A stretch of DNA of 64,000 nt from Bryobacterales bacterium (GCA_965205595.1 CBDBHI010000021.1:17007-81006); one strand, 5' to 3'; counted from the first letter of the stretch, positions 1 to 64,000 are shown. Made by a program: numbers and translations. Notes: generated from the letters alone by a model not told the origin.

Positions 1-1218
1 TCTCAAGCACGGGAACTGTTCGGGCAGCTCCCAGCCCGCCAACGGGGCCGCTTGATCGAGCGCGTTGGTCTTGCGTTCCAGCAGTGCTAGGTAATGCAGC
101 GGATCGAAGATCAACTCTTCGCGTTCGTAACTGCGCCGGTGGCGCGCGATCTCTTCGCTGCCACAACAGATCACGATTTCATCGACGTAGCCTTTCAGCA
201 ACACCTGGCGATGTCCGTAGCGTGTGGGCACCGAGTAGTCGTTGGCGCGATAGCGCACCAATGACAGCGACGTCACCCGCGTGGTGCGTTTGTCGCAGGC
301 GTCATAGGGCGTGGGCGGCAAGGGCAACAACGCTTGGCGGTCACGCTTGAAACGTTCCTCAATCGTTTCGGTGTGCCGCCGCAAGCGCCGCTTACGATTG
401 TTGAGGCACTGCGCTTCGAGCTGCTCGTTGAACGCTTCCCAGCTTGGAAACCTTGGCGCCGGCACCATGAAGTTCCGCCGGGCATAACCGACCAGTCCTT
501 CCACCTTTCCCTTGTCGTTGCCTTTGCCCGGACGCCCGAAACGATCGGAGAATAAATAGTGCGACTGCAGTTCACTGAACACCCTGGTCCGCTTGCGCCT
601 GCCGTCGCCCAGAATCCTCGCCAGCGCCAAGGTCGTGTTGTCGTAGAGGATGCTGCGTGGCACGCCGCCGAAGTACCGAAACGCTGCGTTGTGCCCCTCG
701 CAAAACGCTTCCGTCGTCGCGGCCGGGAAAGCTTTTACGAAAGCGTCATCGCTAGGCGGCAGATCGACCACCAAGTAGTGCGCCTTGCGCTGTACGCCGT
801 CAATGACCACCAGAGCTTCACCGCAGTCGGCCTGGGCATCGCCCGCCGGATGCACCAGCGGCACGAACATCTCTTGCCCGCCGAGCTTCTTGTCGCGAAC
901 ATAGTCCTTGACGATCGTGTAACCGCCGGTGAAATCGTACTCGTCGCGCAAGCGGTCGAAGATGCGTTTTGCGGTGTGGCGTTGTTTCTTCGGACGTTCC
1001 TGATCGTCGATGAGGATCTGATCGACGATTCCGGTGAAGGGATCCAGCTTCGGCCTCTGCGCTGGTTGGCGCCGCCGATAGCCCGGCGGAGTGGCGTAGC
1101 GCAACATCTTGCGCACCGTCCCTCGCGCCAGGCCAAACCGTTTGGCGGCCTCGCGCTCACTGAGCCCTTCGACAAAGACACTGCGCCGTACTTGAGCGTA
1201 TAGCTCCACGCGATACAT
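1..1218 (-). CDS. istA: IS21-family transposase IstA, first 406 codons (C-terminus lies beyond the window start)
   Basis: This frame is not in the ORF track because it runs off the window. My translation from the ATG at 1218..1216 reads MYRVELYAQVRRSVFVEGLSEREAAKRFGLARGTVRKMLRYATPPGYRRRQ...HTAKRIFDRLRDEYDFTGGYTIVKDYVR...GNDKGKVEGLVGYARRNF, the classic IstA HTH plus DDE layout. The listed ORFs 559..1203(+) and 735..1181(-) are off-frame shadows. Confidence 0.85.
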   Translation of the reverse strand, partial: MYRVELYAQVRRSVFVEGLSEREAAKRFGLARGTVRKMLRYATPPGYRRRQPAQRPKLDPFTGIVDQILIDDQERPKKQRHTAKRIFDRLRDEYDFTGGYTIVKDYVRDKKLGGQEMFVPLVHPAGDAQADCGEALVVIDGVQRKAHYLVVDLPPSDDAFVKAFPAATTEAFCEGHNAAFRYFGGVPRSILYDNTTLALARILGDGRRKRTRVFSELQSHYLFSDRFGRPGKGNDKGKVEGLVGYARRNFMVPAPRFPSWEAFNEQLEAQCLNNRKRRLRRHTETIEERFKRDRQALLPLPPTPYDACDKRTTRVTSLSLVRYRANDYSVPTRYGHRQVLLKGYVDEIVICCGSEEIARHRRSYEREELIFDPLHYLALLERKTNALDQAAPLAGWELPEQFPCLR

Positions 1219-1387
1219 CCCTCTCGTGTCCCACAAACACCACAGGAATGTTCGCTGGACCACTCGGACGGTCTACTTTTACTCCGCCCAAAAGCAGCTT
1301 CGATTCGCCGCTCTATGGTCTAGTTTCGCTCCGCCGTTCTCACAAGAGCGTTGGGCGGGCGGTGTTGGAGATCTAGACATGTTAATT

Positions 1388-1431
1388 AGGGCTCCGTCCC
1401 GGATCTCCTAGGGCTCCGTCCCGGATCTCCT
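1388..1431. repeat. Perfect tandem 22-bp direct repeat (AGGGCTCCGTCCCGGATCTCCT x2) at the IS21 terminus
   Basis: Read directly: 1388-1409 and 1410-1431 are identical. Confidence 0.9.
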
Positions 1432-1685
1432 TACACTAGACCGGTGGAACTCCTTAGCGTGCAATTTTTGACAAACGGAGGAGTGACCCCTAGTTATCGC
1501 CCTAGGAGAGAGCGCTCGGCGGGAAGATCCTAGTGTTGATTGGGCGAGGGGCGGCACCTAGTAGCGACCCCGCAAGATAACGGATTTTATCTTGCCTAGA
1601 AAAGAAGAAGTGAGAGCCGCAAGGCTTCCACGAGCTCAGGCGCGGCGGGGCTGCGCCCGGACAAAAGGGGAACGGGGTTAAAGAA

Positions 1686-2471
1686 TCAAGGGGAAACTTC
1701 CCGGACGCAACGAAAACCTAAGTAGTTGGCCCCTTCGCCAGGATCGATACTGTCGCGGTACGAGCAGCGAAGGAGCCGCGGACTATTGTAGCCCCAGGAG
1801 CCGCCGCGGAAGATTTTGTATGTGCCTTTATCAGGGCCTGGCGGGTCTTCGCTGGGCGATGATTTGTAGTAGTTCTCGCCATACCAATCCGCGCACCACT
1901 CCCAGACATTGCCCGCCATGTCGTAAAGTTCGAATCCATTGGCCGCGTAGATGCCTACGGGTGCTTTCCCCTCAGTTGTATCGTATTTGGCGTTCGCGCG
2001 CGTGATCTCGTTCCCCCAAGGATACTTCCAGCCTTCCTTGCCGCCCCGCGCGGCGTACTCCCACTCCGCCTCGCTCGGCAGCCTGCCGCCGGCCCACTCG
2101 CAGTAGGCCTGGGCCTCATTCCAGTCCACGTTGACGATCAGGTGATCTTCTTTTCCCCAGCTGGGATTGCGAAATGGGGGCCCGGGCATCTTGCGGCTCG
2201 TGGCTGCAACGAACCGTTTGTAGGCTCCTACCGGCACCTCGGTGCGGCTCATCCAGAAGCCCTTCGTGATCTCTACCCGGTGCCGGGGCCTCTCGCCGTC
2301 GCGGGCGTCGGCATCTCCGGGGACAGCTCCCATCAGGAACTCGCCCGGCGGGATCCGGACATATTCGAGGCCGTCTAGTGAGTTGACCTTGATCGGTCTG
2401 CTTGAGGTCTCTTCGGGCCGCACTGGCAGCTCCGACTCGGCAAGTCGCGAGTTCTCGCCAACAGCGCTCAT
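1686..2471 (-). CDS. FGE-sulfatase (SUMF1/formylglycine-generating enzyme family) domain protein; C-terminal half of a gene split by IS630
   Basis: Motifs RVEITKGFWMSRTEV, NVDWNEAQAYCEWAGGRLPSEAEWEYAARGG, GNVWEWCADWY and RGGSWGY. The ATG at 2471 is in frame with the caspase ORF once the IS is removed (see findings). Confidence 0.8.
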   Translation of the reverse strand: MSAVGENSRLAESELPVRPEETSSRPIKVNSLDGLEYVRIPPGEFLMGAVPGDADARDGERPRHRVEITKGFWMSRTEVPVGAYKRFVAATSRKMPGPPFRNPSWGKEDHLIVNVDWNEAQAYCEWAGGRLPSEAEWEYAARGGKEGWKYPWGNEITRANAKYDTTEGKAPVGIYAANGFELYDMAGNVWEWCADWYGENYYKSSPSEDPPGPDKGTYKIFRGGSWGYNSPRLLRCSYRDSIDPGEGANYLGFRCVREVSP

Positions 2472-2494
2472 TTCTACTATTTTTCGTCGCGCTA

Positions 2495-3613
2495 GTACTT
2501 AGTTGCGTAAGTTAGAATATTTACTGGCGAGGGGACGAGGGGCGACGACGGTCTTGGTCCATTCGAACGGAGTAGCCTTGGAGTTGTAGACGCGGACGAA
2601 GCTGTCGATGGCCTCGCGCACCTGCCGGGGGGAAGTGAAACTCGCCCCCCGCAAGGCGCGGCGGCTCAGAATCGAAAACCACACCTCAACCTGATTCATC
2701 CACGAACTGTAGGTCGGCGTGTAGTGAAAATGGATGTTCGCATGACGTTGCAGCCAGCGGTCATTTTTGGGCTTGTGAGTGTTCAAGTTATCCAAGATGA
2801 TGTGGATCTCGCGGCCTTCGTGGATGGCCGCGATGTGGTTCATGAAGTCGAGAAACTCGCGACGCCGTCGGCGCCAATAGTGTCCGGCGATGATGAATCC
2901 GGTAGCCACTTCCAGCGCGGCGAAAAGCGGCGTCGTGCCGTGCCGCCTGTAGCCGTGCGAGAAGCCCGTCAAGGCCTTGCCGTTGGGCAAGCGTAGCCAG
3001 CCCTGCGCTCGCTCCAAGGCCTGGATGCTCGGCTTCTCGTCGACCGCGAGCACCACGGCGTTTTCCGGCGGGCTGAGGTAGAGTCCGACAATGTCGGCGG
3101 CCTTGCGAGCGAACTCCGGGTCGGTTGACAAACACCAACTGCGCCGCCGCCGCAAGGACACGCCGAGCTGCCGCAGTACGCGCCAGACTTGATGCTTGCT
3201 GACGTCGCCGAGAGCTTCCGCGAGCAGTTCGCCTGTCCAAGTGGCGTGCCCTTCGGGCGGAGCTTCGTCGAGTTGGCAGAGGATGCGTTTGCGCGTCGCT
3301 TGGTCGTACCGCGCGGGCCTGCCGGAACGCGCTTGATCGCATAATCCCGCCAGACGTTGCTGGGCGAAGCGGGTGCGCCATTTCGACACGCGCGCCGCCG
3401 GGGATCCCAGTTGCCGGGCGATCTCGGCGGTCGAGGTAGCGGCGGCCGCCAGCAGCACAATGCGAGCGCGCTCCACCATGCGCCGTTCGGACTTGTGGCC
3501 GCGCACCCAGAGTCGCAGCGTCTCTTCTTCCTCGGCGTTCAGTCGAATCACCGTTGCCGGTCTTGCCATACCGACATTTTACAGTTAAAGGCCTTACTTT
3601 CGCAAGTTAGTAC
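2495..3613 (-). mobile_element. IS630-family insertion sequence (1119 bp) flanked by a TA duplication (2493-2494 and 3614-3615)
   Basis: Imperfect terminal inverted repeats: GTACTTAGTTGCGTAAGTTAG (2495-) versus the reverse complement of the right end, GTACTAACTTGCGAAAGTAAG (17/21 match). There is one 356-aa DDE transposase. The TA flanks are typical of IS630/Tc1-mariner elements. Confidence 0.85.
2499..3569 (-). CDS. IS630-family DDE transposase
   Basis: 356 aa. N-terminal HTH region (AEIARQLGSPAARVSKWRTRF). DDE_3-type core (VLAVDEKPSIQALER, ILDNLNTHK, YTPTYSSWMNQVEVWFS). Confidence 0.9.
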   Translation of the reverse strand: MARPATVIRLNAEEEETLRLWVRGHKSERRMVERARIVLLAAAATSTAEIARQLGSPAARVSKWRTRFAQQRLAGLCDQARSGRPARYDQATRKRILCQLDEAPPEGHATWTGELLAEALGDVSKHQVWRVLRQLGVSLRRRRSWCLSTDPEFARKAADIVGLYLSPPENAVVLAVDEKPSIQALERAQGWLRLPNGKALTGFSHGYRRHGTTPLFAALEVATGFIIAGHYWRRRRREFLDFMNHIAAIHEGREIHIILDNLNTHKPKNDRWLQRHANIHFHYTPTYSSWMNQVEVWFSILSRRALRGASFTSPRQVREAIDSFVRVYNSKATPFEWTKTVVAPRPLASKYSNLRN

Positions 3614-4576
3614 TAGTTCTGTGAACTGGCCTTCCGGGTAGCGACGCAAATAGTCCTCGAACGGACCTGGCTCCTCGCTCTCGTCTATGGAGTTCCAATA
3701 CGCAAGCTCAACTTGAAGAGCCACATCTCCGCTAGGCTGCGTCGGGGCGAACGTAGCGTCTTCGATCACGACCTTAAAGTAGAAGTTGCCGACGATGCTC
3801 GAACTCGTCCATGGGACTTGCGCACCCGCAGTCTGATCAATTACTAGCTGCCGCACGCGCCTGAACACCTGCTCAAGTTCCAACCCCTTCGCGCTCAAGG
3901 CTTCAAGCATCGCGCCAGTGAAGGTCCCGTTGCGCCCTTCGGGATTGTCGTCGGCGGTCTTGCCAGGTGCGGTTGCGAAGGCCAAAAAACTTCCTTGGGC
4001 CGCGTGCATTGCAGCCAAGCCCGATCCGCCTCCCCGAAAAGACCGAAAACCGTTGTTGCGGCAGGCGTCCAGCGTCACGATGTTTAGCGCCGCCTTAGAC
4101 GCAGCCATCCTGTCGTGAATCTCTGACACCGAATAGGCGTCATACTTCGCGGCAATCTCGTCCGTCAGCTCAAAGTCGACTGGAATCAGGTAGTTCTCGC
4201 CATCCATCTGCAATCCGTGGCCGGAGAAGTGGAACAGCGCTACATCGCCGGAGCCCAGCGATCCAGCGAAGCGCCGGATGGCCCGCTCCATCGACTGGCG
4301 GTCGGCGTCAGTGACCACTTCCACTTGGAACCCCGATTCGCGAAGCGCCGCCCCAAGGTCGTTGGCGTCGTTGACGGCGCTCTGCAAGGCCGGAGCCTTG
4401 GCATACGCATCGTTGCCGACGATGAGGGCCTTTCTGGCGGCCCCCGCGTGAATCAAGTCACGGGTTTGAGCTCCCGCGGCCGCCGGGACGAACAAGCCAA
4501 GGACAATCGCGCAGCAGGCGCAGGAGATTCGACTGGCCGCGCTGTATGGCACCGAAGGTCGATCGCGCAGACCCAT
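3548..4576 (-). CDS. Caspase (peptidase C14) domain protein; N-terminal half of the gene split by IS630
   Basis: Signal/TM segment, then the His site ALFHFSGHG and Cys site LDACRNNG of the caspase fold, then the YLRRYPEGQF motif. The last 21 codons (VLTCESKAFNCKMSVWQDRQR) are read-through into the IS630 end. Confidence 0.8.
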   Translation of the reverse strand: MGLRDRPSVPYSAASRISCACCAIVLGLFVPAAAGAQTRDLIHAGAARKALIVGNDAYAKAPALQSAVNDANDLGAALRESGFQVEVVTDADRQSMERAIRRFAGSLGSGDVALFHFSGHGLQMDGENYLIPVDFELTDEIAAKYDAYSVSEIHDRMAASKAALNIVTLDACRNNGFRSFRGGGSGLAAMHAAQGSFLAFATAPGKTADDNPEGRNGTFTGAMLEALSAKGLELEQVFRRVRQLVIDQTAGAQVPWTSSSIVGNFYFKVVIEDATFAPTQPSGDVALQVELAYWNSIDESEEPGPFEDYLRRYPEGQFTELVLTCESKAFNCKMSVWQDRQR

Positions 4577-4651
4577 GGCCTAAAGTATAGTCCATCCGCC
4601 CAGCCAAATTTGCGGCGCGGCAGGACAAGGAACCCAAAGCGGTAAGGCATC

Positions 4652-4674
4652 AAAAAACCGCCCCGGAAGGGCGG
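4652..4674 (-). terminator. Rho-independent terminator downstream of 4806..5264
   Basis: On the minus strand, the stem CCGCCC/GGGCGG (4658-4663 / 4669-4674) is followed by TTTTTT (plus-strand AAAAAA at 4652-4657). Confidence 0.6.
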
Positions 4675-4683
4675 CTCTGAAAA

Positions 4684-4709
4684 CTGGACAGAATAACTGT
4701 TCTGTCCAG
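4684..4709. other. Perfect 10-bp-stem hairpin (CTGGACAGAA-TAACTG-TTCTGTCCAG) next to the terminator
   Basis: Read directly: 4684-4693 is the reverse complement of 4700-4709. Confidence 0.6.
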
Positions 4710-4805
4710 AATGGTAAAGGAGTCCTCCAATGTTTTCAAGGAGTTGTTGGGGATAACTGGAGGGCGGTTTGAGACTGTAATGTCCAGTTTCAGCGATCGG
4801 TCCCG

Positions 4806-5264
4806 CTATTTCTTCGGCGGGTCGTGTGGGAGGTCGTCGAAGCGGGGATCGTCATACATCCACTCGCCTGGTAGCACGGGGTTCTTTTTGTAATCGTATC
4901 CGATCGTTTTGTCTGGGTCGACTTCCGTCAGCTCAAAGCCTAAGGGACCTAGGGCGCGGTTGACGCGATCGCGGACGGCGAGATGCAAGTCCTCTTGAGA
5001 CTTGCCGTGTGTCATGGGACCGGGAACTCCGAGGTTATCGGTACGGTTGTTTAGCTGTCCGGCGGCGCTCATCAGCGCGCGTATCTCATCACGGTAGGGA
5101 AACGAAGCCGGACCGTCCTTAAGTAGGTCGTCGGCTTGAAAGAGCAGCTCGCGGAGCTGACGTTTGCGATCGCCGGTCTCGCGGTCCCACTCTTGAGTGG
5201 ATTTGCGGAAGGCTTCATCTGAATAAGGTTGCCCCATAGGATTGGGGGTTTCGCCTTTTGGCAT
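4806..5264 (-). CDS. Hypothetical protein (152 aa, charged, no recognisable motif)
   Basis: Clean ORF followed by a terminator. No family recognised. Confidence 0.5.
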   Translation of the reverse strand: MPKGETPNPMGQPYSDEAFRKSTQEWDRETGDRKRQLRELLFQADDLLKDGPASFPYRDEIRALMSAAGQLNNRTDNLGVPGPMTHGKSQEDLHLAVRDRVNRALGPLGFELTEVDPDKTIGYDYKKNPVLPGEWMYDDPRFDDLPHDPPKK

Positions 5265-5461
5265 AGATGTTGGAGTTAATGATTAGGGGTGCCCGTAGTA
5301 GCGGCAGGGGCCGCACGGGGACGGAGCCCTTAACAACTACAGCAACATCAACTAAATCAGCGCGTTAGCTTGCTACGACCGACTTTCAGGTACGAGCACG
5401 GTATTTCACATTGACGATACGCGACAATAGACCCAGCGCAATTGCAGCCTCGGAAACAAAG

Positions 5462-5908
5462 ATGACCTGTAGCAATAAGGTGGAACATTCACGTCGATCG
5501 TTTCTTGGACTGTCAGCCGCTACGTTAGCCATCTCGGCGAGCCCGTCAACCGCCCAGCAGAGCCCGCCCATGAAGCGGCCTAACATCCTATTCTGTATCT
5601 CCGACGACCAGTCCTGGCTACATACCAGCGCGTCCGGAGATGCCGTTATCAAGACCCCGGCGTTCGACCGCGTTTCCGCAAACGGCGCCCTCTTTAAAAA
5701 CGCATTTTGTGACGCGCCTACCTGCGGCCCTTCCCGCAGCGCCATCCTAACCGGTCAACCGATCTGGCGCTTGGAAGAAGCCGGGAATATCCATTCCACG
5801 CTTCCCAAAAAGTTCGCGACCTACGCCGGCCTACTCGAGGAGGCCGGTTACGCGATCGGCCATATGAGCAAGGGCTGGGCCCCAGGGCGCTTGGAACCCG
5901 GCGGTCGC
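5462..5908 (+). pseudogene. Sulfatase (S1 family), N-terminal fragment, interrupted by the rve-type IS
   Basis: Tat signal SRRSFLGLSAATL, PNILFCISDDQ, and the FGly site CDAPTCGPSRSAILTG. The frame leaves sulfatase-like sequence at 5909, where the IS end begins. Confidence 0.8.
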
Positions 5909-7521
5909 CGTCCTCTTTTCCAATCGAAAGATGAGCCTGCAGGAGGCAGGCGAAGGTAGCTGTGGGCAGGAGGGATTATAGCTCGGATTGGGGCTTGAGG
6001 TTGAAGCCCGTTGTGGGGCCCGTAGGGCGGGGTGAGGGGGATTGCATAAGGGGGAAGGGGCGGCAGCCCCAGTCCCCCTTTGCAGCCATCCCAGGCGAGA
6101 CCCCACGGCCGTCTTCGGACGTGGGCCGGAGGAGCCGACAACGCCTCGGGTCGGGGCGTTGTCTAGCGCGTGCGCCAGCAGATCGCGAGGTCTTTGCAGA
6201 CGCGTTGCAGTTCGTTGCGCTGAGCGTCGAGTTGCTCGGCAAACTCGGTGTCGGAACAAGTGTCCGCTCGCGCTTGGAGCTTCTTGAGCGAGCGATCCGC
6301 GCGCAGGCCGCGCTGCTCGGCGGGCAGGCTGAGCAGCTTTTCCCACGGCGTGCTCCACTCGGCGTACACCTTGCGCAACTTGCCGCGGCGGTCTCGGCGC
6401 TCGCTGGCGAAAGCGCATGGGCGATGAAAATTCAAGTACGGGTTGAGCCACTGGCGGTAGAAGGTGTCGATCGCCTGCGTCGCTTCCGAGGGCAAAAACT
6501 GGTAGCCCATCCACTTGCGCACCACCGCGCCGTTCTTGGTTTCGACCAAGGCATTGTCGTTCGAACGGCGCGCGCGAGACTTCGTAAATTCAATTCGCAA
6601 CTTCTCGAGCAGTTTAGCGGTTTGATGGTTGACGAATTCGCTGCCATTGTCGGAGTGAAAGCCGCGAACGATAAATGGAAATTGTTCCAAAAGGCCTTCC
6701 AGCAAGGGAATGAGGTGATTTTCGTTGATGCGTTGGACACAGCCGACGGCCTGCCACTGCGTCACTTCGTCGACCACGTTGATGCTGTAGGCGCCTTTTT
6801 CGCCTTCCTGTTCGGGCGAGTGCACGGTGTCGATGCGCAGGTAGCCCGGACGTCCTCGCGGCTCGGGTTGGCGGCGTTCGCCGATCGCCACGGGCGTGGG
6901 ACGGGTCTTGTCGAGATGCAAACTGTGACGTTGGTAGACGGCTCTTTTTCGCAAGTTGTACAGCTGGCCCACGGACAATTCGGCCAGGCGTCGAAACTCT
7001 TTGCGGCCGTAGATCTGGAACTCGCGTTGGAGAATGCGGCGGGTGGCCGGCCCCGAGAGGCGCTGATGAACTCGATCGACGTGCGCCAGTAAGACGCTGT
7101 CGGCGCGTGTGTACTTGCTGGGAAAACGGCGCCGCCGATAGGCCCTCGGACGGACGCAACGCGTGTGCAAGAACTGTCCGATCAGGCGGGTGAGTTGCGC
7201 GCGGCTTAAGCCCGTGAGCTTAGCGAGATAACGCCGCAGGAGACCCTTGACGGAGCGCTTCTGGTCGGCATAGTGATGCCGCTTCAAGACGCTTTCGACG
7301 AGCGCATATTTGTCGCTTCGATTGCCGCCCTCGAAGGCGACGGATTGGCACCCGTCGAGAAAACACTCGATCTGCTCCAGACTCAGCGATTCGGCTTGCT
7401 GCACGGCGACTCCCATCGCCCGCAGCTGCTCTGTTCCTGACCACCCAACGGATCCCCGTCAGGCTCATCTTGTATTGGAATCGCCCTCCCCTTCAGGCTC
7501 ATCTTGTATTGGACAAGACGA
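5909..7521 (-). mobile_element. rve-type (DDE integrase-core) insertion sequence, copy A (~1.6 kb); IS family not assigned
   Basis: Terminal IRs: CGTCTTGTCCAATACAAGATGAGCCTG at the transposase-proximal end, and CCTCTTTTCCAATCGAAAGATGAGCCTG (reverse complement) at the distal end. The proximal end carries the 20-mer CAGGCTCATCTTGTATTGGA twice (7460-7479 and 7494-7513). A 7-bp direct repeat CGGTCGC lies at 5902-5908 and 7522-7528. Confidence 0.75.
6163..7416 (-). CDS. DDE transposase with integrase core (rve) domain, IS copy A
   Basis: 417 aa with GYLRIDTVH, FHSDNGSEFVN and NDNALVETKNG (D, D, E region). It is a paralogue of 49832..51085. Confidence 0.85.
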   Translation of the reverse strand: MGVAVQQAESLSLEQIECFLDGCQSVAFEGGNRSDKYALVESVLKRHHYADQKRSVKGLLRRYLAKLTGLSRAQLTRLIGQFLHTRCVRPRAYRRRRFPSKYTRADSVLLAHVDRVHQRLSGPATRRILQREFQIYGRKEFRRLAELSVGQLYNLRKRAVYQRHSLHLDKTRPTPVAIGERRQPEPRGRPGYLRIDTVHSPEQEGEKGAYSINVVDEVTQWQAVGCVQRINENHLIPLLEGLLEQFPFIVRGFHSDNGSEFVNHQTAKLLEKLRIEFTKSRARRSNDNALVETKNGAVVRKWMGYQFLPSEATQAIDTFYRQWLNPYLNFHRPCAFASERRDRRGKLRKVYAEWSTPWEKLLSLPAEQRGLRADRSLKKLQARADTCSDTEFAEQLDAQRNELQRVCKDLAICWRTR

Positions 7522-7528
7522 CGGTCGC

Positions 7529-7603
7529 AATCCGACGGGTGACAACTTCGAAAACTTCGAGGCCTTCATGGGGCAGAAGGACGAAGACCAGCCGTTCTGC
7601 TTC
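7529..7603 (+). pseudogene. Sulfatase pseudogene, 25-codon continuation after the IS
   Basis: Reads NPTGDNFENFEAFMGQKDEDQPFCF, in frame with ...GRLEPGGR at 5908 once 5909-7528 is removed. Sulfatase-like sequence stops at 7603, where the hairpin-repeat cluster begins. Confidence 0.65.
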
Positions 7604-7837
7604 AGGAGATCGGGGACAGGAAGCTGTGAAATAATCCCGATTCCGCGCATATGGTCCGCCATAAGTTCTTTGGAATCAACAGACGTGTTCTGGTGAAATC
7701 GATTTTTTCACACCTTCCAGAGGAGATCGGGGACAGGAAGGTGTGAAAAAATAGCCTTGTTCAAATCTTAAACACTGATTATAAATGACTTGGATGGTCC
7801 GAATCGACCAGATTCTGAATTCTTTCACACCTTCCAG
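7604..7837. repeat. Cluster of a 51-nt hairpin-forming repeat (one full copy, two half copies) separated by two unrelated 66-nt spacers
   Basis: Full copy at 7702-7752: ATTTTTTCACACCTTCC-AGAGGAGATCGGGGACA-GGAAGGTGTGAAAAAAT. Right half at 7604-7635. Left half at 7819-7837. Both spacers (7636-7701 and 7753-7818) are 66 nt and show about 10/66 identity. Confidence 0.8.
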
Positions 7838-7944
7838 GGGTAAATCACTAAACAAGCCGGCATTGAATGTCAGGATCGGACGGCTGAGCAAGCTCCAAGT
7901 CCGTGAAATGACGGGCCTACACGTTTTCTGCGCGGGACAACCCC

Positions 7945-9360
7945 CTACGGAATCGCCTCCAAATCTTTTAGATCGTCGCGAATCGACGTCGCCATCTCGG
8001 TCTGCCCCATCTCCTGTGCCATCGCCAGGGCGCGGCGCGCATAGTCGACCGCCTGCTGCTTCCGCCCGGCGCGGAGGTGCGCGTCAGCCAGCCCGTAAAG
8101 AAAGCCCGGAGTCCGCTCGTCCTCGACCCCCAATGTTATCTTCAGGTACCCAATCGCTTGGTCCGGCTTGCCCTGGGCCACCAGATGCCGCCCAATCTGG
8201 AAGTTCGCCAACCGGTGATTTGGCTCGTATTCGAGCGCTTGTCGGAAATGTCTGATCGCTTCGGCCGTCCTTCCCAGCTCGGCGAGCGTCGAACCGAGGT
8301 TCAGATATCCGTCCGCAGACGTGGGATTGATCTCGAGGACTCGCTCGAAACTCTGGACCGCTTCGCGCGGACGTCCTCGTAACACCTGAACCGTGCCCCG
8401 GTTATTGTGCAGTTCCTCGATGTCCGGGTCCAGCCCCAGCGCTCTGTGGTAATGCGTCTCGGCCCGGTCAAAGCGCTTCAGCCTGCCGTAGGAACCGACC
8501 AAGTTGACATGCGGCGCCGCGAACTCCGAGTCCAGCTCGATCGCTTTGTGGTAGTGCGAGATGGCCTCCTGTGCTCGCCCCTCTTGCTCCAGCCGTCGGC
8601 CCTCGTTGAGATGCCAATGCTGGTCCGCCCGTAGGCTTTGGACATCCCGGAGAACCGGGTCGTCGATTGGGGGCCTCGAACGGCCGTGCTTCTCCGAAAG
8701 AGCCAGGTGGCTCCGAGACGATTCGGCGTCGCCGAAGTCACGGTAGGCCAGCGCCAGGGTGTAGTGGGTCGCCCCGGAATTCGGAGCAAGGTCGCTAGCC
8801 TTGAGAAGCAGAGGGATTGCTGCTCTTGCCTCTCCTTGTTGTACGAGGACTCGACCGAGACCATAGTAGGCCCGGGAGGAATCCGCCGCGAGTTGTAAGG
8901 CGTCCTCGAAGAATCTGCGACTATCGTCCAATCGATCGAGAGATAGCAAAACCTCAGCTTGTCGGATGTAGGCGTTGGCGTCGCTCCTCAGTTCGATGGC
9001 TCGGTTGAATGAGTCGACGGCCGCCTCCAACTCCCCTGTCGTTGTCTGAACGACACCCAAACAGTAGGGCCAGCGGAACTCCTTCGTGTCCAAAGCCTGC
9101 GCTCGCAGGAAGCACGCCTTGGCCCCGCCGTAGAGCTCATGCGCCTGCAGGAACATGCCCAGCCGCCCATTGGAGGAGGCGTCTTGGGGATCGTTCTTGA
9201 GCCTTTCGAGGAGCTCGCCGACTTCCGCGCGCGCCGAGGGCAGAAAACTTTCGGCGGCTACCGCGGGCAGTTTCGGTAGCGGATCGCCGCGGCCGCAACT
9301 ACAACCGAAGCAGAGTGCGAAGCCGATCGAAAGCGCCAGCAACTCGGCCCGGCGGATCAT
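7945..9360 (-). CDS. TPR-repeat lipoprotein
   Basis: N-terminal LSIGFALCFGCSC lipobox-like signal, followed by many 34-aa TPR-like units (e.g. AIxxYxxALxLDP patterns). Confidence 0.8.
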   Translation of the reverse strand: MIRRAELLALSIGFALCFGCSCGRGDPLPKLPAVAAESFLPSARAEVGELLERLKNDPQDASSNGRLGMFLQAHELYGGAKACFLRAQALDTKEFRWPYCLGVVQTTTGELEAAVDSFNRAIELRSDANAYIRQAEVLLSLDRLDDSRRFFEDALQLAADSSRAYYGLGRVLVQQGEARAAIPLLLKASDLAPNSGATHYTLALAYRDFGDAESSRSHLALSEKHGRSRPPIDDPVLRDVQSLRADQHWHLNEGRRLEQEGRAQEAISHYHKAIELDSEFAAPHVNLVGSYGRLKRFDRAETHYHRALGLDPDIEELHNNRGTVQVLRGRPREAVQSFERVLEINPTSADGYLNLGSTLAELGRTAEAIRHFRQALEYEPNHRLANFQIGRHLVAQGKPDQAIGYLKITLGVEDERTPGFLYGLADAHLRAGRKQQAVDYARRALAMAQEMGQTEMATSIRDDLKDLEAIP

Positions 9361-9440
9361 ACGCCTATATTAGCTTTCGAATCGGAAGCACTCGGCCGAC
9401 GTCTCCTCGCCCGCGGTATTGTGGTTCACCAAGATCTAAA

Positions 9441-9474
9441 CCGCTCCCGACCTGCCTGAGCAGAACCGGGAGCG
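9441..9474 (-). terminator. Possible terminator hairpin downstream of the TonB-dependent receptor
   Basis: CCGCTCCCG (9441-9449) pairs with CGGGAGCG (9467-9474). On the minus strand a short T run follows. The loop is long, so this is weak. Confidence 0.3.
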
Positions 9475-9500
9475 ATGTGAACGATAAACCGCCAGTCCGA

Positions 9501-12500
9501 CTAGAAGATAAACTTCAAGCCGAGCTGCAGGTTACGCGGACGGCCGGCGCTGGTAATGCGGCCGAAGTTGTTGTTGCCGACCTGCGAGTTCGGGAAGTTG
9601 AACGACGGCGTATTCGTGAAATTGAAGCTCTCGAAGCGGAACTGAACACTGTGCCGTTCGGTGATCGAGAAGCGCTTGTAGACCGCGAAGTCCCAGTTCA
9701 CCAGGCCCGGTCCGAGCAGGATGTTGCGCCCGGCATTGCCGTACTCGAAGTCATTGTTCGGTACGAAGGCGTCGGTGTTGAACCAGCGCTCCGGATCCCG
9801 CTGGCTCCCCGATAGTTTGTGATCTGCGCCGGGAACAACGTTCGGCCGATTCAAGTCACCAGTGTTCGCCGGGTTACCCCGCACGTTTAGTCCGAACGGA
9901 CGTCCGGAAGCGAGTGAAAAGATACCGGCGACCGTCCAGCCGCCCATCACTGTGTCTTGAACACCTCCCCAACTGCTGCCCCATTTGCGGCCCGAACCCC
10001 ACGGGAGGTCATAAATGTAACTGCTAACGAAGCTATGCGCGCGGTGCTGGTTGTCGAGGCCTCTCTCGGCACGCCGATCAAGAGGATTCTGAATTCCGCT
10101 GGAGGGGGCATTTCCCGAGCCCGCGAAGCCACCGGCGTCGCCCATGGTTTTCGAGAAGATATACGCGCTCAGTATGGTAAGCCCGTTCGAGTAACGCCTT
10201 TCGAATCGTGTTTGGAACGAGTGGAAAAGCGAGTTGCCGTTGAACTCGTGACGGTTCATCGCCGCCAGCGGGCCGACAACAATGTCGGTGCCGGGGAAAA
10301 CCGCACTCGTGTAGCGGCGGCGGCTGTTGATGTTACCCGGCCCCGGCAGTGCGTAGTTGGCATTGATACGGTTGACCAAGTGCTGGGCCTTGGTGCCGTA
10401 ATAGCCAAATTCCCAAACTGTGTCGGAACCAAGTGAATGCTGGACATTGAAGTTCCATTGTTGCGAGAGCGGCCACGGCGGGTCGCGCTCAAACGACGAG
10501 AATCGCAAAGCGACCGCGCGCTCGGGAGTCACGACGCCGGCCGGCACGCCATTTTGCAGAATAACCGAGGGGTTGATGCTGTCGGTCGAGATTTGCGACT
10601 TGATGTGGAAGGGAGGGTTCGTCTCCAGAAACTGTCCTCCCCCGGTACCCTCGTAGTTGGCATAGAAAATTCCATAACCCCCTCGCAGCACCGTGCCTTC
10701 ACGAAGGCGATAGGCGAAACCGAAGCGCGGCCCGAAGTTGTTCATGTCCGGGTCCATGGTGGCGCGCATCGCGCGGCTGCCGTCCTGGGCCACAACGATG
10801 GAAGGATCGGCCGGGTTGGTGTCGATGTCGAAGTTTGATATGCCGTTGGTCTTTTCCCACCAGGGCAAGTTCATCTCATAGCGCAGGCCGAGGTTGATCG
10901 TGAGCCGGTTGTTGAATCGCCACTCGTCCTGGATGTAGAAGTGGTGCCAGGGCGTGCGCAGGTTCATGTAGACCGAATTGGAGATATCGGTGCGGAAGGG
11001 AATGCCCAGCAGAAAGTCTGCCGCGGGCCGGCCGCCGCGGCCTCCGGCTACATTTTGGCTTTGACGCGTGAAGTTGCCGTTGAAGACGAACCGCCCCAAC
11101 TCCTGCTGCGGGTTGGTCAGGTAGCTCTGCAAGAACTGTCCGGAGTACCCGAACTTGACGCTGTGGCTGCCCTTGATCCAGTTCGTATCCACATTGAGCT
11201 GGCGGTTCTGCGAGTCGATCAGGTTGGGGGTGAAGTTCGAAGTGCCGATGTTGTGCATACCGCTGAGGTCGAACCGCGCGGATCCATTCAGGGACTGATT
11301 GACGCCGGTCAGGCCGAGATCGGTGTTCAGGTTGCTGGTTGCCACGGGTTGGCGGTTCGTGTAGAGCCGATTCCAGCCCAGTTTGACGTTGGTGATGAAG
11401 GTCGGCGAGAAGATGTGGTTCCACCCGAAAGCAAGATTCTGGCCGCGATGGGTGAAATCAGTGCCGTTGCTGTCCTGGCCCGAGGGAAAGGCCAGCGAGC
11501 CGGGAACGTCATTGTCTTGCTGGCTGTAGCGGCCGAACAAGTTGTCGTTTGCGCCGATAATCTGGTCGATCCGAATATCCCACTTGTCGACGTCTTCGTT
11601 GTCGGGCGCGTTCGTTCGCCAGTTCCTGGTGAGCCCTGGACCATTCGCCGCCGGATAGAAGTCGCTGGCCTTCCGCGCCACCGAATCGATGCGGTCGCTC
11701 GGAATGATGTTATTCGGAAACGGATCCCGAAGCTTCGTGTCCGGATTGTAGGTGGCCGGATCATAGATGGTTTGCGGAACGCCGCCGAAATCACCGCCGA
11801 GCTGCGCCTGAGTCGGGATCGTCAAGTTAAAAGTCGCCGACTCGCGAATGGCGGTGGCTTCGTAGTCGCCGAAGAAGAAAGTCGAATTCTTGTTGATCGG
11901 ACCGCCGAAGGCAAAGCCATACTGGTTGCGCTTGAAGGGCGGCTTCTCGCCCGGGTCGAAGAAGTTCTTGGCATCGAGCGTGTCGTTGCGCAGGAATTCA
12001 AAGACCGTGCCGTGGAAATCGTTGGAGCCGGACTTGATCGAAACGTTGACCGTCCCGCCGAGCGCGCGGCCGGATTCCGCCGAGTAAGCGTTGGTGGAAA
12101 TCTTGAACTCTTCTATAGCGTCGATGGAAGGCTTGACGACCTCGGCGCGGCGCCCTTGGGCGGCGATCTGTATGCCGTTGTTGTCGATCCCGTCGAGCGA
12201 GTAGTTGTTTTGCGTCGTACGCTGTCCGCCAGCGCTGTAGCCACCGAAGCGGCCGCCGATCGAGCGAACCGCCCCCGCGGAAAGCAAAGCGAGCTGAATG
12301 TAGTCGCGCCCGTTGAGAGGCATGTCGACCATGCGCTGGTTGTTGATCACCTGACCCTGGGTGGCTTCGGTGGTCTCGAGCAGGGGCGCCGCGGCGGTCA
12401 CGTCGACCACCTCCGTCAACGCACCGATCTCGAGGGGGATGTCGATACGCGCGGTTTGTTGCAGCGTCAACACAATCCCGGAGCGTACGGCTCGCTTGAA

Positions 12501-12761
12501 CCCGTCGGCCTCAACCTCTAGGAGATATTCGCCGATGCGCAACGGTTGCGAGCGAAACAGCCCTTCGGCGTTGCTTTCGACTGAGAGCTCCTGGGCGGTC
12601 GCTACGTGGGTGAATTTGACTTGAGCGCCGGGAATCACCGCCCCAGTGCTGTCACTGATCGTCCCGGTGATTCGGGCGGTCTCGATCTGCCCGTGAGCAA
12701 CTGAGCCCAGAAGCAGTAACAGTAGGACTCCCGAGAACGCGAAGAACGCTTGACGGATCAT
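9501..12761 (-). CDS. TonB-dependent outer-membrane receptor with an N-terminal carboxypeptidase-regulatory-like domain
   Basis: 1086 aa. Signal peptide, then ITGTISDSTGAVIPGAQVKF...EGLFRSQPLRIGEY (CarboxypepD_reg), then a plug region (MPLNGRDYIQLALLSAG). C-terminal beta-barrel ends LQLGLKFIF. Confidence 0.85.
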   Translation of the reverse strand: MIRQAFFAFSGVLLLLLLGSVAHGQIETARITGTISDSTGAVIPGAQVKFTHVATAQELSVESNAEGLFRSQPLRIGEYLLEVEADGFKRAVRSGIVLTLQQTARIDIPLEIGALTEVVDVTAAAPLLETTEATQGQVINNQRMVDMPLNGRDYIQLALLSAGAVRSIGGRFGGYSAGGQRTTQNNYSLDGIDNNGIQIAAQGRRAEVVKPSIDAIEEFKISTNAYSAESGRALGGTVNVSIKSGSNDFHGTVFEFLRNDTLDAKNFFDPGEKPPFKRNQYGFAFGGPINKNSTFFFGDYEATAIRESATFNLTIPTQAQLGGDFGGVPQTIYDPATYNPDTKLRDPFPNNIIPSDRIDSVARKASDFYPAANGPGLTRNWRTNAPDNEDVDKWDIRIDQIIGANDNLFGRYSQQDNDVPGSLAFPSGQDSNGTDFTHRGQNLAFGWNHIFSPTFITNVKLGWNRLYTNRQPVATSNLNTDLGLTGVNQSLNGSARFDLSGMHNIGTSNFTPNLIDSQNRQLNVDTNWIKGSHSVKFGYSGQFLQSYLTNPQQELGRFVFNGNFTRQSQNVAGGRGGRPAADFLLGIPFRTDISNSVYMNLRTPWHHFYIQDEWRFNNRLTINLGLRYEMNLPWWEKTNGISNFDIDTNPADPSIVVAQDGSRAMRATMDPDMNNFGPRFGFAYRLREGTVLRGGYGIFYANYEGTGGGQFLETNPPFHIKSQISTDSINPSVILQNGVPAGVVTPERAVALRFSSFERDPPWPLSQQWNFNVQHSLGSDTVWEFGYYGTKAQHLVNRINANYALPGPGNINSRRRYTSAVFPGTDIVVGPLAAMNRHEFNGNSLFHSFQTRFERRYSNGLTILSAYIFSKTMGDAGGFAGSGNAPSSGIQNPLDRRAERGLDNQHRAHSFVSSYIYDLPWGSGRKWGSSWGGVQDTVMGGWTVAGIFSLASGRPFGLNVRGNPANTGDLNRPNVVPGADHKLSGSQRDPERWFNTDAFVPNNDFEYGNAGRNILLGPGLVNWDFAVYKRFSITERHSVQFRFESFNFTNTPSFNFPNSQVGNNNFGRITSAGRPRNLQLGLKFIF

Positions 12762-13582
12762 AATGGGCCTCCCGATGATTTTGCAGCTTTATAGTACCTG
12801 AAACTCCGTCTTTTTGCGTTGGGTTCGAGAAACTTGCGGGTGAAACCGCTCTGTATCTCGATTCGACATCTATCTCGCAGGAGCGCAAGCCGCCGATCGG
12901 CGCAAATTGTACTGGAGACCGGGCCACTCTGGTTGCAGTCAGAAGGTAGCATGCCGGAGTGAATGGAAGTAGGTGATCGAGTTCGGGAATGAGATGCTAT
13001 TCAAAACTGAGGCTCGCCCTGAAAAAACGAGACAACCTGATGGGCGCGAATCCCGAGAAGCGACTCGACATACGCCAAGCATTAGTCGATTGGGAAGCAG
13101 AAATCGCTCGCGACTAGAAGATTCGGCGACATACAGTGGCTGATCGTTTAGCGGACCAAGATGTGCCGATTTTACGTCTGGGGCGCCGCAACGCGGATAG
13201 GTGTTTGTAACAAACGATGCCACAAACTCTCGCGCCAAAGCCTGTCAGATCCCCGCCAAACGCGCTCTAAGGCCCTGTTCAAGGGGTTTGGAGCGATTTC
13301 AGACTGCCGCCAGCTCAGCGTGAAAATAATTTAAATAATCTATCTGTCGGACTGCTCGAATGGACGATCCGAGTTGGCCTCGGCAGATTCGGAGCAGGAT
13401 CGCGATCTCTCAGCGCTGGGCGCGCTCCCGACCTTTTGGGAATGTCGGAAGCGATGAGCCTGCGACGTGCGGCCATCAGTCGGTGTTGATTGCAAGACCG
13501 GGAGCGGATTCCCACTAGTCGGTGCTCGGGTCGTCTATTTGAGCAACCAGCGACTCTCGGCACTCGCTTGTAACTAGAGTGT

Positions 13583-14575
13583 CTAGCCCTTGAGAGCGGC
13601 GAGACGGAAGAAAAGATCGTTGAATACAGCGTCGCGGTTGACGTTATTTGCGACGCGAATGTTGTGGCGGCCCGATGCGGTTTTCCACTTCATGTCGTCG
13701 GTCAGCACAGGGCTCGATACGATCTCGGAGGGGACCCACTCCGGGTTGTTCAACCAAGCTATTGCCGAGATATCCCAGATGACTTTTGAATACGGGTAAC
13801 CGCGGTTCTTGCCCTTCGTTCTCAGGGCGTAATACTGCAGAAATTGGCCGTAGAGATAGTCACCAATCCGTGAGCGCCCGCGCATGTTCTTGTCCAACTC
13901 CGGGACCGTCGTCCGCAGGTGCTCGGCCACGTTCTTGGTCGGAATTTGGACTAGCGGAACACCGCTGTCGAATAGAACCTGCGAGGCGATCACATCCTGA
14001 CGCAGGTTGAACTCGCTCGCCGAGGGCCAGTAGTGCGTGGTCCCACCGAGCCAGACGACTACGATCTTTTCTTTGATCTTCGGCTCCATCAGGATGGCCG
14101 ATGAGACGTTCGCCGGGCAGCCGATGGTCAACACGTAGAGCGGCTCACCGCTGGATTTCATCGCCTTGTCGATCAAATCGCGCGCGGCGGGGCTGGCAAC
14201 CGGCTTGCCCTTGCGCTCGAAGAATCGGTCAGAGCCGCGGAACACTGATTTACTATCCCCTCCAGGCAAGAAATCTAGCAGCCGAAAGATCTCCTCATAG
14301 CTCTTCTCCATGCCGATGGCGGCGCTGGCGGAGAGACTGTTGACGAACGGCGCGGCGTAGATCGCCTCCACGGACATTCGCTCGTGAGAAAGCAGGCTGT
14401 AGGCGACTGCATACTGGTCGTCGATTTCGTTGTAGGTGTCGGAGTCGAGTACGACTCGCAGTCGGCCTGGCCCAGGAATGGCGAGCAGACGATCGAGGTC
14501 GGCGGATTGAGCCTGGGCGGAAGCGGCGAGCGCACCCCCTGCGGCAGCTTGGAAGAATCTGCGGCGCGAAGTCAT
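13583..14575 (-). CDS. Inosine/uridine-preferring nucleoside hydrolase family protein with a Tat signal
   Basis: Tat signal SRRRFFQAAAGGALAASAQA, and the DSDTYNEIDD aspartate cluster typical of IUNH enzymes. Confidence 0.75.
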   Translation of the reverse strand: MTSRRRFFQAAAGGALAASAQAQSADLDRLLAIPGPGRLRVVLDSDTYNEIDDQYAVAYSLLSHERMSVEAIYAAPFVNSLSASAAIGMEKSYEEIFRLLDFLPGGDSKSVFRGSDRFFERKGKPVASPAARDLIDKAMKSSGEPLYVLTIGCPANVSSAILMEPKIKEKIVVVWLGGTTHYWPSASEFNLRQDVIASQVLFDSGVPLVQIPTKNVAEHLRTTVPELDKNMRGRSRIGDYLYGQFLQYYALRTKGKNRGYPYSKVIWDISAIAWLNNPEWVPSEIVSSPVLTDDMKWKTASGRHNIRVANNVNRDAVFNDLFFRLAALKG

Positions 14576-14653
14576 GGCAATCGGAGCGATGCTAGCACAG
14601 CTAGATTGGGTGAAAAGTCCGAAGCCAAAAATTACCGGGACTCGATCGCTCGA

Positions 14654-15994
<1,341 letters not shown>

Positions 15995-16135
15995 CGGTAT
16001 GTCGGCCAGTCAGCCTTATTGTACGCCAGACCGCGAAGGCTCGGACGTCCCGAATCGCAATCAGCGGGAGGTGAGCCTAACACGCATAACGACTGGGTGA
16101 TCTGCGGTAAAGCGGCTGATGCTAAAGTGAGGGCG

Positions 16136-16318
16136 ATGTCGTCTAAAGTTGAACAAGCGTCACCGTCCGCTGATGGCCCCGACACTCAGGAAAAAAGGCC
16201 AGTGACGCGTCACGAGTTATTGCGCCACACTGAGCACGACCCGAAAGGTGCGGCCGAATTGGTCCGATTCGTCGATCGGCTCAGGCATGGCAGGGACACC
16301 TACGGCTCTCGATTGTGA
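16136..16318 (+). CDS. Putative antitoxin of the PIN-toxin pair (60 aa, family unclear)
   Basis: Small ORF whose stop overlaps the GTG start of the PIN gene (GTGA overlap at 16315-16318). I chose the internal ATG at 16136 within listed ORF 16019..16318. No recognisable antitoxin fold motif. Confidence 0.4.
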   Translation: MSSKVEQASPSADGPDTQEKRPVTRHELLRHTEHDPKGAAELVRFVDRLRHGRDTYGSRL

Positions 16319-16710
16319 TTTCGGTTGTCGTTGACACGGACGTGGCATCGTTCGTGTTCAAGGACCACGCCTTGGCCCCGGCGTACGTTGACATTCTCGT
16401 CGACAAACACCTCTCCATCTCATTTATGACACTTGCCGAGCTGCGCGCCGGGGCGGCAAAGGCTGATTGGGGACCTCGTCGCAGAGAGCTTCTTGAACGA
16501 TACTTGTCGGTGTTCGAGGTGCTTCATACAAGCAACGAGCTGTGTTCTGCGTGGGCCGGCCTGCGTGCTGAAATGGAAGTTGGTGGTCGACGCATTGAAT
16601 CCGCCGATGCCTGGATAGCCGCGACTGCGCGTTCGGTGGAGCGGCCGCTGGTTACGCACAATCGAAAACACTTCGACCACATCCCCAACTTGTCGGTTAT
16701 GTCGGTCTAA
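16315..16710 (+). CDS. vapC: PIN-domain ribonuclease toxin (VapC-like)
   Basis: 131 aa. MISVVVDTDV (first acidic residue), ..TLAEL.., ESADAWIAATA and PLVTHNRKHF are typical VapC landmarks. Confidence 0.8.
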   Translation: MISVVVDTDVASFVFKDHALAPAYVDILVDKHLSISFMTLAELRAGAAKADWGPRRRELLERYLSVFEVLHTSNELCSAWAGLRAEMEVGGRRIESADAWIAATARSVERPLVTHNRKHFDHIPNLSVMSV

Positions 16711-16752
16711 CCGGGTCGCCATCGCATCACCCGAATCGGCGTCTCCCTGAGA

Positions 16753-19700
16753 CTACTTCTCTAGGAACAATTTATTGTTGACGACGTACCGGAGCATGTC
16801 CCGCATGCGGTATTCGCCGGCTCGCAGTTGCAGCGCGTCTTGCTTCAGAAAATTCAACTCGTTGTACGTTAGGCTGCGGCCGTTCGCGTACGTCACTAGA
16901 TGCTTGAGAACGCTGAAGGCCACCTGATCGATGCGATCTTGCGCGAGATAGCGCTTGAGCTCATTGACGCCAGATACCTCGGTGTTGTCGGGCAACGTGG
17001 ACCGCGCGTCGGCAGGTTGCTGCTTAACCCGCCCGTCCGCGTCGAACTCCTCAAGGGCGACTCCCCAGGGGTCGATTTTCGTGTGGCATTGGATGCAACC
17101 CGGCAGGCTGCGGTGCTGCTCCAACCGTTGGCGAAGCGACAGTCCCACTGTGTCCGCCGCCAGGTCCGGCACATTTGGCGGCGGAGGTTCGGGCGGCTCG
17201 GCGATGATTTTCCGCGCCAGCCAGGCCCCGCGCTTGACTGGGTTCGACTCGCGACCGTCTGATAGTCCAGCCATCAATGCGGCCTGAGATAAAAGGCCGC
17301 CGAGCTCGGGCCGGCCGTGCACGATAGGCACGAACTTGAAACCACTCTCGGTCTTGTCGGCGAGGCCGTAGTAGCTGGCGACAACTTCATTGGCAACTAC
17401 GAAATCGGACTCCACCAAATACCGCGCCGGCAGGTTGTTGCGGATCAAGTGCTTCACAAACTCCAGCGGCTCTCGTCGAAGTTGAGTGCGGGCGTCGCGG
17501 CTCAGCTTGGGGAACTTTTCGCGATCCGGCTCGAGCACGTCGAACTTTTCGAGATCGAGCCATTGGGAAGTGAACTCCTCGATGAATTTCGATGAGCGCG
17601 GGTCGGCGATCATGCGCTCAACTTCGGAGTCCAACTGATCTCTCAACTCGCCGCCGGCCGCCAGATTAAGGGTCACGCTATCCGGTGGCTCATTCCACAA
17701 GAAGTACGAAAGCTTTGAAGCCAATTCATGGTCATCGATCGCTTCGGGCTCGGGCGTGGAGCTGGTCTCGATCATGAAAAGGAATTGAGGCGATGTCAGC
17801 ACGACCTGCAGCGCATCTTTCACGCTTTGTTGAAAACCGCGCCCCTCGTCGAGTGATCGTTGGAATACCCCCATCAATGCCGACTCTTCCGGCGCGCTAA
17901 CGGCTCGGCGGTACGCACGGGTCGCGAAGTTGCGAATGATCTCGCGCGCGTACTCGTGAGAATCGGATTTGCGGTTGAAATCGGTGAAGATGTTTTGATG
18001 CGTGGCTGGTGGCCAAGTGTCGTAGAACGGTCCCTGGAACTCCACCGACTTAATCAGCAGCCGAGGCATGTCGCGGCCGTCGGTGTATTCGCTGCGGACG
18101 GCGATCTCACGAATGCCCGCTAGATAGTTGACGTTGTTCTTTTCAACATTCGGACTGGCGTAGTCGCTGATGGCGCCTTCAAATACAAAGCGCTCTAGCT
18201 TTTCAGCCGCCACAGTTTGAGGTGTCTGGACCGCAGCGAAGGTACTGCCGCAATCGCGGCGAAAACCCATATGCACGCCAACTCGCGGGGAACGCTTTTC
18301 GAACGCTAGAAAGCGCTGCGAGATATTGTGGTCGTCCGACAGCGGGGTTATCACGATTCGGTCCAAATCCCTTACGCCGTTGTGCTCGGCCTGGACCTGT
18401 AACTTGCTGGCCTCAAGCCTAAGCACTACCAGGGCGGGGTGTTGCAGCTGTGTTGAGAAAGGCCGGTGGCCCAGAGTTAGCGTAGCTTCTTGCGGGGTCT
18501 CGGGCGGCGGTAACGCCAGCTTGCGGCCGGGTTGGATCAGCGCTTGCAGCTCGGCCTCATCGAGGGCTCGCGAATAAATACGCACTTCGTCGAGCGCGCC
18601 GTTAAAGTGGGCGGCATACGAGACGCGCCCAAGATGGAGTTCGGCCTTAGGGTTGTTGAGGTTTGCCGCACCGATTTCTCCTTTTGCCACTAAGTAGCCG
18701 TTCACGTAAAGGCCTGTTTGATTGCCGCCACGCCTGACGACGGCGGCAATATGCTGCCATGTATTGGCTTGAATAACGCGATTCGGGGAGTTCACGAACG
18801 CATTGGAATCGTTGTCTGGTCCAGACGTTGAGAGCCTGAAATTGCCCCTGCCGCCGCCAAGATTCAGTTGCCAGCCCGGCATTTGGTCATAGCCTCCGAA
18901 GACTACGACGCCTGCGTTTTTCAACTGCTTTGGATTGATCCAGGCCGCTACGGTGAAGTCACTGCTGCCGACGTTCAGTGCGTCCTGCTGCTCGATGACG
19001 ATCGAATCGTCTTCACCGTCCAGCGAAACGGCCCTACCAAACGGGGATTCGACGAACTTCGCGTCTCCTTCTAATCGGCCTAATCGACCGGGGGTTTCGT
19101 CGTCGAGCGACCACGATCCGACCAAGCCCTCGGCGAGGCGCGACGTATCTGGGGTGGGTAACTCGCCTCGTTCCACCTGATGGAGATCAACCTGGTAGAT
19201 ACCGGGCGCGTCGATTGTCAGCGTTTGAGGCGTTTCCGGCTGTAGACTCACCAGGGCTCGTGCTCCATCGACCGGTTGCGCCTGATCTTCAGGGTCGAGC
19301 ATCAAGCCGTCGTTATACTTCGCTGCGCTGACGGTTACGCGAAATCGGCCGTGGTCGGGAAGCTCGCGGGTCGAAATCTTGAAGTTCGCCTGATGCCCAA
19401 ACGTGCCGTCGCATCCAAACAGCTCGTTATTGGGGATCGCCGGCCGCAGTAGCAGGCCTTCGGGGATGGTCTCGTAGGCGGTCCCCCTGGGGTACCCACG
19501 GCTACCGCGCATGTCGGCAAAGACCGCGTGGTAGATACTGTCAAAGTCACGCCAGCCGCGCACAGTTCCGTTGCCGATGTAGCCTTCGTTGTAACGATAC
19601 TTCGTCCGCATCGCAAGGGGTTCAAAGGCGAATTGCTTGCTGGGAACGGGCTGCGAAACGACGTAGTCTTCGATTTCGAGCAACATGTTGTTCGCGCCGA

Positions 19701-20403
19701 GAATGAGTTTCTCGGGCAAGGGGTCGGGGTTGATCGACTTACCTAGGTCGACGCGGAAGTTCTGGATCGTAGGCTTCGTGTCGGGGTTGACGATCGATCG
19801 GTTAAGCGCCTCTTCGGCAACTTCGAGATAGGCCTCCATCAGAAGTGGGGATATCTGCAGAGTCTCCGCGTTATTTACGAAGCCGTCGCTGGACACAGCA
19901 TCGGGGGGAAGCGCATCGGTCAGGTCGTCGTCGAGCAGCAATAGCTCGCGCAGGGTGTTGCGGTATTGCGAGACAGTCAGGCGCCGCACGATGCCGTTCT
20001 TGGGAACCGGGCGCGAGCGGGCAACGTTAAGGGCTTGGTTGATCCACTCGACCATGCGCTCACGCTCGGAACCGTCCGGTTGTGGCGCACCCTTCGGCGG
20101 CATGGTCTCGTCGCCAATTTTTCGGCGGACGGCCTCCCATAGGCGAAGGTGCCGATCTTCCAGCGCCGCGTCAAGTTGGTCGAGACGGATGCCCGACATG
20201 GCGACGTTTTCGTTGTGGCACTGGACGCAGTTTTGTTTCAGAAACGGCTTTGCTTGCTGCTCAAATGATTGTTCGAGCGCAACGGGAGCAGCAGCCGCCG
20301 CGTGGGCCGGCAGGGAGCGCGCTATCCACGCGGAGCCCACGGCAGACACCAGAGCGAGAGCGCACGTGGCTTGGAATCGAAGCCGAGAATTCCGTGAATT
20401 CAT
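16753..20403 (-). CDS. DUF1592/DUF1595/DUF1587/DUF1588/DUF1585-family haem-binding protein with an inserted LamG/concanavalin-like domain
   Basis: 1216 aa. [25 protein letters not shown] (cytochrome-like N-terminus), [11 protein letters not shown] (LamG-type), FLWNEPPD, and [23 protein letters not shown] at the C-terminus. Confidence 0.8.
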
Positions 20404-20517
20404 ATCGTACTGGGAGCAATCGTCTCCCTACTAAACATCGCCACGTTGGCCCCGATAAACAAAGCTTATGTTAACCCGAGACTGCAGATCGCCACGGGCT
20501 TCGGGGTACCGGCAGCT

Positions 20518-21180
20518 TTATCGATTTCGAATTCTCGGTCCTTGCCCAATTTGGCTATGACCGCCTGATGGCACTCCCATCACCTCGATTTCCGCCACCT
20601 CGGTCATCGATGGTCCTGGAAAAACGAACATCAGTTCGGTGACGTCGGACAACACCGCGTCCAAGGGATAGATCACGCGGAAGCCATCGACGTTGACCGA
20701 GGGCAGCTTCTCGATTTGCTCACTACCGCCAATCAAGCGAACGACGTCGAGGGCAAAGCCCTCTGGCCGTCGTGATGGCCGCGGGCGTTCCGCGGGGAAC
20801 GCTTGCGCCGCGTTGAACTCGACAAGGATCGAGTGAACCTCGACAGCCGCGCGAAAGCGAAGTTTTACCCAGTGGCGAGTAGCGCTGTCGGTCAGCCAAT
20901 AGGTGTAGTTGATGTTGTTGACAATATTATCGCCGCCGTCGAAGAGGTTCAACACCCCATAGAAGACGTTGTCGAGTTCGCGGCCCGCATTCACGCTGCT
21001 GGCGTCGACGAACGTATCGCCGAGTTTCGCCACGTTGACTAGCCCGCATTTCCCACCACGTGGCGAGCGAAAGTGCGTGAGAGGTACGTCAATACGAGGC
21101 GGGCGACGGTTGGCGCGCGGAGGCGTACTTGACAGTCCGTCGAGCACTCGACGATCGAGCGCAACGAAGTAGTGGCGCAC
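20518..21180 (-). CDS. Hypothetical protein with a possible galactose-binding/discoidin-like fold; 5' end overlaps the MITE-like element
   Basis: The first ~47 codons (MRHYFVALDRRVLDG...GGKCGL) are encoded by the 21041-21222 repeat element, so the true start (if any) is probably near 21040. No signal peptide. It may itself be a gene fragment. Confidence 0.35.
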   Translation of the reverse strand: MRHYFVALDRRVLDGLSSTPPRANRRPPRIDVPLTHFRSPRGGKCGLVNVAKLGDTFVDASSVNAGRELDNVFYGVLNLFDGGDNIVNNINYTYWLTDSATRHWVKLRFRAAVEVHSILVEFNAAQAFPAERPRPSRRPEGFALDVVRLIGGSEQIEKLPSVNVDGFRVIYPLDAVLSDVTELMFVFPGPSMTEVAEIEVMGVPSGGHSQIGQGPRIRNR

Positions 21181-21222
21181 CTATCGCGTGCTTTCGCCGT
21201 CAGGTGGTGAGAAATGCGGGCT
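21041..21222. mobile_element. MITE-like non-autonomous element, copy 1 (~182 bp)
   Basis: Terminal inverted repeats AGCCCGCATTTC(C/T)CACCAC ... GTGGTGAGAAATGCGGGCT. About 90% identical by eye to 37642-37822. Left flank is TA. Confidence 0.7.
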
Positions 21223-21467
21223 CGCTCGCTCGCGCGGCCGATCATCGGCACGGCAAGATATAGAGCTAAGACAGTGATTGAAATCGAGCTATGCAAAAGG
21301 CCTCGCTGCTATCGTTGACGCACCGAGATAAAAATCGTTTATAAGTTTTTGGGATTGCTTGCGCGAGTGAGAAACGTGGGTTAAACCCGCGTACGCGGCA
21401 AGCAGCTTGACTGAGCGAGGCGAAGACCTCCGGGAGCCGCCGCGAGCCTTCGTGTAGCGAAACCGTG

Positions 21468-21600
21468 AGTTGCCTGCTGTCGGCTTCCCCGCGCCGTTAG
21501 GGCCGAGCAGTACGCCCAGACCATCGAAACGAATCTTCACACGTTGGTCGCCGAGGCGAACGGCGTTTCGGCCGCGATAGAACAAGTCGTCGGCAAGACC
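21468..21600 (-). pseudogene. ABC-transporter ATPase, N-terminal stub (Walker A only)
   Basis: Inside ORF 21289..21723: [29 protein letters not shown] is the Walker-A region. Nothing ABC-like follows. Confidence 0.4.
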
Positions 21601-22273
21601 TCGGCGGTGTCCGCGCTCGTTAGCGACGCTGTGGAGAGTAGCACGCGCGTAGCCAACTCTCTTGACGCCGCAGTTGGCGAGACTCTTCGCGCGGCCGGGT
21701 TGTCCGGCGACGGTGCCGAGCACGTTCTAGTGACAAAAGCGGCGGTCGCTGAGCTATCCGGTTCCGCGAAAGAGATTGTCAATGCGGTTGAAGCAATCGA
21801 CTCAATCGCTGCTCAGACGAATATTCTTGCGCTCAACGCCACTATCGAGGCCGTTCGTGCGGGCGAGGCGGGCAAGGGCTTTGTCGTCGTTTTGTCGTCG
21901 TTTCGAATGAGGTGAAAGAACTCGCGAAGACCTCTACCAACGTGACCAGAAGCATCCGAGTCAAGATCAAAACATTCATACAAAGACCGACCGCGTGAAG
22001 GAAGCCATCCACACTCTTTCGACGATCCTCTCCGAGGTTGAACGAATCAACGGTTCCGTCTCCAAAGTCATCGAAGAGACGTCGCACACAAGTCAGTCCG
22101 TTCAGACGGCTGTCAACGAAGCACTAACGGTATCCACAGCGGTGAACGAGATGACTGCCAGCGCGGCGGGTGTATCAGAGAAAGTCAAACACAGTTATCA
22201 AGAAATCATGCGGGTGTTCGACCCGCAAGGCCGAGACCCCGGCTTCCGTTTAGACCGAGTCGCCGGCTGCTGA
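21544..22273 (+). pseudogene. Methyl-accepting chemotaxis protein, C-terminal signalling-domain fragment with at least two frameshifts
   Basis: Contains [29 protein letters not shown] (the conserved MCP hairpin tip). The frame is broken by an 11-bp tandem duplication at 21880-21901 and again near 21970-21990. It continues as KEAIHTLSTILSEVERINGS... There is no TM or HAMP part upstream. Confidence 0.75.
21880..21901. repeat. 11-bp tandem duplication (TTTGTCGTCGT x2) causing the MCP frameshift
   Basis: Read directly. Deleting one unit gives [21 protein letters not shown], the expected MCP sequence. Confidence 0.85.
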
Positions 22274-22307
22274 AAAATGCCGGCTACTTCTCCAACCTTT
22301 CCAAGAT

Positions 22308-23348
22308 GTGAGAATCTGGCGGGGAATGGTCCTGCGGTATATTTTCGCCTGCATGTTAATCGCTTGCGCCTCGTGTGGGCGCATGTTCGACCCGCCGTTG
22401 CAGGCGCGATTCGAACTCACGGCTTGCCTGCCGGCGTTGCCGGCGATCGATCCGGCCCGTATGATGTGGTCTGTTTCACCCGAGCCGGTAGTCGAGCGCG
22501 GTAGCCCGGGCGAATGGGACGCGGTCGATCTGCTCAACCCCACTGTGGTTCGTCATGGCGGGCGCTACTTGAACCTCTACTCCGGGTTTGACGGCGATAC
22601 CTGGCACACAGGCCTCGCCTTCTCCGAAGACGGTGAGCGTTGGACAAAAAGGCACCGCGTGCTTTCGCCTGAAGGTTGGGAGGGCGACTACATTGCCGCC
22701 AACGGAGCAGCGGTTGTCTCCAGCGGCAAAGTTTTCTACTGGTACCAAGCGGGTCCGAGGCACGCCGCACGGATTGGGCTGGCCCGTTCGCGCGACGGCG
22801 AGCAGTGGGAGAAGCAACCACGAGCGGTACTCGCGCCCGGCCCCCGAGGTTCGTGGGACGAAACGGCGGTTGGCGATCCTTCCGTCATCTCGTGTGGCGA
22901 TTGGTTCTACATGTTCTATCTCGGGCAAAATCGGCATGGCCGTCAACGCTTAGGCCTGGCCCGCTCGCGCGACGGAATCCATTGGCAAAAGGAGCATCGC
23001 AATCCCTTACTCGCAGGCGGGTCTCCGGGGTCGTTCGACGAACGTGGGGTAGGCGAACCAGCCGTCTTTCGCGCGGGCGAAAAATGGTACATGCTCTACG
23101 TCGGTCGAGACCAAGGCGAACGGCGGCAAATCGGTTGGGCCGAATCCGCGAACGGAGTAGACTGGAGAAAACTCGAAAATGCTCCTCGGCTCGCCGGCAA
23201 ACTCGATTGGAATCGCGCAACCGTGTGCGACCCTGAAGTGATGGTCGTTGGCGATCGACTTCAGCTGCTCTTCGGTGCGGGCGACAAGGCGTTCCCCGAC
23301 GAGAATGTGAATGGAGTTATTGGCCGCGCGGTGCTAATTTCGAAATAA
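22308..23348 (+). CDS. Beta-propeller glycoside-hydrolase-like protein (GH130/GH43-type fold), probable lipoprotein
   Basis: Repeated blades of the form GLARSRDGxxWxK plus DPSV/EPAV strands. N-terminal ACMLIACASCG. The exact family is not resolved. Confidence 0.5.
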   Translation: MRIWRGMVLRYIFACMLIACASCGRMFDPPLQARFELTACLPALPAIDPARMMWSVSPEPVVERGSPGEWDAVDLLNPTVVRHGGRYLNLYSGFDGDTWHTGLAFSEDGERWTKRHRVLSPEGWEGDYIAANGAAVVSSGKVFYWYQAGPRHAARIGLARSRDGEQWEKQPRAVLAPGPRGSWDETAVGDPSVISCGDWFYMFYLGQNRHGRQRLGLARSRDGIHWQKEHRNPLLAGGSPGSFDERGVGEPAVFRAGEKWYMLYVGRDQGERRQIGWAESANGVDWRKLENAPRLAGKLDWNRATVCDPEVMVVGDRLQLLFGAGDKAFPDENVNGVIGRAVLISK

Positions 23349-23380
23349 CTTTTTTTCTCTGAATAGCGAAGAACTACGTA

Positions 23381-25276
23381 GTGAGACGAATATTTTGTGT
23401 GCTGGTGGTTGCGGTCGCATTTCTGGCGCCGGTCGGCGCACAGGTGCTCGACCCGGTGCAATGGTCGATAGTGCTCGAGCCGTCGCGCGCTGAGCCGGGC
23501 GGGCGAGTTAACGCGCGCGTAACAGCTACGGTAGAAGACGGTTGGCACCTCTACTCGTCGAGCACCCCTCAAGGCAAGCCGATCGCACTCGACCTGCAAA
23601 TTGCAGAAACGCCAGCCGTGGTTTCGTGGCAAGCCCACCAACCCCAGCCGACGATCAAGTTCGATCCCAACTTCCAGATGGATAGCGAGTGGTACGAACA
23701 CTCGGCGGAATTTCTAGTTGAAATCGATCTGGCGGCAGACGCCTCAGGCGAACAATCGATCGAGGCCAAGGTGCGCTACGGCGCTTGCGACGACCGTCAG
23801 TGCCTGCCGCCCAAACGCAAGTCCGTTTCGGCCACGTTGACCGTAGCGCCTGGGGCGAAGGGCCTGGCTGGGCCGATACCAGGTGAGTATCAGGTGATGA
23901 AGCTCTTCGAGGCGTCAGCAGCGGCTTCCGGGCCGGCTCCGGCCGTCGATCCGCTCAGCGCCGGCGGCGAGGAACAGGGGCTGTTTGGATTCGCCCTGGT
24001 GGCTTTAAGCTTTGGCCTGCTAGCGATCCTGACGCCGTGCGTCTTCCCAATGATTCCGATATACATGGGCTCGTTTCTAGGCGGTGAAGATAGACCGCGC
24101 AGTGCTGTGATGCGCCAAGCGGGTATGTTCTGCCTCGGGGTCGTCGTGCTATTCACGGCGCTCGGCGCCGGAGTCTCCGCGGTAGTTGGGCCCTTTGGGA
24201 TGAGCCAACTCGGTTCGAACGTCTGGGTCAATCTGCTAATCGCGTTGGTGTTCTTCGCATTCGGAGCGAGCATGCTCGGGGCCTTCGAGATCAGCATGCC
24301 CAGCAGCGTGATGACCGCCGCGAACCAACGAGCATCAGGTTCGGGCGTCGCTTCTACGCTCATGCTGAGCCTGGTTTTCACGCTGGCGTCATTCGCTTGC
24401 ACTGGCCCATTTATCGGCTCATTGCTGGCGGGTTCGCTTTCAGGCGGAAGTATCGCCTTCCCGGTATTTGGAATGCTGATGTTTTCGATCGGGTTGGCCG
24501 CGCCGTTCTTCGCGATCGCCTTGTTCCCGTCGTTCATGGGCAAACTGCCCCGTAGCGGGGGCTGGCTCGCCGTCACGAAACGCACCATGGGCCTGGTGAT
24601 ATTCGCGGTCGGCATCAAGTACCTCAGCACGGTCGACCAAGTTTTCGGGCTCGATCTGCTCACTCGTGATCGCTTCTTGGCGATTTGGGTGGTGCTGTTC
24701 GCACTGGCGGCGTTCTACTTGTGGGGCGTCGTTAAGCTAGTCGACGACGGCCCGAGCGAGGGGATCGGCTTGGTTCGTCTGGGTGTCGGCGCGGCGTTCC
24801 TGATCCTCGCGATCAGTTTGATTCCCGGCATGTTTGGAGGCAGGCTTGGCGAACTCGACGCGTATGTCCCGTCGGCCACCGACGCGGGACTCTTCGCCGG
24901 AGGCACTGGCAGACCGGCAACGAAATGGATCAAAGACGACTTTGATGGCGCGCTCGCCGAGGCGAAATCGAGCGGCAAACCGGTCCTCGTGAACTTCACC
25001 GGTTACGCTTGCACCAACTGCAAGTGGATGAAGACCAACATGTTCACGAAGCCCGAGATCGCCGAGGCGCTTGAGGGTCTCGTGCTCGTCGAACTCTACA
25101 CTGACGGTCTCGATGACGTCAGCGACAAGCACCAAGAGTTGCAGATCTCGCGATTCAACTCTTCGACGATCCCGTTCTACGCGGTCATTCGTCCCGACGA
25201 TTCGCTTGCCGGAACTTTCTTGGGACAGACACGCGACGTCCAGGCCTTTCTGAGTTTCTTAACGAGCGGATCGTAG
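23381..25276 (+). CDS. dsbD: Thiol:disulfide interchange protein DsbD-like
   Basis: N-terminal DsbD-alpha-like domain (VRYGACDDRQCLPP), CcdA/DsbD membrane core (LTPCVFPMIP, second half FACTGPF), and a C-terminal thioredoxin domain with NFTGYACTNCKWM. Confidence 0.85.
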   Translation: MRRIFCVLVVAVAFLAPVGAQVLDPVQWSIVLEPSRAEPGGRVNARVTATVEDGWHLYSSSTPQGKPIALDLQIAETPAVVSWQAHQPQPTIKFDPNFQMDSEWYEHSAEFLVEIDLAADASGEQSIEAKVRYGACDDRQCLPPKRKSVSATLTVAPGAKGLAGPIPGEYQVMKLFEASAAASGPAPAVDPLSAGGEEQGLFGFALVALSFGLLAILTPCVFPMIPIYMGSFLGGEDRPRSAVMRQAGMFCLGVVVLFTALGAGVSAVVGPFGMSQLGSNVWVNLLIALVFFAFGASMLGAFEISMPSSVMTAANQRASGSGVASTLMLSLVFTLASFACTGPFIGSLLAGSLSGGSIAFPVFGMLMFSIGLAAPFFAIALFPSFMGKLPRSGGWLAVTKRTMGLVIFAVGIKYLSTVDQVFGLDLLTRDRFLAIWVVLFALAAFYLWGVVKLVDDGPSEGIGLVRLGVGAAFLILAISLIPGMFGGRLGELDAYVPSATDAGLFAGGTGRPATKWIKDDFDGALAEAKSSGKPVLVNFTGYACTNCKWMKTNMFTKPEIAEALEGLVLVELYTDGLDDVSDKHQELQISRFNSSTIPFYAVIRPDDSLAGTFLGQTRDVQAFLSFLTSGS

Positions 25277-25277
25277 C

Positions 25278-26621
25278 ATGTCCCGCGGCGGGAAACAGGC
25301 GCCGGGCCCGAAGTGGTACGAGGCTCCGGCCGTACTTCGAAGCCTCAGCCGAGACCCCCTCAACTTTCACCTCAAGATGCACCAGCGTTACGGCGATGTC
25401 GTGCGCATCTCTTTTGGCGTTTCGTCGGCCTACTTGCTGCGCCGCCCCGAGCACGCCAAGCATGTGCTGCAAGACAACCACAGCAACTACGACAAGCGAA
25501 ACTTCGATTACCGCGTTCTCAAGCCGATCGTGGGCGAAGGTTTGCTGACCAGTAACGGTGACCACTGGCGGGGGCAGCGCAAGCTGATCCAGCCGGCCTT
25601 TCGGCGTGAACGGATCACGGCGCTGATCCCACTCATCGTTGAGCGAACCGAGGCGCTTATCGCCCGCTGGAAGGCGCAGCCTGATGCCTCTCGCGACGTG
25701 AGCCGTGACATGTCGCGGCTCACCCTCGAAATCGTCACCGAGTCGCTGTTCGGGATCGACGCCGGCGAATCGGCGGCGTCGATCGGTGAGGCGTTTCTGA
25801 TCCTGAGCCGCAATGTGATGGACCAGTACGGCTCGCTTCCGGCGATGTTGACGTTCTTGCCCACCCCCGGCAATCTGCGAGCGAGGCGCGCCAGAAAGCG
25901 GCTGCACGCCATCGTAGACAGGTTGATCGCCGAGCGCCGCGGCCGGTCGCCCGGTGATGACTTGCTTTCGGCGATGCTAGAGGCTCGCGACGAAGAGAGC
26001 GGCAGGCCGATGAGCGAAACGCAGTTGCGCGACGAGGTCACAACCTTTCTACTTGCCGGACACGACACGACTGCAAACGCGCTCAGTTGGACGTTCTATC
26101 TGCTTTCGCAACATCCCCAGATCACGGATCGCGTCGAGTCTGAAATCGATCAAGTTTTGGGTGCTGAACCCGTGGCCGCGGCAGCGATTCCCGCACTGAA
26201 CTTTGGCCGAGCTGTGCTGCAAGAATCGATGCGGCTTTATCCTCCGGCCTGGATCATCTCGCGAGCAACGATCGAGGCTGACGAGATAGGCGGCTATACC
26301 ATCGACAAGCGCGCGCTCGTTGCTGTGTGTGCATACGACACGCAGCGCCTAGCCGACGTCTGGCCCGAGCCCGAAAAATTCGACCCGGGCAGGTTTGTAG
26401 ACAACCATGCAGGTCCTGTGCCGTTTGCCTACTATCCATTCGGCGCTGGTCCGCGCATGTGCATCGGCGCGGGCTTGGCAACCATCGAGGCGATTGTGAT
26501 CCTTGCTACCGTCATGCGGAAGTGCCGCCTGCGACTAGTCCCCGGACAGACCGTGGAACCGGAGGCGCAGATTACCTTGCGGCCGCGCAATGGTCTAGAG
26601 ATGACGGTTGACTGGCGATGA
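25278..26621 (+). CDS. Cytochrome P450
   Basis: FLLAGHDTT (I-helix), ESMRLYPP (ExxR region), and FGAGPRMCIGAGLA (Cys haem ligand loop). Confidence 0.9.
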   Translation: MSRGGKQAPGPKWYEAPAVLRSLSRDPLNFHLKMHQRYGDVVRISFGVSSAYLLRRPEHAKHVLQDNHSNYDKRNFDYRVLKPIVGEGLLTSNGDHWRGQRKLIQPAFRRERITALIPLIVERTEALIARWKAQPDASRDVSRDMSRLTLEIVTESLFGIDAGESAASIGEAFLILSRNVMDQYGSLPAMLTFLPTPGNLRARRARKRLHAIVDRLIAERRGRSPGDDLLSAMLEARDEESGRPMSETQLRDEVTTFLLAGHDTTANALSWTFYLLSQHPQITDRVESEIDQVLGAEPVAAAAIPALNFGRAVLQESMRLYPPAWIISRATIEADEIGGYTIDKRALVAVCAYDTQRLADVWPEPEKFDPGRFVDNHAGPVPFAYYPFGAGPRMCIGAGLATIEAIVILATVMRKCRLRLVPGQTVEPEAQITLRPRNGLEMTVDWR

Positions 26622-28299
26622 TTTTCGAGCGCACGGCGTGTCGGCAGGCGACGGGCGAAAAAGCGGCGTTGTACAATCGCCCGAAGTGAAGAGTTACGCC
26701 TCAGGCCCCACAATTCCGTTGATTGATAAAACGATCGGCCAGGTTTTCGATGAGATTGTGGCGAAGTATCCCGATAAGGCGGCCATCGTCTCTCGTCACC
26801 AGGGACTGCGCCTTTCTTACGCCGACCTCGGCGCCGCCGTTGGTCAGACCGCGGCTGGCATTTGGGGTCTAGGTATAAGGCCGGGCGACCGGGTGGGAAT
26901 GTGGGCTTCGAGCTGCGTGGAGTGGATCTATCTGCAGGTAGCAACGGCCAAGATCGGTGCCGTCTTGGTCAATGTAAATCCAGCATACCGGGCCAACGAT
27001 CTGGCCTACATTCTTGAGCGCTCGGGAATAAAGGCTATTTTTCTGAATGAGCAGGATGCGCGTGTCAACTACCACGAAGTTTTGACTACAGCCCGCGAGG
27101 GCAGGGAACTCGCCCTCGATCACGCCATTCTGTTGGGCGGCGATCAATGGCGCACGATGATTGACAACGGCGTTGATCCTCCGCCCGAGAGCGCGGATGT
27201 CCACAACGTGGTCAACATCCAATACACGTCCGGCACGACGGGTAAGCCAAAGGGAGTTCTGCTGACCCATCACAATCTCGTCAACAACGCCTACTTGGTG
27301 GGCCGCGGGCTGAAATGGAGCGAGGCTGAGCGGTTGTGCATGCCGGTCCCGCTCTATCACTGCTTTGGCTGCGTCATGGGTTCATTGCAGTCGATAATCT
27401 ACAGCGCGACGTTGGTCCTGCCGGCGGCGCAGTTTGAGCCGTTGGCGGTCTTGCAAGCTATAGACGAAGAGCGTTGCACGACGATCTACGGCGTACCCAC
27501 CATGTTCATCGCCGAACTCGATCATCCCGACTACGCGCAATATGAAACTTCATCGTTGCGAACCGGTATCATGGCCGGCGCTCCTTGCCCGATCGAACTA
27601 ATGAAGCGCGTGGTCGACGAAATGCACTGCGGCGAGCTTACGATCGCCTACGGACAAACCGAGGCATCGCCGGCCGTCACGCAAAGCTCGACCGACGACT
27701 CGCTCGAAGTGCGCGTCGCAACGGTTGGCGCGGCGATGCCGTGTACTGAAGTCAAGGTCGTCGACCCATCCGGTGAAACAGTCGACGTTGGAGTTCAGGG
27801 CGAGCTACTCACGCGTGGCTACCTGGTTATGAAAGGGTACGACCGCGACCCCGCCGCAACCGCCGCGGCCGTCGACTCAGAGGGCTGGCTACACAGTGGC
27901 GACTTCGCCACCATGCGCGAAGACGGCAATTTTCGCATCACCGGCCGCGCCAAGGAAATGATCATCCGCGGGGGAGAAAATATCTACCCGCGTGAAGTCG
28001 AAGAGTTTCTGCATGGGCACCCCAGCGTGGCCGACGCGTACGTCTTAGGCCTTCCCAGCGAGCGTCTCGGGGAACGCGTCTTGGCATGGGTCAAGCTCCG
28101 CGAGGGCGAGACGCTCACAGACGGTGAACTCAAAGATTTCTGCCGCGGCCAGATCGCGCACTTCAAGATTCCCGAGTACATACGTTTCGTCGATGAGTTC
28201 CCGATGACTGTCACCGGCAAGGTGCAGAAATTCGTGATGCGACAGAAGGAGATGGAGCTGCGCGGCCTCGAACAAGCCGCGCGGGTCGATACAGCATGA
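26608..28299 (+). CDS. AMP-dependent acyl-CoA synthetase/ligase
   Basis: IQYTSGTTGKPKGVLLTHHN (AMP-binding motif), GYGQTE-like IAYGQTEASP, and the GWLHSGD...RGGENIYPREVE core. Confidence 0.9.
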   Translation: MTGDDFRAHGVSAGDGRKSGVVQSPEVKSYASGPTIPLIDKTIGQVFDEIVAKYPDKAAIVSRHQGLRLSYADLGAAVGQTAAGIWGLGIRPGDRVGMWASSCVEWIYLQVATAKIGAVLVNVNPAYRANDLAYILERSGIKAIFLNEQDARVNYHEVLTTAREGRELALDHAILLGGDQWRTMIDNGVDPPPESADVHNVVNIQYTSGTTGKPKGVLLTHHNLVNNAYLVGRGLKWSEAERLCMPVPLYHCFGCVMGSLQSIIYSATLVLPAAQFEPLAVLQAIDEERCTTIYGVPTMFIAELDHPDYAQYETSSLRTGIMAGAPCPIELMKRVVDEMHCGELTIAYGQTEASPAVTQSSTDDSLEVRVATVGAAMPCTEVKVVDPSGETVDVGVQGELLTRGYLVMKGYDRDPAATAAAVDSEGWLHSGDFATMREDGNFRITGRAKEMIIRGGENIYPREVEEFLHGHPSVADAYVLGLPSERLGERVLAWVKLREGETLTDGELKDFCRGQIAHFKIPEYIRFVDEFPMTVTGKVQKFVMRQKEMELRGLEQAARVDTA

Positions 28300-28634
28300 A
28301 TTACCTAATCGAACATTTAGACCAAATTGCGCCGGTCGAGTGCCCCTGCGGCCAGGCTCGGCGCGCTTTTGCCTCGGCGGAAAACGACGTGGCTACTCTT
28401 CATGTGGTCGATATCAAGACCGACTCCGAGGTCCACTATCACAAAAAGATGACCGAGATTTACTACATTCTCGAAGGCGAAGGGTTTATGGAACTCGACG
28501 GCGAGCGCATCCCCGTGCGTCCAATGAGCTCAGTGCTCATCAAGCCGGGCTGTCGCCACCGCGCGGTTGGCCGAATGAAAATTATCAACGTGCCGATTCC
28601 CGCGTTCGATCCCGCGGACGAGTGGTTCGACTGA
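28296..28634 (+). CDS. Cupin-domain protein
   Basis: 112 aa. HYHKKMTEIYYILEGEG...VLIKPGCRH matches the two-motif cupin pattern. Its start overlaps the ligase stop (ATGA). Confidence 0.7.
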   Translation: MNYLIEHLDQIAPVECPCGQARRAFASAENDVATLHVVDIKTDSEVHYHKKMTEIYYILEGEGFMELDGERIPVRPMSSVLIKPGCRHRAVGRMKIINVPIPAFDPADEWFD

Positions 28635-28641
28635 TCGCGAG

Positions 28642-29112
28642 ATGGCACTTGAACTCCGCGAACTACGCCTCGGCGAGCACGATGAGATCGCCGAATGTGT
28701 CATCGACAGTTTCGAGCCGATCACCTGGGCGAGCAAGCTAGACGAGCGCATCGGTCCGCTCGACGGAGTCGACTGGCGAGACCGCTGGAGGAGTAAGCTA
28801 CGAGCCGCCTTCGCAACAGAGATCGTATTGATTGGCGAGTTAGATGGTGAAAAAATCGCCTATGCGAGCGGCACGTATGATCAAGAGACGAAGCTCGCCG
28901 TTCTCGATTTGTTGGCCGTTTTCAAGTGTGGCCAGGGAAAAGGCTACGGCCGTGAGATGCTGCGGGCGTTTATGGACCACATGAAGCAGCGCGGTGCTCT
29001 CTACTGCCAGTTGGATTGCTTGACCGACAACGCCAACGCCAACGAACTCTACGAATCGGAGGGTTTCTTCAAAGCGGCGTCATCATTCCACTGGTTCCTC
29101 GACATGCGTTGA
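28642..29112 (+). CDS. GNAT-family N-acetyltransferase
   Basis: LLAVFKCGQGKGYGREMLRAF is the acetyl-CoA-binding Q/RxxGxG/A motif. NANELYESEGF is the C-terminal motif. Confidence 0.8.
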   Translation: MALELRELRLGEHDEIAECVIDSFEPITWASKLDERIGPLDGVDWRDRWRSKLRAAFATEIVLIGELDGEKIAYASGTYDQETKLAVLDLLAVFKCGQGKGYGREMLRAFMDHMKQRGALYCQLDCLTDNANANELYESEGFFKAASSFHWFLDMR

Positions 29113-29125
29113 GTCAGCACGCACC

Positions 29126-30217
29126 ATGCGCTCTGTTTACAGCAAATATCTCCTGCCGGGGTTGGTGTTTCAGTCAATCGTGATCGGCGGAGGTTATGGG
29201 ACGGGCAGGGAACTCGTTGAGTTTTTCCTGATTCGAGGGCCGCTGGCCGGCTACTTGGGGATGCTCGTCGCCACGCTGATCTGGGGTGTGGTACTCGCGC
29301 TGGGGTTCGAACTGGCACGCGCCGGCAAGCACTACGACTACCGCACGTTCACGCGAGCGTTGCTTGGCCGGGGCTGGGTTGCGTTCGAAGTTTTGATGGT
29401 GCTATCGATCATTCTGACCACCGCGGTCGTTGGCTCGGCCTCGGGCGAGCTGCTCAATGAGGCATTTGGCTGGCCGCATCTCGCCGGCGTGTCGCTGATG
29501 GTTTGCATAGTCGCGCTGCTTGCTTACCGTGGAAGCGGCACCGTCGAGAAATTCTTTGCCCTGTGGTCGATGGTGCTGTATGGGTTCTATCTGACTCTGA
29601 TTGTGCTGGTGCTGCGCTCGCACGCCGGCGATATTGAGCGAGCTGTGGCCGCGCCGGGTGGCGACTCACGCTGGTTGTTCGGCGGCATGCAATACGCGGC
29701 CTACAACTTGGCCGCGCTGCCGGCAATGTTGTTCGTCGTTCGCCACATCGAAAGCCGCCGCGAAGCAGTGATCGCGGGCTTCGCGGCCGGCGCGATTGCG
29801 ATGTTCCCAGGTGCCTTGATCTACACCACGTTGCTGGCGTTCTACCCACAGATACTGGATGTGTCGATACCGGCGGTGTCCGTCTTAAATTCCGTCGACG
29901 TGCCGATTTTCCAGGTTGGGTTTCAGATTGTGCTGTTCGGCACGTTCATCGAAACCGGTACCGGAATGATTCATGGATTCAACGAGCGAGTCGCGGGCGT
30001 GATGGCGGAACAAGGCCGCCAGATGTCGCCGGCACTGCGGCTCTACGTCGCCGCGGCCGTCTTGGTAACCGCGGTGTGGCTGGCCGACAGATTTGGACTC
30101 GTGGCCCTCATCAGTCAAGGCTACGGTTTGATCACCTGGGGATTCTGGGCGCTCTTCTTGTTGCCGGTGATAGCGATCGGAAGTTGGCGAATGCTTCGAG
30201 ATCGTTCAGCCCATTGA
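29126..30217 (+). CDS. Polytopic membrane protein, YkvI-like putative transporter
   Basis: 363 aa and about 10 hydrophobic helices. The N-terminal IVIGGGYGTGRELVEFF resembles the YkvI family signature. Confidence 0.55.
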   Translation: MRSVYSKYLLPGLVFQSIVIGGGYGTGRELVEFFLIRGPLAGYLGMLVATLIWGVVLALGFELARAGKHYDYRTFTRALLGRGWVAFEVLMVLSIILTTAVVGSASGELLNEAFGWPHLAGVSLMVCIVALLAYRGSGTVEKFFALWSMVLYGFYLTLIVLVLRSHAGDIERAVAAPGGDSRWLFGGMQYAAYNLAALPAMLFVVRHIESRREAVIAGFAAGAIAMFPGALIYTTLLAFYPQILDVSIPAVSVLNSVDVPIFQVGFQIVLFGTFIETGTGMIHGFNERVAGVMAEQGRQMSPALRLYVAAAVLVTAVWLADRFGLVALISQGYGLITWGFWALFLLPVIAIGSWRMLRDRSAH

Positions 30218-30850
30218 TGTTTGCAGGCCGGGGTTTGGAGACTTATTTTCCACTGCGAATCAACAACTAACGGCTGGCTCCTTCCGGGTAGCGCACTCCA
30301 TGGCTGTGCGCTGTACGACACGGCAACAATCGCTTCACAACCCGATAACCTTGACCGTCAGCCAAACAAACCAGAAATAACAAGTGTGCAAAACATACCC
30401 GATTCTCTCCCGGGCAGCGTCGGCATCAGTGCCACGCCAGGAAGTCCGCGCTTTCCCGTCCGCGCCCAGACGTGTGAATTTATCGGAGGCTGTAAGGCCC
30501 GAAGAATTCGGATTGCGTATAGGACTGCTCGCGAAGCCGCAGAAACTGAACCCCGGAGGGGTGACGTTTGTATTAGCGCAGGGTGCAACCCTGTGATTAA
30601 AAGTCGAAGACGCGCCGCAATTTTCCCCCCGCCCCGCAGGCTGCTCTACCGTACCCAGGATTTCGCCTACCCTTCACGTTGGGATACAAAAAGTGTCACC
30701 ACCAAACGGGGGTTCAATACTGGCGCACCCACGAGATGCGAGCCCGAAAAGCCAAACTCCGGCCCGCGCCTCTGATGATCCAGGTTGACGTCATCGGCTC
30801 CTCACGGGAGGATTTGACAGGAGTCGATTCGTAGCCTCGAAGAGAGTCGC

Positions 30851-30856
30851 TAGAAT
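30851..30856 (+). promoter_or_regulatory. -10-like hexamer TAGAAT a few nt before the aroE start (possible leaderless or short-leader transcript)
   Basis: Read directly. No convincing -35 or SD was identified, so this is speculative. Confidence 0.2.
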
Positions 30857-30859
30857 ACT

Positions 30860-31723
30860 TTGATTGTGACTGCGAACTACCAACATGAATTGGTCGGGGT
30901 GTTTGGGCAGCCGGTCGCCGAGAACCCTACCGGCGTTATGCAAGAGGCGGGGTTTGCCGCCGCTGGACTCAACTGGCGCTACCTCAACTTCGAAGTTGCT
31001 CCCGAGAGCCTAGGCGATGCGATGAAGGCGCTGCACACGTTCGGCATGCGCGGCATTAACCTAACGATTCCTCACAAGGTCGCGGTGATCGAATATCTCG
31101 ATGAGCTTTCGCCCGAAGCGAAAACCATCGGCGCGGTCAACACGGTTCGCATTGAGAACGGCAAATTGATAGGGGAGAACACCGACGGCAAGGGGTTTGT
31201 ACGGGGTATGCGCCAGGATAGCGGCGTCGATCCCGCCGGCAAGCGGGTAGTTATGCTTGGCGCCGGCGGGGCCGCGCGCGCGGCGGCGACGGAGTTGATT
31301 CTCGCCGGAGTATCCGATTTGCTCGTCGTCAACCGGTCGCTGGGCCGTGGCGAAACCATGGTAGCCGACCTCAAAGCAAGCACTGCCGGCCCAATTCGAT
31401 TCGAGCCGTGGGAGGGGACCTTCGTTGCTCCAGATACAGCTGATCTATTCGTGAACTGCACCTCGATCGGGCTATTCCCCGACGTAAACGCAATGCCGAA
31501 CGTCGACCTGAGCCAGGCCAAGCCCGACATGCTCGTGGTGGACGCGGTGTTCAATCCGCCGCAGACGCAGTTGTTAGCCGCCGCGAAAGAGCGAGGACTG
31601 CCGACCCTCGATGGGCTTTCCATGCTCGTCTACCAGGGGGTGATCGCGTTCCAGATGTGGACTGGGCAAGACCCCGACGAAGCGGCGATGAAGCGGGCGC
31701 TACGCGAGGCGCTGGGCGTCTAA
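30860..31723 (+). CDS. aroE: Shikimate dehydrogenase
   Basis: GVFGQPVAENPTG, NLTIPHKVAV, IGAVNTV, GENTDGKGF and VMLGAGGAARA (NADP-binding loop). Non-ATG start (TTG 30860 or GTG 30866). Confidence 0.85.
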   Translation: MIVTANYQHELVGVFGQPVAENPTGVMQEAGFAAAGLNWRYLNFEVAPESLGDAMKALHTFGMRGINLTIPHKVAVIEYLDELSPEAKTIGAVNTVRIENGKLIGENTDGKGFVRGMRQDSGVDPAGKRVVMLGAGGAARAAATELILAGVSDLLVVNRSLGRGETMVADLKASTAGPIRFEPWEGTFVAPDTADLFVNCTSIGLFPDVNAMPNVDLSQAKPDMLVVDAVFNPPQTQLLAAAKERGLPTLDGLSMLVYQGVIAFQMWTGQDPDEAAMKRALREALGV

Positions 31724-32493
31724 CGGCGATTGCGCATCCAGGGCGGACCGTCCGGGCGGCGCTCGGAACCACGAGAACTGGTGGGTCCACGAGAACCCTG
31801 TTGACGGCCTCGGCGGCGATCCCGCTGGAATCCGCGGTCATCTCCGCGGCCACGAAAATTGCCTGGCGCCTGGAAGCCTCGACCTCTCCCAGGGCCGCCG
31901 AATCCGCGACCTCCTTGGAAGCCCGGCCCACCGCGAAAACCAAAGTTGCCGCGCCCCCGGAAGCCGCCGAACGACCCAGGGCCGGGCCGACCGAATCCGC
32001 GTCCGCCGCTGCGATCGGATCCCTCGATCAGGCCTAGACCCCGGGCTTGCATTTGGGCCATGCGCGACGCTGGGTCATTCCCGAGCTCAGCGAGCTTTGA
32101 CACCTGCTCGCTAGTCAGTACTCCGCGCACTTTCTCACTCAGTTCGCCGTGCTTTGAGGCGGCCCTTTTGGGGGCGGATCGCGAGTCGATCATCAGCTGA
32201 CCGACGGTCGCTGCATCGGGGCTATCCTTCTGCATCTCCTCGCGCAGCCTCGTGCCGCTTTCACGCGTCGCCTGGAAAATTTCGCGAATCTCGTTGCGAT
32301 TGGCCTGTCGAAGCTCATTGATTTTCGACAGTTGCTCGTCGCTGAGGCCGATTGCATCCTTCAGAGTTTGTTGCTGACTCGGGCGGCGATCCCGGTCGCT
32401 TTGGGGTCCTCGGGGGCCGCGCTCGCCACGCTGCGCAAGGCAGGTGCCCGCGGCCAAGATCATGCTCATTGAAACAATGGTAAATTTCGTCAT
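31720..32493 (-). CDS. Periplasmic Spy/CpxP-like (LTXXQ-motif) protein with an Arg/Gly-rich C-terminal tail
   Basis: I prefer the internal ATG at 32493 (MTKFTIVSMSMILAAGTCLAQ signal), preceded by AAAGGAGGG. LSDEQLSKINELR and LTSEQVSKLAEL are LTXXQ-type repeats. The tail is GGRGFGRPGPGSFGGFRGRGNFGFRGG... Confidence 0.7.
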   Translation of the reverse strand: MTKFTIVSMSMILAAGTCLAQRGERGPRGPQSDRDRRPSQQQTLKDAIGLSDEQLSKINELRQANRNEIREIFQATRESGTRLREEMQKDSPDAATVGQLMIDSRSAPKRAASKHGELSEKVRGVLTSEQVSKLAELGNDPASRMAQMQARGLGLIEGSDRSGGRGFGRPGPGSFGGFRGRGNFGFRGGPGFQGGRGFGGPGRGRGFQAPGNFRGRGDDRGFQRDRRRGRQQGSRGPTSSRGSERRPDGPPWMRNRR

Positions 32494-33052
32494 CAACAAT
32501 TCCCTCCTTTGGGCTCTGAATCGGGCTCTCTTAGCAGTCCGTGGAAAAAGTCCCGTAGGTCGCGCGGCGGGCAATTGTGGCTGATCGGCGCGGAGTGAGG
32601 AGGACGGCGATCCGGGCGATCGTCTCCGACGAATGACAAAGCCGACGGCCGCAAGTGCCCGCCGCCCAAAGGGTTACGCGCCATTCAAAGATTCCTGGTG
32701 CGCTCTGTCTGTTGATTCGTTGAGGCACTCGTCTATTACTCAATTCGCCCCGTAGGCGCGTAACGCGGCCTGCGTGACTTTTACCACGGGCTGTTAAGGC
32801 CTTCACTATGTTTGACGTCAATCCTCATGATAGGTCATGAAGAATCCCGTAAAGTACTGGTAAAGATAGATTTACATCGACTTAACAAGCTGTGTGGAAC
32901 GCTTCGAAACGCTTGTCAACGCGGTGTTAAGCCAAGTTTACGAGTATTTAACCGGGGCGCTATAACCTCAGCCACCGCGGCGCGTCTTTACTACTTCGGC
33001 CGCACTAAACGAGGCCGGAACCAATCGAATCACAAAGGAGCAGATGATAGCA

Positions 33053-33697
33053 ATGAAACTATTTCGCACAGGATTGATGGTCTTGGCATTGAGCATAACG
33101 ATGGCCGCCCAGGGACCGGGCGGCGGGAATCGGCCTGGTGGCAACAGACCAGGCGGAAATGGCCCGAACGGAGATGCACCGCCGCGGCCCCATCCGGAAT
33201 TTAGCGAGCTGGCGTAAATGCTTCGCCTGACGCGGGAGCAGGTCGACGAGTTGAACGATATCCGTCGACGGTTTGCCGAGGAGATTCAAGGCAACTTGCA
33301 AGCGATCGGCGAAAAAATGCGAGCAGCCCAGATGGAACTGCAATCGGAGGCGCCAAGCGCGACGTCGATTGGCCAGCTACAGCTCGATGCGCTTGAAATG
33401 CGGAAGTCGGTTCGAGCTATGGAAGATGATTTCGTTGCCGAAGCGCAAGGCGTTTTGACAGCTCAACAGAACGCGGCCCTCAGCAGCCTGACGCGAATTG
33501 CGCCGTTCATGCGCCACGTCCGTCAGGGTCAAACCCTCGGTTTGATCGCGGGCGAGGATGGTGACTTCTCCCTCGGCGGAGCAGCGGGACCTGGCCGTGG
33601 TGACCGTGGGTTCGGCGGCGGAGGACGACCAGGTGGGCCTGGTGGCGGACGCCGACAGGGCAGCAACGGTGGCCCCAACCCACCGGCGCAGCCCTAA
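33053..33697 (+). pseudogene. Second Spy/CpxP-like LTXXQ protein with a Gly/Arg tail, interrupted by an in-frame TAA (33215-33217)
   Basis: 33053-33214 encodes MKLFRTGLMVLALSITMAAQGPGGGNRPGGNRPGGNGPNGDAPPRPHPEFSELA (signal peptide plus linker). Then TAA, then immediately ATG of listed ORF 33218..33697 (MLRLTREQVDELNDIRR..., LTAQQNAAL, GRGDRGFGGGGRPGGPGGG) in the same frame. Confidence 0.6.
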
Positions 33698-33717
33698 CCC
33701 GCATTGCTTACTGGACG

Positions 33718-34898
33718 CTAGTTAGTAGCCAAAGCCAGCGCAGACAGACAGACGTCCGCGTCTGACGGAGGAACTAAGCCCTCATCAGCTCCAACCCGGC
33801 TGGTGAGGGCTTTTCTTATGTTTCGGCCTACGTACTCGGCGGTCTCGGTCGGTAGACTGGCGAAGGCCTCGGATTGAATGAGGAAGCTGCACGGATAGCG
33901 GAATAGCCGAGTTTTTAGGTCGAGGCTGCGCAGATTGTGTCCGCTGCTGTTGCGCTCGCCTTGGCGCTCGAAATCAGCGGCAAACCCCGAGGAGCTTTCG
34001 AAGCGTGCCGGCAGTGGCGCTTCATCGAGCATGAGCAGCTGCTCTACTAGCTTTCGTGCGGGGCCTTCAATTCGTCTCTTCACCGACGCCCGCAGTTCCG
34101 CCGATGGTTCGCCAAAGATGCGGGACATCTCGCGCTCGTAGGCCAAAGCGACTTTGGCCTCATGGGCCGCCTTGGCGATCGCATTGTGCACCTGCGTCTG
34201 ATGGGCTAGCACGAGGTGTGCGATCGCGTCGCTATGCGGCGTGAGATAGTCAGCCGGATCGAAGAACTCACTGGGTTCTTTCGATAGGGCGCCAACTTCA
34301 AGGCTTCTACTTGGTCCTCGCTGCCTACTGCGTTGCCACGGTGTGGCACTGGCAATTCGCCGGTTACGAACCAGCCGCCCCATCGCTCGGAAATTGGTGT
34401 TGATGGGTCGACGTTGATTGTTCCTTGCCCGAAGTGGGGCAGGCCGTCGTCGGCGGGAAAGACTGAGCGGGTCAGATGACCGGGGATTCCTAATGTTCGA
34501 GCGCTTTCGTGGCACTGCAGGCAGGTGCCGTTGTCGGCAATAAATTGCGGGCGATCTTGCTCGATTTGATGCAGCGTGTAGAAAACCCCGCCGGCAACCG
34601 GGTCGATCGCGGAGATTTCCAGCACCGGCGCGTATTGGACCCAGCTGACGTAGACACTGTCGTTAAAGTAGATCGCGCGTGGCCGGCGCGGCGAGATCAA
34701 TTGGAACTGGGCGCTTGTTTTCGAAAACACCAGAAGCTGAGACGAGTGCGGAATTCCAAACGCATCGAGCAGTGCCGGCAGGTATCCCCAGCGAACATCG
34801 AAGCTCAGTTCGAGCTCGCCGCGGTCGATGCGCCGTTGAAGTTCTCGTACGGGATCGGCGAGCGCGCCGGATACGAGGCCGGCCAGCAGAATTCCCAA
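33718..34898 (-). pseudogene. CXXCH haem-motif protein, frameshifted (ORFs 34206..34898 and 33718..34515 are two halves)
   Basis: The upstream half carries DNGTCLQCHESARTLG and WGGWFVTG. Coding-like sequence switches frame between ...VEALKLAP and LSKEPSEFFDPADYLTPHSDAIAHL at about 34283-34300. The Arg-rich N-terminus of the lower ORF is out-of-frame junk. Confidence 0.6.
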
Positions 34899-34975
34899 AA
34901 TTGTGCGAGTGAGCGTCAGTTCTCCCTAAGGGTAATCCCGGCGGCCGGATCAGTTCTGCGATACTGGCCCTTCAA

Positions 34976-36424
34976 ATGGCTATCACTCGCAGACAATTTG
35001 TTCAATCCGCCACGCTGGCTGGAACGTCTTTGGCGTCGATGCCGTCTCGGGCCGCCGATGCGCCACCGAACGTCTTGTTCGTCACGGTGGACCAAATGCG
35101 CGGAGATTGCATTTCTTCGCTGGGACACCCCAACGCGCGGACGCCAAACCTCGATCGCATGGCTCGCGAAGGCGTGATGTTCACCAACGGGTTTGCGAGC
35201 GGACCCGTGTGTGTGCCCACTAGGAAGTCGTGTTTTTCGGGGCAGCACCCCCACGAGCACGGCTCGTTAACGAACGATGACGGCGACAAGCTTGAGTTTG
35301 ACGGCACATTGCTCGACTACTTTGCCAAGCGCGGCTATCGCTGCGGATGGGTCGGCAAGAACCACACGTATACGAACGGTGCGCTGGCGAAACTAAACAA
35401 GGCCGACATTCGAAGCCGCGAGGCCTTTCGGGCCTACAACGGATCGGTGCCTCCGCACTGGCATACCGATGTTTATTGGCCCGAGGAAGATTGTTTTCCG
35501 CACGTAAATACCGAGTCGGCGATCGACTTTATCAACGAAGGCCCCGGCACGGACCCGTTTTTTCTACACGTGAGCTATTTTGATCCGCACCCTCCGTATA
35601 TGGCTCCAGCGCGCTTTACGTCGCGTTATTCCTCGGCCGATATGGTGTTGCCAGATCGGGTGGCGCCCGCTCAGATGAGCGCGCGGCTCGACCGCTTTTC
35701 GAGCGCGATGGGATTCGATCAGTTGGGGCGCGAGGAGCTTACCGAAACCATGCGCTACTACTACGCGCAGATCGAGTGGGGAGTCGACGAGCCGCTGGGA
35801 CGCTTGTTGAGGACGCTTGAGTCAAAGGGCATCGCTGAGAACACCGTAGTCGTGTTGACCGCCGACCACGGCGACTTTATGGGTGACTACGGCATGGTGC
35901 GTAAAGGAATGTTCCTCTACGATTCTCTGCTTCATGTGCCTATGATTTGGTGGGCTCCGGGGCGCATCGCGAAGGGTTTGCGCTCGGAGGCTCTAACGCA
36001 GTCGGTCGATCTGTTTCCAACGTTGGCCGAGTTGACAGGCGGGGATGCTCCCGACGGGGTTTCAGGGCGCAGCATGGCGCGTCATTTGCGGGCCGAAATC
36101 GAGGACGAGTCGGACCACGCAATCTTTACGTCAGCAGGTTACGGCGATTTGGCCGACGGTGTACTGCCCGCGGATATGGCCCCTAGCGACATTGACGCGA
36201 AGCCGCGGCATACGCGCGTACTCAGCCCAACGATGAGGCCAATGCACCGCACCAAGATGATTCGCAGCCGGGATTGGAAGTTTATTTTGAATGAGACCGA
36301 GGCGCCGGAGTTGTACCGGATCGCGGATAGGCCATCGGAGCGCGCGAATGTGGCTGAGGAAGGGCAACACGCGAGCTTGAGGCGAGGGCTCGAGGCTCGC
36401 CTCGAGAAATGGTGGCAGTGGTAA
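34976..36424 (+). CDS. Sulfatase (arylsulfatase A family) with a Tat signal
   Basis: MAITRRQFVQSATLAG (Tat), NVLFVTVDQMRGD, FGly site GPVCVPTRKSCFSG, and LTADHGD. Confidence 0.9.
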   Translation: MAITRRQFVQSATLAGTSLASMPSRAADAPPNVLFVTVDQMRGDCISSLGHPNARTPNLDRMAREGVMFTNGFASGPVCVPTRKSCFSGQHPHEHGSLTNDDGDKLEFDGTLLDYFAKRGYRCGWVGKNHTYTNGALAKLNKADIRSREAFRAYNGSVPPHWHTDVYWPEEDCFPHVNTESAIDFINEGPGTDPFFLHVSYFDPHPPYMAPARFTSRYSSADMVLPDRVAPAQMSARLDRFSSAMGFDQLGREELTETMRYYYAQIEWGVDEPLGRLLRTLESKGIAENTVVVLTADHGDFMGDYGMVRKGMFLYDSLLHVPMIWWAPGRIAKGLRSEALTQSVDLFPTLAELTGGDAPDGVSGRSMARHLRAEIEDESDHAIFTSAGYGDLADGVLPADMAPSDIDAKPRHTRVLSPTMRPMHRTKMIRSRDWKFILNETEAPELYRIADRPSERANVAEEGQHASLRRGLEARLEKWWQW

Positions 36425-36513
36425 GTGGGCTAATTTGATAGCTTTTTGACAGTCGACTTTCCGTCGACGGCTCGCAAAGACCCAGTTGACGTCCCGTAGT
36501 CCCGCTACCGTTT

Positions 36514-37596
36514 TTAGCGGATGATCTTGGTATCGGGATTGAATGTTAGCCACGCAAATGCGTAGAACACTCCGTGGGTGATGGGCTTCAGTTGGCGGCC
36601 TTCGTGCGGCCCCGACAGAGCTTCACCGAAGATGCTCCAAGTGCTCCCGGTCTGATCGTCGACGAACTGTCCGTGTTTGACACGAAACGCAAGGTCCTCG
36701 CCATCGAGGCTTGGCGAAAATACCCCGACACTACCGACGGCCTGCGAGTCAGCGATGCTGCGAGCACCCAGCGCGGTCACCATCGTGGGCTCAAACAGCA
36801 CCACGTGCTGATTCTTTTCATCCTGGCGGACGCGTAGGTTCTTCCACCCGGTCAAGAGGTAACCGACACTCAAGCCGTCTTGATCAAATGTCAGAATCCG
36901 CTCCAACGGACGAATCGACCCAGACTTCTTGTATTTCACCGGGAATATCGTGCGGCCTGTCTGTTCATAACCCGCGTATGGATTGCGCCCGTATTCGCGC
37001 TGGTGCCCGGTCTCGCGACTGAGCACTTTGGCGTTGGGGTAGTTGCGTTCAACTTCTCCAAATGGAACGACCTGGCTCGAAACGACTTGAAGGCTCCGGC
37101 CGGTGTAGGTGCCGACGATTGCCTCGCCGTTAAGCTGTTGCCACAGAGAATCGGTTTGGCGGTCGAACATGACCATGTCGCTGTGACGCAACATCCCGCT
37201 TACGCCGAACTCCAAAGTCTGATCGCCGACGCGTCGGTCAAAGACCACAGCGGCGTTACAGAGCGGGCAGAAGCTGACCAGTATCGGGCGGTCACCAATC
37301 TTGTCGTTGACCAACTCATGCCAAATCAGTATTTGTAGGGGATAGACCCGCACTTCTCCCTGATAGATGACGAGTTGTACAGGTTCATCCGAGTCCAGCC
37401 AGCCCTTGGCATGGAACAGCGGAATGAATTTCGGCGAGCGCAGGGACGGGATGCCATCTTTGGGTGGGCCGCCCGACAGCAGCTCGCTCAGATCGATCGA
37501 ACGTTTTGTTAGATCGGTTTGAAAGTTCCCCGTGCCGGGCAGTTTTTGCGCTTGCAGCGGCAGCAGCAATGCCGCCAGCAGGAGGAGAAGATGCAT
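36514..37596 (-). CDS. DUF3179 domain protein (secreted)
   Basis: Signal peptide, GGPPKDGIPSLRSPKF and VSFCPLCNAAVVFDR are DUF3179 hallmarks. Confidence 0.8.
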   Translation of the reverse strand: MHLLLLLAALLLPLQAQKLPGTGNFQTDLTKRSIDLSELLSGGPPKDGIPSLRSPKFIPLFHAKGWLDSDEPVQLVIYQGEVRVYPLQILIWHELVNDKIGDRPILVSFCPLCNAAVVFDRRVGDQTLEFGVSGMLRHSDMVMFDRQTDSLWQQLNGEAIVGTYTGRSLQVVSSQVVPFGEVERNYPNAKVLSRETGHQREYGRNPYAGYEQTGRTIFPVKYKKSGSIRPLERILTFDQDGLSVGYLLTGWKNLRVRQDEKNQHVVLFEPTMVTALGARSIADSQAVGSVGVFSPSLDGEDLAFRVKHGQFVDDQTGSTWSIFGEALSGPHEGRQLKPITHGVFYAFAWLTFNPDTKIIR

Positions 37597-37641
37597 CCGC
37601 AGAACGATTCGTTCTAAGCAGCGATCCGGTCACGTTTTGAT

Positions 37642-37822
37642 AGCCCGCATTTCTCACCACGTGGCGATCGAAAGTGCGTGAGAGGTGCGTCAATACGAGG
37701 CGAGCGAAGGTCGGCGCGCGGAGGCGTACTTTACGGTCCGTCGAGCACTCGCGATCGAGCGCAACGAAGTAGTGGCGCACCTATCGCGTGCTTTCGCCGG
37801 CAGGTGGTGAGAAATGCGGGCT
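37642..37822. mobile_element. MITE-like non-autonomous element, copy 2 (~181 bp), flanked by TA/TA
   Basis: Same TIRs as copy 1 (AGCCCGCATTTCTCACCAC ... GTGGTGAGAAATGCGGGCT). The arms stay imperfectly complementary for about 48 bp. The right-hand TA is part of the TAG stop of 37821..38330. Confidence 0.7.
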
Positions 37823-38330
37823 ACGGGCGAACGTTTGCGCCGGCGAGAGGGCGAATTCCGTTACCGCCGCAAATCGCGACGCCGCCGTCGCGCAGCGAAC
37901 CAAGCAAGTTGTAGAGCAGTGTGTAAATAACTTGCTCGCTGAGGTTCTGTCTGCCGGGCAGCCGGAATCCCGCTGGTAGCTCGGTAGCTAGTGATACGCG
38001 GACACGTCCGCGAGCGAGTTCGCCGCCGTCATAGCAATTGGAGAGTAGTAGCGGCGTTTGCAAAACGACACCGGAATCTCCGTCGACGTAGAACTGGCAG
38101 CACGAGAACCATCCTAGATTGGCTGAGTCGCGGGCATCAAACAGTAGCAAAGGCTCATTAGAGTCTTGCGCGCTGACTTCGAGAACGATTCGACGCTCCT
38201 GATGGCTGATTTCACCCGTGAAGCCGGCCTGCTGGATGAGCTGCTGGATTGTCTCTTCGTCGGGGTCGAGCGCGACAAGTTGCTGTTCGCCTGCTTGAAG
38301 GAACCGCATTGCTACTAAGAATATTATCAT
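37821..38330 (-). CDS. Hypothetical protein (169 aa)
   Basis: Its start overlaps the cobA-hemD stop (ATGA). No family recognised. Confidence 0.45.
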   Translation of the reverse strand: MIIFLVAMRFLQAGEQQLVALDPDEETIQQLIQQAGFTGEISHQERRIVLEVSAQDSNEPLLLFDARDSANLGWFSCCQFYVDGDSGVVLQTPLLLSNCYDGGELARGRVRVSLATELPAGFRLPGRQNLSEQVIYTLLYNLLGSLRDGGVAICGGNGIRPLAGANVRP

Positions 38331-39832
38331 TCGCCCGCGAGGTGCGAAAGGAGCGCTTCAACAAGGCCGTCAGTGGTGTAGTTCGACGGTTCGAGGGTGA
38401 CTTCGAGGCCGAGGTCTTGCGCAGTCCGCGACGTAATCGGTCCGGTCGATGCAAAGTGGCTCTTGCGGAGCTGATCAGTTGCAACCAGCTTGGCTAAATT
38501 CGTAACCGTCGACGAGCTTGTCACGGTTACCCAATTGGGTGCTTTGTTTCCTTCCCAAAGCCGCCTGGCAACACTGCGAGACCCCTCTGGGATGACCGAG
38601 CGGTAGACGGGAACGACATCGACAAGCGCTCCGGCCCGGCGCAAGGCTTCGGGTAGAAACTCGCGAGCGGCGGCGGCTCTGGGCAGCAGAATTTTGCGGC
38701 CTGCAATGTCGTATTCGCGGAATGCCTCGGCCACGGATTCTGCTACGAACTCGCCCGGCACAACGTCGACCTTGAGATGCAGCATGGCGAGGGCCTCAGC
38801 CGTCGCCGGGCCGATCGCGCAAAGTTTGGCACGAATCGAACGGAGGTCGCACGAACTTGCGTCGAGATACTCAATGAAAAATCGCACCCCGTTTGCACTG
38901 GTGAAGACGATCCAGTCATAGGAATCGAGCTTATCGATCGCCTGATCAATGGGGTCGAGACTCTCGGGAGGTTCGAATGCAATCGTTGGCAGTTCAATCA
39001 CGTGCGCTCCAAGCGCTCGCAGTTTATTCGAAAATTCTCCGGCTTGTTCGGCAGCCCGGGTGACGACGATCGACTGGCCGAACAGCGGTAGATTTTCAAA
39101 CCAGTTGATGTTTTGCCGCAGAGCGACGACCTCGCCGATGACCACCAGGGCTGGGGGTTTGAGTTGCTGCTCGGCGACTTTTTCGGCGAGATTCGCGAGC
39201 GTGCCGTCAACTGTTCGTTGATCGCCGCGCGTGCCCCAGCGAATCGCTGCCGCGGGAGTCTCAGCCGAGCGCCCTGCTGCCATCAGCCGGCGAGAAATAT
39301 CGGCCATCGACGTTAACCCCATGAAGATCACAAGCGTCTGGTTCGAGGCCAGCACGCTCCAGTCGAGTGCATCGGCGTCGTGACCGGTAACAAACGTCAC
39401 GGCGTGGGTGTGATCGCGATGAGTGAGGGGAATGCCCGCGTATGCCGCGGCCCCGACGGCGGACGTGACGCCTGGCACGACTTCGAACGGCACGCCCGCT
39501 GCCGCCACTGCCTGCGCCTCCTCGCCGCCCCGGCCGAAAATATAGGGGTCGCCGCCCTTTAAGCGCACGACACGGCGACCATTGTTCGCTTCCGCGACAA
39601 GTCGATTGCTGAGCTCTTGTTGGGAGATCGTGTGCTCGGCGCGCTTCTTTCCGACGTAGACTTTCTCGGCCGTTCTAGAGGCGAAACCCAGCACCGCGGG
39701 CGCCGCTAGATTGTCGTAGAAAATTACGTCGGCCTGCTCTAGCAACGTACGTCCGCGAATGGTGAGCAACCCGGGATCACCGGGTCCCGCACCGACCAGA
39801 GAGACTCTGCCGAGCTTGGGTTTGGACGGCAA
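38327..39832 (-). CDS. cobA-hemD: Uroporphyrinogen-III C-methyltransferase fused to uroporphyrinogen-III synthase
   Basis: The N-terminal half has VSLVGAGPGDPGLLTIRG...ADVIFYD and RLKGGDPYIFGRGGEE (SUMT). The C-terminal half is HemD-like (IVVTRAAEQAGEFSNKLRALGAHVIELPTI). Confidence 0.85.
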   Translation of the reverse strand: MPSKPKLGRVSLVGAGPGDPGLLTIRGRTLLEQADVIFYDNLAAPAVLGFASRTAEKVYVGKKRAEHTISQQELSNRLVAEANNGRRVVRLKGGDPYIFGRGGEEAQAVAAAGVPFEVVPGVTSAVGAAAYAGIPLTHRDHTHAVTFVTGHDADALDWSVLASNQTLVIFMGLTSMADISRRLMAAGRSAETPAAAIRWGTRGDQRTVDGTLANLAEKVAEQQLKPPALVVIGEVVALRQNINWFENLPLFGQSIVVTRAAEQAGEFSNKLRALGAHVIELPTIAFEPPESLDPIDQAIDKLDSYDWIVFTSANGVRFFIEYLDASSCDLRSIRAKLCAIGPATAEALAMLHLKVDVVPGEFVAESVAEAFREYDIAGRKILLPRAAAAREFLPEALRRAGALVDVVPVYRSVIPEGSRSVARRLWEGNKAPNWVTVTSSSTVTNLAKLVATDQLRKSHFASTGPITSRTAQDLGLEVTLEPSNYTTDGLVEALLSHLAGE

Positions 39833-39860
39833 ACGATTAGGTTAGCGCGAGCTTCTCGCA

Positions 39861-40142
39861 TTACTCGTCCGCCGGGCCTAGGCGCACGTTCAACGTCGCG
39901 CGATAGCTGGATGTGATTTCGCGCAGGCGCGCTTGTTCCGCGCTATAAACGACGGCAGTGCCGCGAGTGATCATGAGCCGCGTGTCGTGGGCTGTAACAA
40001 AGTTCGATTCAATCGAGCGGTATCCCGGCAACTGGGCGATCGTGTTGCCATCAGGCGTCAGGTACACGTCGTAGATTCCGGCGAGTGGAAAGATGCCGTG
40101 ATAGACCGCGCCATAAAAAACCGACTGATCGATGTCAGTCAA
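39861..40142 (-). CDS. Hypothetical protein (93 aa)
   Basis: ORF overlapping the end of the upstream membrane-protein gene by 8 nt. No motif recognised. Confidence 0.4.
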   Translation of the reverse strand: MTDIDQSVFYGAVYHGIFPLAGIYDVYLTPDGNTIAQLPGYRSIESNFVTAHDTRLMITRGTAVVYSAEQARLREITSSYRATLNVRLGPADE

Positions 40143-41328
40143 AAGAATCGTCTTGTTGGGGGTGCAAGCGTCTGACGTGCGCGACGCCTGAAAGCAGATT
40201 TCGGGCGGCCAATCCGTTGCGGTAGTTGTTCCCGGCTACCGCGCGGCCAAGTTCGAGCGATTGCGTACCGATCACAGCGGAGACCAGTAAAGTAGCAGCG
40301 ATTACGAATTGGGGAAGACGGTGCGGCCAGCTAAGCGATCCGGCGAGGAAAATCGCCAGGCCCGCCACCGGAATCGCAAGATAGTAGTGCACCTGGCGCC
40401 CTTCGAAGAGTAGGTAAGGAGCCAGGGTGATAAGAAACCAGCAGATGCCGAATACGACTGCCCGGTTTTTCGTCCAGAGGTGCAGCGCCGAGACGGCCAG
40501 CAGTATAAACCCACATAGTTGTAAGTAGGGTGCGCCTGGGGCCGGGGTAATTGCTTCGCGTAGGTACCACCATAAGTTCGAGAGTATGGATGATGGATGC
40601 AGCGACAGCGTATAGAGCGACCCGCCGAGACCTTCCGCGCTGCTGACCTGAAAGCGGCCGAAGAGCGCGGAAACCGCCAGAAGTGGAAGGGCCCAAAGCG
40701 CGCGTTTTTGGCGATTCACAACCCCCAGGGCTAGACACAGCAGCGGGTATACGACGGCTGTTTCGAGCGACCCCAATCCGCCAATGAACGCCGCGAACTG
40801 GGCTGCGTACCAGCCCCATTTGCCGCTCGCCATGAAACGCGAAAATAGCCAGAGCCCCGAGAGTATAAAAAACGAGCAGAGTATCTGGTTATATGCCGAT
40901 GACCAACTGAGCGAGTAGGCCAAAGCATGGTGGATAGTCCACAGCGACGATGCGAAGACGCCGATGCTGAGCTTTCCAGTTAGTTGCTTCGTTAGGAGTG
41001 TCAACAGCGCGAGGTTTGCAAAGTGGGTCGCGAATACGAGCAACCGGAAGGGAATGGCGTCCAAGCCGAACCAACCGTGAAACAGGTAGAAAAACAGCCG
41101 CTCGGAAAGAGGCCGGAAGGTTCCTTGGGCTCGCGGTTCGAGCATACTGGGCCCGAACTCTTCGGGCGGCAGGCGGACTAAAAACAAGAGAGAAAAGTCG
41201 TCGGTGTGGAACCAACACCACAGTCCGACCCAATAGGCGACGAGGCAGATTGCGGGCGCGACCAGCCAGGCTACGGTGTTGGCGATATTTCGCGTCGCGG
41301 GCGTTAGCTTGTCGGCGACCCCTGTCAC
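40135..41328 (-). CDS. Polytopic membrane protein, possibly a GT-C/ArnT-like glycosyltransferase
   Basis: 397 aa and about 10 TM helices. An acidic WFHTDDFSLL motif follows the first helix, as in GT-C enzymes. The functional call is tentative. Confidence 0.45.
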   Translation of the reverse strand: MTGVADKLTPATRNIANTVAWLVAPAICLVAYWVGLWCWFHTDDFSLLFLVRLPPEEFGPSMLEPRAQGTFRPLSERLFFYLFHGWFGLDAIPFRLLVFATHFANLALLTLLTKQLTGKLSIGVFASSLWTIHHALAYSLSWSSAYNQILCSFFILSGLWLFSRFMASGKWGWYAAQFAAFIGGLGSLETAVVYPLLCLALGVVNRQKRALWALPLLAVSALFGRFQVSSAEGLGGSLYTLSLHPSSILSNLWWYLREAITPAPGAPYLQLCGFILLAVSALHLWTKNRAVVFGICWFLITLAPYLLFEGRQVHYYLAIPVAGLAIFLAGSLSWPHRLPQFVIAATLLVSAVIGTQSLELGRAVAGNNYRNGLAARNLLSGVAHVRRLHPQQDDSFD

Positions 41329-41846
41329 TTCAGTGCGATCGAAGTTACGACGATTCCAAGCTCGCGCTGGCCAACCTCGCCGGCCGGAATTGCGTTTTCG
41401 AGCTCGAACTCGACCCGCGCCGGCTCATCGCTGAGCGCGGATAGCGGAACTTCTTTTGAGTACATGAGATCGCCGTCGGCGTCGAAAGATTCCGGTCCGA
41501 GATCGTTGTCGTTGACACGCACATTGATTGTCGTAGTTGGAAACCGCTGCGAGATGGCCTCGGGAATCGTGAAACGCATCTCAAGGAAGGCGGATTCCGT
41601 GCCCGTCTCGGGGGGCTGCAGCGCTACCACGAAGCGCTTTGCGACCCAGCGCCACGTGCCGCTCTCAAGACCGTAGAAGCCATCGATTAGCTGATCTTGC
41701 GCTCTAGGGTCGGCCACGTTGACGGATGAGAGTAGGACAACTTCACCGGCGCCCGCCTGTTCCTCAATAGGACTTAAATCGGGCGCGTTGCTTGGGCACC
41801 CCCACAGTGCCAGTAAGCCGAGGATTAGGAAGACAGTTAAGCGCAT
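41325..41846 (-). CDS. Lipoprotein of unknown function
   Basis: Lipobox in MRLTVFLILGLLALWGC. Its stop overlaps the next gene's start. Confidence 0.6.
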   Translation of the reverse strand: MRLTVFLILGLLALWGCPSNAPDLSPIEEQAGAGEVVLLSSVNVADPRAQDQLIDGFYGLESGTWRWVAKRFVVALQPPETGTESAFLEMRFTIPEAISQRFPTTTINVRVNDNDLGPESFDADGDLMYSKEVPLSALSDEPARVEFELENAIPAGEVGQRELGIVVTSIALK

Positions 41847-41958
41847 TCGACACTATGGTATCGAACGGTTTGAGCTTTGAGGGGCGTCGGCTCGGATGTG
41901 CACGGCTCCGCTTTCGCTGCGTTGGCTCCGTGCCACACTGGCTCAATAGGTTGCCTGG

Positions 41959-42648
41959 ATGCTGCTGCGACTGATATCAGTGCTCGTGTTGTCGGCGGTT
42001 TCGCTTTTCGCCGAGGATACTGGCGCCGAGCTGCCTCGCTGGCGGCTTAATCCGCTCGATATTCGCGAGTCGATCGGGTTTTACATCGAGCCGTCGACGC
42101 TCGACAGCGGTGGACGCCCTGGCGACCACTGGCTGGCCGAGCGTGCGCTCCAGGCGTGGGACGACGCAACCGGCGGTCTGCTGTGCTTTCACACCGAGCC
42201 CGCCACGCGAGCCCGCATCCGCATTTATTGGGGGCAGACGTACGAAAATCTTGGCCGCATGCAGATGATCCTCGAAGATGACCAACGGATTGCGGAGGTC
42301 TATACAGGGTTGGGAGATATCGGGCCGCGGCAGATACAACTGGCACGCGCCCTCGAACGCGACCCTATGCTGCGCGACGTTTTCGTGTATCGCACGCTGC
42401 TTCACGAGATCGGACACGCGCTGGGTATGGTGCACACCTTGGATGTCGAAGACGCGATGTACTTTGGCGGAGACGTCGTCGCTTTCTATCAGCGGCACCA
42501 CGATCGGTTGAAGTCGATCGTGGATTTGTTTTCGTTCCCAGGGCTCTCTGACGTCGACCGCACTCGGATTCGGGCGCTCTATCGCCCGGAATCTTTGTTG
42601 CGAAAACCAGTCCCAAAGTCGCCGGAAGATTTGGACCAAGGTCCGTGA
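41959..42648 (+). CDS. Matrixin-like zinc metalloprotease (metzincin)
   Basis: LLHEIGHALGMVHT is the HExxHxxGxxH zinc site. N-terminal signal peptide. Confidence 0.75.
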   Translation: MLLRLISVLVLSAVSLFAEDTGAELPRWRLNPLDIRESIGFYIEPSTLDSGGRPGDHWLAERALQAWDDATGGLLCFHTEPATRARIRIYWGQTYENLGRMQMILEDDQRIAEVYTGLGDIGPRQIQLARALERDPMLRDVFVYRTLLHEIGHALGMVHTLDVEDAMYFGGDVVAFYQRHHDRLKSIVDLFSFPGLSDVDRTRIRALYRPESLLRKPVPKSPEDLDQGP

Positions 42649-42683
42649 TCGGGCCCGGAACACCCGAGCATTGAGAGCCCCGG

Positions 42684-43718
42684 CTAGTTGTCAGCTAGGA
42701 ATTTACTAACGGTTTCCGTCACGGTTTCGCCTTCGCACTGGAAAGCCAAGTGGCCGCAATCGCTTTCGATGACAAGTTTCTCAGCCCCTAGGTAACTCGC
42801 TGCGGCGATAGCCGAGCCGGGTGTGACCATGTGGTCGCTGTCTGAAACCACGACCAACACCTTAGCTTTCACCGCCCGCATTGCGCGTTCGAGAGAACCC
42901 CCGAACCTGCGAGTAGCGTCGTGGCTGATCATTGCCCGTAGCTGCGAAGCCCAGTCGAGCGGGTCGAGGCCGCTCACTTTCGCTGCCTGTTGCTGGGCGA
43001 AGTAGCTGTCGAAACCGGCCGTCGGCGTCAGACGGTTGAAGCCGCCCGGCGTGCGCAACGCTAACTCGTGGATTCCCGCCACGACGCGCATCGATGCCCG
43101 GCGGGCTTTTAGCGGGTCGGTGTAGTCTGCGAACGCTTGCTCGATCGCCAGAAGCTGTGTTCGCCACAATAGTTGATCGTACGAACCGAGCCGAGGTGAG
43201 CCAATGATGGGAACCGCCAAGCGCATGGCGTCGGGGTAGGTGGTGATCCACTCAAAAGTTTGCATACCACCCATCGAAATCCCTATCACCGCGTGAAGAC
43301 GCTCGATGCCGAACTCGTTGCTTAACAACAGACGCTGCGAGCGCACCATGTCAGAGATTGCGATTGTGGGAAATTCACGGCCGCCCTGTTCACGGCTGTT
43401 TGAAGGAGATGACGAAATCGAGTTGCCTAAAGCGTCAACGGCGATAACAAAAAACTTCGAGCTATCGGCCATACCCTCGGGCGAGATGAACTCTTTGAGG
43501 TCGGCCGTTTGGCCGGAAAACCACGTTGGGAAGAGGATCGCGTTTGGGCGGTCGGCGTTGAGCGATCCAAACGCGCGGTAGCCAATCAGGCAGTTGCTGA
43601 TCTTTCCACCAGCAGCTAGCTCGAAGTCTCCGAGCTTGGCGAACTGCAGATCGCCATCGGCCCAGAGTGTGGCCGAAAGCAGGAACAGAGCCGCGAATGT
43701 CCGTTTAAGCCGAGTCAT
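42684..43718 (-). CDS. Secreted alpha/beta hydrolase of the homoserine O-acetyltransferase (MetX-like) family
   Basis: Signal peptide, NAILFPTWFSGQ, and the nucleophile elbow VIGISMGGMQTFEW. The signal peptide argues against a true cytoplasmic MetX. Confidence 0.65.
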   Translation of the reverse strand: MTRLKRTFAALFLLSATLWADGDLQFAKLGDFELAAGGKISNCLIGYRAFGSLNADRPNAILFPTWFSGQTADLKEFISPEGMADSSKFFVIAVDALGNSISSSPSNSREQGGREFPTIAISDMVRSQRLLLSNEFGIERLHAVIGISMGGMQTFEWITTYPDAMRLAVPIIGSPRLGSYDQLLWRTQLLAIEQAFADYTDPLKARRASMRVVAGIHELALRTPGGFNRLTPTAGFDSYFAQQQAAKVSGLDPLDWASQLRAMISHDATRRFGGSLERAMRAVKAKVLVVVSDSDHMVTPGSAIAAASYLGAEKLVIESDCGHLAFQCEGETVTETVSKFLADN

Positions 43719-44158
43719 GCGAGTGGTACCTCATGGTATTCGAGCGCCCATTCGCGCATGAAGCGGACTCGTGACGGGTTGACTCGATAAAGCAGGAACT
43801 CGGGGTTGTCAATCGAACCTACAAAATTCCTCAGCAAGGCGTTGGAATCCCAAATGGACTGCCGAATCGTGCCGTCTTCGACGAGCTGGGCCGTGCCCGT
43901 TATGCGGACTTGGTCGTGGCCTTCATCCATGTAGCAAAGCTCCACGGATGGGTTTGACTCGAGTTCAGCAGTTTTATTGGAACTGCGGAACGACGCGAAA
44001 TAGATTTCGAAGCCGTCCCTTCGCACCGGTGAAATTGGCCGCAGCCTCGGTTGTGAGCCGTCGACGGTAGCGAGTGACGGAAAGGGCGCCCGCGCCATGG
44101 TGGCCTGAGCGAGTTCGACGAGGTGTGCCGAATCTACAGGCTGCGACTCAGGCTTCAT
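43715..44158 (-). CDS. Pyridoxamine 5'-phosphate oxidase-like (general stress protein 26 type) FMN-binding protein
   Basis: 147 aa. The RLRPISPVRRDGFEIYFASFRSSNKTAELESNPSVELCY pattern fits the split-barrel family. Confidence 0.6.
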   Translation of the reverse strand: MKPESQPVDSAHLVELAQATMARAPFPSLATVDGSQPRLRPISPVRRDGFEIYFASFRSSNKTAELESNPSVELCYMDEGHDQVRITGTAQLVEDGTIRQSIWDSNALLRNFVGSIDNPEFLLYRVNPSRVRFMREWALEYHEVPLA

Positions 44159-44208
44159 CTAAGCCCAGTGTATCGGCGCGCCGGGCGCCGCTGCTACGCT
44201 GTCGAAGC

Positions 44209-45090
44209 GTGGCTCAGTACGATGTTCCTCCGAACCCGACACTACGGCTTGGCACATGCTCTTTTACGGCCGACGGCTGGGTCGGCTCGTTTTATCCAAA
44301 AGGGGTCGCGGCCAAGGAGCACCTCAGCTTTTACGCCGGTGAGTTCGACACTGTCGAATTGGACGTCACGTTCTACCGCATTCCGACTCAACGAATGATC
44401 GAATCGTGGTGCGAGCGCACGCCGGAATCATTCGTGTTTGCGGCCAAGGCGCCGCGCACGATTACGCATGAAAAAGTCTTGCTCGACTCTGAAGGCGAGA
44501 CCGAGGCGTTTCTATCGGCTATGCGCGGACTGGGCGCAAAGCTCGGGCCGATCTTGTTTCAATTTCCCTACTTCAACCGATCGAAGTTTAAGAGCCTCGA
44601 CGAGTTTCTGTTGCGCCTGGAGCCATTTCTCAAGAGCCTGCCACGAGAATTGCAATATGCGGTGGAGGTTCGAAACAAGTGGTGGATCGACGAAAAGCTT
44701 ACCGGGTTACTGGGCACGTATGGGGTTGCGATGGCGGTCATCGACCAGGCCTGGATGCACAGCCCGCAGAAAATTTTCGAGCGCGTCGATCCCATTACCG
44801 CGGACTTTACTTATCTTCGCTGGCTTGGGGATCGCCATGGCATTGAGGAGATCACCAAGACGTGGGATAAGACCGTTCTCGACCGTGACTCGGAATTGCG
44901 CGACTGGACGGACTTGTGCCAACCGATTCGGACGCGCGGCGTGACCATCTACGGGTACGTGAACAACCATTTCGCGGGGCATTCGCCGGCGACCATTAGA
45001 CGCCTACTCGATTTGATGGAACCGTCGCTGCGACGTGAGAGGGTGAAGCCTCAACCCGCCGCGGAACCACCGACGCTGTTCGAGATGTAG
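44209..45090 (+). CDS. DUF72 (UPF0759) family protein
   Basis: LRLGTCSFTADGWVGSFYPKG...LSFYAGEFDTVELDVTFYRIP. I prefer the GTG at 44209 because the listed start at 44074 overlaps the convergent upstream gene. Confidence 0.75.
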   Translation: MAQYDVPPNPTLRLGTCSFTADGWVGSFYPKGVAAKEHLSFYAGEFDTVELDVTFYRIPTQRMIESWCERTPESFVFAAKAPRTITHEKVLLDSEGETEAFLSAMRGLGAKLGPILFQFPYFNRSKFKSLDEFLLRLEPFLKSLPRELQYAVEVRNKWWIDEKLTGLLGTYGVAMAVIDQAWMHSPQKIFERVDPITADFTYLRWLGDRHGIEEITKTWDKTVLDRDSELRDWTDLCQPIRTRGVTIYGYVNNHFAGHSPATIRRLLDLMEPSLRRERVKPQPAAEPPTLFEM

Positions 45091-45200
45091 TTCGAGATGT
45101 TAACGAAACGCGGCCGGCATTCATCGTTTCGGAAGCGCGCACGTGGAAGGGCGGTACGAGGAATCAGACCGCTCCTCTACAATGGGAGCTTCCTTTTCGC

Positions 45201-46418
45201 ATGGGTTTAATCGGAATCGTTGCAATCTTGGCCGCGGCCTACGCGCTCTCTTCGAATCGTCGCGCTATTCGTCCCCGCCAGATTGCCTGGGGTCTAGGCT
45301 TGCAGCTAACGCTTGCCGTTCTCGTCCTTAAAACGCCGTTCGGAAGAGTCTTTGAGGTCGCGGGCGCGGCGTTTAATAATCTTATGAAGTTCGGCGAAGA
45401 GGGTAGCGGATTCCTCTTTGGCGAATTGGGCAGGTCTGAGAACGGCGTGATCATGGCGTTCCAAATTCTGCCGCTCATCATCTTCGTGTCGGCGCTGTTT
45501 GCCGTGCTCTATCACCTCGGCATCATGCAACTGATCGTGAAGGCCATTGCGATCGTCATGCAGCGCGGAATGCAAGCCAGCGGAGCGGAGTCGCTCAACG
45601 TGGCGGCGAACGTTTTTCTCGGCCAGTCAGAGGCCCCGCTAACGATACGCCCTTATTTGAAAGACCTGACGAAGTCGGAGCTAATGACGGTGATGACGGG
45701 CGGCATGGGGACAATTTCCGGGGCCCTGCTCGTCGCCTACGTGCAGGTGGGCGGTGTTCCCGTCGAACACCTACTTACCGCCGTAATCATGACGGCGCCC
45801 GCCTGCATCATGCTCGCGAAGGTGATCGAGCCCGAGACCGGTCACCCGCGGACGTTGGGTGGTATCCCCGCGCACGCGGGGGCGAACGATAGGAATCTCA
45901 TTGACGCCGCCGCGCGCGGCTCGACGGAAGGCTTGATGCTGGCGCTCACCGTGGGCGCGGTCTTGATCGCATTTGTTGCGCTCATTGCGGTTGTCAATGG
46001 AGTGCTGGCCGGCATCCAGAGTTGGACCGCGTGGGCCTGGTTCCCGACAGGACTGCAGGCAATGCTGGGACCTCTTTTCGCTCCTGTGGCCTGGCTACTT
46101 GGGGTCCCTTGGGTCGACGCGGGCGCTGTCGGCAATCTGCTGGGTACCCGCATGGTGCTCAACGAGTTCATCGGATATGCGGCGCTGAACGAGATGAAGG
46201 GGGCGCTCGACCCCAAGTCATATCTGATCGCTGGATACGCGCTGTGCGGCTTTGCAAATTTTGGTTCAATTGGAATTCAGGTCGGTGGCATCGGGTCGCT
46301 CGTCCCCGAGCGTCGCGGTGAGTTGGCTGAACTTGGTCTACGAGCAATGATTGCGGGCACGCTCGCCAACTTTCTGACGGCCGCTATCGCCGGCCTCATG
46401 GTTTCACCGTCAATTTAG
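45201..46418 (+). CDS. nupC: Concentrative nucleoside transporter (NupC family)
   Basis: 405 aa polytopic protein. N-terminal GLIGIVAILAAAYALSSNRRAI..IAWGLGLQ and C-terminal NEFIGYAAL...LCGFANFGSIGIQ are NupC/CNT-like. Confidence 0.8.
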   Translation: MGLIGIVAILAAAYALSSNRRAIRPRQIAWGLGLQLTLAVLVLKTPFGRVFEVAGAAFNNLMKFGEEGSGFLFGELGRSENGVIMAFQILPLIIFVSALFAVLYHLGIMQLIVKAIAIVMQRGMQASGAESLNVAANVFLGQSEAPLTIRPYLKDLTKSELMTVMTGGMGTISGALLVAYVQVGGVPVEHLLTAVIMTAPACIMLAKVIEPETGHPRTLGGIPAHAGANDRNLIDAAARGSTEGLMLALTVGAVLIAFVALIAVVNGVLAGIQSWTAWAWFPTGLQAMLGPLFAPVAWLLGVPWVDAGAVGNLLGTRMVLNEFIGYAALNEMKGALDPKSYLIAGYALCGFANFGSIGIQVGGIGSLVPERRGELAELGLRAMIAGTLANFLTAAIAGLMVSPSI

Positions 46419-46432
46419 ACGCTCATACGAAC

Positions 46433-47014
46433 ATGCTTGATACTCCGACACTACTCAAGATGCTGGCCTCATTCGCGATTGGATCGATTCCATTCGCGGT
46501 GGTCGCCATGTGGGGCTCGGGCACAAGTATTCGCGACGTTGGTTCCGGCAACCCCGGTTTCAACAATGTTTTGCGGTTTTCAAAGCCGCGCGCGCTGGTC
46601 GCACTTATCGGCGACATGGCCAAGGGCTATGTGCCGGTCATGTTGTTTTTCGCGGCTGACGACCCGCTGAATATTGGTTGGCTGTATGGCCTTTGCGCCG
46701 TATTCGGACACTGCTACTCGCCGCTGCTCAAGTTCGACGGCGGGAAGGGCATCGCGACATCTTGCGGCGTGATGTTGCGTTTGTATCCAGTCTGGGCGCT
46801 GGTAGCTCTGGCGTTTTTCGTATTATTCCGGGCCTTAGGGAGCCGGCGGAAGTGGCCCCAAAGGGGAGCGATGGCGTCGATTGTGACTTGGATCTTTTTC
46901 ACGATCGTGATGTTCGTGCAATTTGGATCAGCGCACGGCGTATACGCCCTGCTGATGACGGTTTTTTTGACTTGGCGACATAAGTCGAATATCGTAGATC
47001 TGGTGGCGAACTAG
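46433..47014 (+). CDS. plsY: Glycerol-3-phosphate acyltransferase PlsY
   Basis: GSIPFAVV, GSGNPGFNNVLR and FDGGKGIATSCG are the PlsY motifs. Confidence 0.85.
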   Translation: MLDTPTLLKMLASFAIGSIPFAVVAMWGSGTSIRDVGSGNPGFNNVLRFSKPRALVALIGDMAKGYVPVMLFFAADDPLNIGWLYGLCAVFGHCYSPLLKFDGGKGIATSCGVMLRLYPVWALVALAFFVLFRALGSRRKWPQRGAMASIVTWIFFTIVMFVQFGSAHGVYALLMTVFLTWRHKSNIVDLVAN

Positions 47015-47049
47015 CCGGCATTTCTCACCACGTGGCGAGAAATGCGGCT
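47013..47049. repeat. 37-bp hairpin made of the two MITE arms only (copy 3, internal part absent), between convergent stop codons
   Basis: The sequence is AGCCGGCATTTCTCACCACGTGGCGAGAAATGCGGCT. The left TA belongs to the plsY TAG stop (47012-47014). The right TA belongs to the patatin TAA stop (47049-47051, minus strand). Confidence 0.75.
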
Positions 47050-49862
47050 TACGCGCCGGCCGCGACCGACGCCGGCTTCGTTTCTTCGGGCCAACCGTCG
47101 CTGGGCCAACCATTCTTAAACGCCACCTCGCCGATGTGATGTCCAATCGCGCGGTAGGCTTCGAACTGGGCCTCGTCGAAGAATTGATCGCCCGTAGATT
47201 CGTGAGGAAACGCCTTATTGCGATCGCGGTAGTCGCAGATTTCGTTTCCTTCCGATCCTGTGAACGACGATTTGAGATAGACCAGTTGCCCCTCTTCACC
47301 ACCGCCGTAGTGGATCTTGCCAACTGCTCCGTGCGCGCTGCTGAGACCGTTGGCGTCCTTGCGTAGTTTCTCGAGATCAAGCTCAATCTCAATGCCCATA
47401 TCAATTCGAGCAAACCGCAACACCTGCATGAGACCGCCGAAGCGCATCTCTGGATCCGCTTCGCCATCGACCACGATGATGCGCTCACAGCGCCGACGCA
47501 ACAGCTCATAGAGAGCCAGGTTTTCGAGATGACCACCGTCAGAGACATTCACATACCGAGTCTTCTCGTTTGTAGCGCCAAAAGCCTCTCTGACCAAATA
47601 CCAAGCCCAGGCCGTGAGCAACGAGTTGAATCGCGAGCTAGCGAGTTTCGCCGGATTTGGAAGCCAGTAGCCAAGGCGAACGTTCAGAAGGGTCATCACG
47701 AAAACCAAAGCGGGCACTGTCGTCGTTCCCATGTTTGGTGCGGCGGCGGCTCCTGAGATTGCCATCGCTGTGCCGAGATCTACATGACTATCAGCCTTCT
47801 CCAACTCCGAGGTCTTGCAGTAACCGGTCCGCCGGCCGCCCGTATAACATTTGCTGAAGAAAAAGAAGTCCGCGCGCCTTCCGCGAAGATCGCGATAATC
47901 GCTGCCTTGTAGGTTCAGCGTTACGTTGATCAAGTGGTATGGCGCCTTTTGCCGCTTTTCGCCTTCGTAGAGCATTGAAAGTTTTTGAGCGTCCGCTTGC
48001 TCGGCAACGCCGTCCATACCGCTGTGGATCAGATAGGCGTTGCTGAGCCGGTCGCGATAGAAAGGATGGACCGACGAACGATTCACATCCACCATCACCA
48101 TGAAAGCGAGCAGGGTGAAGGTTAACAAAATAAATACGACGTCGTCCAATTCGTCCCATAGCAGATAGCAAGACGAAGCAATCTTCAACATGCTACCGCC
48201 GGCCGTCCCCGCGTATTCATCGGCGGTAGACAATAGACTGACGCTGCATGGCTCCGTAAACCAGTCCGTAAGCCCAAGCCAAACTACCCAACCGTGCCTG
48301 TCTGGAATGCCCAGATTCCAAGAGAAGTCGACCCCGCCTCGCCTAACATTGGCGGGGCGCTTGAGCGGCGTTTCACTTACTGGATCGTTCAGATCGGCGT
48401 GCAGATCCTCCGACAGATTGCCACTGTTGAGGTTCTCGATCGCCGAAATTTGCAAGGCAAACGTCGGGATAGTTTCGGAAAACTTAGTCAACTCGATAGT
48501 CGGCTCTGGCCGTATTCCTCCGCATCCATATGTCCACTCAAATGAACGCATAGCACTAGAAGGGTTAGTCAGCTCAGCTCTTACCTGACAGACTTGCGGG
48601 AACGCTCCGCCCGTGTACTCAACCCTCCACTCGGCGTGGCCGTCCTCGCCCCAGTTCGGCGGCGTTTGCTTGTCCCATCTGATACCTCGCTCGTCAAACT
48701 TTTGTACCAGGGCTTCAGGAAGTGCTTCCTCGAACTTGCCGTCCTCACCAACTTTGTCACTCAACAGAAATTGCTCGTGCATGCCGACCGATCTAGTTAT
48801 GTCGTGAGAATCGACTTGGATCACACATAGCAACAAATACACCCCAAAAATCGTGATCGGCCCCAGGGCACTGATCAGAAGCAGTGTTACTTTACCGGCA
48901 AGTGGCGAAGATTTGGAAGACGCCCGCGACAGCAACACGACCAGCAAAATCAGCGCAACCGCCACCGCACTCGCGCTCCCCGCGTTGCCCACAACGGCCG
49001 CTATCGGGTCGTGCAAAAGCTGATGAAGAGATAGTCCTATGTCGACTCGATTCGCCTCAATCGCGCGGCCAACGAGCCAACTTGCCGGGACAAACACGAC
49101 CAGCGCGCACACAAGTGTGAATGATAGTGTGAACACGCCCTCGTACCAATTTCGGCGAGCCCACTTTGCGCCTCTGCCAATTTTTGCGACGAACGGAAAA
49201 ATTATAATCGATAGTCCAAATAATCCTAAGATAAATACAATAACAAGCTGATGGATTATATTGAGATCGTGAAGAGTCTCATAGAGAACTTCCGTCATAA
49301 GAACGAGAATCATGATCCACGGCAATACCGATAGAAAGTTCACAATGATGCCGCGCACCAAGATCGCCGGAATTCGAAGCGTGTCGGCCGTACCCCCCGG
49401 GGCCAAATAGTTTCCGCTGTTCCTTAGGTGGTGAACCGCTGACGTTTCCTCCACTCCAGTTTCGTGGCGCAGCGGAAAGTTGTTCTCGCCATCGTAGGCG
49501 CAATTGGGATCATTCAACAACGAGGTAATACAGGAGCCAACAAACCCGCCGCCCGACACGGTCGACATGTAGTCCACCGACTTGAAAATCTTGTGTTTCC
49601 TATTCGCAAGTGCTTGGACGACGCCGAGGCTAATCGTCGCACTGCGGATGCCGCCGCCGGAAAAGGCCAATCCTGTCAAACCTTGTTTGGTGGACGGCGG
49701 ACCTTTGAGCGCCGCCGTGTCTATCGTCTTGTCCAATACAAGATGAGCCTGAAGGGAGGGGTGATTCCAACACAAGATGAGCCTGGAGGTAATTTGGGCA
49801 AGGTCGATTAGGAACAGGCAAACTGCGGGCGATGGGAGTCGCCGTGCAGCAAGCCGAATCAC
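47049..49862 (-). CDS. Patatin-like phospholipase with a large multi-TM insertion; 5' end displaced by IS copy B
   Basis: GLAFSGGGIRS (oxyanion loop), MSTVSGGGF (GxSxG) and VSDGGHLEN (Asp motif). About 670 aa, including at least 5 hydrophobic helices, lie between the Ser and Asp motifs. The first ~46 codons of the listed ORF (49724-49862) are IS-end sequence. Confidence 0.75.
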   Translation of the reverse strand: MIRLAARRLPSPAVCLFLIDLAQITSRLILCWNHPSLQAHLVLDKTIDTAALKGPPSTKQGLTGLAFSGGGIRSATISLGVVQALANRKHKIFKSVDYMSTVSGGGFVGSCITSLLNDPNCAYDGENNFPLRHETGVEETSAVHHLRNSGNYLAPGGTADTLRIPAILVRGIIVNFLSVLPWIMILVLMTEVLYETLHDLNIIHQLVIVFILGLFGLSIIIFPFVAKIGRGAKWARRNWYEGVFTLSFTLVCALVVFVPASWLVGRAIEANRVDIGLSLHQLLHDPIAAVVGNAGSASAVAVALILLVVLLSRASSKSSPLAGKVTLLLISALGPITIFGVYLLLCVIQVDSHDITRSVGMHEQFLLSDKVGEDGKFEEALPEALVQKFDERGIRWDKQTPPNWGEDGHAEWRVEYTGGAFPQVCQVRAELTNPSSAMRSFEWTYGCGGIRPEPTIELTKFSETIPTFALQISAIENLNSGNLSEDLHADLNDPVSETPLKRPANVRRGGVDFSWNLGIPDRHGWVVWLGLTDWFTEPCSVSLLSTADEYAGTAGGSMLKIASSCYLLWDELDDVVFILLTFTLLAFMVMVDVNRSSVHPFYRDRLSNAYLIHSGMDGVAEQADAQKLSMLYEGEKRQKAPYHLINVTLNLQGSDYRDLRGRRADFFFFSKCYTGGRRTGYCKTSELEKADSHVDLGTAMAISGAAAAPNMGTTTVPALVFVMTLLNVRLGYWLPNPAKLASSRFNSLLTAWAWYLVREAFGATNEKTRYVNVSDGGHLENLALYELLRRRCERIIVVDGEADPEMRFGGLMQVLRFARIDMGIEIELDLEKLRKDANGLSSAHGAVGKIHYGGGEEGQLVYLKSSFTGSEGNEICDYRDRNKAFPHESTGDQFFDEAQFEAYRAIGHHIGEVAFKNGWPSDGWPEETKPASVAAGA

Positions 49863-51335
49863 TGAGTCTCGATGAGATCGAGAGTTTTCTCGACGGGTGT
49901 GGGTCCGTCGAGTTCCAGGCCGGAAGTCGAGCGGATAAATACGCGCTCGTCGAAGGCGTCCTGAAGAGGCATCATTATGCCGACCAGAAGCGCTCGGTTA
50001 AAGGATTGTTGAGACGCTTCCTGAGCAAGCTAACCGGCTTAAGCCGCGCCCAATTGACTCGCCTCATCGGGCAGTTTTTGCGCGAAAAGTGCGTTCGGCC
50101 GACAGCCTATCGAAGGCGCCGCTTCCCCACCAAGTACAGCCGCGCCGACATCGTTCTCCTGGCGCATGTCGACCAAGTACAGCAACGTCTCTCCGGGCCG
50201 GCGACGCGTCGCATTCTCCAGCGCGAGTTCCAAATCTACAACCGCAAGGAGTTCGAACGCCTTGCCGAACTGTCGGTGGGACACCTCTACAACTTGCGCA
50301 AACGCGCCGTCTACCGGCGACACAGTTTGCATCTCGACAAGACTCGACCGACACCCGTGGCGATCGGCGAACGCCGCCAACCCGAGCCGCGAGGACGTCC
50401 GGGCTACCTGCGCATCGACACCGTGCACTCGCCCGAACAGGAAGGCGAAAAAGGCGCCTACAGCATCAACGTGGTCGACGAAGTGACGCAGTGGCAGGCC
50501 GTCGGCTGCGTCCAACGCATCAACGAAAATCACCTCATTCCCTTGCTGGAAGGCCTTTTGGAACAATTTCCATTTATCGTTCGCGGCTTTCACTCCGACA
50601 ATGGCAGCGAATTCGTCAACCATCAAACCGCTAAACTGCTCGAGAAGTTGCGAATTGAATTTACGAAGTCTCGCGCGCGCCGTTCGAACGACAATGCCTT
50701 GGTCGAAACCAAGAACGGCGCGGTGGTGCGCAAGTGGATGGGCTACCAGTTTTTGCCCTCGGAAGCGACGCAGGCGATCGACACCTTCTACCGCCAGTGG
50801 CTCAACCCGTACTTGAATTTTCATCGCCCATGCGCTTTCGCCAGCGAGCGCCGAGACCGCCGCGGCAAGTTGCGCAAGGTGTACGCCGAGTGGAGCACGC
50901 CGTGGGAAAAGCTGCTCAGCCTGCCCGCCGAGCAGCGCGGCCTGCGCGCGGATCGCTCGCTCAAGAAGCTCCAAGCGCGAGCGGACACTTGTTCCGACAC
51001 CGAGTTTGCCGAGCAACTCGACGCTCAGCGCAACGAACTGCAACGCGTCTGCAAAGACCTCGCGATCTGCTGGCGCACGCGCTAGACAACGCCCCGACCC
51101 GAGGCGTTGTCGGCTCCTCCGGCCCACGTCCGAAGACGGCCGTGGGGTCTCGCCTGGGATGGCTGCAAAGGGGGACTGGGGCTGCCGCCCCTTCCCCCTT
51201 ATGCAATCCCCCTCACCCCGCCCTACGAAGCCACAAATAGCTGTAGCCGCCGACCTCAACTCACGCTATAATCCCCCTCAACCCGCAGCTGCTTCGCCTC
51301 TCTCCTTCAGGCTCATCTTTCAATTGGAAAAGAGG
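49724..51335 (+). mobile_element. rve-type insertion sequence, copy B (inverted relative to copy A)
   Basis: Same terminal IRs as copy A (TCGTCTTGTCCAATACAAGATGAGCCTG ... CAGGCTCATCTTTCAATTGGAAAAGAGG) and a doubled 20-mer at the left end. I could not find a target-site duplication. Confidence 0.75.
49832..51085 (+). CDS. DDE transposase with integrase core (rve) domain, IS copy B
   Basis: 417 aa. It differs from copy A at about 25 of the first 162 residues. It is identical at protein level from residue 163 to the end. Confidence 0.85.
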   Translation: MGVAVQQAESLSLDEIESFLDGCGSVEFQAGSRADKYALVEGVLKRHHYADQKRSVKGLLRRFLSKLTGLSRAQLTRLIGQFLREKCVRPTAYRRRRFPTKYSRADIVLLAHVDQVQQRLSGPATRRILQREFQIYNRKEFERLAELSVGHLYNLRKRAVYRRHSLHLDKTRPTPVAIGERRQPEPRGRPGYLRIDTVHSPEQEGEKGAYSINVVDEVTQWQAVGCVQRINENHLIPLLEGLLEQFPFIVRGFHSDNGSEFVNHQTAKLLEKLRIEFTKSRARRSNDNALVETKNGAVVRKWMGYQFLPSEATQAIDTFYRQWLNPYLNFHRPCAFASERRDRRGKLRKVYAEWSTPWEKLLSLPAEQRGLRADRSLKKLQARADTCSDTEFAEQLDAQRNELQRVCKDLAICWRTR

Positions 51336-51429
51336 CCATCCCCAGGTTTTCACGCCTCTTCTTGATTTCATTCAACTCGGCTGGAAACACCTCTTCCTTG
51401 AACATGGCGCTAGATTCTGAGTCGTGCAT
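51336..51429 (-). pseudogene. Probable original 5' end (31 codons) of the patatin gene, separated by IS copy B
   Basis: Reads MHDSESSAMFKEEVFPAELNEIKKRRENLGM from the ATG at 51429, 38 bp after the upstream gene. It joins in frame to ...VDTAALKGPPSTKQGLTGLAFSGGGIRS when 49724-51335 is removed. Confidence 0.45.
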
Positions 51430-51467
51430 ATATGCTCCCGTCGCCTCGTCGGTCGTGAAATACTCGG

Positions 51468-52817
51468 CTACGATGGTTTTTCAGCAGCACCGCTTGCCCC
51501 GCTCGGCGATGGCGGCTCGGGCGCGCATGATTCTTTGTCGGAACCGTCTAAACACCAGCCATCGGGTTCTTTGAAATCTTCGGGAAACTTCATTCCTTCG
51601 GGGAACTGCACCTTCTCCGGACTCTCGCTCTTGGAATTCTTGTCGCGGCGATATCGGGAAGTTTCTACGTAAACCGCCTTTCTGACCCGGTTCATTGCGC
51701 CCAGCGGTCGATGCGCCGGCAGCGAGTGCCAGGGCTTGTACGCGAGGCTCTCGCAGAAGTTGTTCTGTTCCTTGGTGTTGAATTCCTGTGCCGGAATCTC
51801 TATTTTCGCCACAGTTACAAACGGAGATTCTTCCTCCGACCATATGACCGTCGAGTCTTCGACGGGCATGTTTGAGCCCGGCACCTGAACCTGGAAATCG
51901 AAACACGCCGCTGCTTTTCTAATGTCGTGATCCATGGTGTTGCGCAGAAGGTCCGGGTCGCATTCAAACAAGGACGGCCCAAGCGGCATCTGGCACCAGA
52001 ACGGGACTCCCTCGGGTTCAAAGGGTGGACCAGAACTGCACTCGACCGGTTCCACCCGATATTTGATGTTGTTATCAGGGCCATGCTTGTAGGCCGTCAG
52101 GCTGTTGAATTGTGTTTCCACTAAGCTGTCTGGTGGGCGGCCTAGCAGTGGTCCCGCGCGGATCAACCATTGCCACTTCCATCTAAATGGATTCAAGCTC
52201 CCTTCGTGAAAGTAGGCAAGCACCCGGTCTTCCTCCTGATACCGAGTGAAGGTTACGTACTCTTCAAGGCTCGTAAGGAAAAAGGCCTCGGCGTTCATCA
52301 GGATGAAGTCTTGGGTCTTGGCATCCTTCTCTGCCTCGAGTAGCTTCTCGCCTTCAACGCCCATCACCTTGATCGCCATGCCGCGGGCGTCCTTCTCAGT
52401 GTCTGACTGCTTCAGCTCTTTGCCGCTCGAGTAGCGAATCCACGACTTGTACTCACCAGGCTTTGCAAACAGCCCGTGACTGTATTTGCGGTCCAATTCG
52501 GGAACCTCGAAAGTGGCTTTCAGGCATCCGTGTGCCTTGGCGTGCGCGTCCCGCCGATAGGTTTCGTCCCCTTCCTTGACTTTCAATTCTTCGCGGCGTT
52601 TGTTGGTCATGGCGACGCCGTTGGCGATGATCTGAGCGATGTATCGCTCTTCATCCGGGCCGATCTTCTCTCCGATTTCGCCGCCTCCACTGTTGTTGCT
52701 GTTCAGGCTATACAAGCCATACGAGCAGGTCATCAGGATTGACAAGAGGTACAAAGTGATCAGCCACTTTATTCCCTGCCGGCCTTTGCGCCAGATTGAG
52801 CCCCAGTTCCACGTCAT
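51468..52817 (-). CDS. Catalase-related haemoprotein (small, membrane-anchored)
   Basis: N-terminal TM (WLITLYLLSILMTCSYGLY). Catalase-core-like YRRDAHAKAHGCLKATFEV, WIRYSSG, DARGMAIKV and QDFILMN. Confidence 0.7.
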   Translation of the reverse strand: MTWNWGSIWRKGRQGIKWLITLYLLSILMTCSYGLYSLNSNNSGGGEIGEKIGPDEERYIAQIIANGVAMTNKRREELKVKEGDETYRRDAHAKAHGCLKATFEVPELDRKYSHGLFAKPGEYKSWIRYSSGKELKQSDTEKDARGMAIKVMGVEGEKLLEAEKDAKTQDFILMNAEAFFLTSLEEYVTFTRYQEEDRVLAYFHEGSLNPFRWKWQWLIRAGPLLGRPPDSLVETQFNSLTAYKHGPDNNIKYRVEPVECSSGPPFEPEGVPFWCQMPLGPSLFECDPDLLRNTMDHDIRKAAACFDFQVQVPGSNMPVEDSTVIWSEEESPFVTVAKIEIPAQEFNTKEQNNFCESLAYKPWHSLPAHRPLGAMNRVRKAVYVETSRYRRDKNSKSESPEKVQFPEGMKFPEDFKEPDGWCLDGSDKESCAPEPPSPSGASGAAEKPS

Positions 52818-52839
52818 TTGATCGATCCTTTCTCTCTGC

Positions 52840-55152
52840 TTAGCGGCACGGTTTAAACTCTTCCACGGGCGTATCCTCGTGCACCTTCAGGTACTCAACC
52901 AGCGCCATGCGTTCTTCGTGTGAAAACTCGGGTCCAATGACGCCGTACTGTGGGGGGTCGCCGTACTTCCACTGGACATAGCCGGAGCGAAATTCGTGCC
53001 CGGTATTGGTGTTGCCTGGGATCTTCGTGTCGAGCAGGAAGCCGTCGACAGTCGGAGGTTTCTGCTCGTAGCCGACCTTCTCCGTATCAAAATCTCGGTG
53101 ACCAACGAAAAAGGTTTTCGGCCTTTCATCGACTGGCGAAAGCAAGTCGTAGAGGCTTGGCACCGAGCCGTTGTGAAGAAATGGCGGCGTCGCCCAGATT
53201 CCAGCGAGAGGCCGCGCTTTATACGCCAATGGCTCTTGCGGCAAATCAAGGATTCCAAATCCCTCGATGTCGGCCCTCTTTTCGTCGGGAATTTCGTGTT
53301 CCTCGAAAAATTGCTTGCGAATCAGCCGCCCAGCGATGAGCAGGCCCTGTCCGGTCGAGACGCTCTTTACGTCTACTTTGTTCAAGTATTCGTCGATCCA
53401 GGCTTCCGGCTCGGTATTAAACTTTTCCAAACAGGCTTCCACCTCCGCCAACGGTTTTGCGACGTTTGGATCGTCTAGTGCCTTCAATCTTGCGGACTCT
53501 GCTTCGAGGTACGCGATATACGGTTTCCGGCGCTCGTGATGCTCTTTGAGATCGGGCCGCAGCAAGTCCTGCGCTTCCATGTTGGTGAGCCCGGTTTTCG
53601 TAAAATCGAAACGATAATTTACGAAGTTGAGCGCAGCCTTGGGATCGGTTCCGATGTCATAGATCGGTAGGATGCTGCCCCACCAGTGCGGAAATCCGTC
53701 AGGGTACGATTCGGCGTACTTTGTGCCGTACGCGCTGTCGTATTGGTCTAGATATTCCCTTCCTTTAAGCGGTGCCTCCCATGCTCGCAGGGCATCACTG
53801 GCTCGGTGAGGCCCGTGACATTTCCGGCAATGAGTGTTGAAGAGAATTTGGCCCTTCTCCGCCCGCTTCTTATTGATCTCGCCAAGTAGTTCCTCGGGCC
53901 ATTTTGGTGGCTTCAAATCCCACATCGCCTTTTCAATCTTGTCGAGATCGTATAGCCGAGTTGAGCTGTGAAATCGTTCTTTCGCGGGAACAGCTCCGCC
54001 GTCGTCACTGACCAACCGATAGACCGCGCCCACGCCGAGCGTTTCGCCGACGTTCCTCGCCATGGGCTGTGATACAGAGGCGCCGTACTGGACCCAGTCG
54101 AATTTCCAGATCTCCCACACTGGCGGATAGCTTACGGGTGCATCTCCTAACCTGTAGTTCTCCAAATCGAGGCGATCCCCAAATGTCCGGTTAGCAATAC
54201 GGCCGATCGCGTCGGTGCGTCCGAATCCTTCTGTGATCGGATATAGCTTTTTCCGTTTGTCTTTGGACGCCTGAGCCCACATTGCATTCTTGACGATCCC
54301 AAGTTCTTTCCACAGCGCCGCTCGTTCATCTCGCGAGTGCCCAACCCCGAGCACGTTCTCCGCGAAGCGGGCGAACTTCAGCGGATTCCAGTACGTGCTT
54401 ACCATTGAGGCAAACAGCACTGGCGCGAAGTGTGGCGGACTATCCGCCGTAAAGGCATGCATTGCCTGGCCACCGTCAATACGGATGCCATACCGTTTAC
54501 CATCAACGAGTTGGGTCACCTCCCCTGTATGGCAGGCCGCGCAGGTGATGTCCAACAAGTAATCGCCGACCTCGCGGCTATAGTGCTTGGTAAACCCAAG
54601 TGGCAGCTCGTCAGGGTTATGTTTCGTCGCTGGGTCGACTATAAAACCGTACGCTTTCATATGGTCGGCGTCGGCAAAGCGCTTCTTGCCCCACGGAATT
54701 TCTAGGTTGACGAACCAGCTATATCTGAGATTGAAGAGCGTCGTCCCTTGGGGCGTAAAATAGTACGTCTGGCGAGATTCGGACTCCCGGCCCTTTCCCC
54801 AGCCCTGTCCAAGATAGACAGTTTCATCTACCGGCTCATACTTTGGGATTTGAGTACTTGGGTTAAACACAAGCCAATACATTCCCAGTGACCCCAAAAT
54901 GGCGACGGCCACGACCAAACGCACACCCTGCTTAATGAACCACCAAAGCGACTGACGAAAGAGCCATCGAATAAAGTGAATGATGTTGCCTGGTAGAGCA
55001 ATCACCGGTTCGACAACTCGAGTGACGAGCGCCCTGAGCTCAGCAATCAGGTTCCACACAAAGCTCCAGCAGAATTTAAAGGTCTTCCACAGGATGCGTC
55101 CGACGAATTTCAAAAACCTCAACGCTGGGTTTACGTCTTGTGATTCCGGCAC
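52840..55152 (-). CDS. Membrane-anchored di-haem c-type cytochrome of the CCP/MauG/RoxA-like family
   Basis: 770 aa. N-terminal hydrophobic helices, two CXXCH sites (ITCAACHTGEV and NTHCRKCHGPH), YYFTPQGTTLFNLRYSWFVNLE, VSYPPVWEIWKFDWVQY and GIWATPPFLHNGSVPSLYDLL. Confidence 0.7.
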   Translation of the reverse strand: MPESQDVNPALRFLKFVGRILWKTFKFCWSFVWNLIAELRALVTRVVEPVIALPGNIIHFIRWLFRQSLWWFIKQGVRLVVAVAILGSLGMYWLVFNPSTQIPKYEPVDETVYLGQGWGKGRESESRQTYYFTPQGTTLFNLRYSWFVNLEIPWGKKRFADADHMKAYGFIVDPATKHNPDELPLGFTKHYSREVGDYLLDITCAACHTGEVTQLVDGKRYGIRIDGGQAMHAFTADSPPHFAPVLFASMVSTYWNPLKFARFAENVLGVGHSRDERAALWKELGIVKNAMWAQASKDKRKKLYPITEGFGRTDAIGRIANRTFGDRLDLENYRLGDAPVSYPPVWEIWKFDWVQYGASVSQPMARNVGETLGVGAVYRLVSDDGGAVPAKERFHSSTRLYDLDKIEKAMWDLKPPKWPEELLGEINKKRAEKGQILFNTHCRKCHGPHRASDALRAWEAPLKGREYLDQYDSAYGTKYAESYPDGFPHWWGSILPIYDIGTDPKAALNFVNYRFDFTKTGLTNMEAQDLLRPDLKEHHERRKPYIAYLEAESARLKALDDPNVAKPLAEVEACLEKFNTEPEAWIDEYLNKVDVKSVSTGQGLLIAGRLIRKQFFEEHEIPDEKRADIEGFGILDLPQEPLAYKARPLAGIWATPPFLHNGSVPSLYDLLSPVDERPKTFFVGHRDFDTEKVGYEQKPPTVDGFLLDTKIPGNTNTGHEFRSGYVQWKYGDPPQYGVIGPEFSHEERMALVEYLKVHEDTPVEEFKPCR

Positions 55153-55215
55153 TGTGTCCTCCTTGCGACTTCAATATGGAGGGAACTCATTCCCATCAAT
55201 TCCAGGTCGGGCCCA

Positions 55216-56205
55216 CTATTCGAACGCCGGCTTGAGCCCAGCGATCTTAACCGTGGCCTTGACTAACAGACCCGCGGCGCCAAGCGTCACGTAAAGAGTT
55301 TTCCTGTCTGCGCCGCCGAAACAAACGTTTGAAGGCAACGGACCAAACTTGATGCCGTCGAATTCGATGAAGTCGATAATCGCGCCGTCAGGTGACACGA
55401 CGGTAATGCGGCCATTTGCAATATGGTTCGAGGCGTCGGGACGAAAACCCATGGGCAGCATCGTCGCCACATACAGGTTGCCGTCCTCGTCGACAGCCAT
55501 CGAGTCCAAGTCGCCGCCGATGTCGGCTGTCAAAAGGAATGAGCCGTCTTTTGTGTACGGATTTAACCGAAGTTCGCCGGGAGCGGACAACTCGTAGTAG
55601 ATAATCCGTCGAGTGTATGTTTCGGCGATGTATAGACGCGATTCGTCGGGAGAAAGTGCGATCCCATTAGGGCGTCCCGCGAAGGGGAAAATTTTCTCCT
55701 TGTTACTGGACCCGTCGGCCTTGGCATAGCAGATGCCGGTAATGTCGCGCTCACGGCCCCTGGTTTTTCCCCAGTCCGAAATCCAAAAACCGCCCGCGGA
55801 ATCGAAGACGAGATCGTCCGGCCCGCATAGCTTGTGAGTAGTCCCGTCCTCGGCTTCGAACGACGTATAGACGGTTTCGATTGTATCGCCGGAGATTTTT
55901 TGGATAGATCCGGTGGTGTAGTCCGTCGGTTCGTCCACCGGAATCCATACGCCCGGCAATGGCTCGGTCCACTCAAAGCCGCCGGAATTGGCAATGTAGA
56001 TCGCGCCGTCCGGGCCGATCGCGGCACCGTTTGGTGAACCACCAAGTTTGGCGACGCGCTCTTTGCTGCCATCCGCCGGATCGACCCGAACCACATCACC
56101 GCTCTTAAGCTCCGTCACCAGAACCTTACCGTTGGGCAACGCGAACGGTCCCTCTGGATACTCTAATCCTCCACAAACAGCCGTGAAATCTGAAACTTTT
56201 AGCAT
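55216..56205 (-). CDS. SMP-30/gluconolactonase/LRE-like six-bladed beta-propeller protein
   Basis: 329 aa. GLEYPEGPFALPNGKVLVTE, GSPNGAAIGPDG, GRPNGIALSPDE and repeated blade pattern. Confidence 0.75.
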   Translation of the reverse strand: MLKVSDFTAVCGGLEYPEGPFALPNGKVLVTELKSGDVVRVDPADGSKERVAKLGGSPNGAAIGPDGAIYIANSGGFEWTEPLPGVWIPVDEPTDYTTGSIQKISGDTIETVYTSFEAEDGTTHKLCGPDDLVFDSAGGFWISDWGKTRGRERDITGICYAKADGSSNKEKIFPFAGRPNGIALSPDESRLYIAETYTRRIIYYELSAPGELRLNPYTKDGSFLLTADIGGDLDSMAVDEDGNLYVATMLPMGFRPDASNHIANGRITVVSPDGAIIDFIEFDGIKFGPLPSNVCFGGADRKTLYVTLGAAGLLVKATVKIAGLKPAFE

Positions 56206-57027
56206 TTTTGCCTTTACCTCTTACTTCCTTTTGCGCTAAAGCCTACCCGCCACACCGACGTCGGTGAGTTCGTCTAAGCTCATTGGACTAAATAAATCAA
56301 TCTACCCCGATCTCCGCGTTGCTCGATGCCAATCGCGGGGTCGTGAGCGAGCCCCATGTTTGCTAAAAAAACGTATGTAAGTGGACGGCAAGAATCGCTA
56401 GCTGCTGCTGTCTTTGACCTCCGTTTGCGCCGTAGCCGGCTACGAAAGTGTACTCCCACGTAAGTTTTATTGCAACAAGTCAACGATTTCCCCGTTATTG
56501 GTGTATGGCAGTAGCCATGAGCAATCCAACGGCCAAACCGCTTTCACTTCTTGTCCGCTCTGCGCCTCTCGGTACGGATATCGAGAAATCGACCCCAGCG
56601 AACGCTCCTGGATTCGTCCAATATCGGATGGGCGCTAGGCTGCCGCCACAGCCGAAAAGTCCGTTATGTGCGTCCGTCGACGGGCTCGATTAGGCCTGTC
56701 CGGGCGCAGGCTGAGAATAGAATACGCGCGGAATCGCCAACAAAAACGCTGCTATTGACCCGTTTACGACCGTCGACCTGATATCAGCGATACACCTTAC
56801 AAGGAGTCGTGCGAACTCCTGCCGCGGAAGCCCAGCCGCAGCCGATAGCTGTCCCGCCGAAAAGAGTCGTACTGGCAAAACGATCTACGGTCAAACGCAA
56901 AAAATCTGTCGACGAAAGGTCAATCGCGGCCGAGTGCCTGACCCCTTCCGTTTGCACCTGTGTTTCCGTCCGTTTACACAAAGCGCGGGCAGATCAGCGT
57001 TATTAGCCGCGTTCGAACGCCAGGGCG

Positions 57028-57033
57028 TAGAAT
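57028..57033 (+). promoter_or_regulatory. -10-like hexamer TAGAAT 10-15 nt before the start of the PSCyt gene
   Basis: Read directly. Same hexamer and spacing as before aroE. Speculative. Confidence 0.2.
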
Positions 57034-57042
57034 AGAAACGGT

Positions 57043-60000
57043 TTGGTGATGCGACTGGCCGCTTTAATTTTGGTCGCCTACGGGACGATCGTCTGCCCGG
57101 CGGCGGCTGCCGAGATTGACGTCGAGTTCTTCGAAAAGAACGTACGTCCGCTGCTGGCCGAGAAGTGCTACTCGTGCCACAGCGCCAAGGCATCGAATCT
57201 ATTCGCCGGATTGAGGGTCGACAGTAAGGCCACGTTGCTCCGCGGTGGCGATTCCGGTCCGGCGTTGCTTCTCGGGGATTCTGCCGGCAGCTTGCTACTG
57301 AAAGCGCTACGCGGCGAGGCGAAAGTGCCGATGCCGCCTACGGGGCGCTTGTCTGACGAGCAGATCGCCACGGTTGCCGCCTGGGTGGATGCCGGCGCTC
57401 CTTGGCCCGACGAGACGGTCGCCGATATGCCAAACCCGTCCGAGGCTTTTGACCTCGAGGCGCGGCGTTCTTCCCATTGGGCTTGGCAGCCGGTAAAGCC
57501 GGTCTCCGCGACGGGCGTCGATAGTTTCATCGACGCCAGATTGCGTGAGAAAGAGCTGCTGCCGGCTGCGCCAGCCGACCGCTACACTCTGCTGCGACGG
57601 CTTTCGTACGCGATTACCGGCCTACCACCCACTCCTGATGAGCTTCGAGATTTTGCGAATGACTCCTCACCCGGTGCCTTTGAAAAGAGGGTTGACCGGC
57701 TGCTGGCGTCCGACCATTATGGCGAGCGTTGGGCGCGGCATTGGATGGATTTGGTTCGCTATACCGAATCGCATGGCAGCGAAGGCGACCCCGACACGTT
57801 GGAAGCCTGGCGCTATCGCGACTACTTAATTCGGGCTCTAAATCTGGATGTCCCCTACGATCAGTTGATTCGCGAGCATTTGGCGGGAGATTTACTGCCC
57901 AACCCGCGCATCAACGCGAAAGACGGCATCAACGAATCGGTCGTAGCCACCGCGCACTATCGCATGATCGAACACGGCTTCCAGCCCGTTGATCCGTGGG
58001 AAGACCGTGTCAAATGGACCGACAATCAGGTCGACGTATTTTCAAAAGCGTTTCAGGGGCTGACGATTTCGTGCGCTCGTTGCCACGACCACAAGTTCGA
58101 CGCCATTAGCCAAAAAGACTTCTACGCGCTATTCGGGATTTTCAAAAACGCCCGGCCGACGCAGCGCGCGATCGATTCGCCTGATGTGCTTTGGAAGAAT
58201 CGCTCCGAATTGGCCGACACAAAACAAAAGGTCAAGGATGCTCTTGCCGACCAGTGGCTGGCGGCAGCAGGCGATGTTGTCGAACGGTTGAAGACGGGCG
58301 ATTCGTCGTTCGACACTTTGCTCGAACAGGCGGCGTGCGATCAAGAGAGTCCTCTGTTCCCATGGTTCGAATTGCGTGATCGCGAACCGCAAGACGTTCG
58401 CGCCGGTTGGAGGCGACTGGTCGACGGCTGGGAGCGAGAGCGGGCTCGGCGGGTCGAATTCAACAGTGCGAAATTCAAAATGCTGTGGAACGTGGCGAAA
58501 GAATATCCGAACTGGGTCCGCCATGGTACGGGACTGTCCGAAACAGCGACGGCGCCCGGCGAGTTTTCAATCACGCCCTCGGGCGATCGAGTAGTCGAAG
58601 CCATCTATGGAGCGGGAGCGCATACGGCGCTGCTATCGAGACGTCACAACGGCGTGTTGCAGACTTCACGATTCAAGATCGACACAAACAACGTCAGCTT
58701 TCGCGTGCAGGGCGGAAATTTCAGCGTAGTGCGGTTGATTGTCGAAAACTACGCGGTACCGCGAGGTGGCATCTATCACCAGCGATATTCCCCGAAAAAA
58801 GACGAGCCTGTCTGGTACACCTGGGACACAACGTTCTGGAAGGGTTTCAGCGCCTATATCGAATTCGCGACACTTGACGACTCGACAAACTTCTTACTTG
58901 ATAAAGAGGACTCCCGCAAGAAACCGCGGCCGAAGCCGGTTCGTGACGGCAGATCATTCTTTGGCGCAACCGCCGTAGCGTCCCACGACGGACGGATGCT
59001 GCCCGAGAATGTCTCGCCGGCTGTCTTGTACTTGACGCAGGGCGAGGCACCGGACGATGCGGCTGGACTTGCGTGGCTCTATACCGAACGGCTGAAGTCA
59101 TCAGTCGAGGCATGGCGCAGCGGCGAGATGAGCGAAGAGCAGGCCGCATTTCTCGACTTCTTTGTACGCCATTCGTTGTTGCCGGTAAGCGCTGAGGGCA
59201 GCTCCACGCTTGGGGCGCTCGTCGCCGATTATCGACGGCTAGAGGACGAAGTCCCCACGTATCGGCGAGCGCCCGGTGTCGTCGAAGAGGCTGGCGACGA
59301 CCAACAGTTGCTGATTCGAGGCGGACACAACAATCCCGGCGACCCGGTTCCGCGACGCTACTTGACCGCGCTTGGAAGTCAGCGATACGACAATCCCGCG
59401 ATGATGCGTTTACGATTGGCGGACGAGGTGGCGTCGGCTGACAATCCGCTGACCGCCCGCGTGATGGTCAATCGGATTTGGCGGCACATGTTTGGGCGCG
59501 GCATCGTCGGCTCGGTCGACAACTTTGGCCGGCTCGGCGACAAGCCCTCGCACCCGGAATTGTTGGACTACTTGGCTACAGAGTTTGTGCGTGACGGCTG
59601 GTCGATTAAGAAAATGATTCGGCGTCTGGCTCTAACAGATGCCTACCAGCGCGGCAGTGACGGGTCCGAAAAAGCAGCGACCATCGATCCGGATAATTCG
59701 CTGTTGCAACACATGCCGATTCGGCGTTTGGAAGGAGAAGTGATTCGCGACAGCCTGCTTGCCATTTCAGGTCGGCTTGACCACACCGTGGAAGGTCCGT
59801 CGATCAACGTCTACTATGCCTTCGCGAAGGGGAAAACGAAGGGTGATCGACCGAAGGGCCCGCTAGACGGTGACGGGCGACGCAGCGTCTATCAAGAAAT
59901 TCGGCGCAATGCCCACAATCCGTTTCTCGAAGTGTTCGATCAGCCGAAGCCGGCCTCGACGCGTGGGCAACGCGATTCGACAAACGTTCCCGCGCAATCG

Positions 60001-60246
60001 CTAACGATGCTGAATAGTCCCTTGGTTATTGAGCAAGCTGACGTCTGGGGCAAGCGCCTAGCGGAGCAGTCGGCGGCCTCCGGATCGAAAATCATCGATA
60101 TGTTTTTGCAGGCCTTGGGACGGGCGCCGACCGCCGAGGAAGCTGACCGCGCGCTCACTTATATGGGCAGCGCCGATGACGCAGGTGCATGGGCGAACCT
60201 GGCGCACTCACTCTTTAATCTCAAGGAATTCATCTACGTCCGGTAG
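57043..60246 (+). CDS. PSCyt1-DUF1549-DUF1553 (planctomycete-type cytochrome c domain) protein
   Basis: 1067 aa. [44 protein letters not shown], and [39 protein letters not shown]. Confidence 0.85.
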   Translation: [1067 protein letters not shown]

Positions 60247-60265
60247 GGCAAGCGTGATTCGCGCC

Positions 60266-60682
60266 ATGGCATCGCCGCGTCCGATCGTCGGCGTCGGAGC
60301 GATCATTTTTCGCGACGACCGTGTGCTGCTCGTCAAGCGAGGCGCGCCACCGCTCAAAGATCACTGGTCGATTCCCGGCGGAAAGGTCGAGCTCGGCGAG
60401 GGGCTTCGCGCGGCAGTCGAGAGAGAGACGCTCGAAGAAACAGGGCTGCGGGTGAAAGCCGGCGCGCTCGTCGAGATATTCGAGCGCATCCGCCGTGACA
60501 GCTCCGATGCTGTCGAATACCATTACGTTTTGATGGACTACATGTGCGAAATCACGGGCGGCGAATTATGCCCCGGTGATGACGCGGCCGACGCCCGCTG
60601 GTATTCAATTGACGAGATGGATGATTTACTAATGACTGAGGGAACAGTCGAAGTCATCCGTAAAGGTCTCGCCTTGCTCTGA
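60266..60682 (+). CDS. NUDIX hydrolase
   Basis: GGKVELGEGLRAAVERETLEETGL is the Nudix box. I prefer the ATG at 60266 (or GTG at 60254) because the listed start at 60176 overlaps the upstream gene. Confidence 0.85.
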   Translation: MASPRPIVGVGAIIFRDDRVLLVKRGAPPLKDHWSIPGGKVELGEGLRAAVERETLEETGLRVKAGALVEIFERIRRDSSDAVEYHYVLMDYMCEITGGELCPGDDAADARWYSIDEMDDLLMTEGTVEVIRKGLALL

Positions 60683-60722
60683 CCCGGCGTCTGACTGATC
60701 GAGTTCTCACCGTAGGGCACCC

Positions 60723-63152
60723 ATGCTTGAGCAAGCTCAGCAGGCTTTGGAATTTGACGGCGTGGTCGCGCTGCTTCGAAGGTACGTCAGCAGTCCGCTC
60801 GGCGGCGCGCGCCTCGATGGCTTACAGGCCAATCCTCGCCTGACATCCGCTGACGCCGCGGCCAATGAACTGGCGGAAGTCGGCGAGGCGATGGACTGGG
60901 TGCGAAGCGCCGCGGGTCCCGATGGCCGCGGTATTTCTCAACCGCCAAAGTTTCGGGGCATCGAAGATATTCGCGCGGCGGTTGACCAGCTTTCTACCGA
61001 GAATGCGCCGCTGGAGGCTGGCGAGATTCGCGATGTGCTCGGCGTTCTTAATCGAGCGGAAGAGATTCGGCGAGTACTTCACATCGAACGTGTGCGCCTG
61101 CCGCTGATGGGCGCGTACGGCGAGCGGCTCGCGGAATTCAAGCCCTTGCTGCGGGAACTTGCGAGGAAGATTTTGCCGAGCGGCGAAATCTCCAGCTCGG
61201 CCAGTTCAGAGCTGTCAAAGATTCGCCGACACATCGAGTCACAGCGACGCAATGTCCAGACGTCACTGGAAAGATTTGTGCGCAAGAACGTCGATGCCGG
61301 CGCGCTGCAAGACGACTACGTAACGATTCGTAACGGGCGCTCGGTGGTGCCGGTTAAGGCGAGCTGGCAGGGCCGCGTTGAAGGCGTCGTTCACGGCGGA
61401 AGCACCAGCGGGCAAACGGTTTTTGTAGAGCCGCTCGACACCATCAAACAGAACAATCAACTCGTTCGCTTGCAGGAGGATGAACAGCGCGAGATCTTTC
61501 GGATCTTGCGCGAGATGACTGATCGCCTGCGCGAAGATGAGCCGGCGATCGCCGAAGCCGCGCTGGTGCTGGGGGACTTGGAGTACGTGTTTGCGCGAGC
61601 ACGCTTCGGCCAGGAATTTCGCTGCTGCTTGCCAACATTCTGCGACGACGCGGAGCCGCGGTTGGTGTTCGAGTGGGCGCGGCATCCGCTATTGCAAGAC
61701 TTGCTCGCGCGGCAAGGCGAGCGACCGGTTCCCATGTCGCTTCGGCTCGAAGGTGGTAGCCGAGCGTTGTTGATTAGCGGGCCGAACGCCGGCGGGAAAA
61801 GCGTTGTTCTGAAAACCGTGGGCGTGCTCTCGATGATGGCTCAGGCGGGCCTGCCGGTCCCCGCGGACGAAGCGCGGCTGCCATGGTTTGAAGATGTCTT
61901 GGCTGACATCGGCGACTCACAGTCGATCGCGGAAAGCTTGAGTACGTTTTCCGCTCATGTCTCCAATTTGAAGTTGATGATCGATCATGCCTCGTCGCGC
62001 AGCTTAGTTCTGCTCGATGAACTGGGGTCGGCGACCGATCCAGAAGAGGGCGGGGCACTGGGAGTGGCCGTCGTCGAACGATTGCTGGATCGGGGGGCGT
62101 TCGTAGCCGTATCGACCCATCTCCCGGCATTGAAGGTTTTTGGGTCGAACGCGAAAGATGTGATCAGCGCGGCCATGGGGTTTGACGAAAAGACCCTCGC
62201 TCCGACGTACAAGCTGTTGATCGGTGTTCCGGGGCAGTCGGCGGGGTTGGCGATGGCGCGGCGCTTTGGGATGCCCGACGAGGTGATCGAACGTGCTCGC
62301 GAAGTCCAGGGCAAATCTTCCGAAGACGCCTCGCGATTCTTAAGCGAGCTTCACCGCCGCGTCGATGAATACGCCGACGACGAGCGGAGGCTGCGCTCGC
62401 GCGAGCTAGCTTTGGTCGCCCGAGAAGAGGAACTAGAGCGTGACGCGAGCGCGAAAGCTAAGCGTGCCAAGGAGCAGGCTCAGCGTCGAGTCGAGGAGCT
62501 GACGCAGGGCTTCGAGCGCCGCTATAGGGAAGCTCTCAAGGAAGCTCTAGAAAACTTGCAGGCCGGGTCAAAATCGACACGCGCCGCCGAGCGATCAGTG
62601 GCCAAGTCGAGAGGGGCACTGCGGCGAGAAATGGAGCAAGTCGTTCGCGCCGAACTCGGCGAAGATGCGTCAGTCGCCGGAGGTTTGGCGGACGAGTTGG
62701 CCGTCGGCACCAGGGTGCGAGTCGGCTCGATGGGCGCTTCAGGAACGATTACGCGCGAGCTCGCCGGCGAGCGCTGGGAAGTGCAGGTTGGTCAGCTCAA
62801 GATGCAGGTGTCCACGGATGATATTAGCTTCGTCGAATCGGAACCAGAACCGAGGTCGAAGCTGCCCGCCGGGGTAAGTTACGAGCCGGCTACGCGCTCA
62901 AGTGTGCTTCCGACGGAGATTAACGTCATCGGCAAGACCGCCGACGAGGCTCGCGATGTGGTCGACAAATACCTCGATGAGGCGGTGCTGGCGGAGATGC
63001 CGCGGGTTCGTGTGATCCACGGATTCGGGCAAAACATTTTGCGCCGCGAGCTATCGAAAATGTTTCGCAGTCACGTTCATGTGGCGAAACATTACGATGC
63101 GGAATCGCACGAAGGTGGGGCCGGCGCGACGATCGTCGAGATACGGACGTAG
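60723..63152 (+). CDS. mutS2: Endonuclease MutS2 (MutS-family ATPase with a C-terminal Smr domain)
   Basis: LISGPNAGGKSVVLKTVG (Walker A), LVLLDELGSATDPEEG, and C-terminal Smr (RVIHGFGQNILRREL). Confidence 0.9.
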   Translation: MLEQAQQALEFDGVVALLRRYVSSPLGGARLDGLQANPRLTSADAAANELAEVGEAMDWVRSAAGPDGRGISQPPKFRGIEDIRAAVDQLSTENAPLEAGEIRDVLGVLNRAEEIRRVLHIERVRLPLMGAYGERLAEFKPLLRELARKILPSGEISSSASSELSKIRRHIESQRRNVQTSLERFVRKNVDAGALQDDYVTIRNGRSVVPVKASWQGRVEGVVHGGSTSGQTVFVEPLDTIKQNNQLVRLQEDEQREIFRILREMTDRLREDEPAIAEAALVLGDLEYVFARARFGQEFRCCLPTFCDDAEPRLVFEWARHPLLQDLLARQGERPVPMSLRLEGGSRALLISGPNAGGKSVVLKTVGVLSMMAQAGLPVPADEARLPWFEDVLADIGDSQSIAESLSTFSAHVSNLKLMIDHASSRSLVLLDELGSATDPEEGGALGVAVVERLLDRGAFVAVSTHLPALKVFGSNAKDVISAAMGFDEKTLAPTYKLLIGVPGQSAGLAMARRFGMPDEVIERAREVQGKSSEDASRFLSELHRRVDEYADDERRLRSRELALVAREEELERDASAKAKRAKEQAQRRVEELTQGFERRYREALKEALENLQAGSKSTRAAERSVAKSRGALRREMEQVVRAELGEDASVAGGLADELAVGTRVRVGSMGASGTITRELAGERWEVQVGQLKMQVSTDDISFVESEPEPRSKLPAGVSYEPATRSSVLPTEINVIGKTADEARDVVDKYLDEAVLAEMPRVRVIHGFGQNILRRELSKMFRSHVHVAKHYDAESHEGGAGATIVEIRT

Positions 63153-63196
63153 CGACCAGGCGGCTAAGCGCCCGATGTTACAATGGGCTTCATTCT

Positions 63197-63580
63197 TTGC
63201 GACGAATTATGCTTCCGAACTTCATATTTTCTGAAACTACGATCGATGCGAACGGCTCCGGTGAGGCGTTTCCAATTGGCGGCTCTAACGGCTTGGTGTT
63301 GCTCACGCTGGGCATCAGCGAGGTCGTCGAACAAGAGAGTCTCGATGTTGCGATCATGGGCTCGGCTGACGGTGCTGAGTGGCTCGAAGAACCGCTTCGT
63401 GAGTTTTCGCAGAAGTTCTATGCGGGCGTCTATCAGGTTCATGTCGACCTAAGCGCGACGCCGGAAGTGGCGCACCTTCGGGTTGACTACAAGGTGGCGC
63501 GCTGGGGAGTTGGGTTCAAAACTCCGAGCTTCAAGTTCTACGTTTTTGCAGAGCCGTTCGCGGAAGCAAAGTCTGCTTAA
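63197..63580 (+). CDS. Hypothetical protein (127 aa)
   Basis: Clean ORF with no recognised motif. An alternative start is at 63209 (MLPNFIF). Confidence 0.4.
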   Translation: MRRIMLPNFIFSETTIDANGSGEAFPIGGSNGLVLLTLGISEVVEQESLDVAIMGSADGAEWLEEPLREFSQKFYAGVYQVHVDLSATPEVAHLRVDYKVARWGVGFKTPSFKFYVFAEPFAEAKSA

Positions 63581-63652
63581 GACTCTTTCGTACCCACCGG
63601 CACCGCGCTCGTCACGTAGTGAAAAATCCGGGTTGGGGCCCTTGGCCTGCGA

Positions 63653-64000
63653 ATGATCAGCCGAGTTCGAAGACCGTTCCGTAAAATTCGAACCTCTCGC
63701 CGGGGTAAACCGCGCTCCCGCTCTTCTCGATTTCTATTCCGAATTGCCAGGCTTGCGCTCGCCGCCGTCGCGGGATTGCTGTTGGCTTGCAGCGTGAATC
63801 TGCTGTATCTGCGGGAATTCAACCCTTGGTTCACCAGCGTACAGGCGCAGCGGCGCATCGAGGCTCTGTTGAGCGGCGCGGATTACAACGCTCACCACGA
63901 GTTCGTTCCGCTCGAGCAGATTCCTCTTCACGTGCAGCGCGCCGTCATCGTAGCTGAAGACGGCGCATTCTATGAGCACGAGGGCATCGATTGGAACGAA
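63653..64000 (+). CDS. Peptidoglycan glycosyltransferase (GT51; MtgA or class A PBP), N-terminal part running off the window
   Basis: Not in the ORF track because it is open-ended. My translation from the ATG at 63653 gives a basic N-terminus, a TM segment (LALAAVAGLLLACSV), then IPLHVQRAVIVAEDGAFYEHEGIDWNE, the GT51 EDxxFxxHxG motif. Confidence 0.75.
   Translation, partial: MISRVRRPFRKIRTSRRGKPRSRSSRFLFRIARLALAAVAGLLLACSVNLLYLREFNPWFTSVQAQRRIEALLSGADYNAHHEFVPLEQIPLHVQRAVIVAEDGAFYEHEGIDWNE

Follow-up and report, generated by a model that had tools for sequence, protein, structure and literature searches.

A widespread bacterial gene cluster joining a RoxA-like di-haem protein, a catalase-fold protein and a lactonase-like propeller: a candidate lipid-oxidation module

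Introduction

In corals and cyanobacteria, a catalase-related allene oxide synthase (AOS) or hydroperoxide lyase is fused to a lipoxygenase (1u5u, 3dy5), and the 33-kDa MAP-2744c of Mycobacterium avium ssp. paratuberculosis (3e4w/3e4y), a soluble cytoplasmic protein with a minimal catalase core, is a peroxidase acting on organic hydroperoxides. Human cPLA2-alpha, with S228/D549 and a 'cap', frees the fatty acid that feeds oxygenase cascades. RoxA of Xanthomonas sp. 35Y (4b2n) is a secreted rubber oxygenase acting on polyisoprene. Periplasmic di-haem proteins of the RoxA clade, of the 'FadCcp' subfamily, make up the oleate-diol synthase operon of P. aeruginosa, in which PA2077 is the oleate 10S-dioxygenase and PA2078 the hydroperoxide isomerase (7,10-diol synthase); the characterised enzymes of this clade are oxygenases or isomerases, not peroxidases (PMC4496055). 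Rpa3624 of Rhodopseudomonas palustris hydrolyses hydrophobic gamma-, delta- and epsilon-lactones in a Ca-dependent manner; it prefers hydrophobic gamma/delta-lactones, with substrates of the gamma-decanolactone type favored, and is inactive on gluconolactone and AHLs (PMC9843451).

Here we describe a locus from a Bryobacterales bacterium, located within a stretch of 64,000 nucleotides (the window), at which relatives of these proteins are encoded side by side. The locus belongs to a bacterial gene cluster that is widely distributed and has yet to be characterised, and no description of such a cluster was found in the literature.

Results

Gene order and an insertion sequence in the patatin gene

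Four ORFs on the minus strand encode a lactonase-like propeller (SGL), a di-haem protein (DIH), a catalase-fold protein (CAT) and a patatin. The initial annotation had described them as a tightly spaced, co-oriented operon, and re-derivation returned the same coordinates and gaps: 63 nt between SGL and DIH (55216 to 55152), 22 nt between DIH and CAT (52840 to 52817) and 38 nt between CAT and the displaced patatin start (51468 to 51429). The features are:

56206–57042, no strand: divergent intergenic region of 837 nt upstream of SGL, presumed to hold the operon promoter
55216–56205, minus strand: SGL, 329-aa six-bladed lactonase-like propeller, first gene of the operon (Pfam SGL)
52840–55152, minus strand: DIH, 770-aa RoxA-like di-haem cytochrome c (NF040606, PF21419)
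51468–52817, minus strand: CAT, 449-aa small catalase-fold haem protein, y4iL-like 'catalase family protein' (Pfam Catalase)
51336–51429, minus strand: patatin 5' fragment, codons 1–31, MHDSESSAMFKEEVFPAELNEIKKRRENLGM (sequence reading; comparison with L002, L005 and L172)
49726–51335, no strand: IS481-like insertion sequence of ~1.61 kb (Pfam rve; inverted repeats; empty site in L172)
47049–49725, minus strand: patatin body, codons 32–921 and stop (Pfam Patatin)

The region upstream of SGL is the only long non-coding gap, and it contains no sigma-70-like site scoring above background and no Rfam match.

The IS481-like element splits the patatin gene after codon 31. Its transposase ORF (49832–51085, plus strand, 417 aa) matches Pfam rve (1e-8) and scores 61 bits against NCBIfam IS481, under the equivalog cut-off of 224. 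The element has terminal inverted repeats, C(G/C)TCTT(G/T)TCCAAT...AAGATGAGCC; its ends and a 5-bp target duplication (GATGG/GATAG; upstream copy 51336–51340, downstream copy 49721–49725) were defined by comparison with the sister genome L172, which is 99.9% identical and has the site empty. There the intact 921-aa allele reads MHDSESSAMFKEEVFPAELNEIKKRRENLGM followed directly by DTAALKG...; the 5' fragment is identical to its start and aligns to the N-termini of the L002 and L005 homologues, bearing out the displaced start at 51429. The element had been proposed to have knocked out the operon. A real insertion does split the patatin, but inactivation is likely only: a 937-aa ORF that begins in the IS end (908 aa in the public annotation) still encodes both catalytic motifs. 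The patatin is nevertheless probably inactive in this genome. A second IS copy lies at about 5900–7540 of the window, and in L172 a 99.6%-identical copy sits in SGL. The operon is repeatedly disrupted in this lineage, near-identical genomes carrying other lesions.

Family assignments and conserved residues

Profile searches placed all four proteins in named families, in line with the initial assignments. SGL matches Pfam SGL (6.4e-32), and its best solved homologue and closest characterised relative is Rpa3624 (7ris/8djf; E 4e-53, residues 9–317), a full-length homologue whose catalytic Asp, D229, has a conserved equivalent in SGL (LDSMAVDEDG). No signal peptide was found in SGL or at the N-termini of 17 syntenic homologues, and SGL is therefore predicted to be cytoplasmic.

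DIH scores 485 bits against NCBIfam NF040606, 'di-heme-cytochrome C peroxidase' (cut-off 150 bits), and matches Pfam RoxA-like_Cyt-c (PF21419; 3e-17); there was no match to Pfam CCP_MauG. Both CXXCH sites (CAACH208 and CRKCH446) and the di-haem family motif (WATPPFLHNGSVPSL) are present as first read. Residues C204, C207, H208, C442, C445, H446, H660, H719 and W346 are invariant in the family, the haem-c ligands among them. No Met is conserved in the DIH family, and hence none for a His-Met electron-transfer haem. Of the several N-terminal hydrophobic helices proposed, one is a clear TM segment (76–96) and those preceding it are amphipathic. DIH is predicted to be anchored by this segment, with the haem domain on the periplasmic side.

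A DIH profile built from 22 homologues matches RoxA, the only solved homologue, at E 2e-19 in four colinear segments, all short, which span both haem sites, the MauG-type motif and a C-terminal GH..EY(I/L)K segment. Against the RoxA/RoxB/RoxC equivalogs DIH scores 39–55 bits, with cut-offs of 900–1000 (39 versus 1000 for RoxA itself). The DIH ligands H208, H446, H660 and H719 are separated by 238, 214 and 59 residues, near the gaps in PA2077 (245, 178, 58) and unlike those in RoxA (199, 123, 124), which also has no CAT, SGL or lipase partners. PA2077 and PA2078 are, like DIH, large (60–70 kDa) monomer-type RoxA-clade di-haem c proteins of the periplasm with two CXXCH sites, a P(Y/F)(F/L)HNGSVP motif, a C-terminal His ligand ~58–60 residues beyond it and similar haem-to-haem spacing, a likeness judged on published features; DIH differs in its membrane anchor. 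In the P. aeruginosa system consecutive enzymes make and then convert a fatty-acid hydroperoxide with neither a reductant nor a lipoxygenase, as may happen here, but its second step is carried out by a paralogous di-haem protein, whereas the partner of DIH is a catalase-fold haem-b protein and the present cluster further comprises a lactonase, a kinase/TPR sensor and lipases. PA2077/PA2078 thus offer published precedent for a di-haem protein such as DIH as a putative oxygenase (PMC4496055).

CAT matches Pfam Catalase partially but above the cut-off (29.2 versus 25 bits). Its AF2 model (pLDDT 85) retrieves by Foldseek MAP-2744c (3e4y; 7e-14, TM 0.69 on target), then catalases and coral AOS (1u5u; 5e-11, TM 0.59 on target), upholding the catalase-related core seen at first; identity to solved structures is 14–20%. 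MAP-2744c, also the best profile match (E 5e-10), shares the minimal catalase core at 17–18% identity and, in contrast to CAT, has no known DIH, SGL or lipase context. R89, D90, H92, R379 and Y383 are invariant in the CAT family and N175 nearly so; the distal His and Asn and the proximal Arg and Tyr are thus all retained, along with four conserved Cys. Coral AOS has the same small core, with His/Asn distal and Arg-x-x-x-Tyr proximal, and in both cases fusion or adjacency couples the core to an oxygenase presumed to supply the peroxide. The partner of the coral enzyme, however, is a lipoxygenase and that of CAT a di-haem cytochrome c; identity is only ~14%, the distal pair is Thr-His in coral AOS but Val/Ala-His in CAT, as in true catalases, and the coral enzyme differs from CAT in membrane anchoring, periplasmic location and the four Cys. 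The N-terminal TM helix attributed to CAT is only moderately hydrophobic here, but a TM segment or signal anchor is clear in most homologues, and CAT is predicted to be periplasmic, with a signal anchor at its N-terminus. Fusions of the y4iL-like catalase domain to LodA-like oxidases, which produce H2O2, also exist (PMC4417212), so that the domain repeatedly partners O2-activating enzymes.

The patatin scores 33.7 bits against Pfam Patatin (cut-off 27.7), with a match that covers only positions 1–52 of the 191 in the profile, and has more than 2160 homologues. G54–S59, S85–G90 and SDGGH at about 758–762 are invariant in the family alignment, so that the GGGxRS loop (GGGIRS) and DGG motif reported earlier stand. 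The GxSxG elbow described as intact instead reads S-T-V-S-G-G, Thr replacing the first Gly. In the restored protein S88 and about D759 are indeed ~670 residues apart, with several TM helices between them: the N-terminal half carries GGGIRS and TVSGG, a TM bundle and a poorly modelled ~150-aa insert come next, and SDGGHLEN is in the C-terminal half. The protein is a patatin of split, cPLA2-like type and integral to the membrane. Human cPLA2 (1cjy, 1.4e-5; 5iz5) is the best Foldseek match of the AF2 model (pLDDT 76.5, pTM 0.79). In both, a large insertion separates the Ser from the Asp of the dyad, but the patatin insertion consists of the multi-helix TM bundle and the poorly modelled ~150 aa, the patatin has no C2 domain, and identity is 13–15%. 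Its catalytic domain is predicted to be cytoplasmic.

Conservation of the cluster

DIH adjoins CAT in ~38 of 81 CAT-centred genome loci and 26 of the 32 most similar loci contain it; the adjacency spans Planctomycetota, Acidobacteriota, Alpha-, Beta- and Gammaproteobacteria and Myxococcota. The co-localisation of di-haem, catalase-related and propeller genes, posed initially as a check, thus extends across at least six phyla or classes. SGL-DIH-CAT occurs with its order kept in 18 of the loci with DIH beside CAT, often preceded by a Ser/Thr-kinase/TPR sensor gene. Three of six DIH-centred look-ups returned kinase/TPR-SGL-DIH-CAT with overlapping stop/start codons, and the other three returned fusions. 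Such fusions account for ~11 of the top 120 DIH homologues (1050–1075 aa) and consist of an N-terminal catalase-fold domain, a TM segment and DIH. Their catalase-fold domain lacks a signal peptide, and its proximal Tyr is replaced by Glu; the fusion therefore shows association, not the same chemistry. The core of the cluster is (kinase/TPR sensor)-SGL-DIH-CAT, and the sensor gene, usually upstream elsewhere, is absent at the present locus. Given the cross-phylum synteny and the gene fusions, the arrangement is far beyond chance.

The y4iL locus of pNGR234a (Sinorhizobium fredii NGR234) is an annotated record of the same cluster type, encoding on one strand a catalase-family protein (35% identical to CAT), a hypothetical protein, a di-heme-cytochrome C peroxidase and a patatin-like phospholipase. 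Its patatin belongs to another, non-homologous subfamily, SGL is missing and CAT precedes DIH. y4iL is the namesake of CDD cd08152 'y4iL_like', and the pNGR234a catalase gene is presumably y4iL itself.

Patatins of the window type are found in 12 cluster loci, where their positions and orientations vary in at least four ways, but none of 80 patatin-centred loci contains the cluster or any conserved neighbours, the family being mostly stand-alone. The patatin, initially taken as part of the module, is therefore a facultative accessory and not core. Other lineages have an LCAT-like lipase immediately upstream of DIH (7 loci), the unrelated patatin downstream of DIH on pNGR234a, an Acyltransferase_3 gene between DIH and CAT (4 loci), a PlsC/OlsA-type acyltransferase after CAT (L168) or a fatty-acid cis/trans isomerase (CTI) adjoining DIH-CAT (3 Pseudomonas loci). 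This joining of three unrelated lipase types, acyltransferases and CTI to DIH-CAT in different lineages strengthens the link to lipids. A lipase is missing within 10 kb of most cluster loci, and no lipoxygenase was found within that distance. No reductase or electron-donor gene (cytochrome c, cupredoxin, reductase) is conserved in the cluster. Kinase/TPR, GGDEF, sigma-54 and SpoIIE-type regulators adjoin it, and TonB-dependent-receptor-like outer-membrane barrels lie next to the pair in L001 and L009.

Discussion

The families, synteny and conserved ligands support the initial overall reading of a lipid-release and lipid-oxidation module; its function is what we infer from them. The repeated joining of DIH and CAT to lipid-cutting enzymes suggests that the cluster probably oxidises or processes membrane fatty acids independently of a lipoxygenase. 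With about even confidence, we propose that the module faces the periplasm and works without a reductant, oxygenating acyl lipids and then converting the hydroperoxides so formed, and that a cytoplasmic lactonase acts on hydrophobic lactones. DIH, tethered to the inner membrane and exposing both c-haems to the periplasm, would act as an O2-activating oxygenase of the RoxA/FadCcp type, turning an unsaturated acyl chain into a lipid hydroperoxide or cleavage product. The chain may be a fatty acid freed by the patatin, or by the LCAT-like lipase in other lineages, and could possibly still be esterified. CAT, anchored beside DIH, would convert or reduce the hydroperoxide at its His/Asn/Tyr haem site, a step modelled on the way coral AOS and MAP-2744c handle fatty-acid or organic hydroperoxides. 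In-chain hydroxy acids might lactonise once the products had been taken up and shortened, and SGL would reopen the lactones. No step would need an external reductant, which fits the absence of a conserved reductase or electron-donor gene. With the patatin catalytic domain and SGL predicted to be cytoplasmic and DIH and CAT periplasmic, lipid flipping or uptake would be needed, and no gene was seen for either. The substrate and chemistry of DIH and CAT are extrapolated from distant relatives, which counts against the lipid-oxidation reading, as do the mostly stand-alone patatin family and the lipase-free majority of cluster loci.

A repair or detoxification system for peroxidised membrane lipids, in which DIH and CAT are peroxidases at the outer face of the inner membrane and no oxygenase is involved, appears rather unlikely. 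DIH and CAT would remove lipid hydroperoxides or H2O2, damaged chains would be cut out by the patatin or the LCAT-like lipase, acyltransferases would re-acylate the lysolipid, and the PON-like SGL would hydrolyse lipid-derived lactones. The NCBI name of the DIH family and the Val/Ala-His pair of CAT, that of true catalases and not of coral AOS, agree with this scheme, in which the lack of a lipoxygenase within 10 kb is natural; the lysolipid acyltransferase, Acyl_transf_3 and CTI neighbors are typical membrane-homeostasis genes, and these and the stress-type regulators adjoining the cluster fit repair equally well. A peroxidase cycle, however, requires an electron donor, and none is conserved in the cluster; DIH has neither a CCP_MauG match nor a conserved Met to form the His-Met haem through which electrons enter bacterial CCPs, and the characterised RoxA-clade enzymes are of other types (PMC4496055). 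We consider it improbable that DIH acts on a non-acyl hydrophobic substrate (polyisoprenoid, carotenoid, quinone or, as with RoxA, an exogenous polymer), with CAT only clearing by-product peroxide, SGL taking a lactone product and the lipases as loose accessories. The sole solved DIH relative does cleave poly(cis-1,4-isoprene), most cluster loci lack a lipase, barrels stand beside the pair in L001 and L009, and a scavenger is the simplest reading of the LodA-like fusions (PMC4417212). Against this, DIH-CAT has independently recruited CTI, two families of acyltransferase and three families of lipase that are unrelated to one another, the equivalog scores of DIH are far under the cut-offs, and its ligand spacing resembles that of the fatty-acid enzymes PA2077/78 and not that of RoxA.

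Mere adjacency, or a patatin that has no link with the haem enzymes and serves as a toxin or an effector against phage, is hardly credible and, as far as the core goes, already contradicted. Defence effectors are known among patatins, and the lack of conserved neighbors in the 80 patatin-centred loci would agree with such a role, but PADLOC returned zero protein matches. SGL-DIH-CAT synteny holds across phyla with overlapping stop/start codons, CAT-fold–DIH fusions exist, and in L164 translational coupling links the patatin with the fusion gene.

Organization and surroundings of the operon

Four co-oriented ORFs occupy positions 47049–56205 on the minus strand, separated by gaps of 63, 22 and 38 nt as the initial annotation had described, and profile searches (Pfam, NCBIfam) place all four proteins in named families.

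55216–56205, minus: SGL, lactonase-like propeller (SMP-30/gluconolactonase/LRE; Pfam SGL, 6e-32)
52840–55152, minus: DIH, RoxA-like di-haem cytochrome c (NF040606 plus Pfam RoxA-like_Cyt-c module)
51468–52817, minus: CAT, small catalase-fold haem protein (Pfam Catalase, 29.2 bits against a cut-off of 25; partial but significant)
47049–49862, minus: patatin ORF, split multi-TM and cPLA2-like (Pfam Patatin, 33.7 bits against a cut-off of 27.7, spanning only profile positions 1–52, the first quarter)
49726–51335: IS481-like element, 1.61 kb, with a 417-aa rve transposase on the plus strand, terminal inverted repeats and a target duplication

The Lipoxygenase Pfam family was not found within 10 kb on either side in annotated copies of the locus, in agreement with the earlier statement that no lipoxygenase is present. 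Neither the operon nor its leader matched an Rfam riboswitch or other RNA element (E ≤ 0.1), and a scan for sigma-70 promoters and terminators yielded nothing above shuffled background.

Downstream, plsY (glycerol-3-phosphate acyltransferase; 46433–47014, plus strand) converges with the patatin gene, 35 nt from its stop codon. This pairing of a phospholipid-synthesis gene with a phospholipase gene is kept in the sister genome, and may be incidental. On the other side the cluster is adjoined by a divergent gene for a PSCyt1/PSCyt2/PSD1 (DUF1549/DUF1553) cytochrome-like protein (57043–60246, plus strand). This neighbour gives the window a planctomycete-like character. A gene of the family lies downstream of the cluster, after an FHA-GAF-SpoIIE phosphatase, in two Acidobacteria (L015 12662–15076 and L054 12841–14802); such proteins are so common in these phyla that the adjacency may be a coincidence.

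Conservation of the cluster and fusion of its haem genes

A scan centred on CAT, with the CAT alignment as query and one genome per species, returned 80 loci. DIH adjoins CAT in about 38 of 81 CAT-centred loci by tblastn, which bears out the co-occurrence expected from the initial annotation, and among the 32 loci with the CAT closest to that of the window 26 have DIH; the order SGL-DIH-CAT is kept in 18 loci. Carriers include Woeseiaceae, Oceanospirillales, Pseudoalteromonas, Colwellia, Thalassotalea, Arenicella and several Acidobacteriota, together with Pseudomonas, Methylophilaceae, Brevundimonas, Myxococcota and Planctomycetales. Clustering of all neighbouring ORFs revealed a fourth recurrent gene in 15 loci, directly 5' of SGL. 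Its product is a sensor of TM/TolB_N-like/TPR type, in many cases joined to a Ser/Thr kinase, and the window has no homologue of it.

Six look-ups were centred on DIH. Three gave the order kinase/TPR-SGL-DIH-CAT with overlapping stop and start codons, two of them with a divergent patatin gene of the window type and one with a PlsC/OlsA-type acyltransferase gene after CAT. The other three contained CAT-DIH fusions, each preceded by a kinase gene and one followed by a translationally coupled window-type patatin gene. The gene preceding the fusion loci, in place of the TPR sensor, is of a kinase-AAA_16 type. Such fusions, 1050–1075 aa in length, make up about 11 of the best 120 DIH homologues and consist of an N-terminal catalase-fold region of 350 residues (E 1e-17 and 24–25% identity to CAT) followed by a TM segment and then a DIH domain with 47% identity.

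Sensor/kinase genes, examples: L005 4815–6281; L007 3–2387; L030 4808–6289; L167 3757–5965; L168 3844–6018; L169 3602–5824
CAT-DIH fusion genes: L164 8001–11201; L165 8001–11219; L166 7001–10192 (fusion proteins P0335, P0328, P0313, P0350 and P0351)

The fusions were considered as proof of sequential catalysis and then downgraded. The five fusion sequences compared all have, in the catalase-fold domain, a conserved Glu instead of the proximal haem Tyr, and all lack a signal peptide, so the fusion shows association of the two proteins and not identical chemistry. The fused domain may lie on the cytoplasmic side with haem ligation altered or absent.

Properties of the two haem proteins

DIH has more than 2400 homologues in many phyla and scores 485.4 bits against NCBIfam NF040606 (cut-off 150). 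Both haem-c attachment sites proposed from the sequence, C204/C207/H208 and C442/C445/H446 (two CXXCH motifs), are invariant in 22 homologues. The MauG-type motif P-x-(F/L)-H-N-G-S-V is present as PFLHNGSV, with H660, N661 and G662 invariant, as is H719 (GHEF), which aligns with the C-terminal His ligand of RoxA (GGH641DF). The DIH family profile matches RoxA (4b2n) at E 2e-19 over four colinear segments. Assignment to the canonical CCP/MauG family was rejected: DIH has no PF03150 (CCP_MauG) match at E ≤ 0.01, the family alignment contains no conserved Met for a His-Met haem, and CCPs in the PDB match the profile only marginally (E 0.02–0.2). Orthology to the rubber oxygenases RoxA, RoxB and RoxC was likewise discarded, with scores of 39–55 bits against equivalog cut-offs of 900–1000. 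The gaps between haem ligands in DIH (238, 214 and 59) are close to those of PA2077, a Pseudomonas aeruginosa FadCcp di-haem enzyme of the RoxA clade (245, 178 and 58, compared by published ligand positions; PMC4496055), and unlike those of RoxA itself (199, 123 and 124).

CAT belongs to a set of more than 1400 'catalase family proteins'. Its family alignment supplies the distal and proximal haem residues expected of a catalase-related core: R89, D90, H92, R379 and Y383 are invariant and N175 nearly so. R89, H92 and N175 align with the catalase HAKG and NN(T)P segments, which carry the distal His and Asn, and R379/Y383 (Arg-x-x-x-Tyr) with the proximal Tyr segment of 3e4w. Four Cys are conserved in the family and most members have an N-terminal signal anchor; these sequence features point to a periplasmic haem enzyme. 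An AF2 model (pLDDT 85) has the catalase core fold without NADPH or C-terminal domains, and in Foldseek its best match is the 33-kDa catalase-related protein MAP-2744c (3e4y, 7e-14), followed by true catalases and the coral allene-oxide synthase (AOS; 1u5u, 5e-11). Whereas the coral and cyanobacterial AOS enzymes are coupled to a lipoxygenase by fusion or adjacency, the conserved partner of CAT is DIH.

In plasmid records, catalase-fold domains resembling y4iL are also embedded in genes whose annotation is LodA/GoxA-family CTQ-dependent oxidase or 'peroxidase family protein' (for example NZ_CP025505.1 64272–65237, and NZ_CP029834.1), in agreement with the published pairing of this domain with LodA-like oxidases (PMC4417212). 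The y4iL-like domain seems to partner peroxide-generating oxidases in general. On a Ralstonia megaplasmid, in a region that carries no annotation, CAT stands alone, without other cluster members.

The lactonase, the patatin and other lipid enzymes

SGL is a full-length homologue of Rpa3624 (E 4e-53), a Ca-dependent lactonase with a preference for hydrophobic lactones (gamma-decanolactone, for example) and no activity toward gluconolactone or AHLs (PMC9843451). In the alignment with 8djf, the Ca-site Glu (YPEGP) and the catalytic Asp (D229, LDSMAV) are conserved. None of 17 syntenic SGL homologues has a signal peptide.

The family of this patatin comprises more than 2160 proteins. In its alignment the GGGxRS loop near the N-terminus (GGGIRS, G54–S59) and the DGG motif (SDGGHLEN; Asp at about D759 and the next two Gly) are invariant, so both motifs are intact as originally noted. 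The nucleophile elbow reads S-T-V-S-G-G, with Ser and the following Gly residues invariant and Thr replacing the first Gly of GxSxG family-wide. The unusually long Ser-Asp gap that had been pointed out, about 670 residues, holds a TM bundle and a poorly modelled insert. An AF2 model (pTM 0.79) has human cPLA2 (1cjy) as its best match, at E 1.4e-5; human cPLA2 likewise carries a large insertion between Ser and Asp. An anti-phage or toxin role was set aside, since none of the four proteins has a PADLOC match and 80 metagenome loci centred on the closest patatin relatives share no conserved neighbour.

Patatin genes of the window type are found in 12 cluster loci, either upstream or downstream of the cluster; both same-strand and opposite-strand copies occur on each side (convergent when downstream, divergent when upstream), which makes at least four arrangements. 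The initial annotation had treated the patatin and the haem enzymes as one module. These 12 loci uphold the association, but in the reciprocal scan DIH, CAT and SGL occur in 0 of the 80 patatin-centred loci, which rules out the patatin as a core member; it is a facultative accessory of the cluster.

Other lineages pair the haem genes with other lipid enzymes. An LCAT-like alpha/beta-hydrolase lipase gene lies directly 5' of DIH in seven loci (Methylophilaceae and other lineages), DIH and CAT flank an Acyl_transf_3 gene in four loci, and DIH-CAT stands beside a gene for a fatty-acid cis/trans isomerase (CTI) in three loci of marine Pseudomonas. CTI too is a periplasmic enzyme with haem c, and its substrates are unsaturated acyl chains. 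In these Pseudomonas loci (L025 12643–14967, L026 13680–15959 and L031 8611–10890) CTI (Pfam, E 1e-293) is about 1.5 kb from DIH-CAT, which a divergent gene for a sigma-54 activator precedes. Plasmid pNGR234a of Sinorhizobium fredii NGR234 carries genes annotated, in order, as catalase, hypothetical, di-heme-cytochrome C peroxidase and patatin-like phospholipase, and this patatin has no detectable homology to that of the window. Just upstream of the catalase-family gene there (L170 4505–4852) is a fragment like a second DIH C-terminus (38% identical over 123 residues), which appears to be left over from a di-haem gene that was duplicated or rearranged.

Possible reactions of the module

The cluster is a conserved module whose two haem enzymes are predicted to face the periplasm from the inner membrane, and chance adjacency is contradicted. 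The best-supported joint reading, to which we would give about an even chance, is that DIH adds oxygen to an unsaturated acyl chain, CAT converts the hydroperoxide so formed, and the cytoplasmic SGL reopens hydrophobic lactones that would form from in-chain hydroxy acids after uptake and shortening. This reading is favored by the precedent of PA2077 and PA2078, which act as oleate 10S-dioxygenase and hydroperoxide isomerase (PMC4496055), by the analogy to the coral AOS-lipoxygenase, and by the way y4iL-like domains repeatedly partner O2-activating oxidases, LodA-like enzymes among them (PMC4417212). It is further supported by the absence of a reductant-supplying gene and of an electron-entry haem. 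The last point bears on the main rival, repair of peroxidised membrane lipids, which would need an electron donor where none is seen; acyltransferases, CTI and stress-type regulators near the cluster favor such a role, and we regard it as somewhat unlikely. A substrate other than acyl chains is less likely still, and in our estimate improbable: acyl-lipid enzymes have been recruited non-orthologously, a pattern that would be difficult to account for if the haem pair did not act on acyl lipids.

Oxygenation of acyl chains might be part of something larger, although we put this forward as doubtful: a widespread bacterial oxylipin cascade, independent of lipoxygenase and controlled by Ser/Thr kinases, whose steps would parallel those of the eicosanoid pathway one by one. 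A cPLA2-like membrane lipase would free an unsaturated fatty acid, membrane-anchored DIH would dioxygenate it in the periplasm, the catalase-fold enzyme would rearrange the hydroperoxide to an allene oxide, epoxy-alcohol, diol or aldehyde, and the lactonase would then turn over lactone derivatives. The products of the cascade would be lipids for signalling or membrane remodelling, and its carriers Planctomycetes, Acidobacteria, marine Gammaproteobacteria and rhizobial symbiosis plasmids. The components are all of known kinds, combined in a way that recalls established oxylipin systems. A description of the cluster was not found in the literature searched; the search was incomplete, with subscription journals mostly outside it, and absence is thus unproven.

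Bacterial oxylipin biology now consists of a few lipoxygenases and the P. aeruginosa diol-synthase operon. If the cascade is real, the cluster would be a second, phylogenetically broad route, present also on a classic symbiosis plasmid, and would give a role to three families known only from annotation: the y4iL-like 'catalase family protein', the NF040606 'di-heme-cytochrome C peroxidase' and the split multi-TM patatins. If repair is the function, the cluster would be a dedicated envelope system that clears peroxidised acyl chains, likewise undescribed in bacteria. The question is directly testable because carriers such as Pseudoalteromonas, Thalassotalea, S. fredii NGR234 and marine Pseudomonas are culturable.

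Insertion sequence and other lesions in the operon

The element in the patatin gene is named IS481-like because its transposase, which matches rve with 35.8 bits (Pfam), scores 61 against the NCBIfam IS481 equivalog, below the cut-off of 224. Its ends were defined against the empty site of L172, the sister genome (ENA ERZ28763718, a 4.3-Mb contig, 99.7–99.9% identical to the window at this locus), which reads ...CTGGGGATGGACACGG... and encodes an intact 921-aa patatin starting 38 nt after CAT. The displaced start at 51429 put forward in the initial annotation is thereby proven, together with a 5-bp target duplication (GATGG/GATAG) and the restored junction ...RRENLGM|DTAALKG. Ends placed at a 16-nt perfect inverted repeat (49740/51319) are too narrow, as both the empty site and a second copy of the element put them further out, and a 922-aa patatin with an extra Val, which follows from the narrow ends, was discarded. 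The second copy lies at approximately 5900–7540 in the opposite orientation with an intact transposase ORF (6163–7416, minus, 417 aa); its center is almost identical to that of the patatin copy and its ends are more diverged.

The operon had been described as apparently knocked out by the insertion. Inactivation is probable for the window patatin, which has lost 31 conserved N-terminal residues and the operon promoter, but is not proven, because an ORF beginning in the IS end still encodes both patatin catalytic motifs. The public record presents this ORF as a seemingly intact 908-aa CDS (P0121) whose first ~18 residues are encoded by the IS terminus (49775–49862), and the disruption is hidden if annotation alone is used.

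In L172 the same element (99.6% identical) interrupts SGL and not the patatin gene. In L163, a second assembly of the window strain, DIH carries W63* and a 1-nt deletion, and four of the nine differences across 15.8 kb lie in this gene; these could be assembly errors. Near-identical genomes thus have three independent lesions in one 9-kb operon, namely patatin::IS (window and L163), SGL::IS (L172) and DIH (L163), which may reflect an IS hotspot or relaxed or negative selection acting on this operon.

Lesion sites: L172 7334–9937; L163 4625–6889; window 54965, 53678, 53265 and 53112

A related element also abuts the cluster in Candidatus Sulfopaludibacter (Acidobacteria), as the contig there begins with sequence (L007 1–150) that, when translated, shares 77% identity with the window IS terminus over 26 residues.
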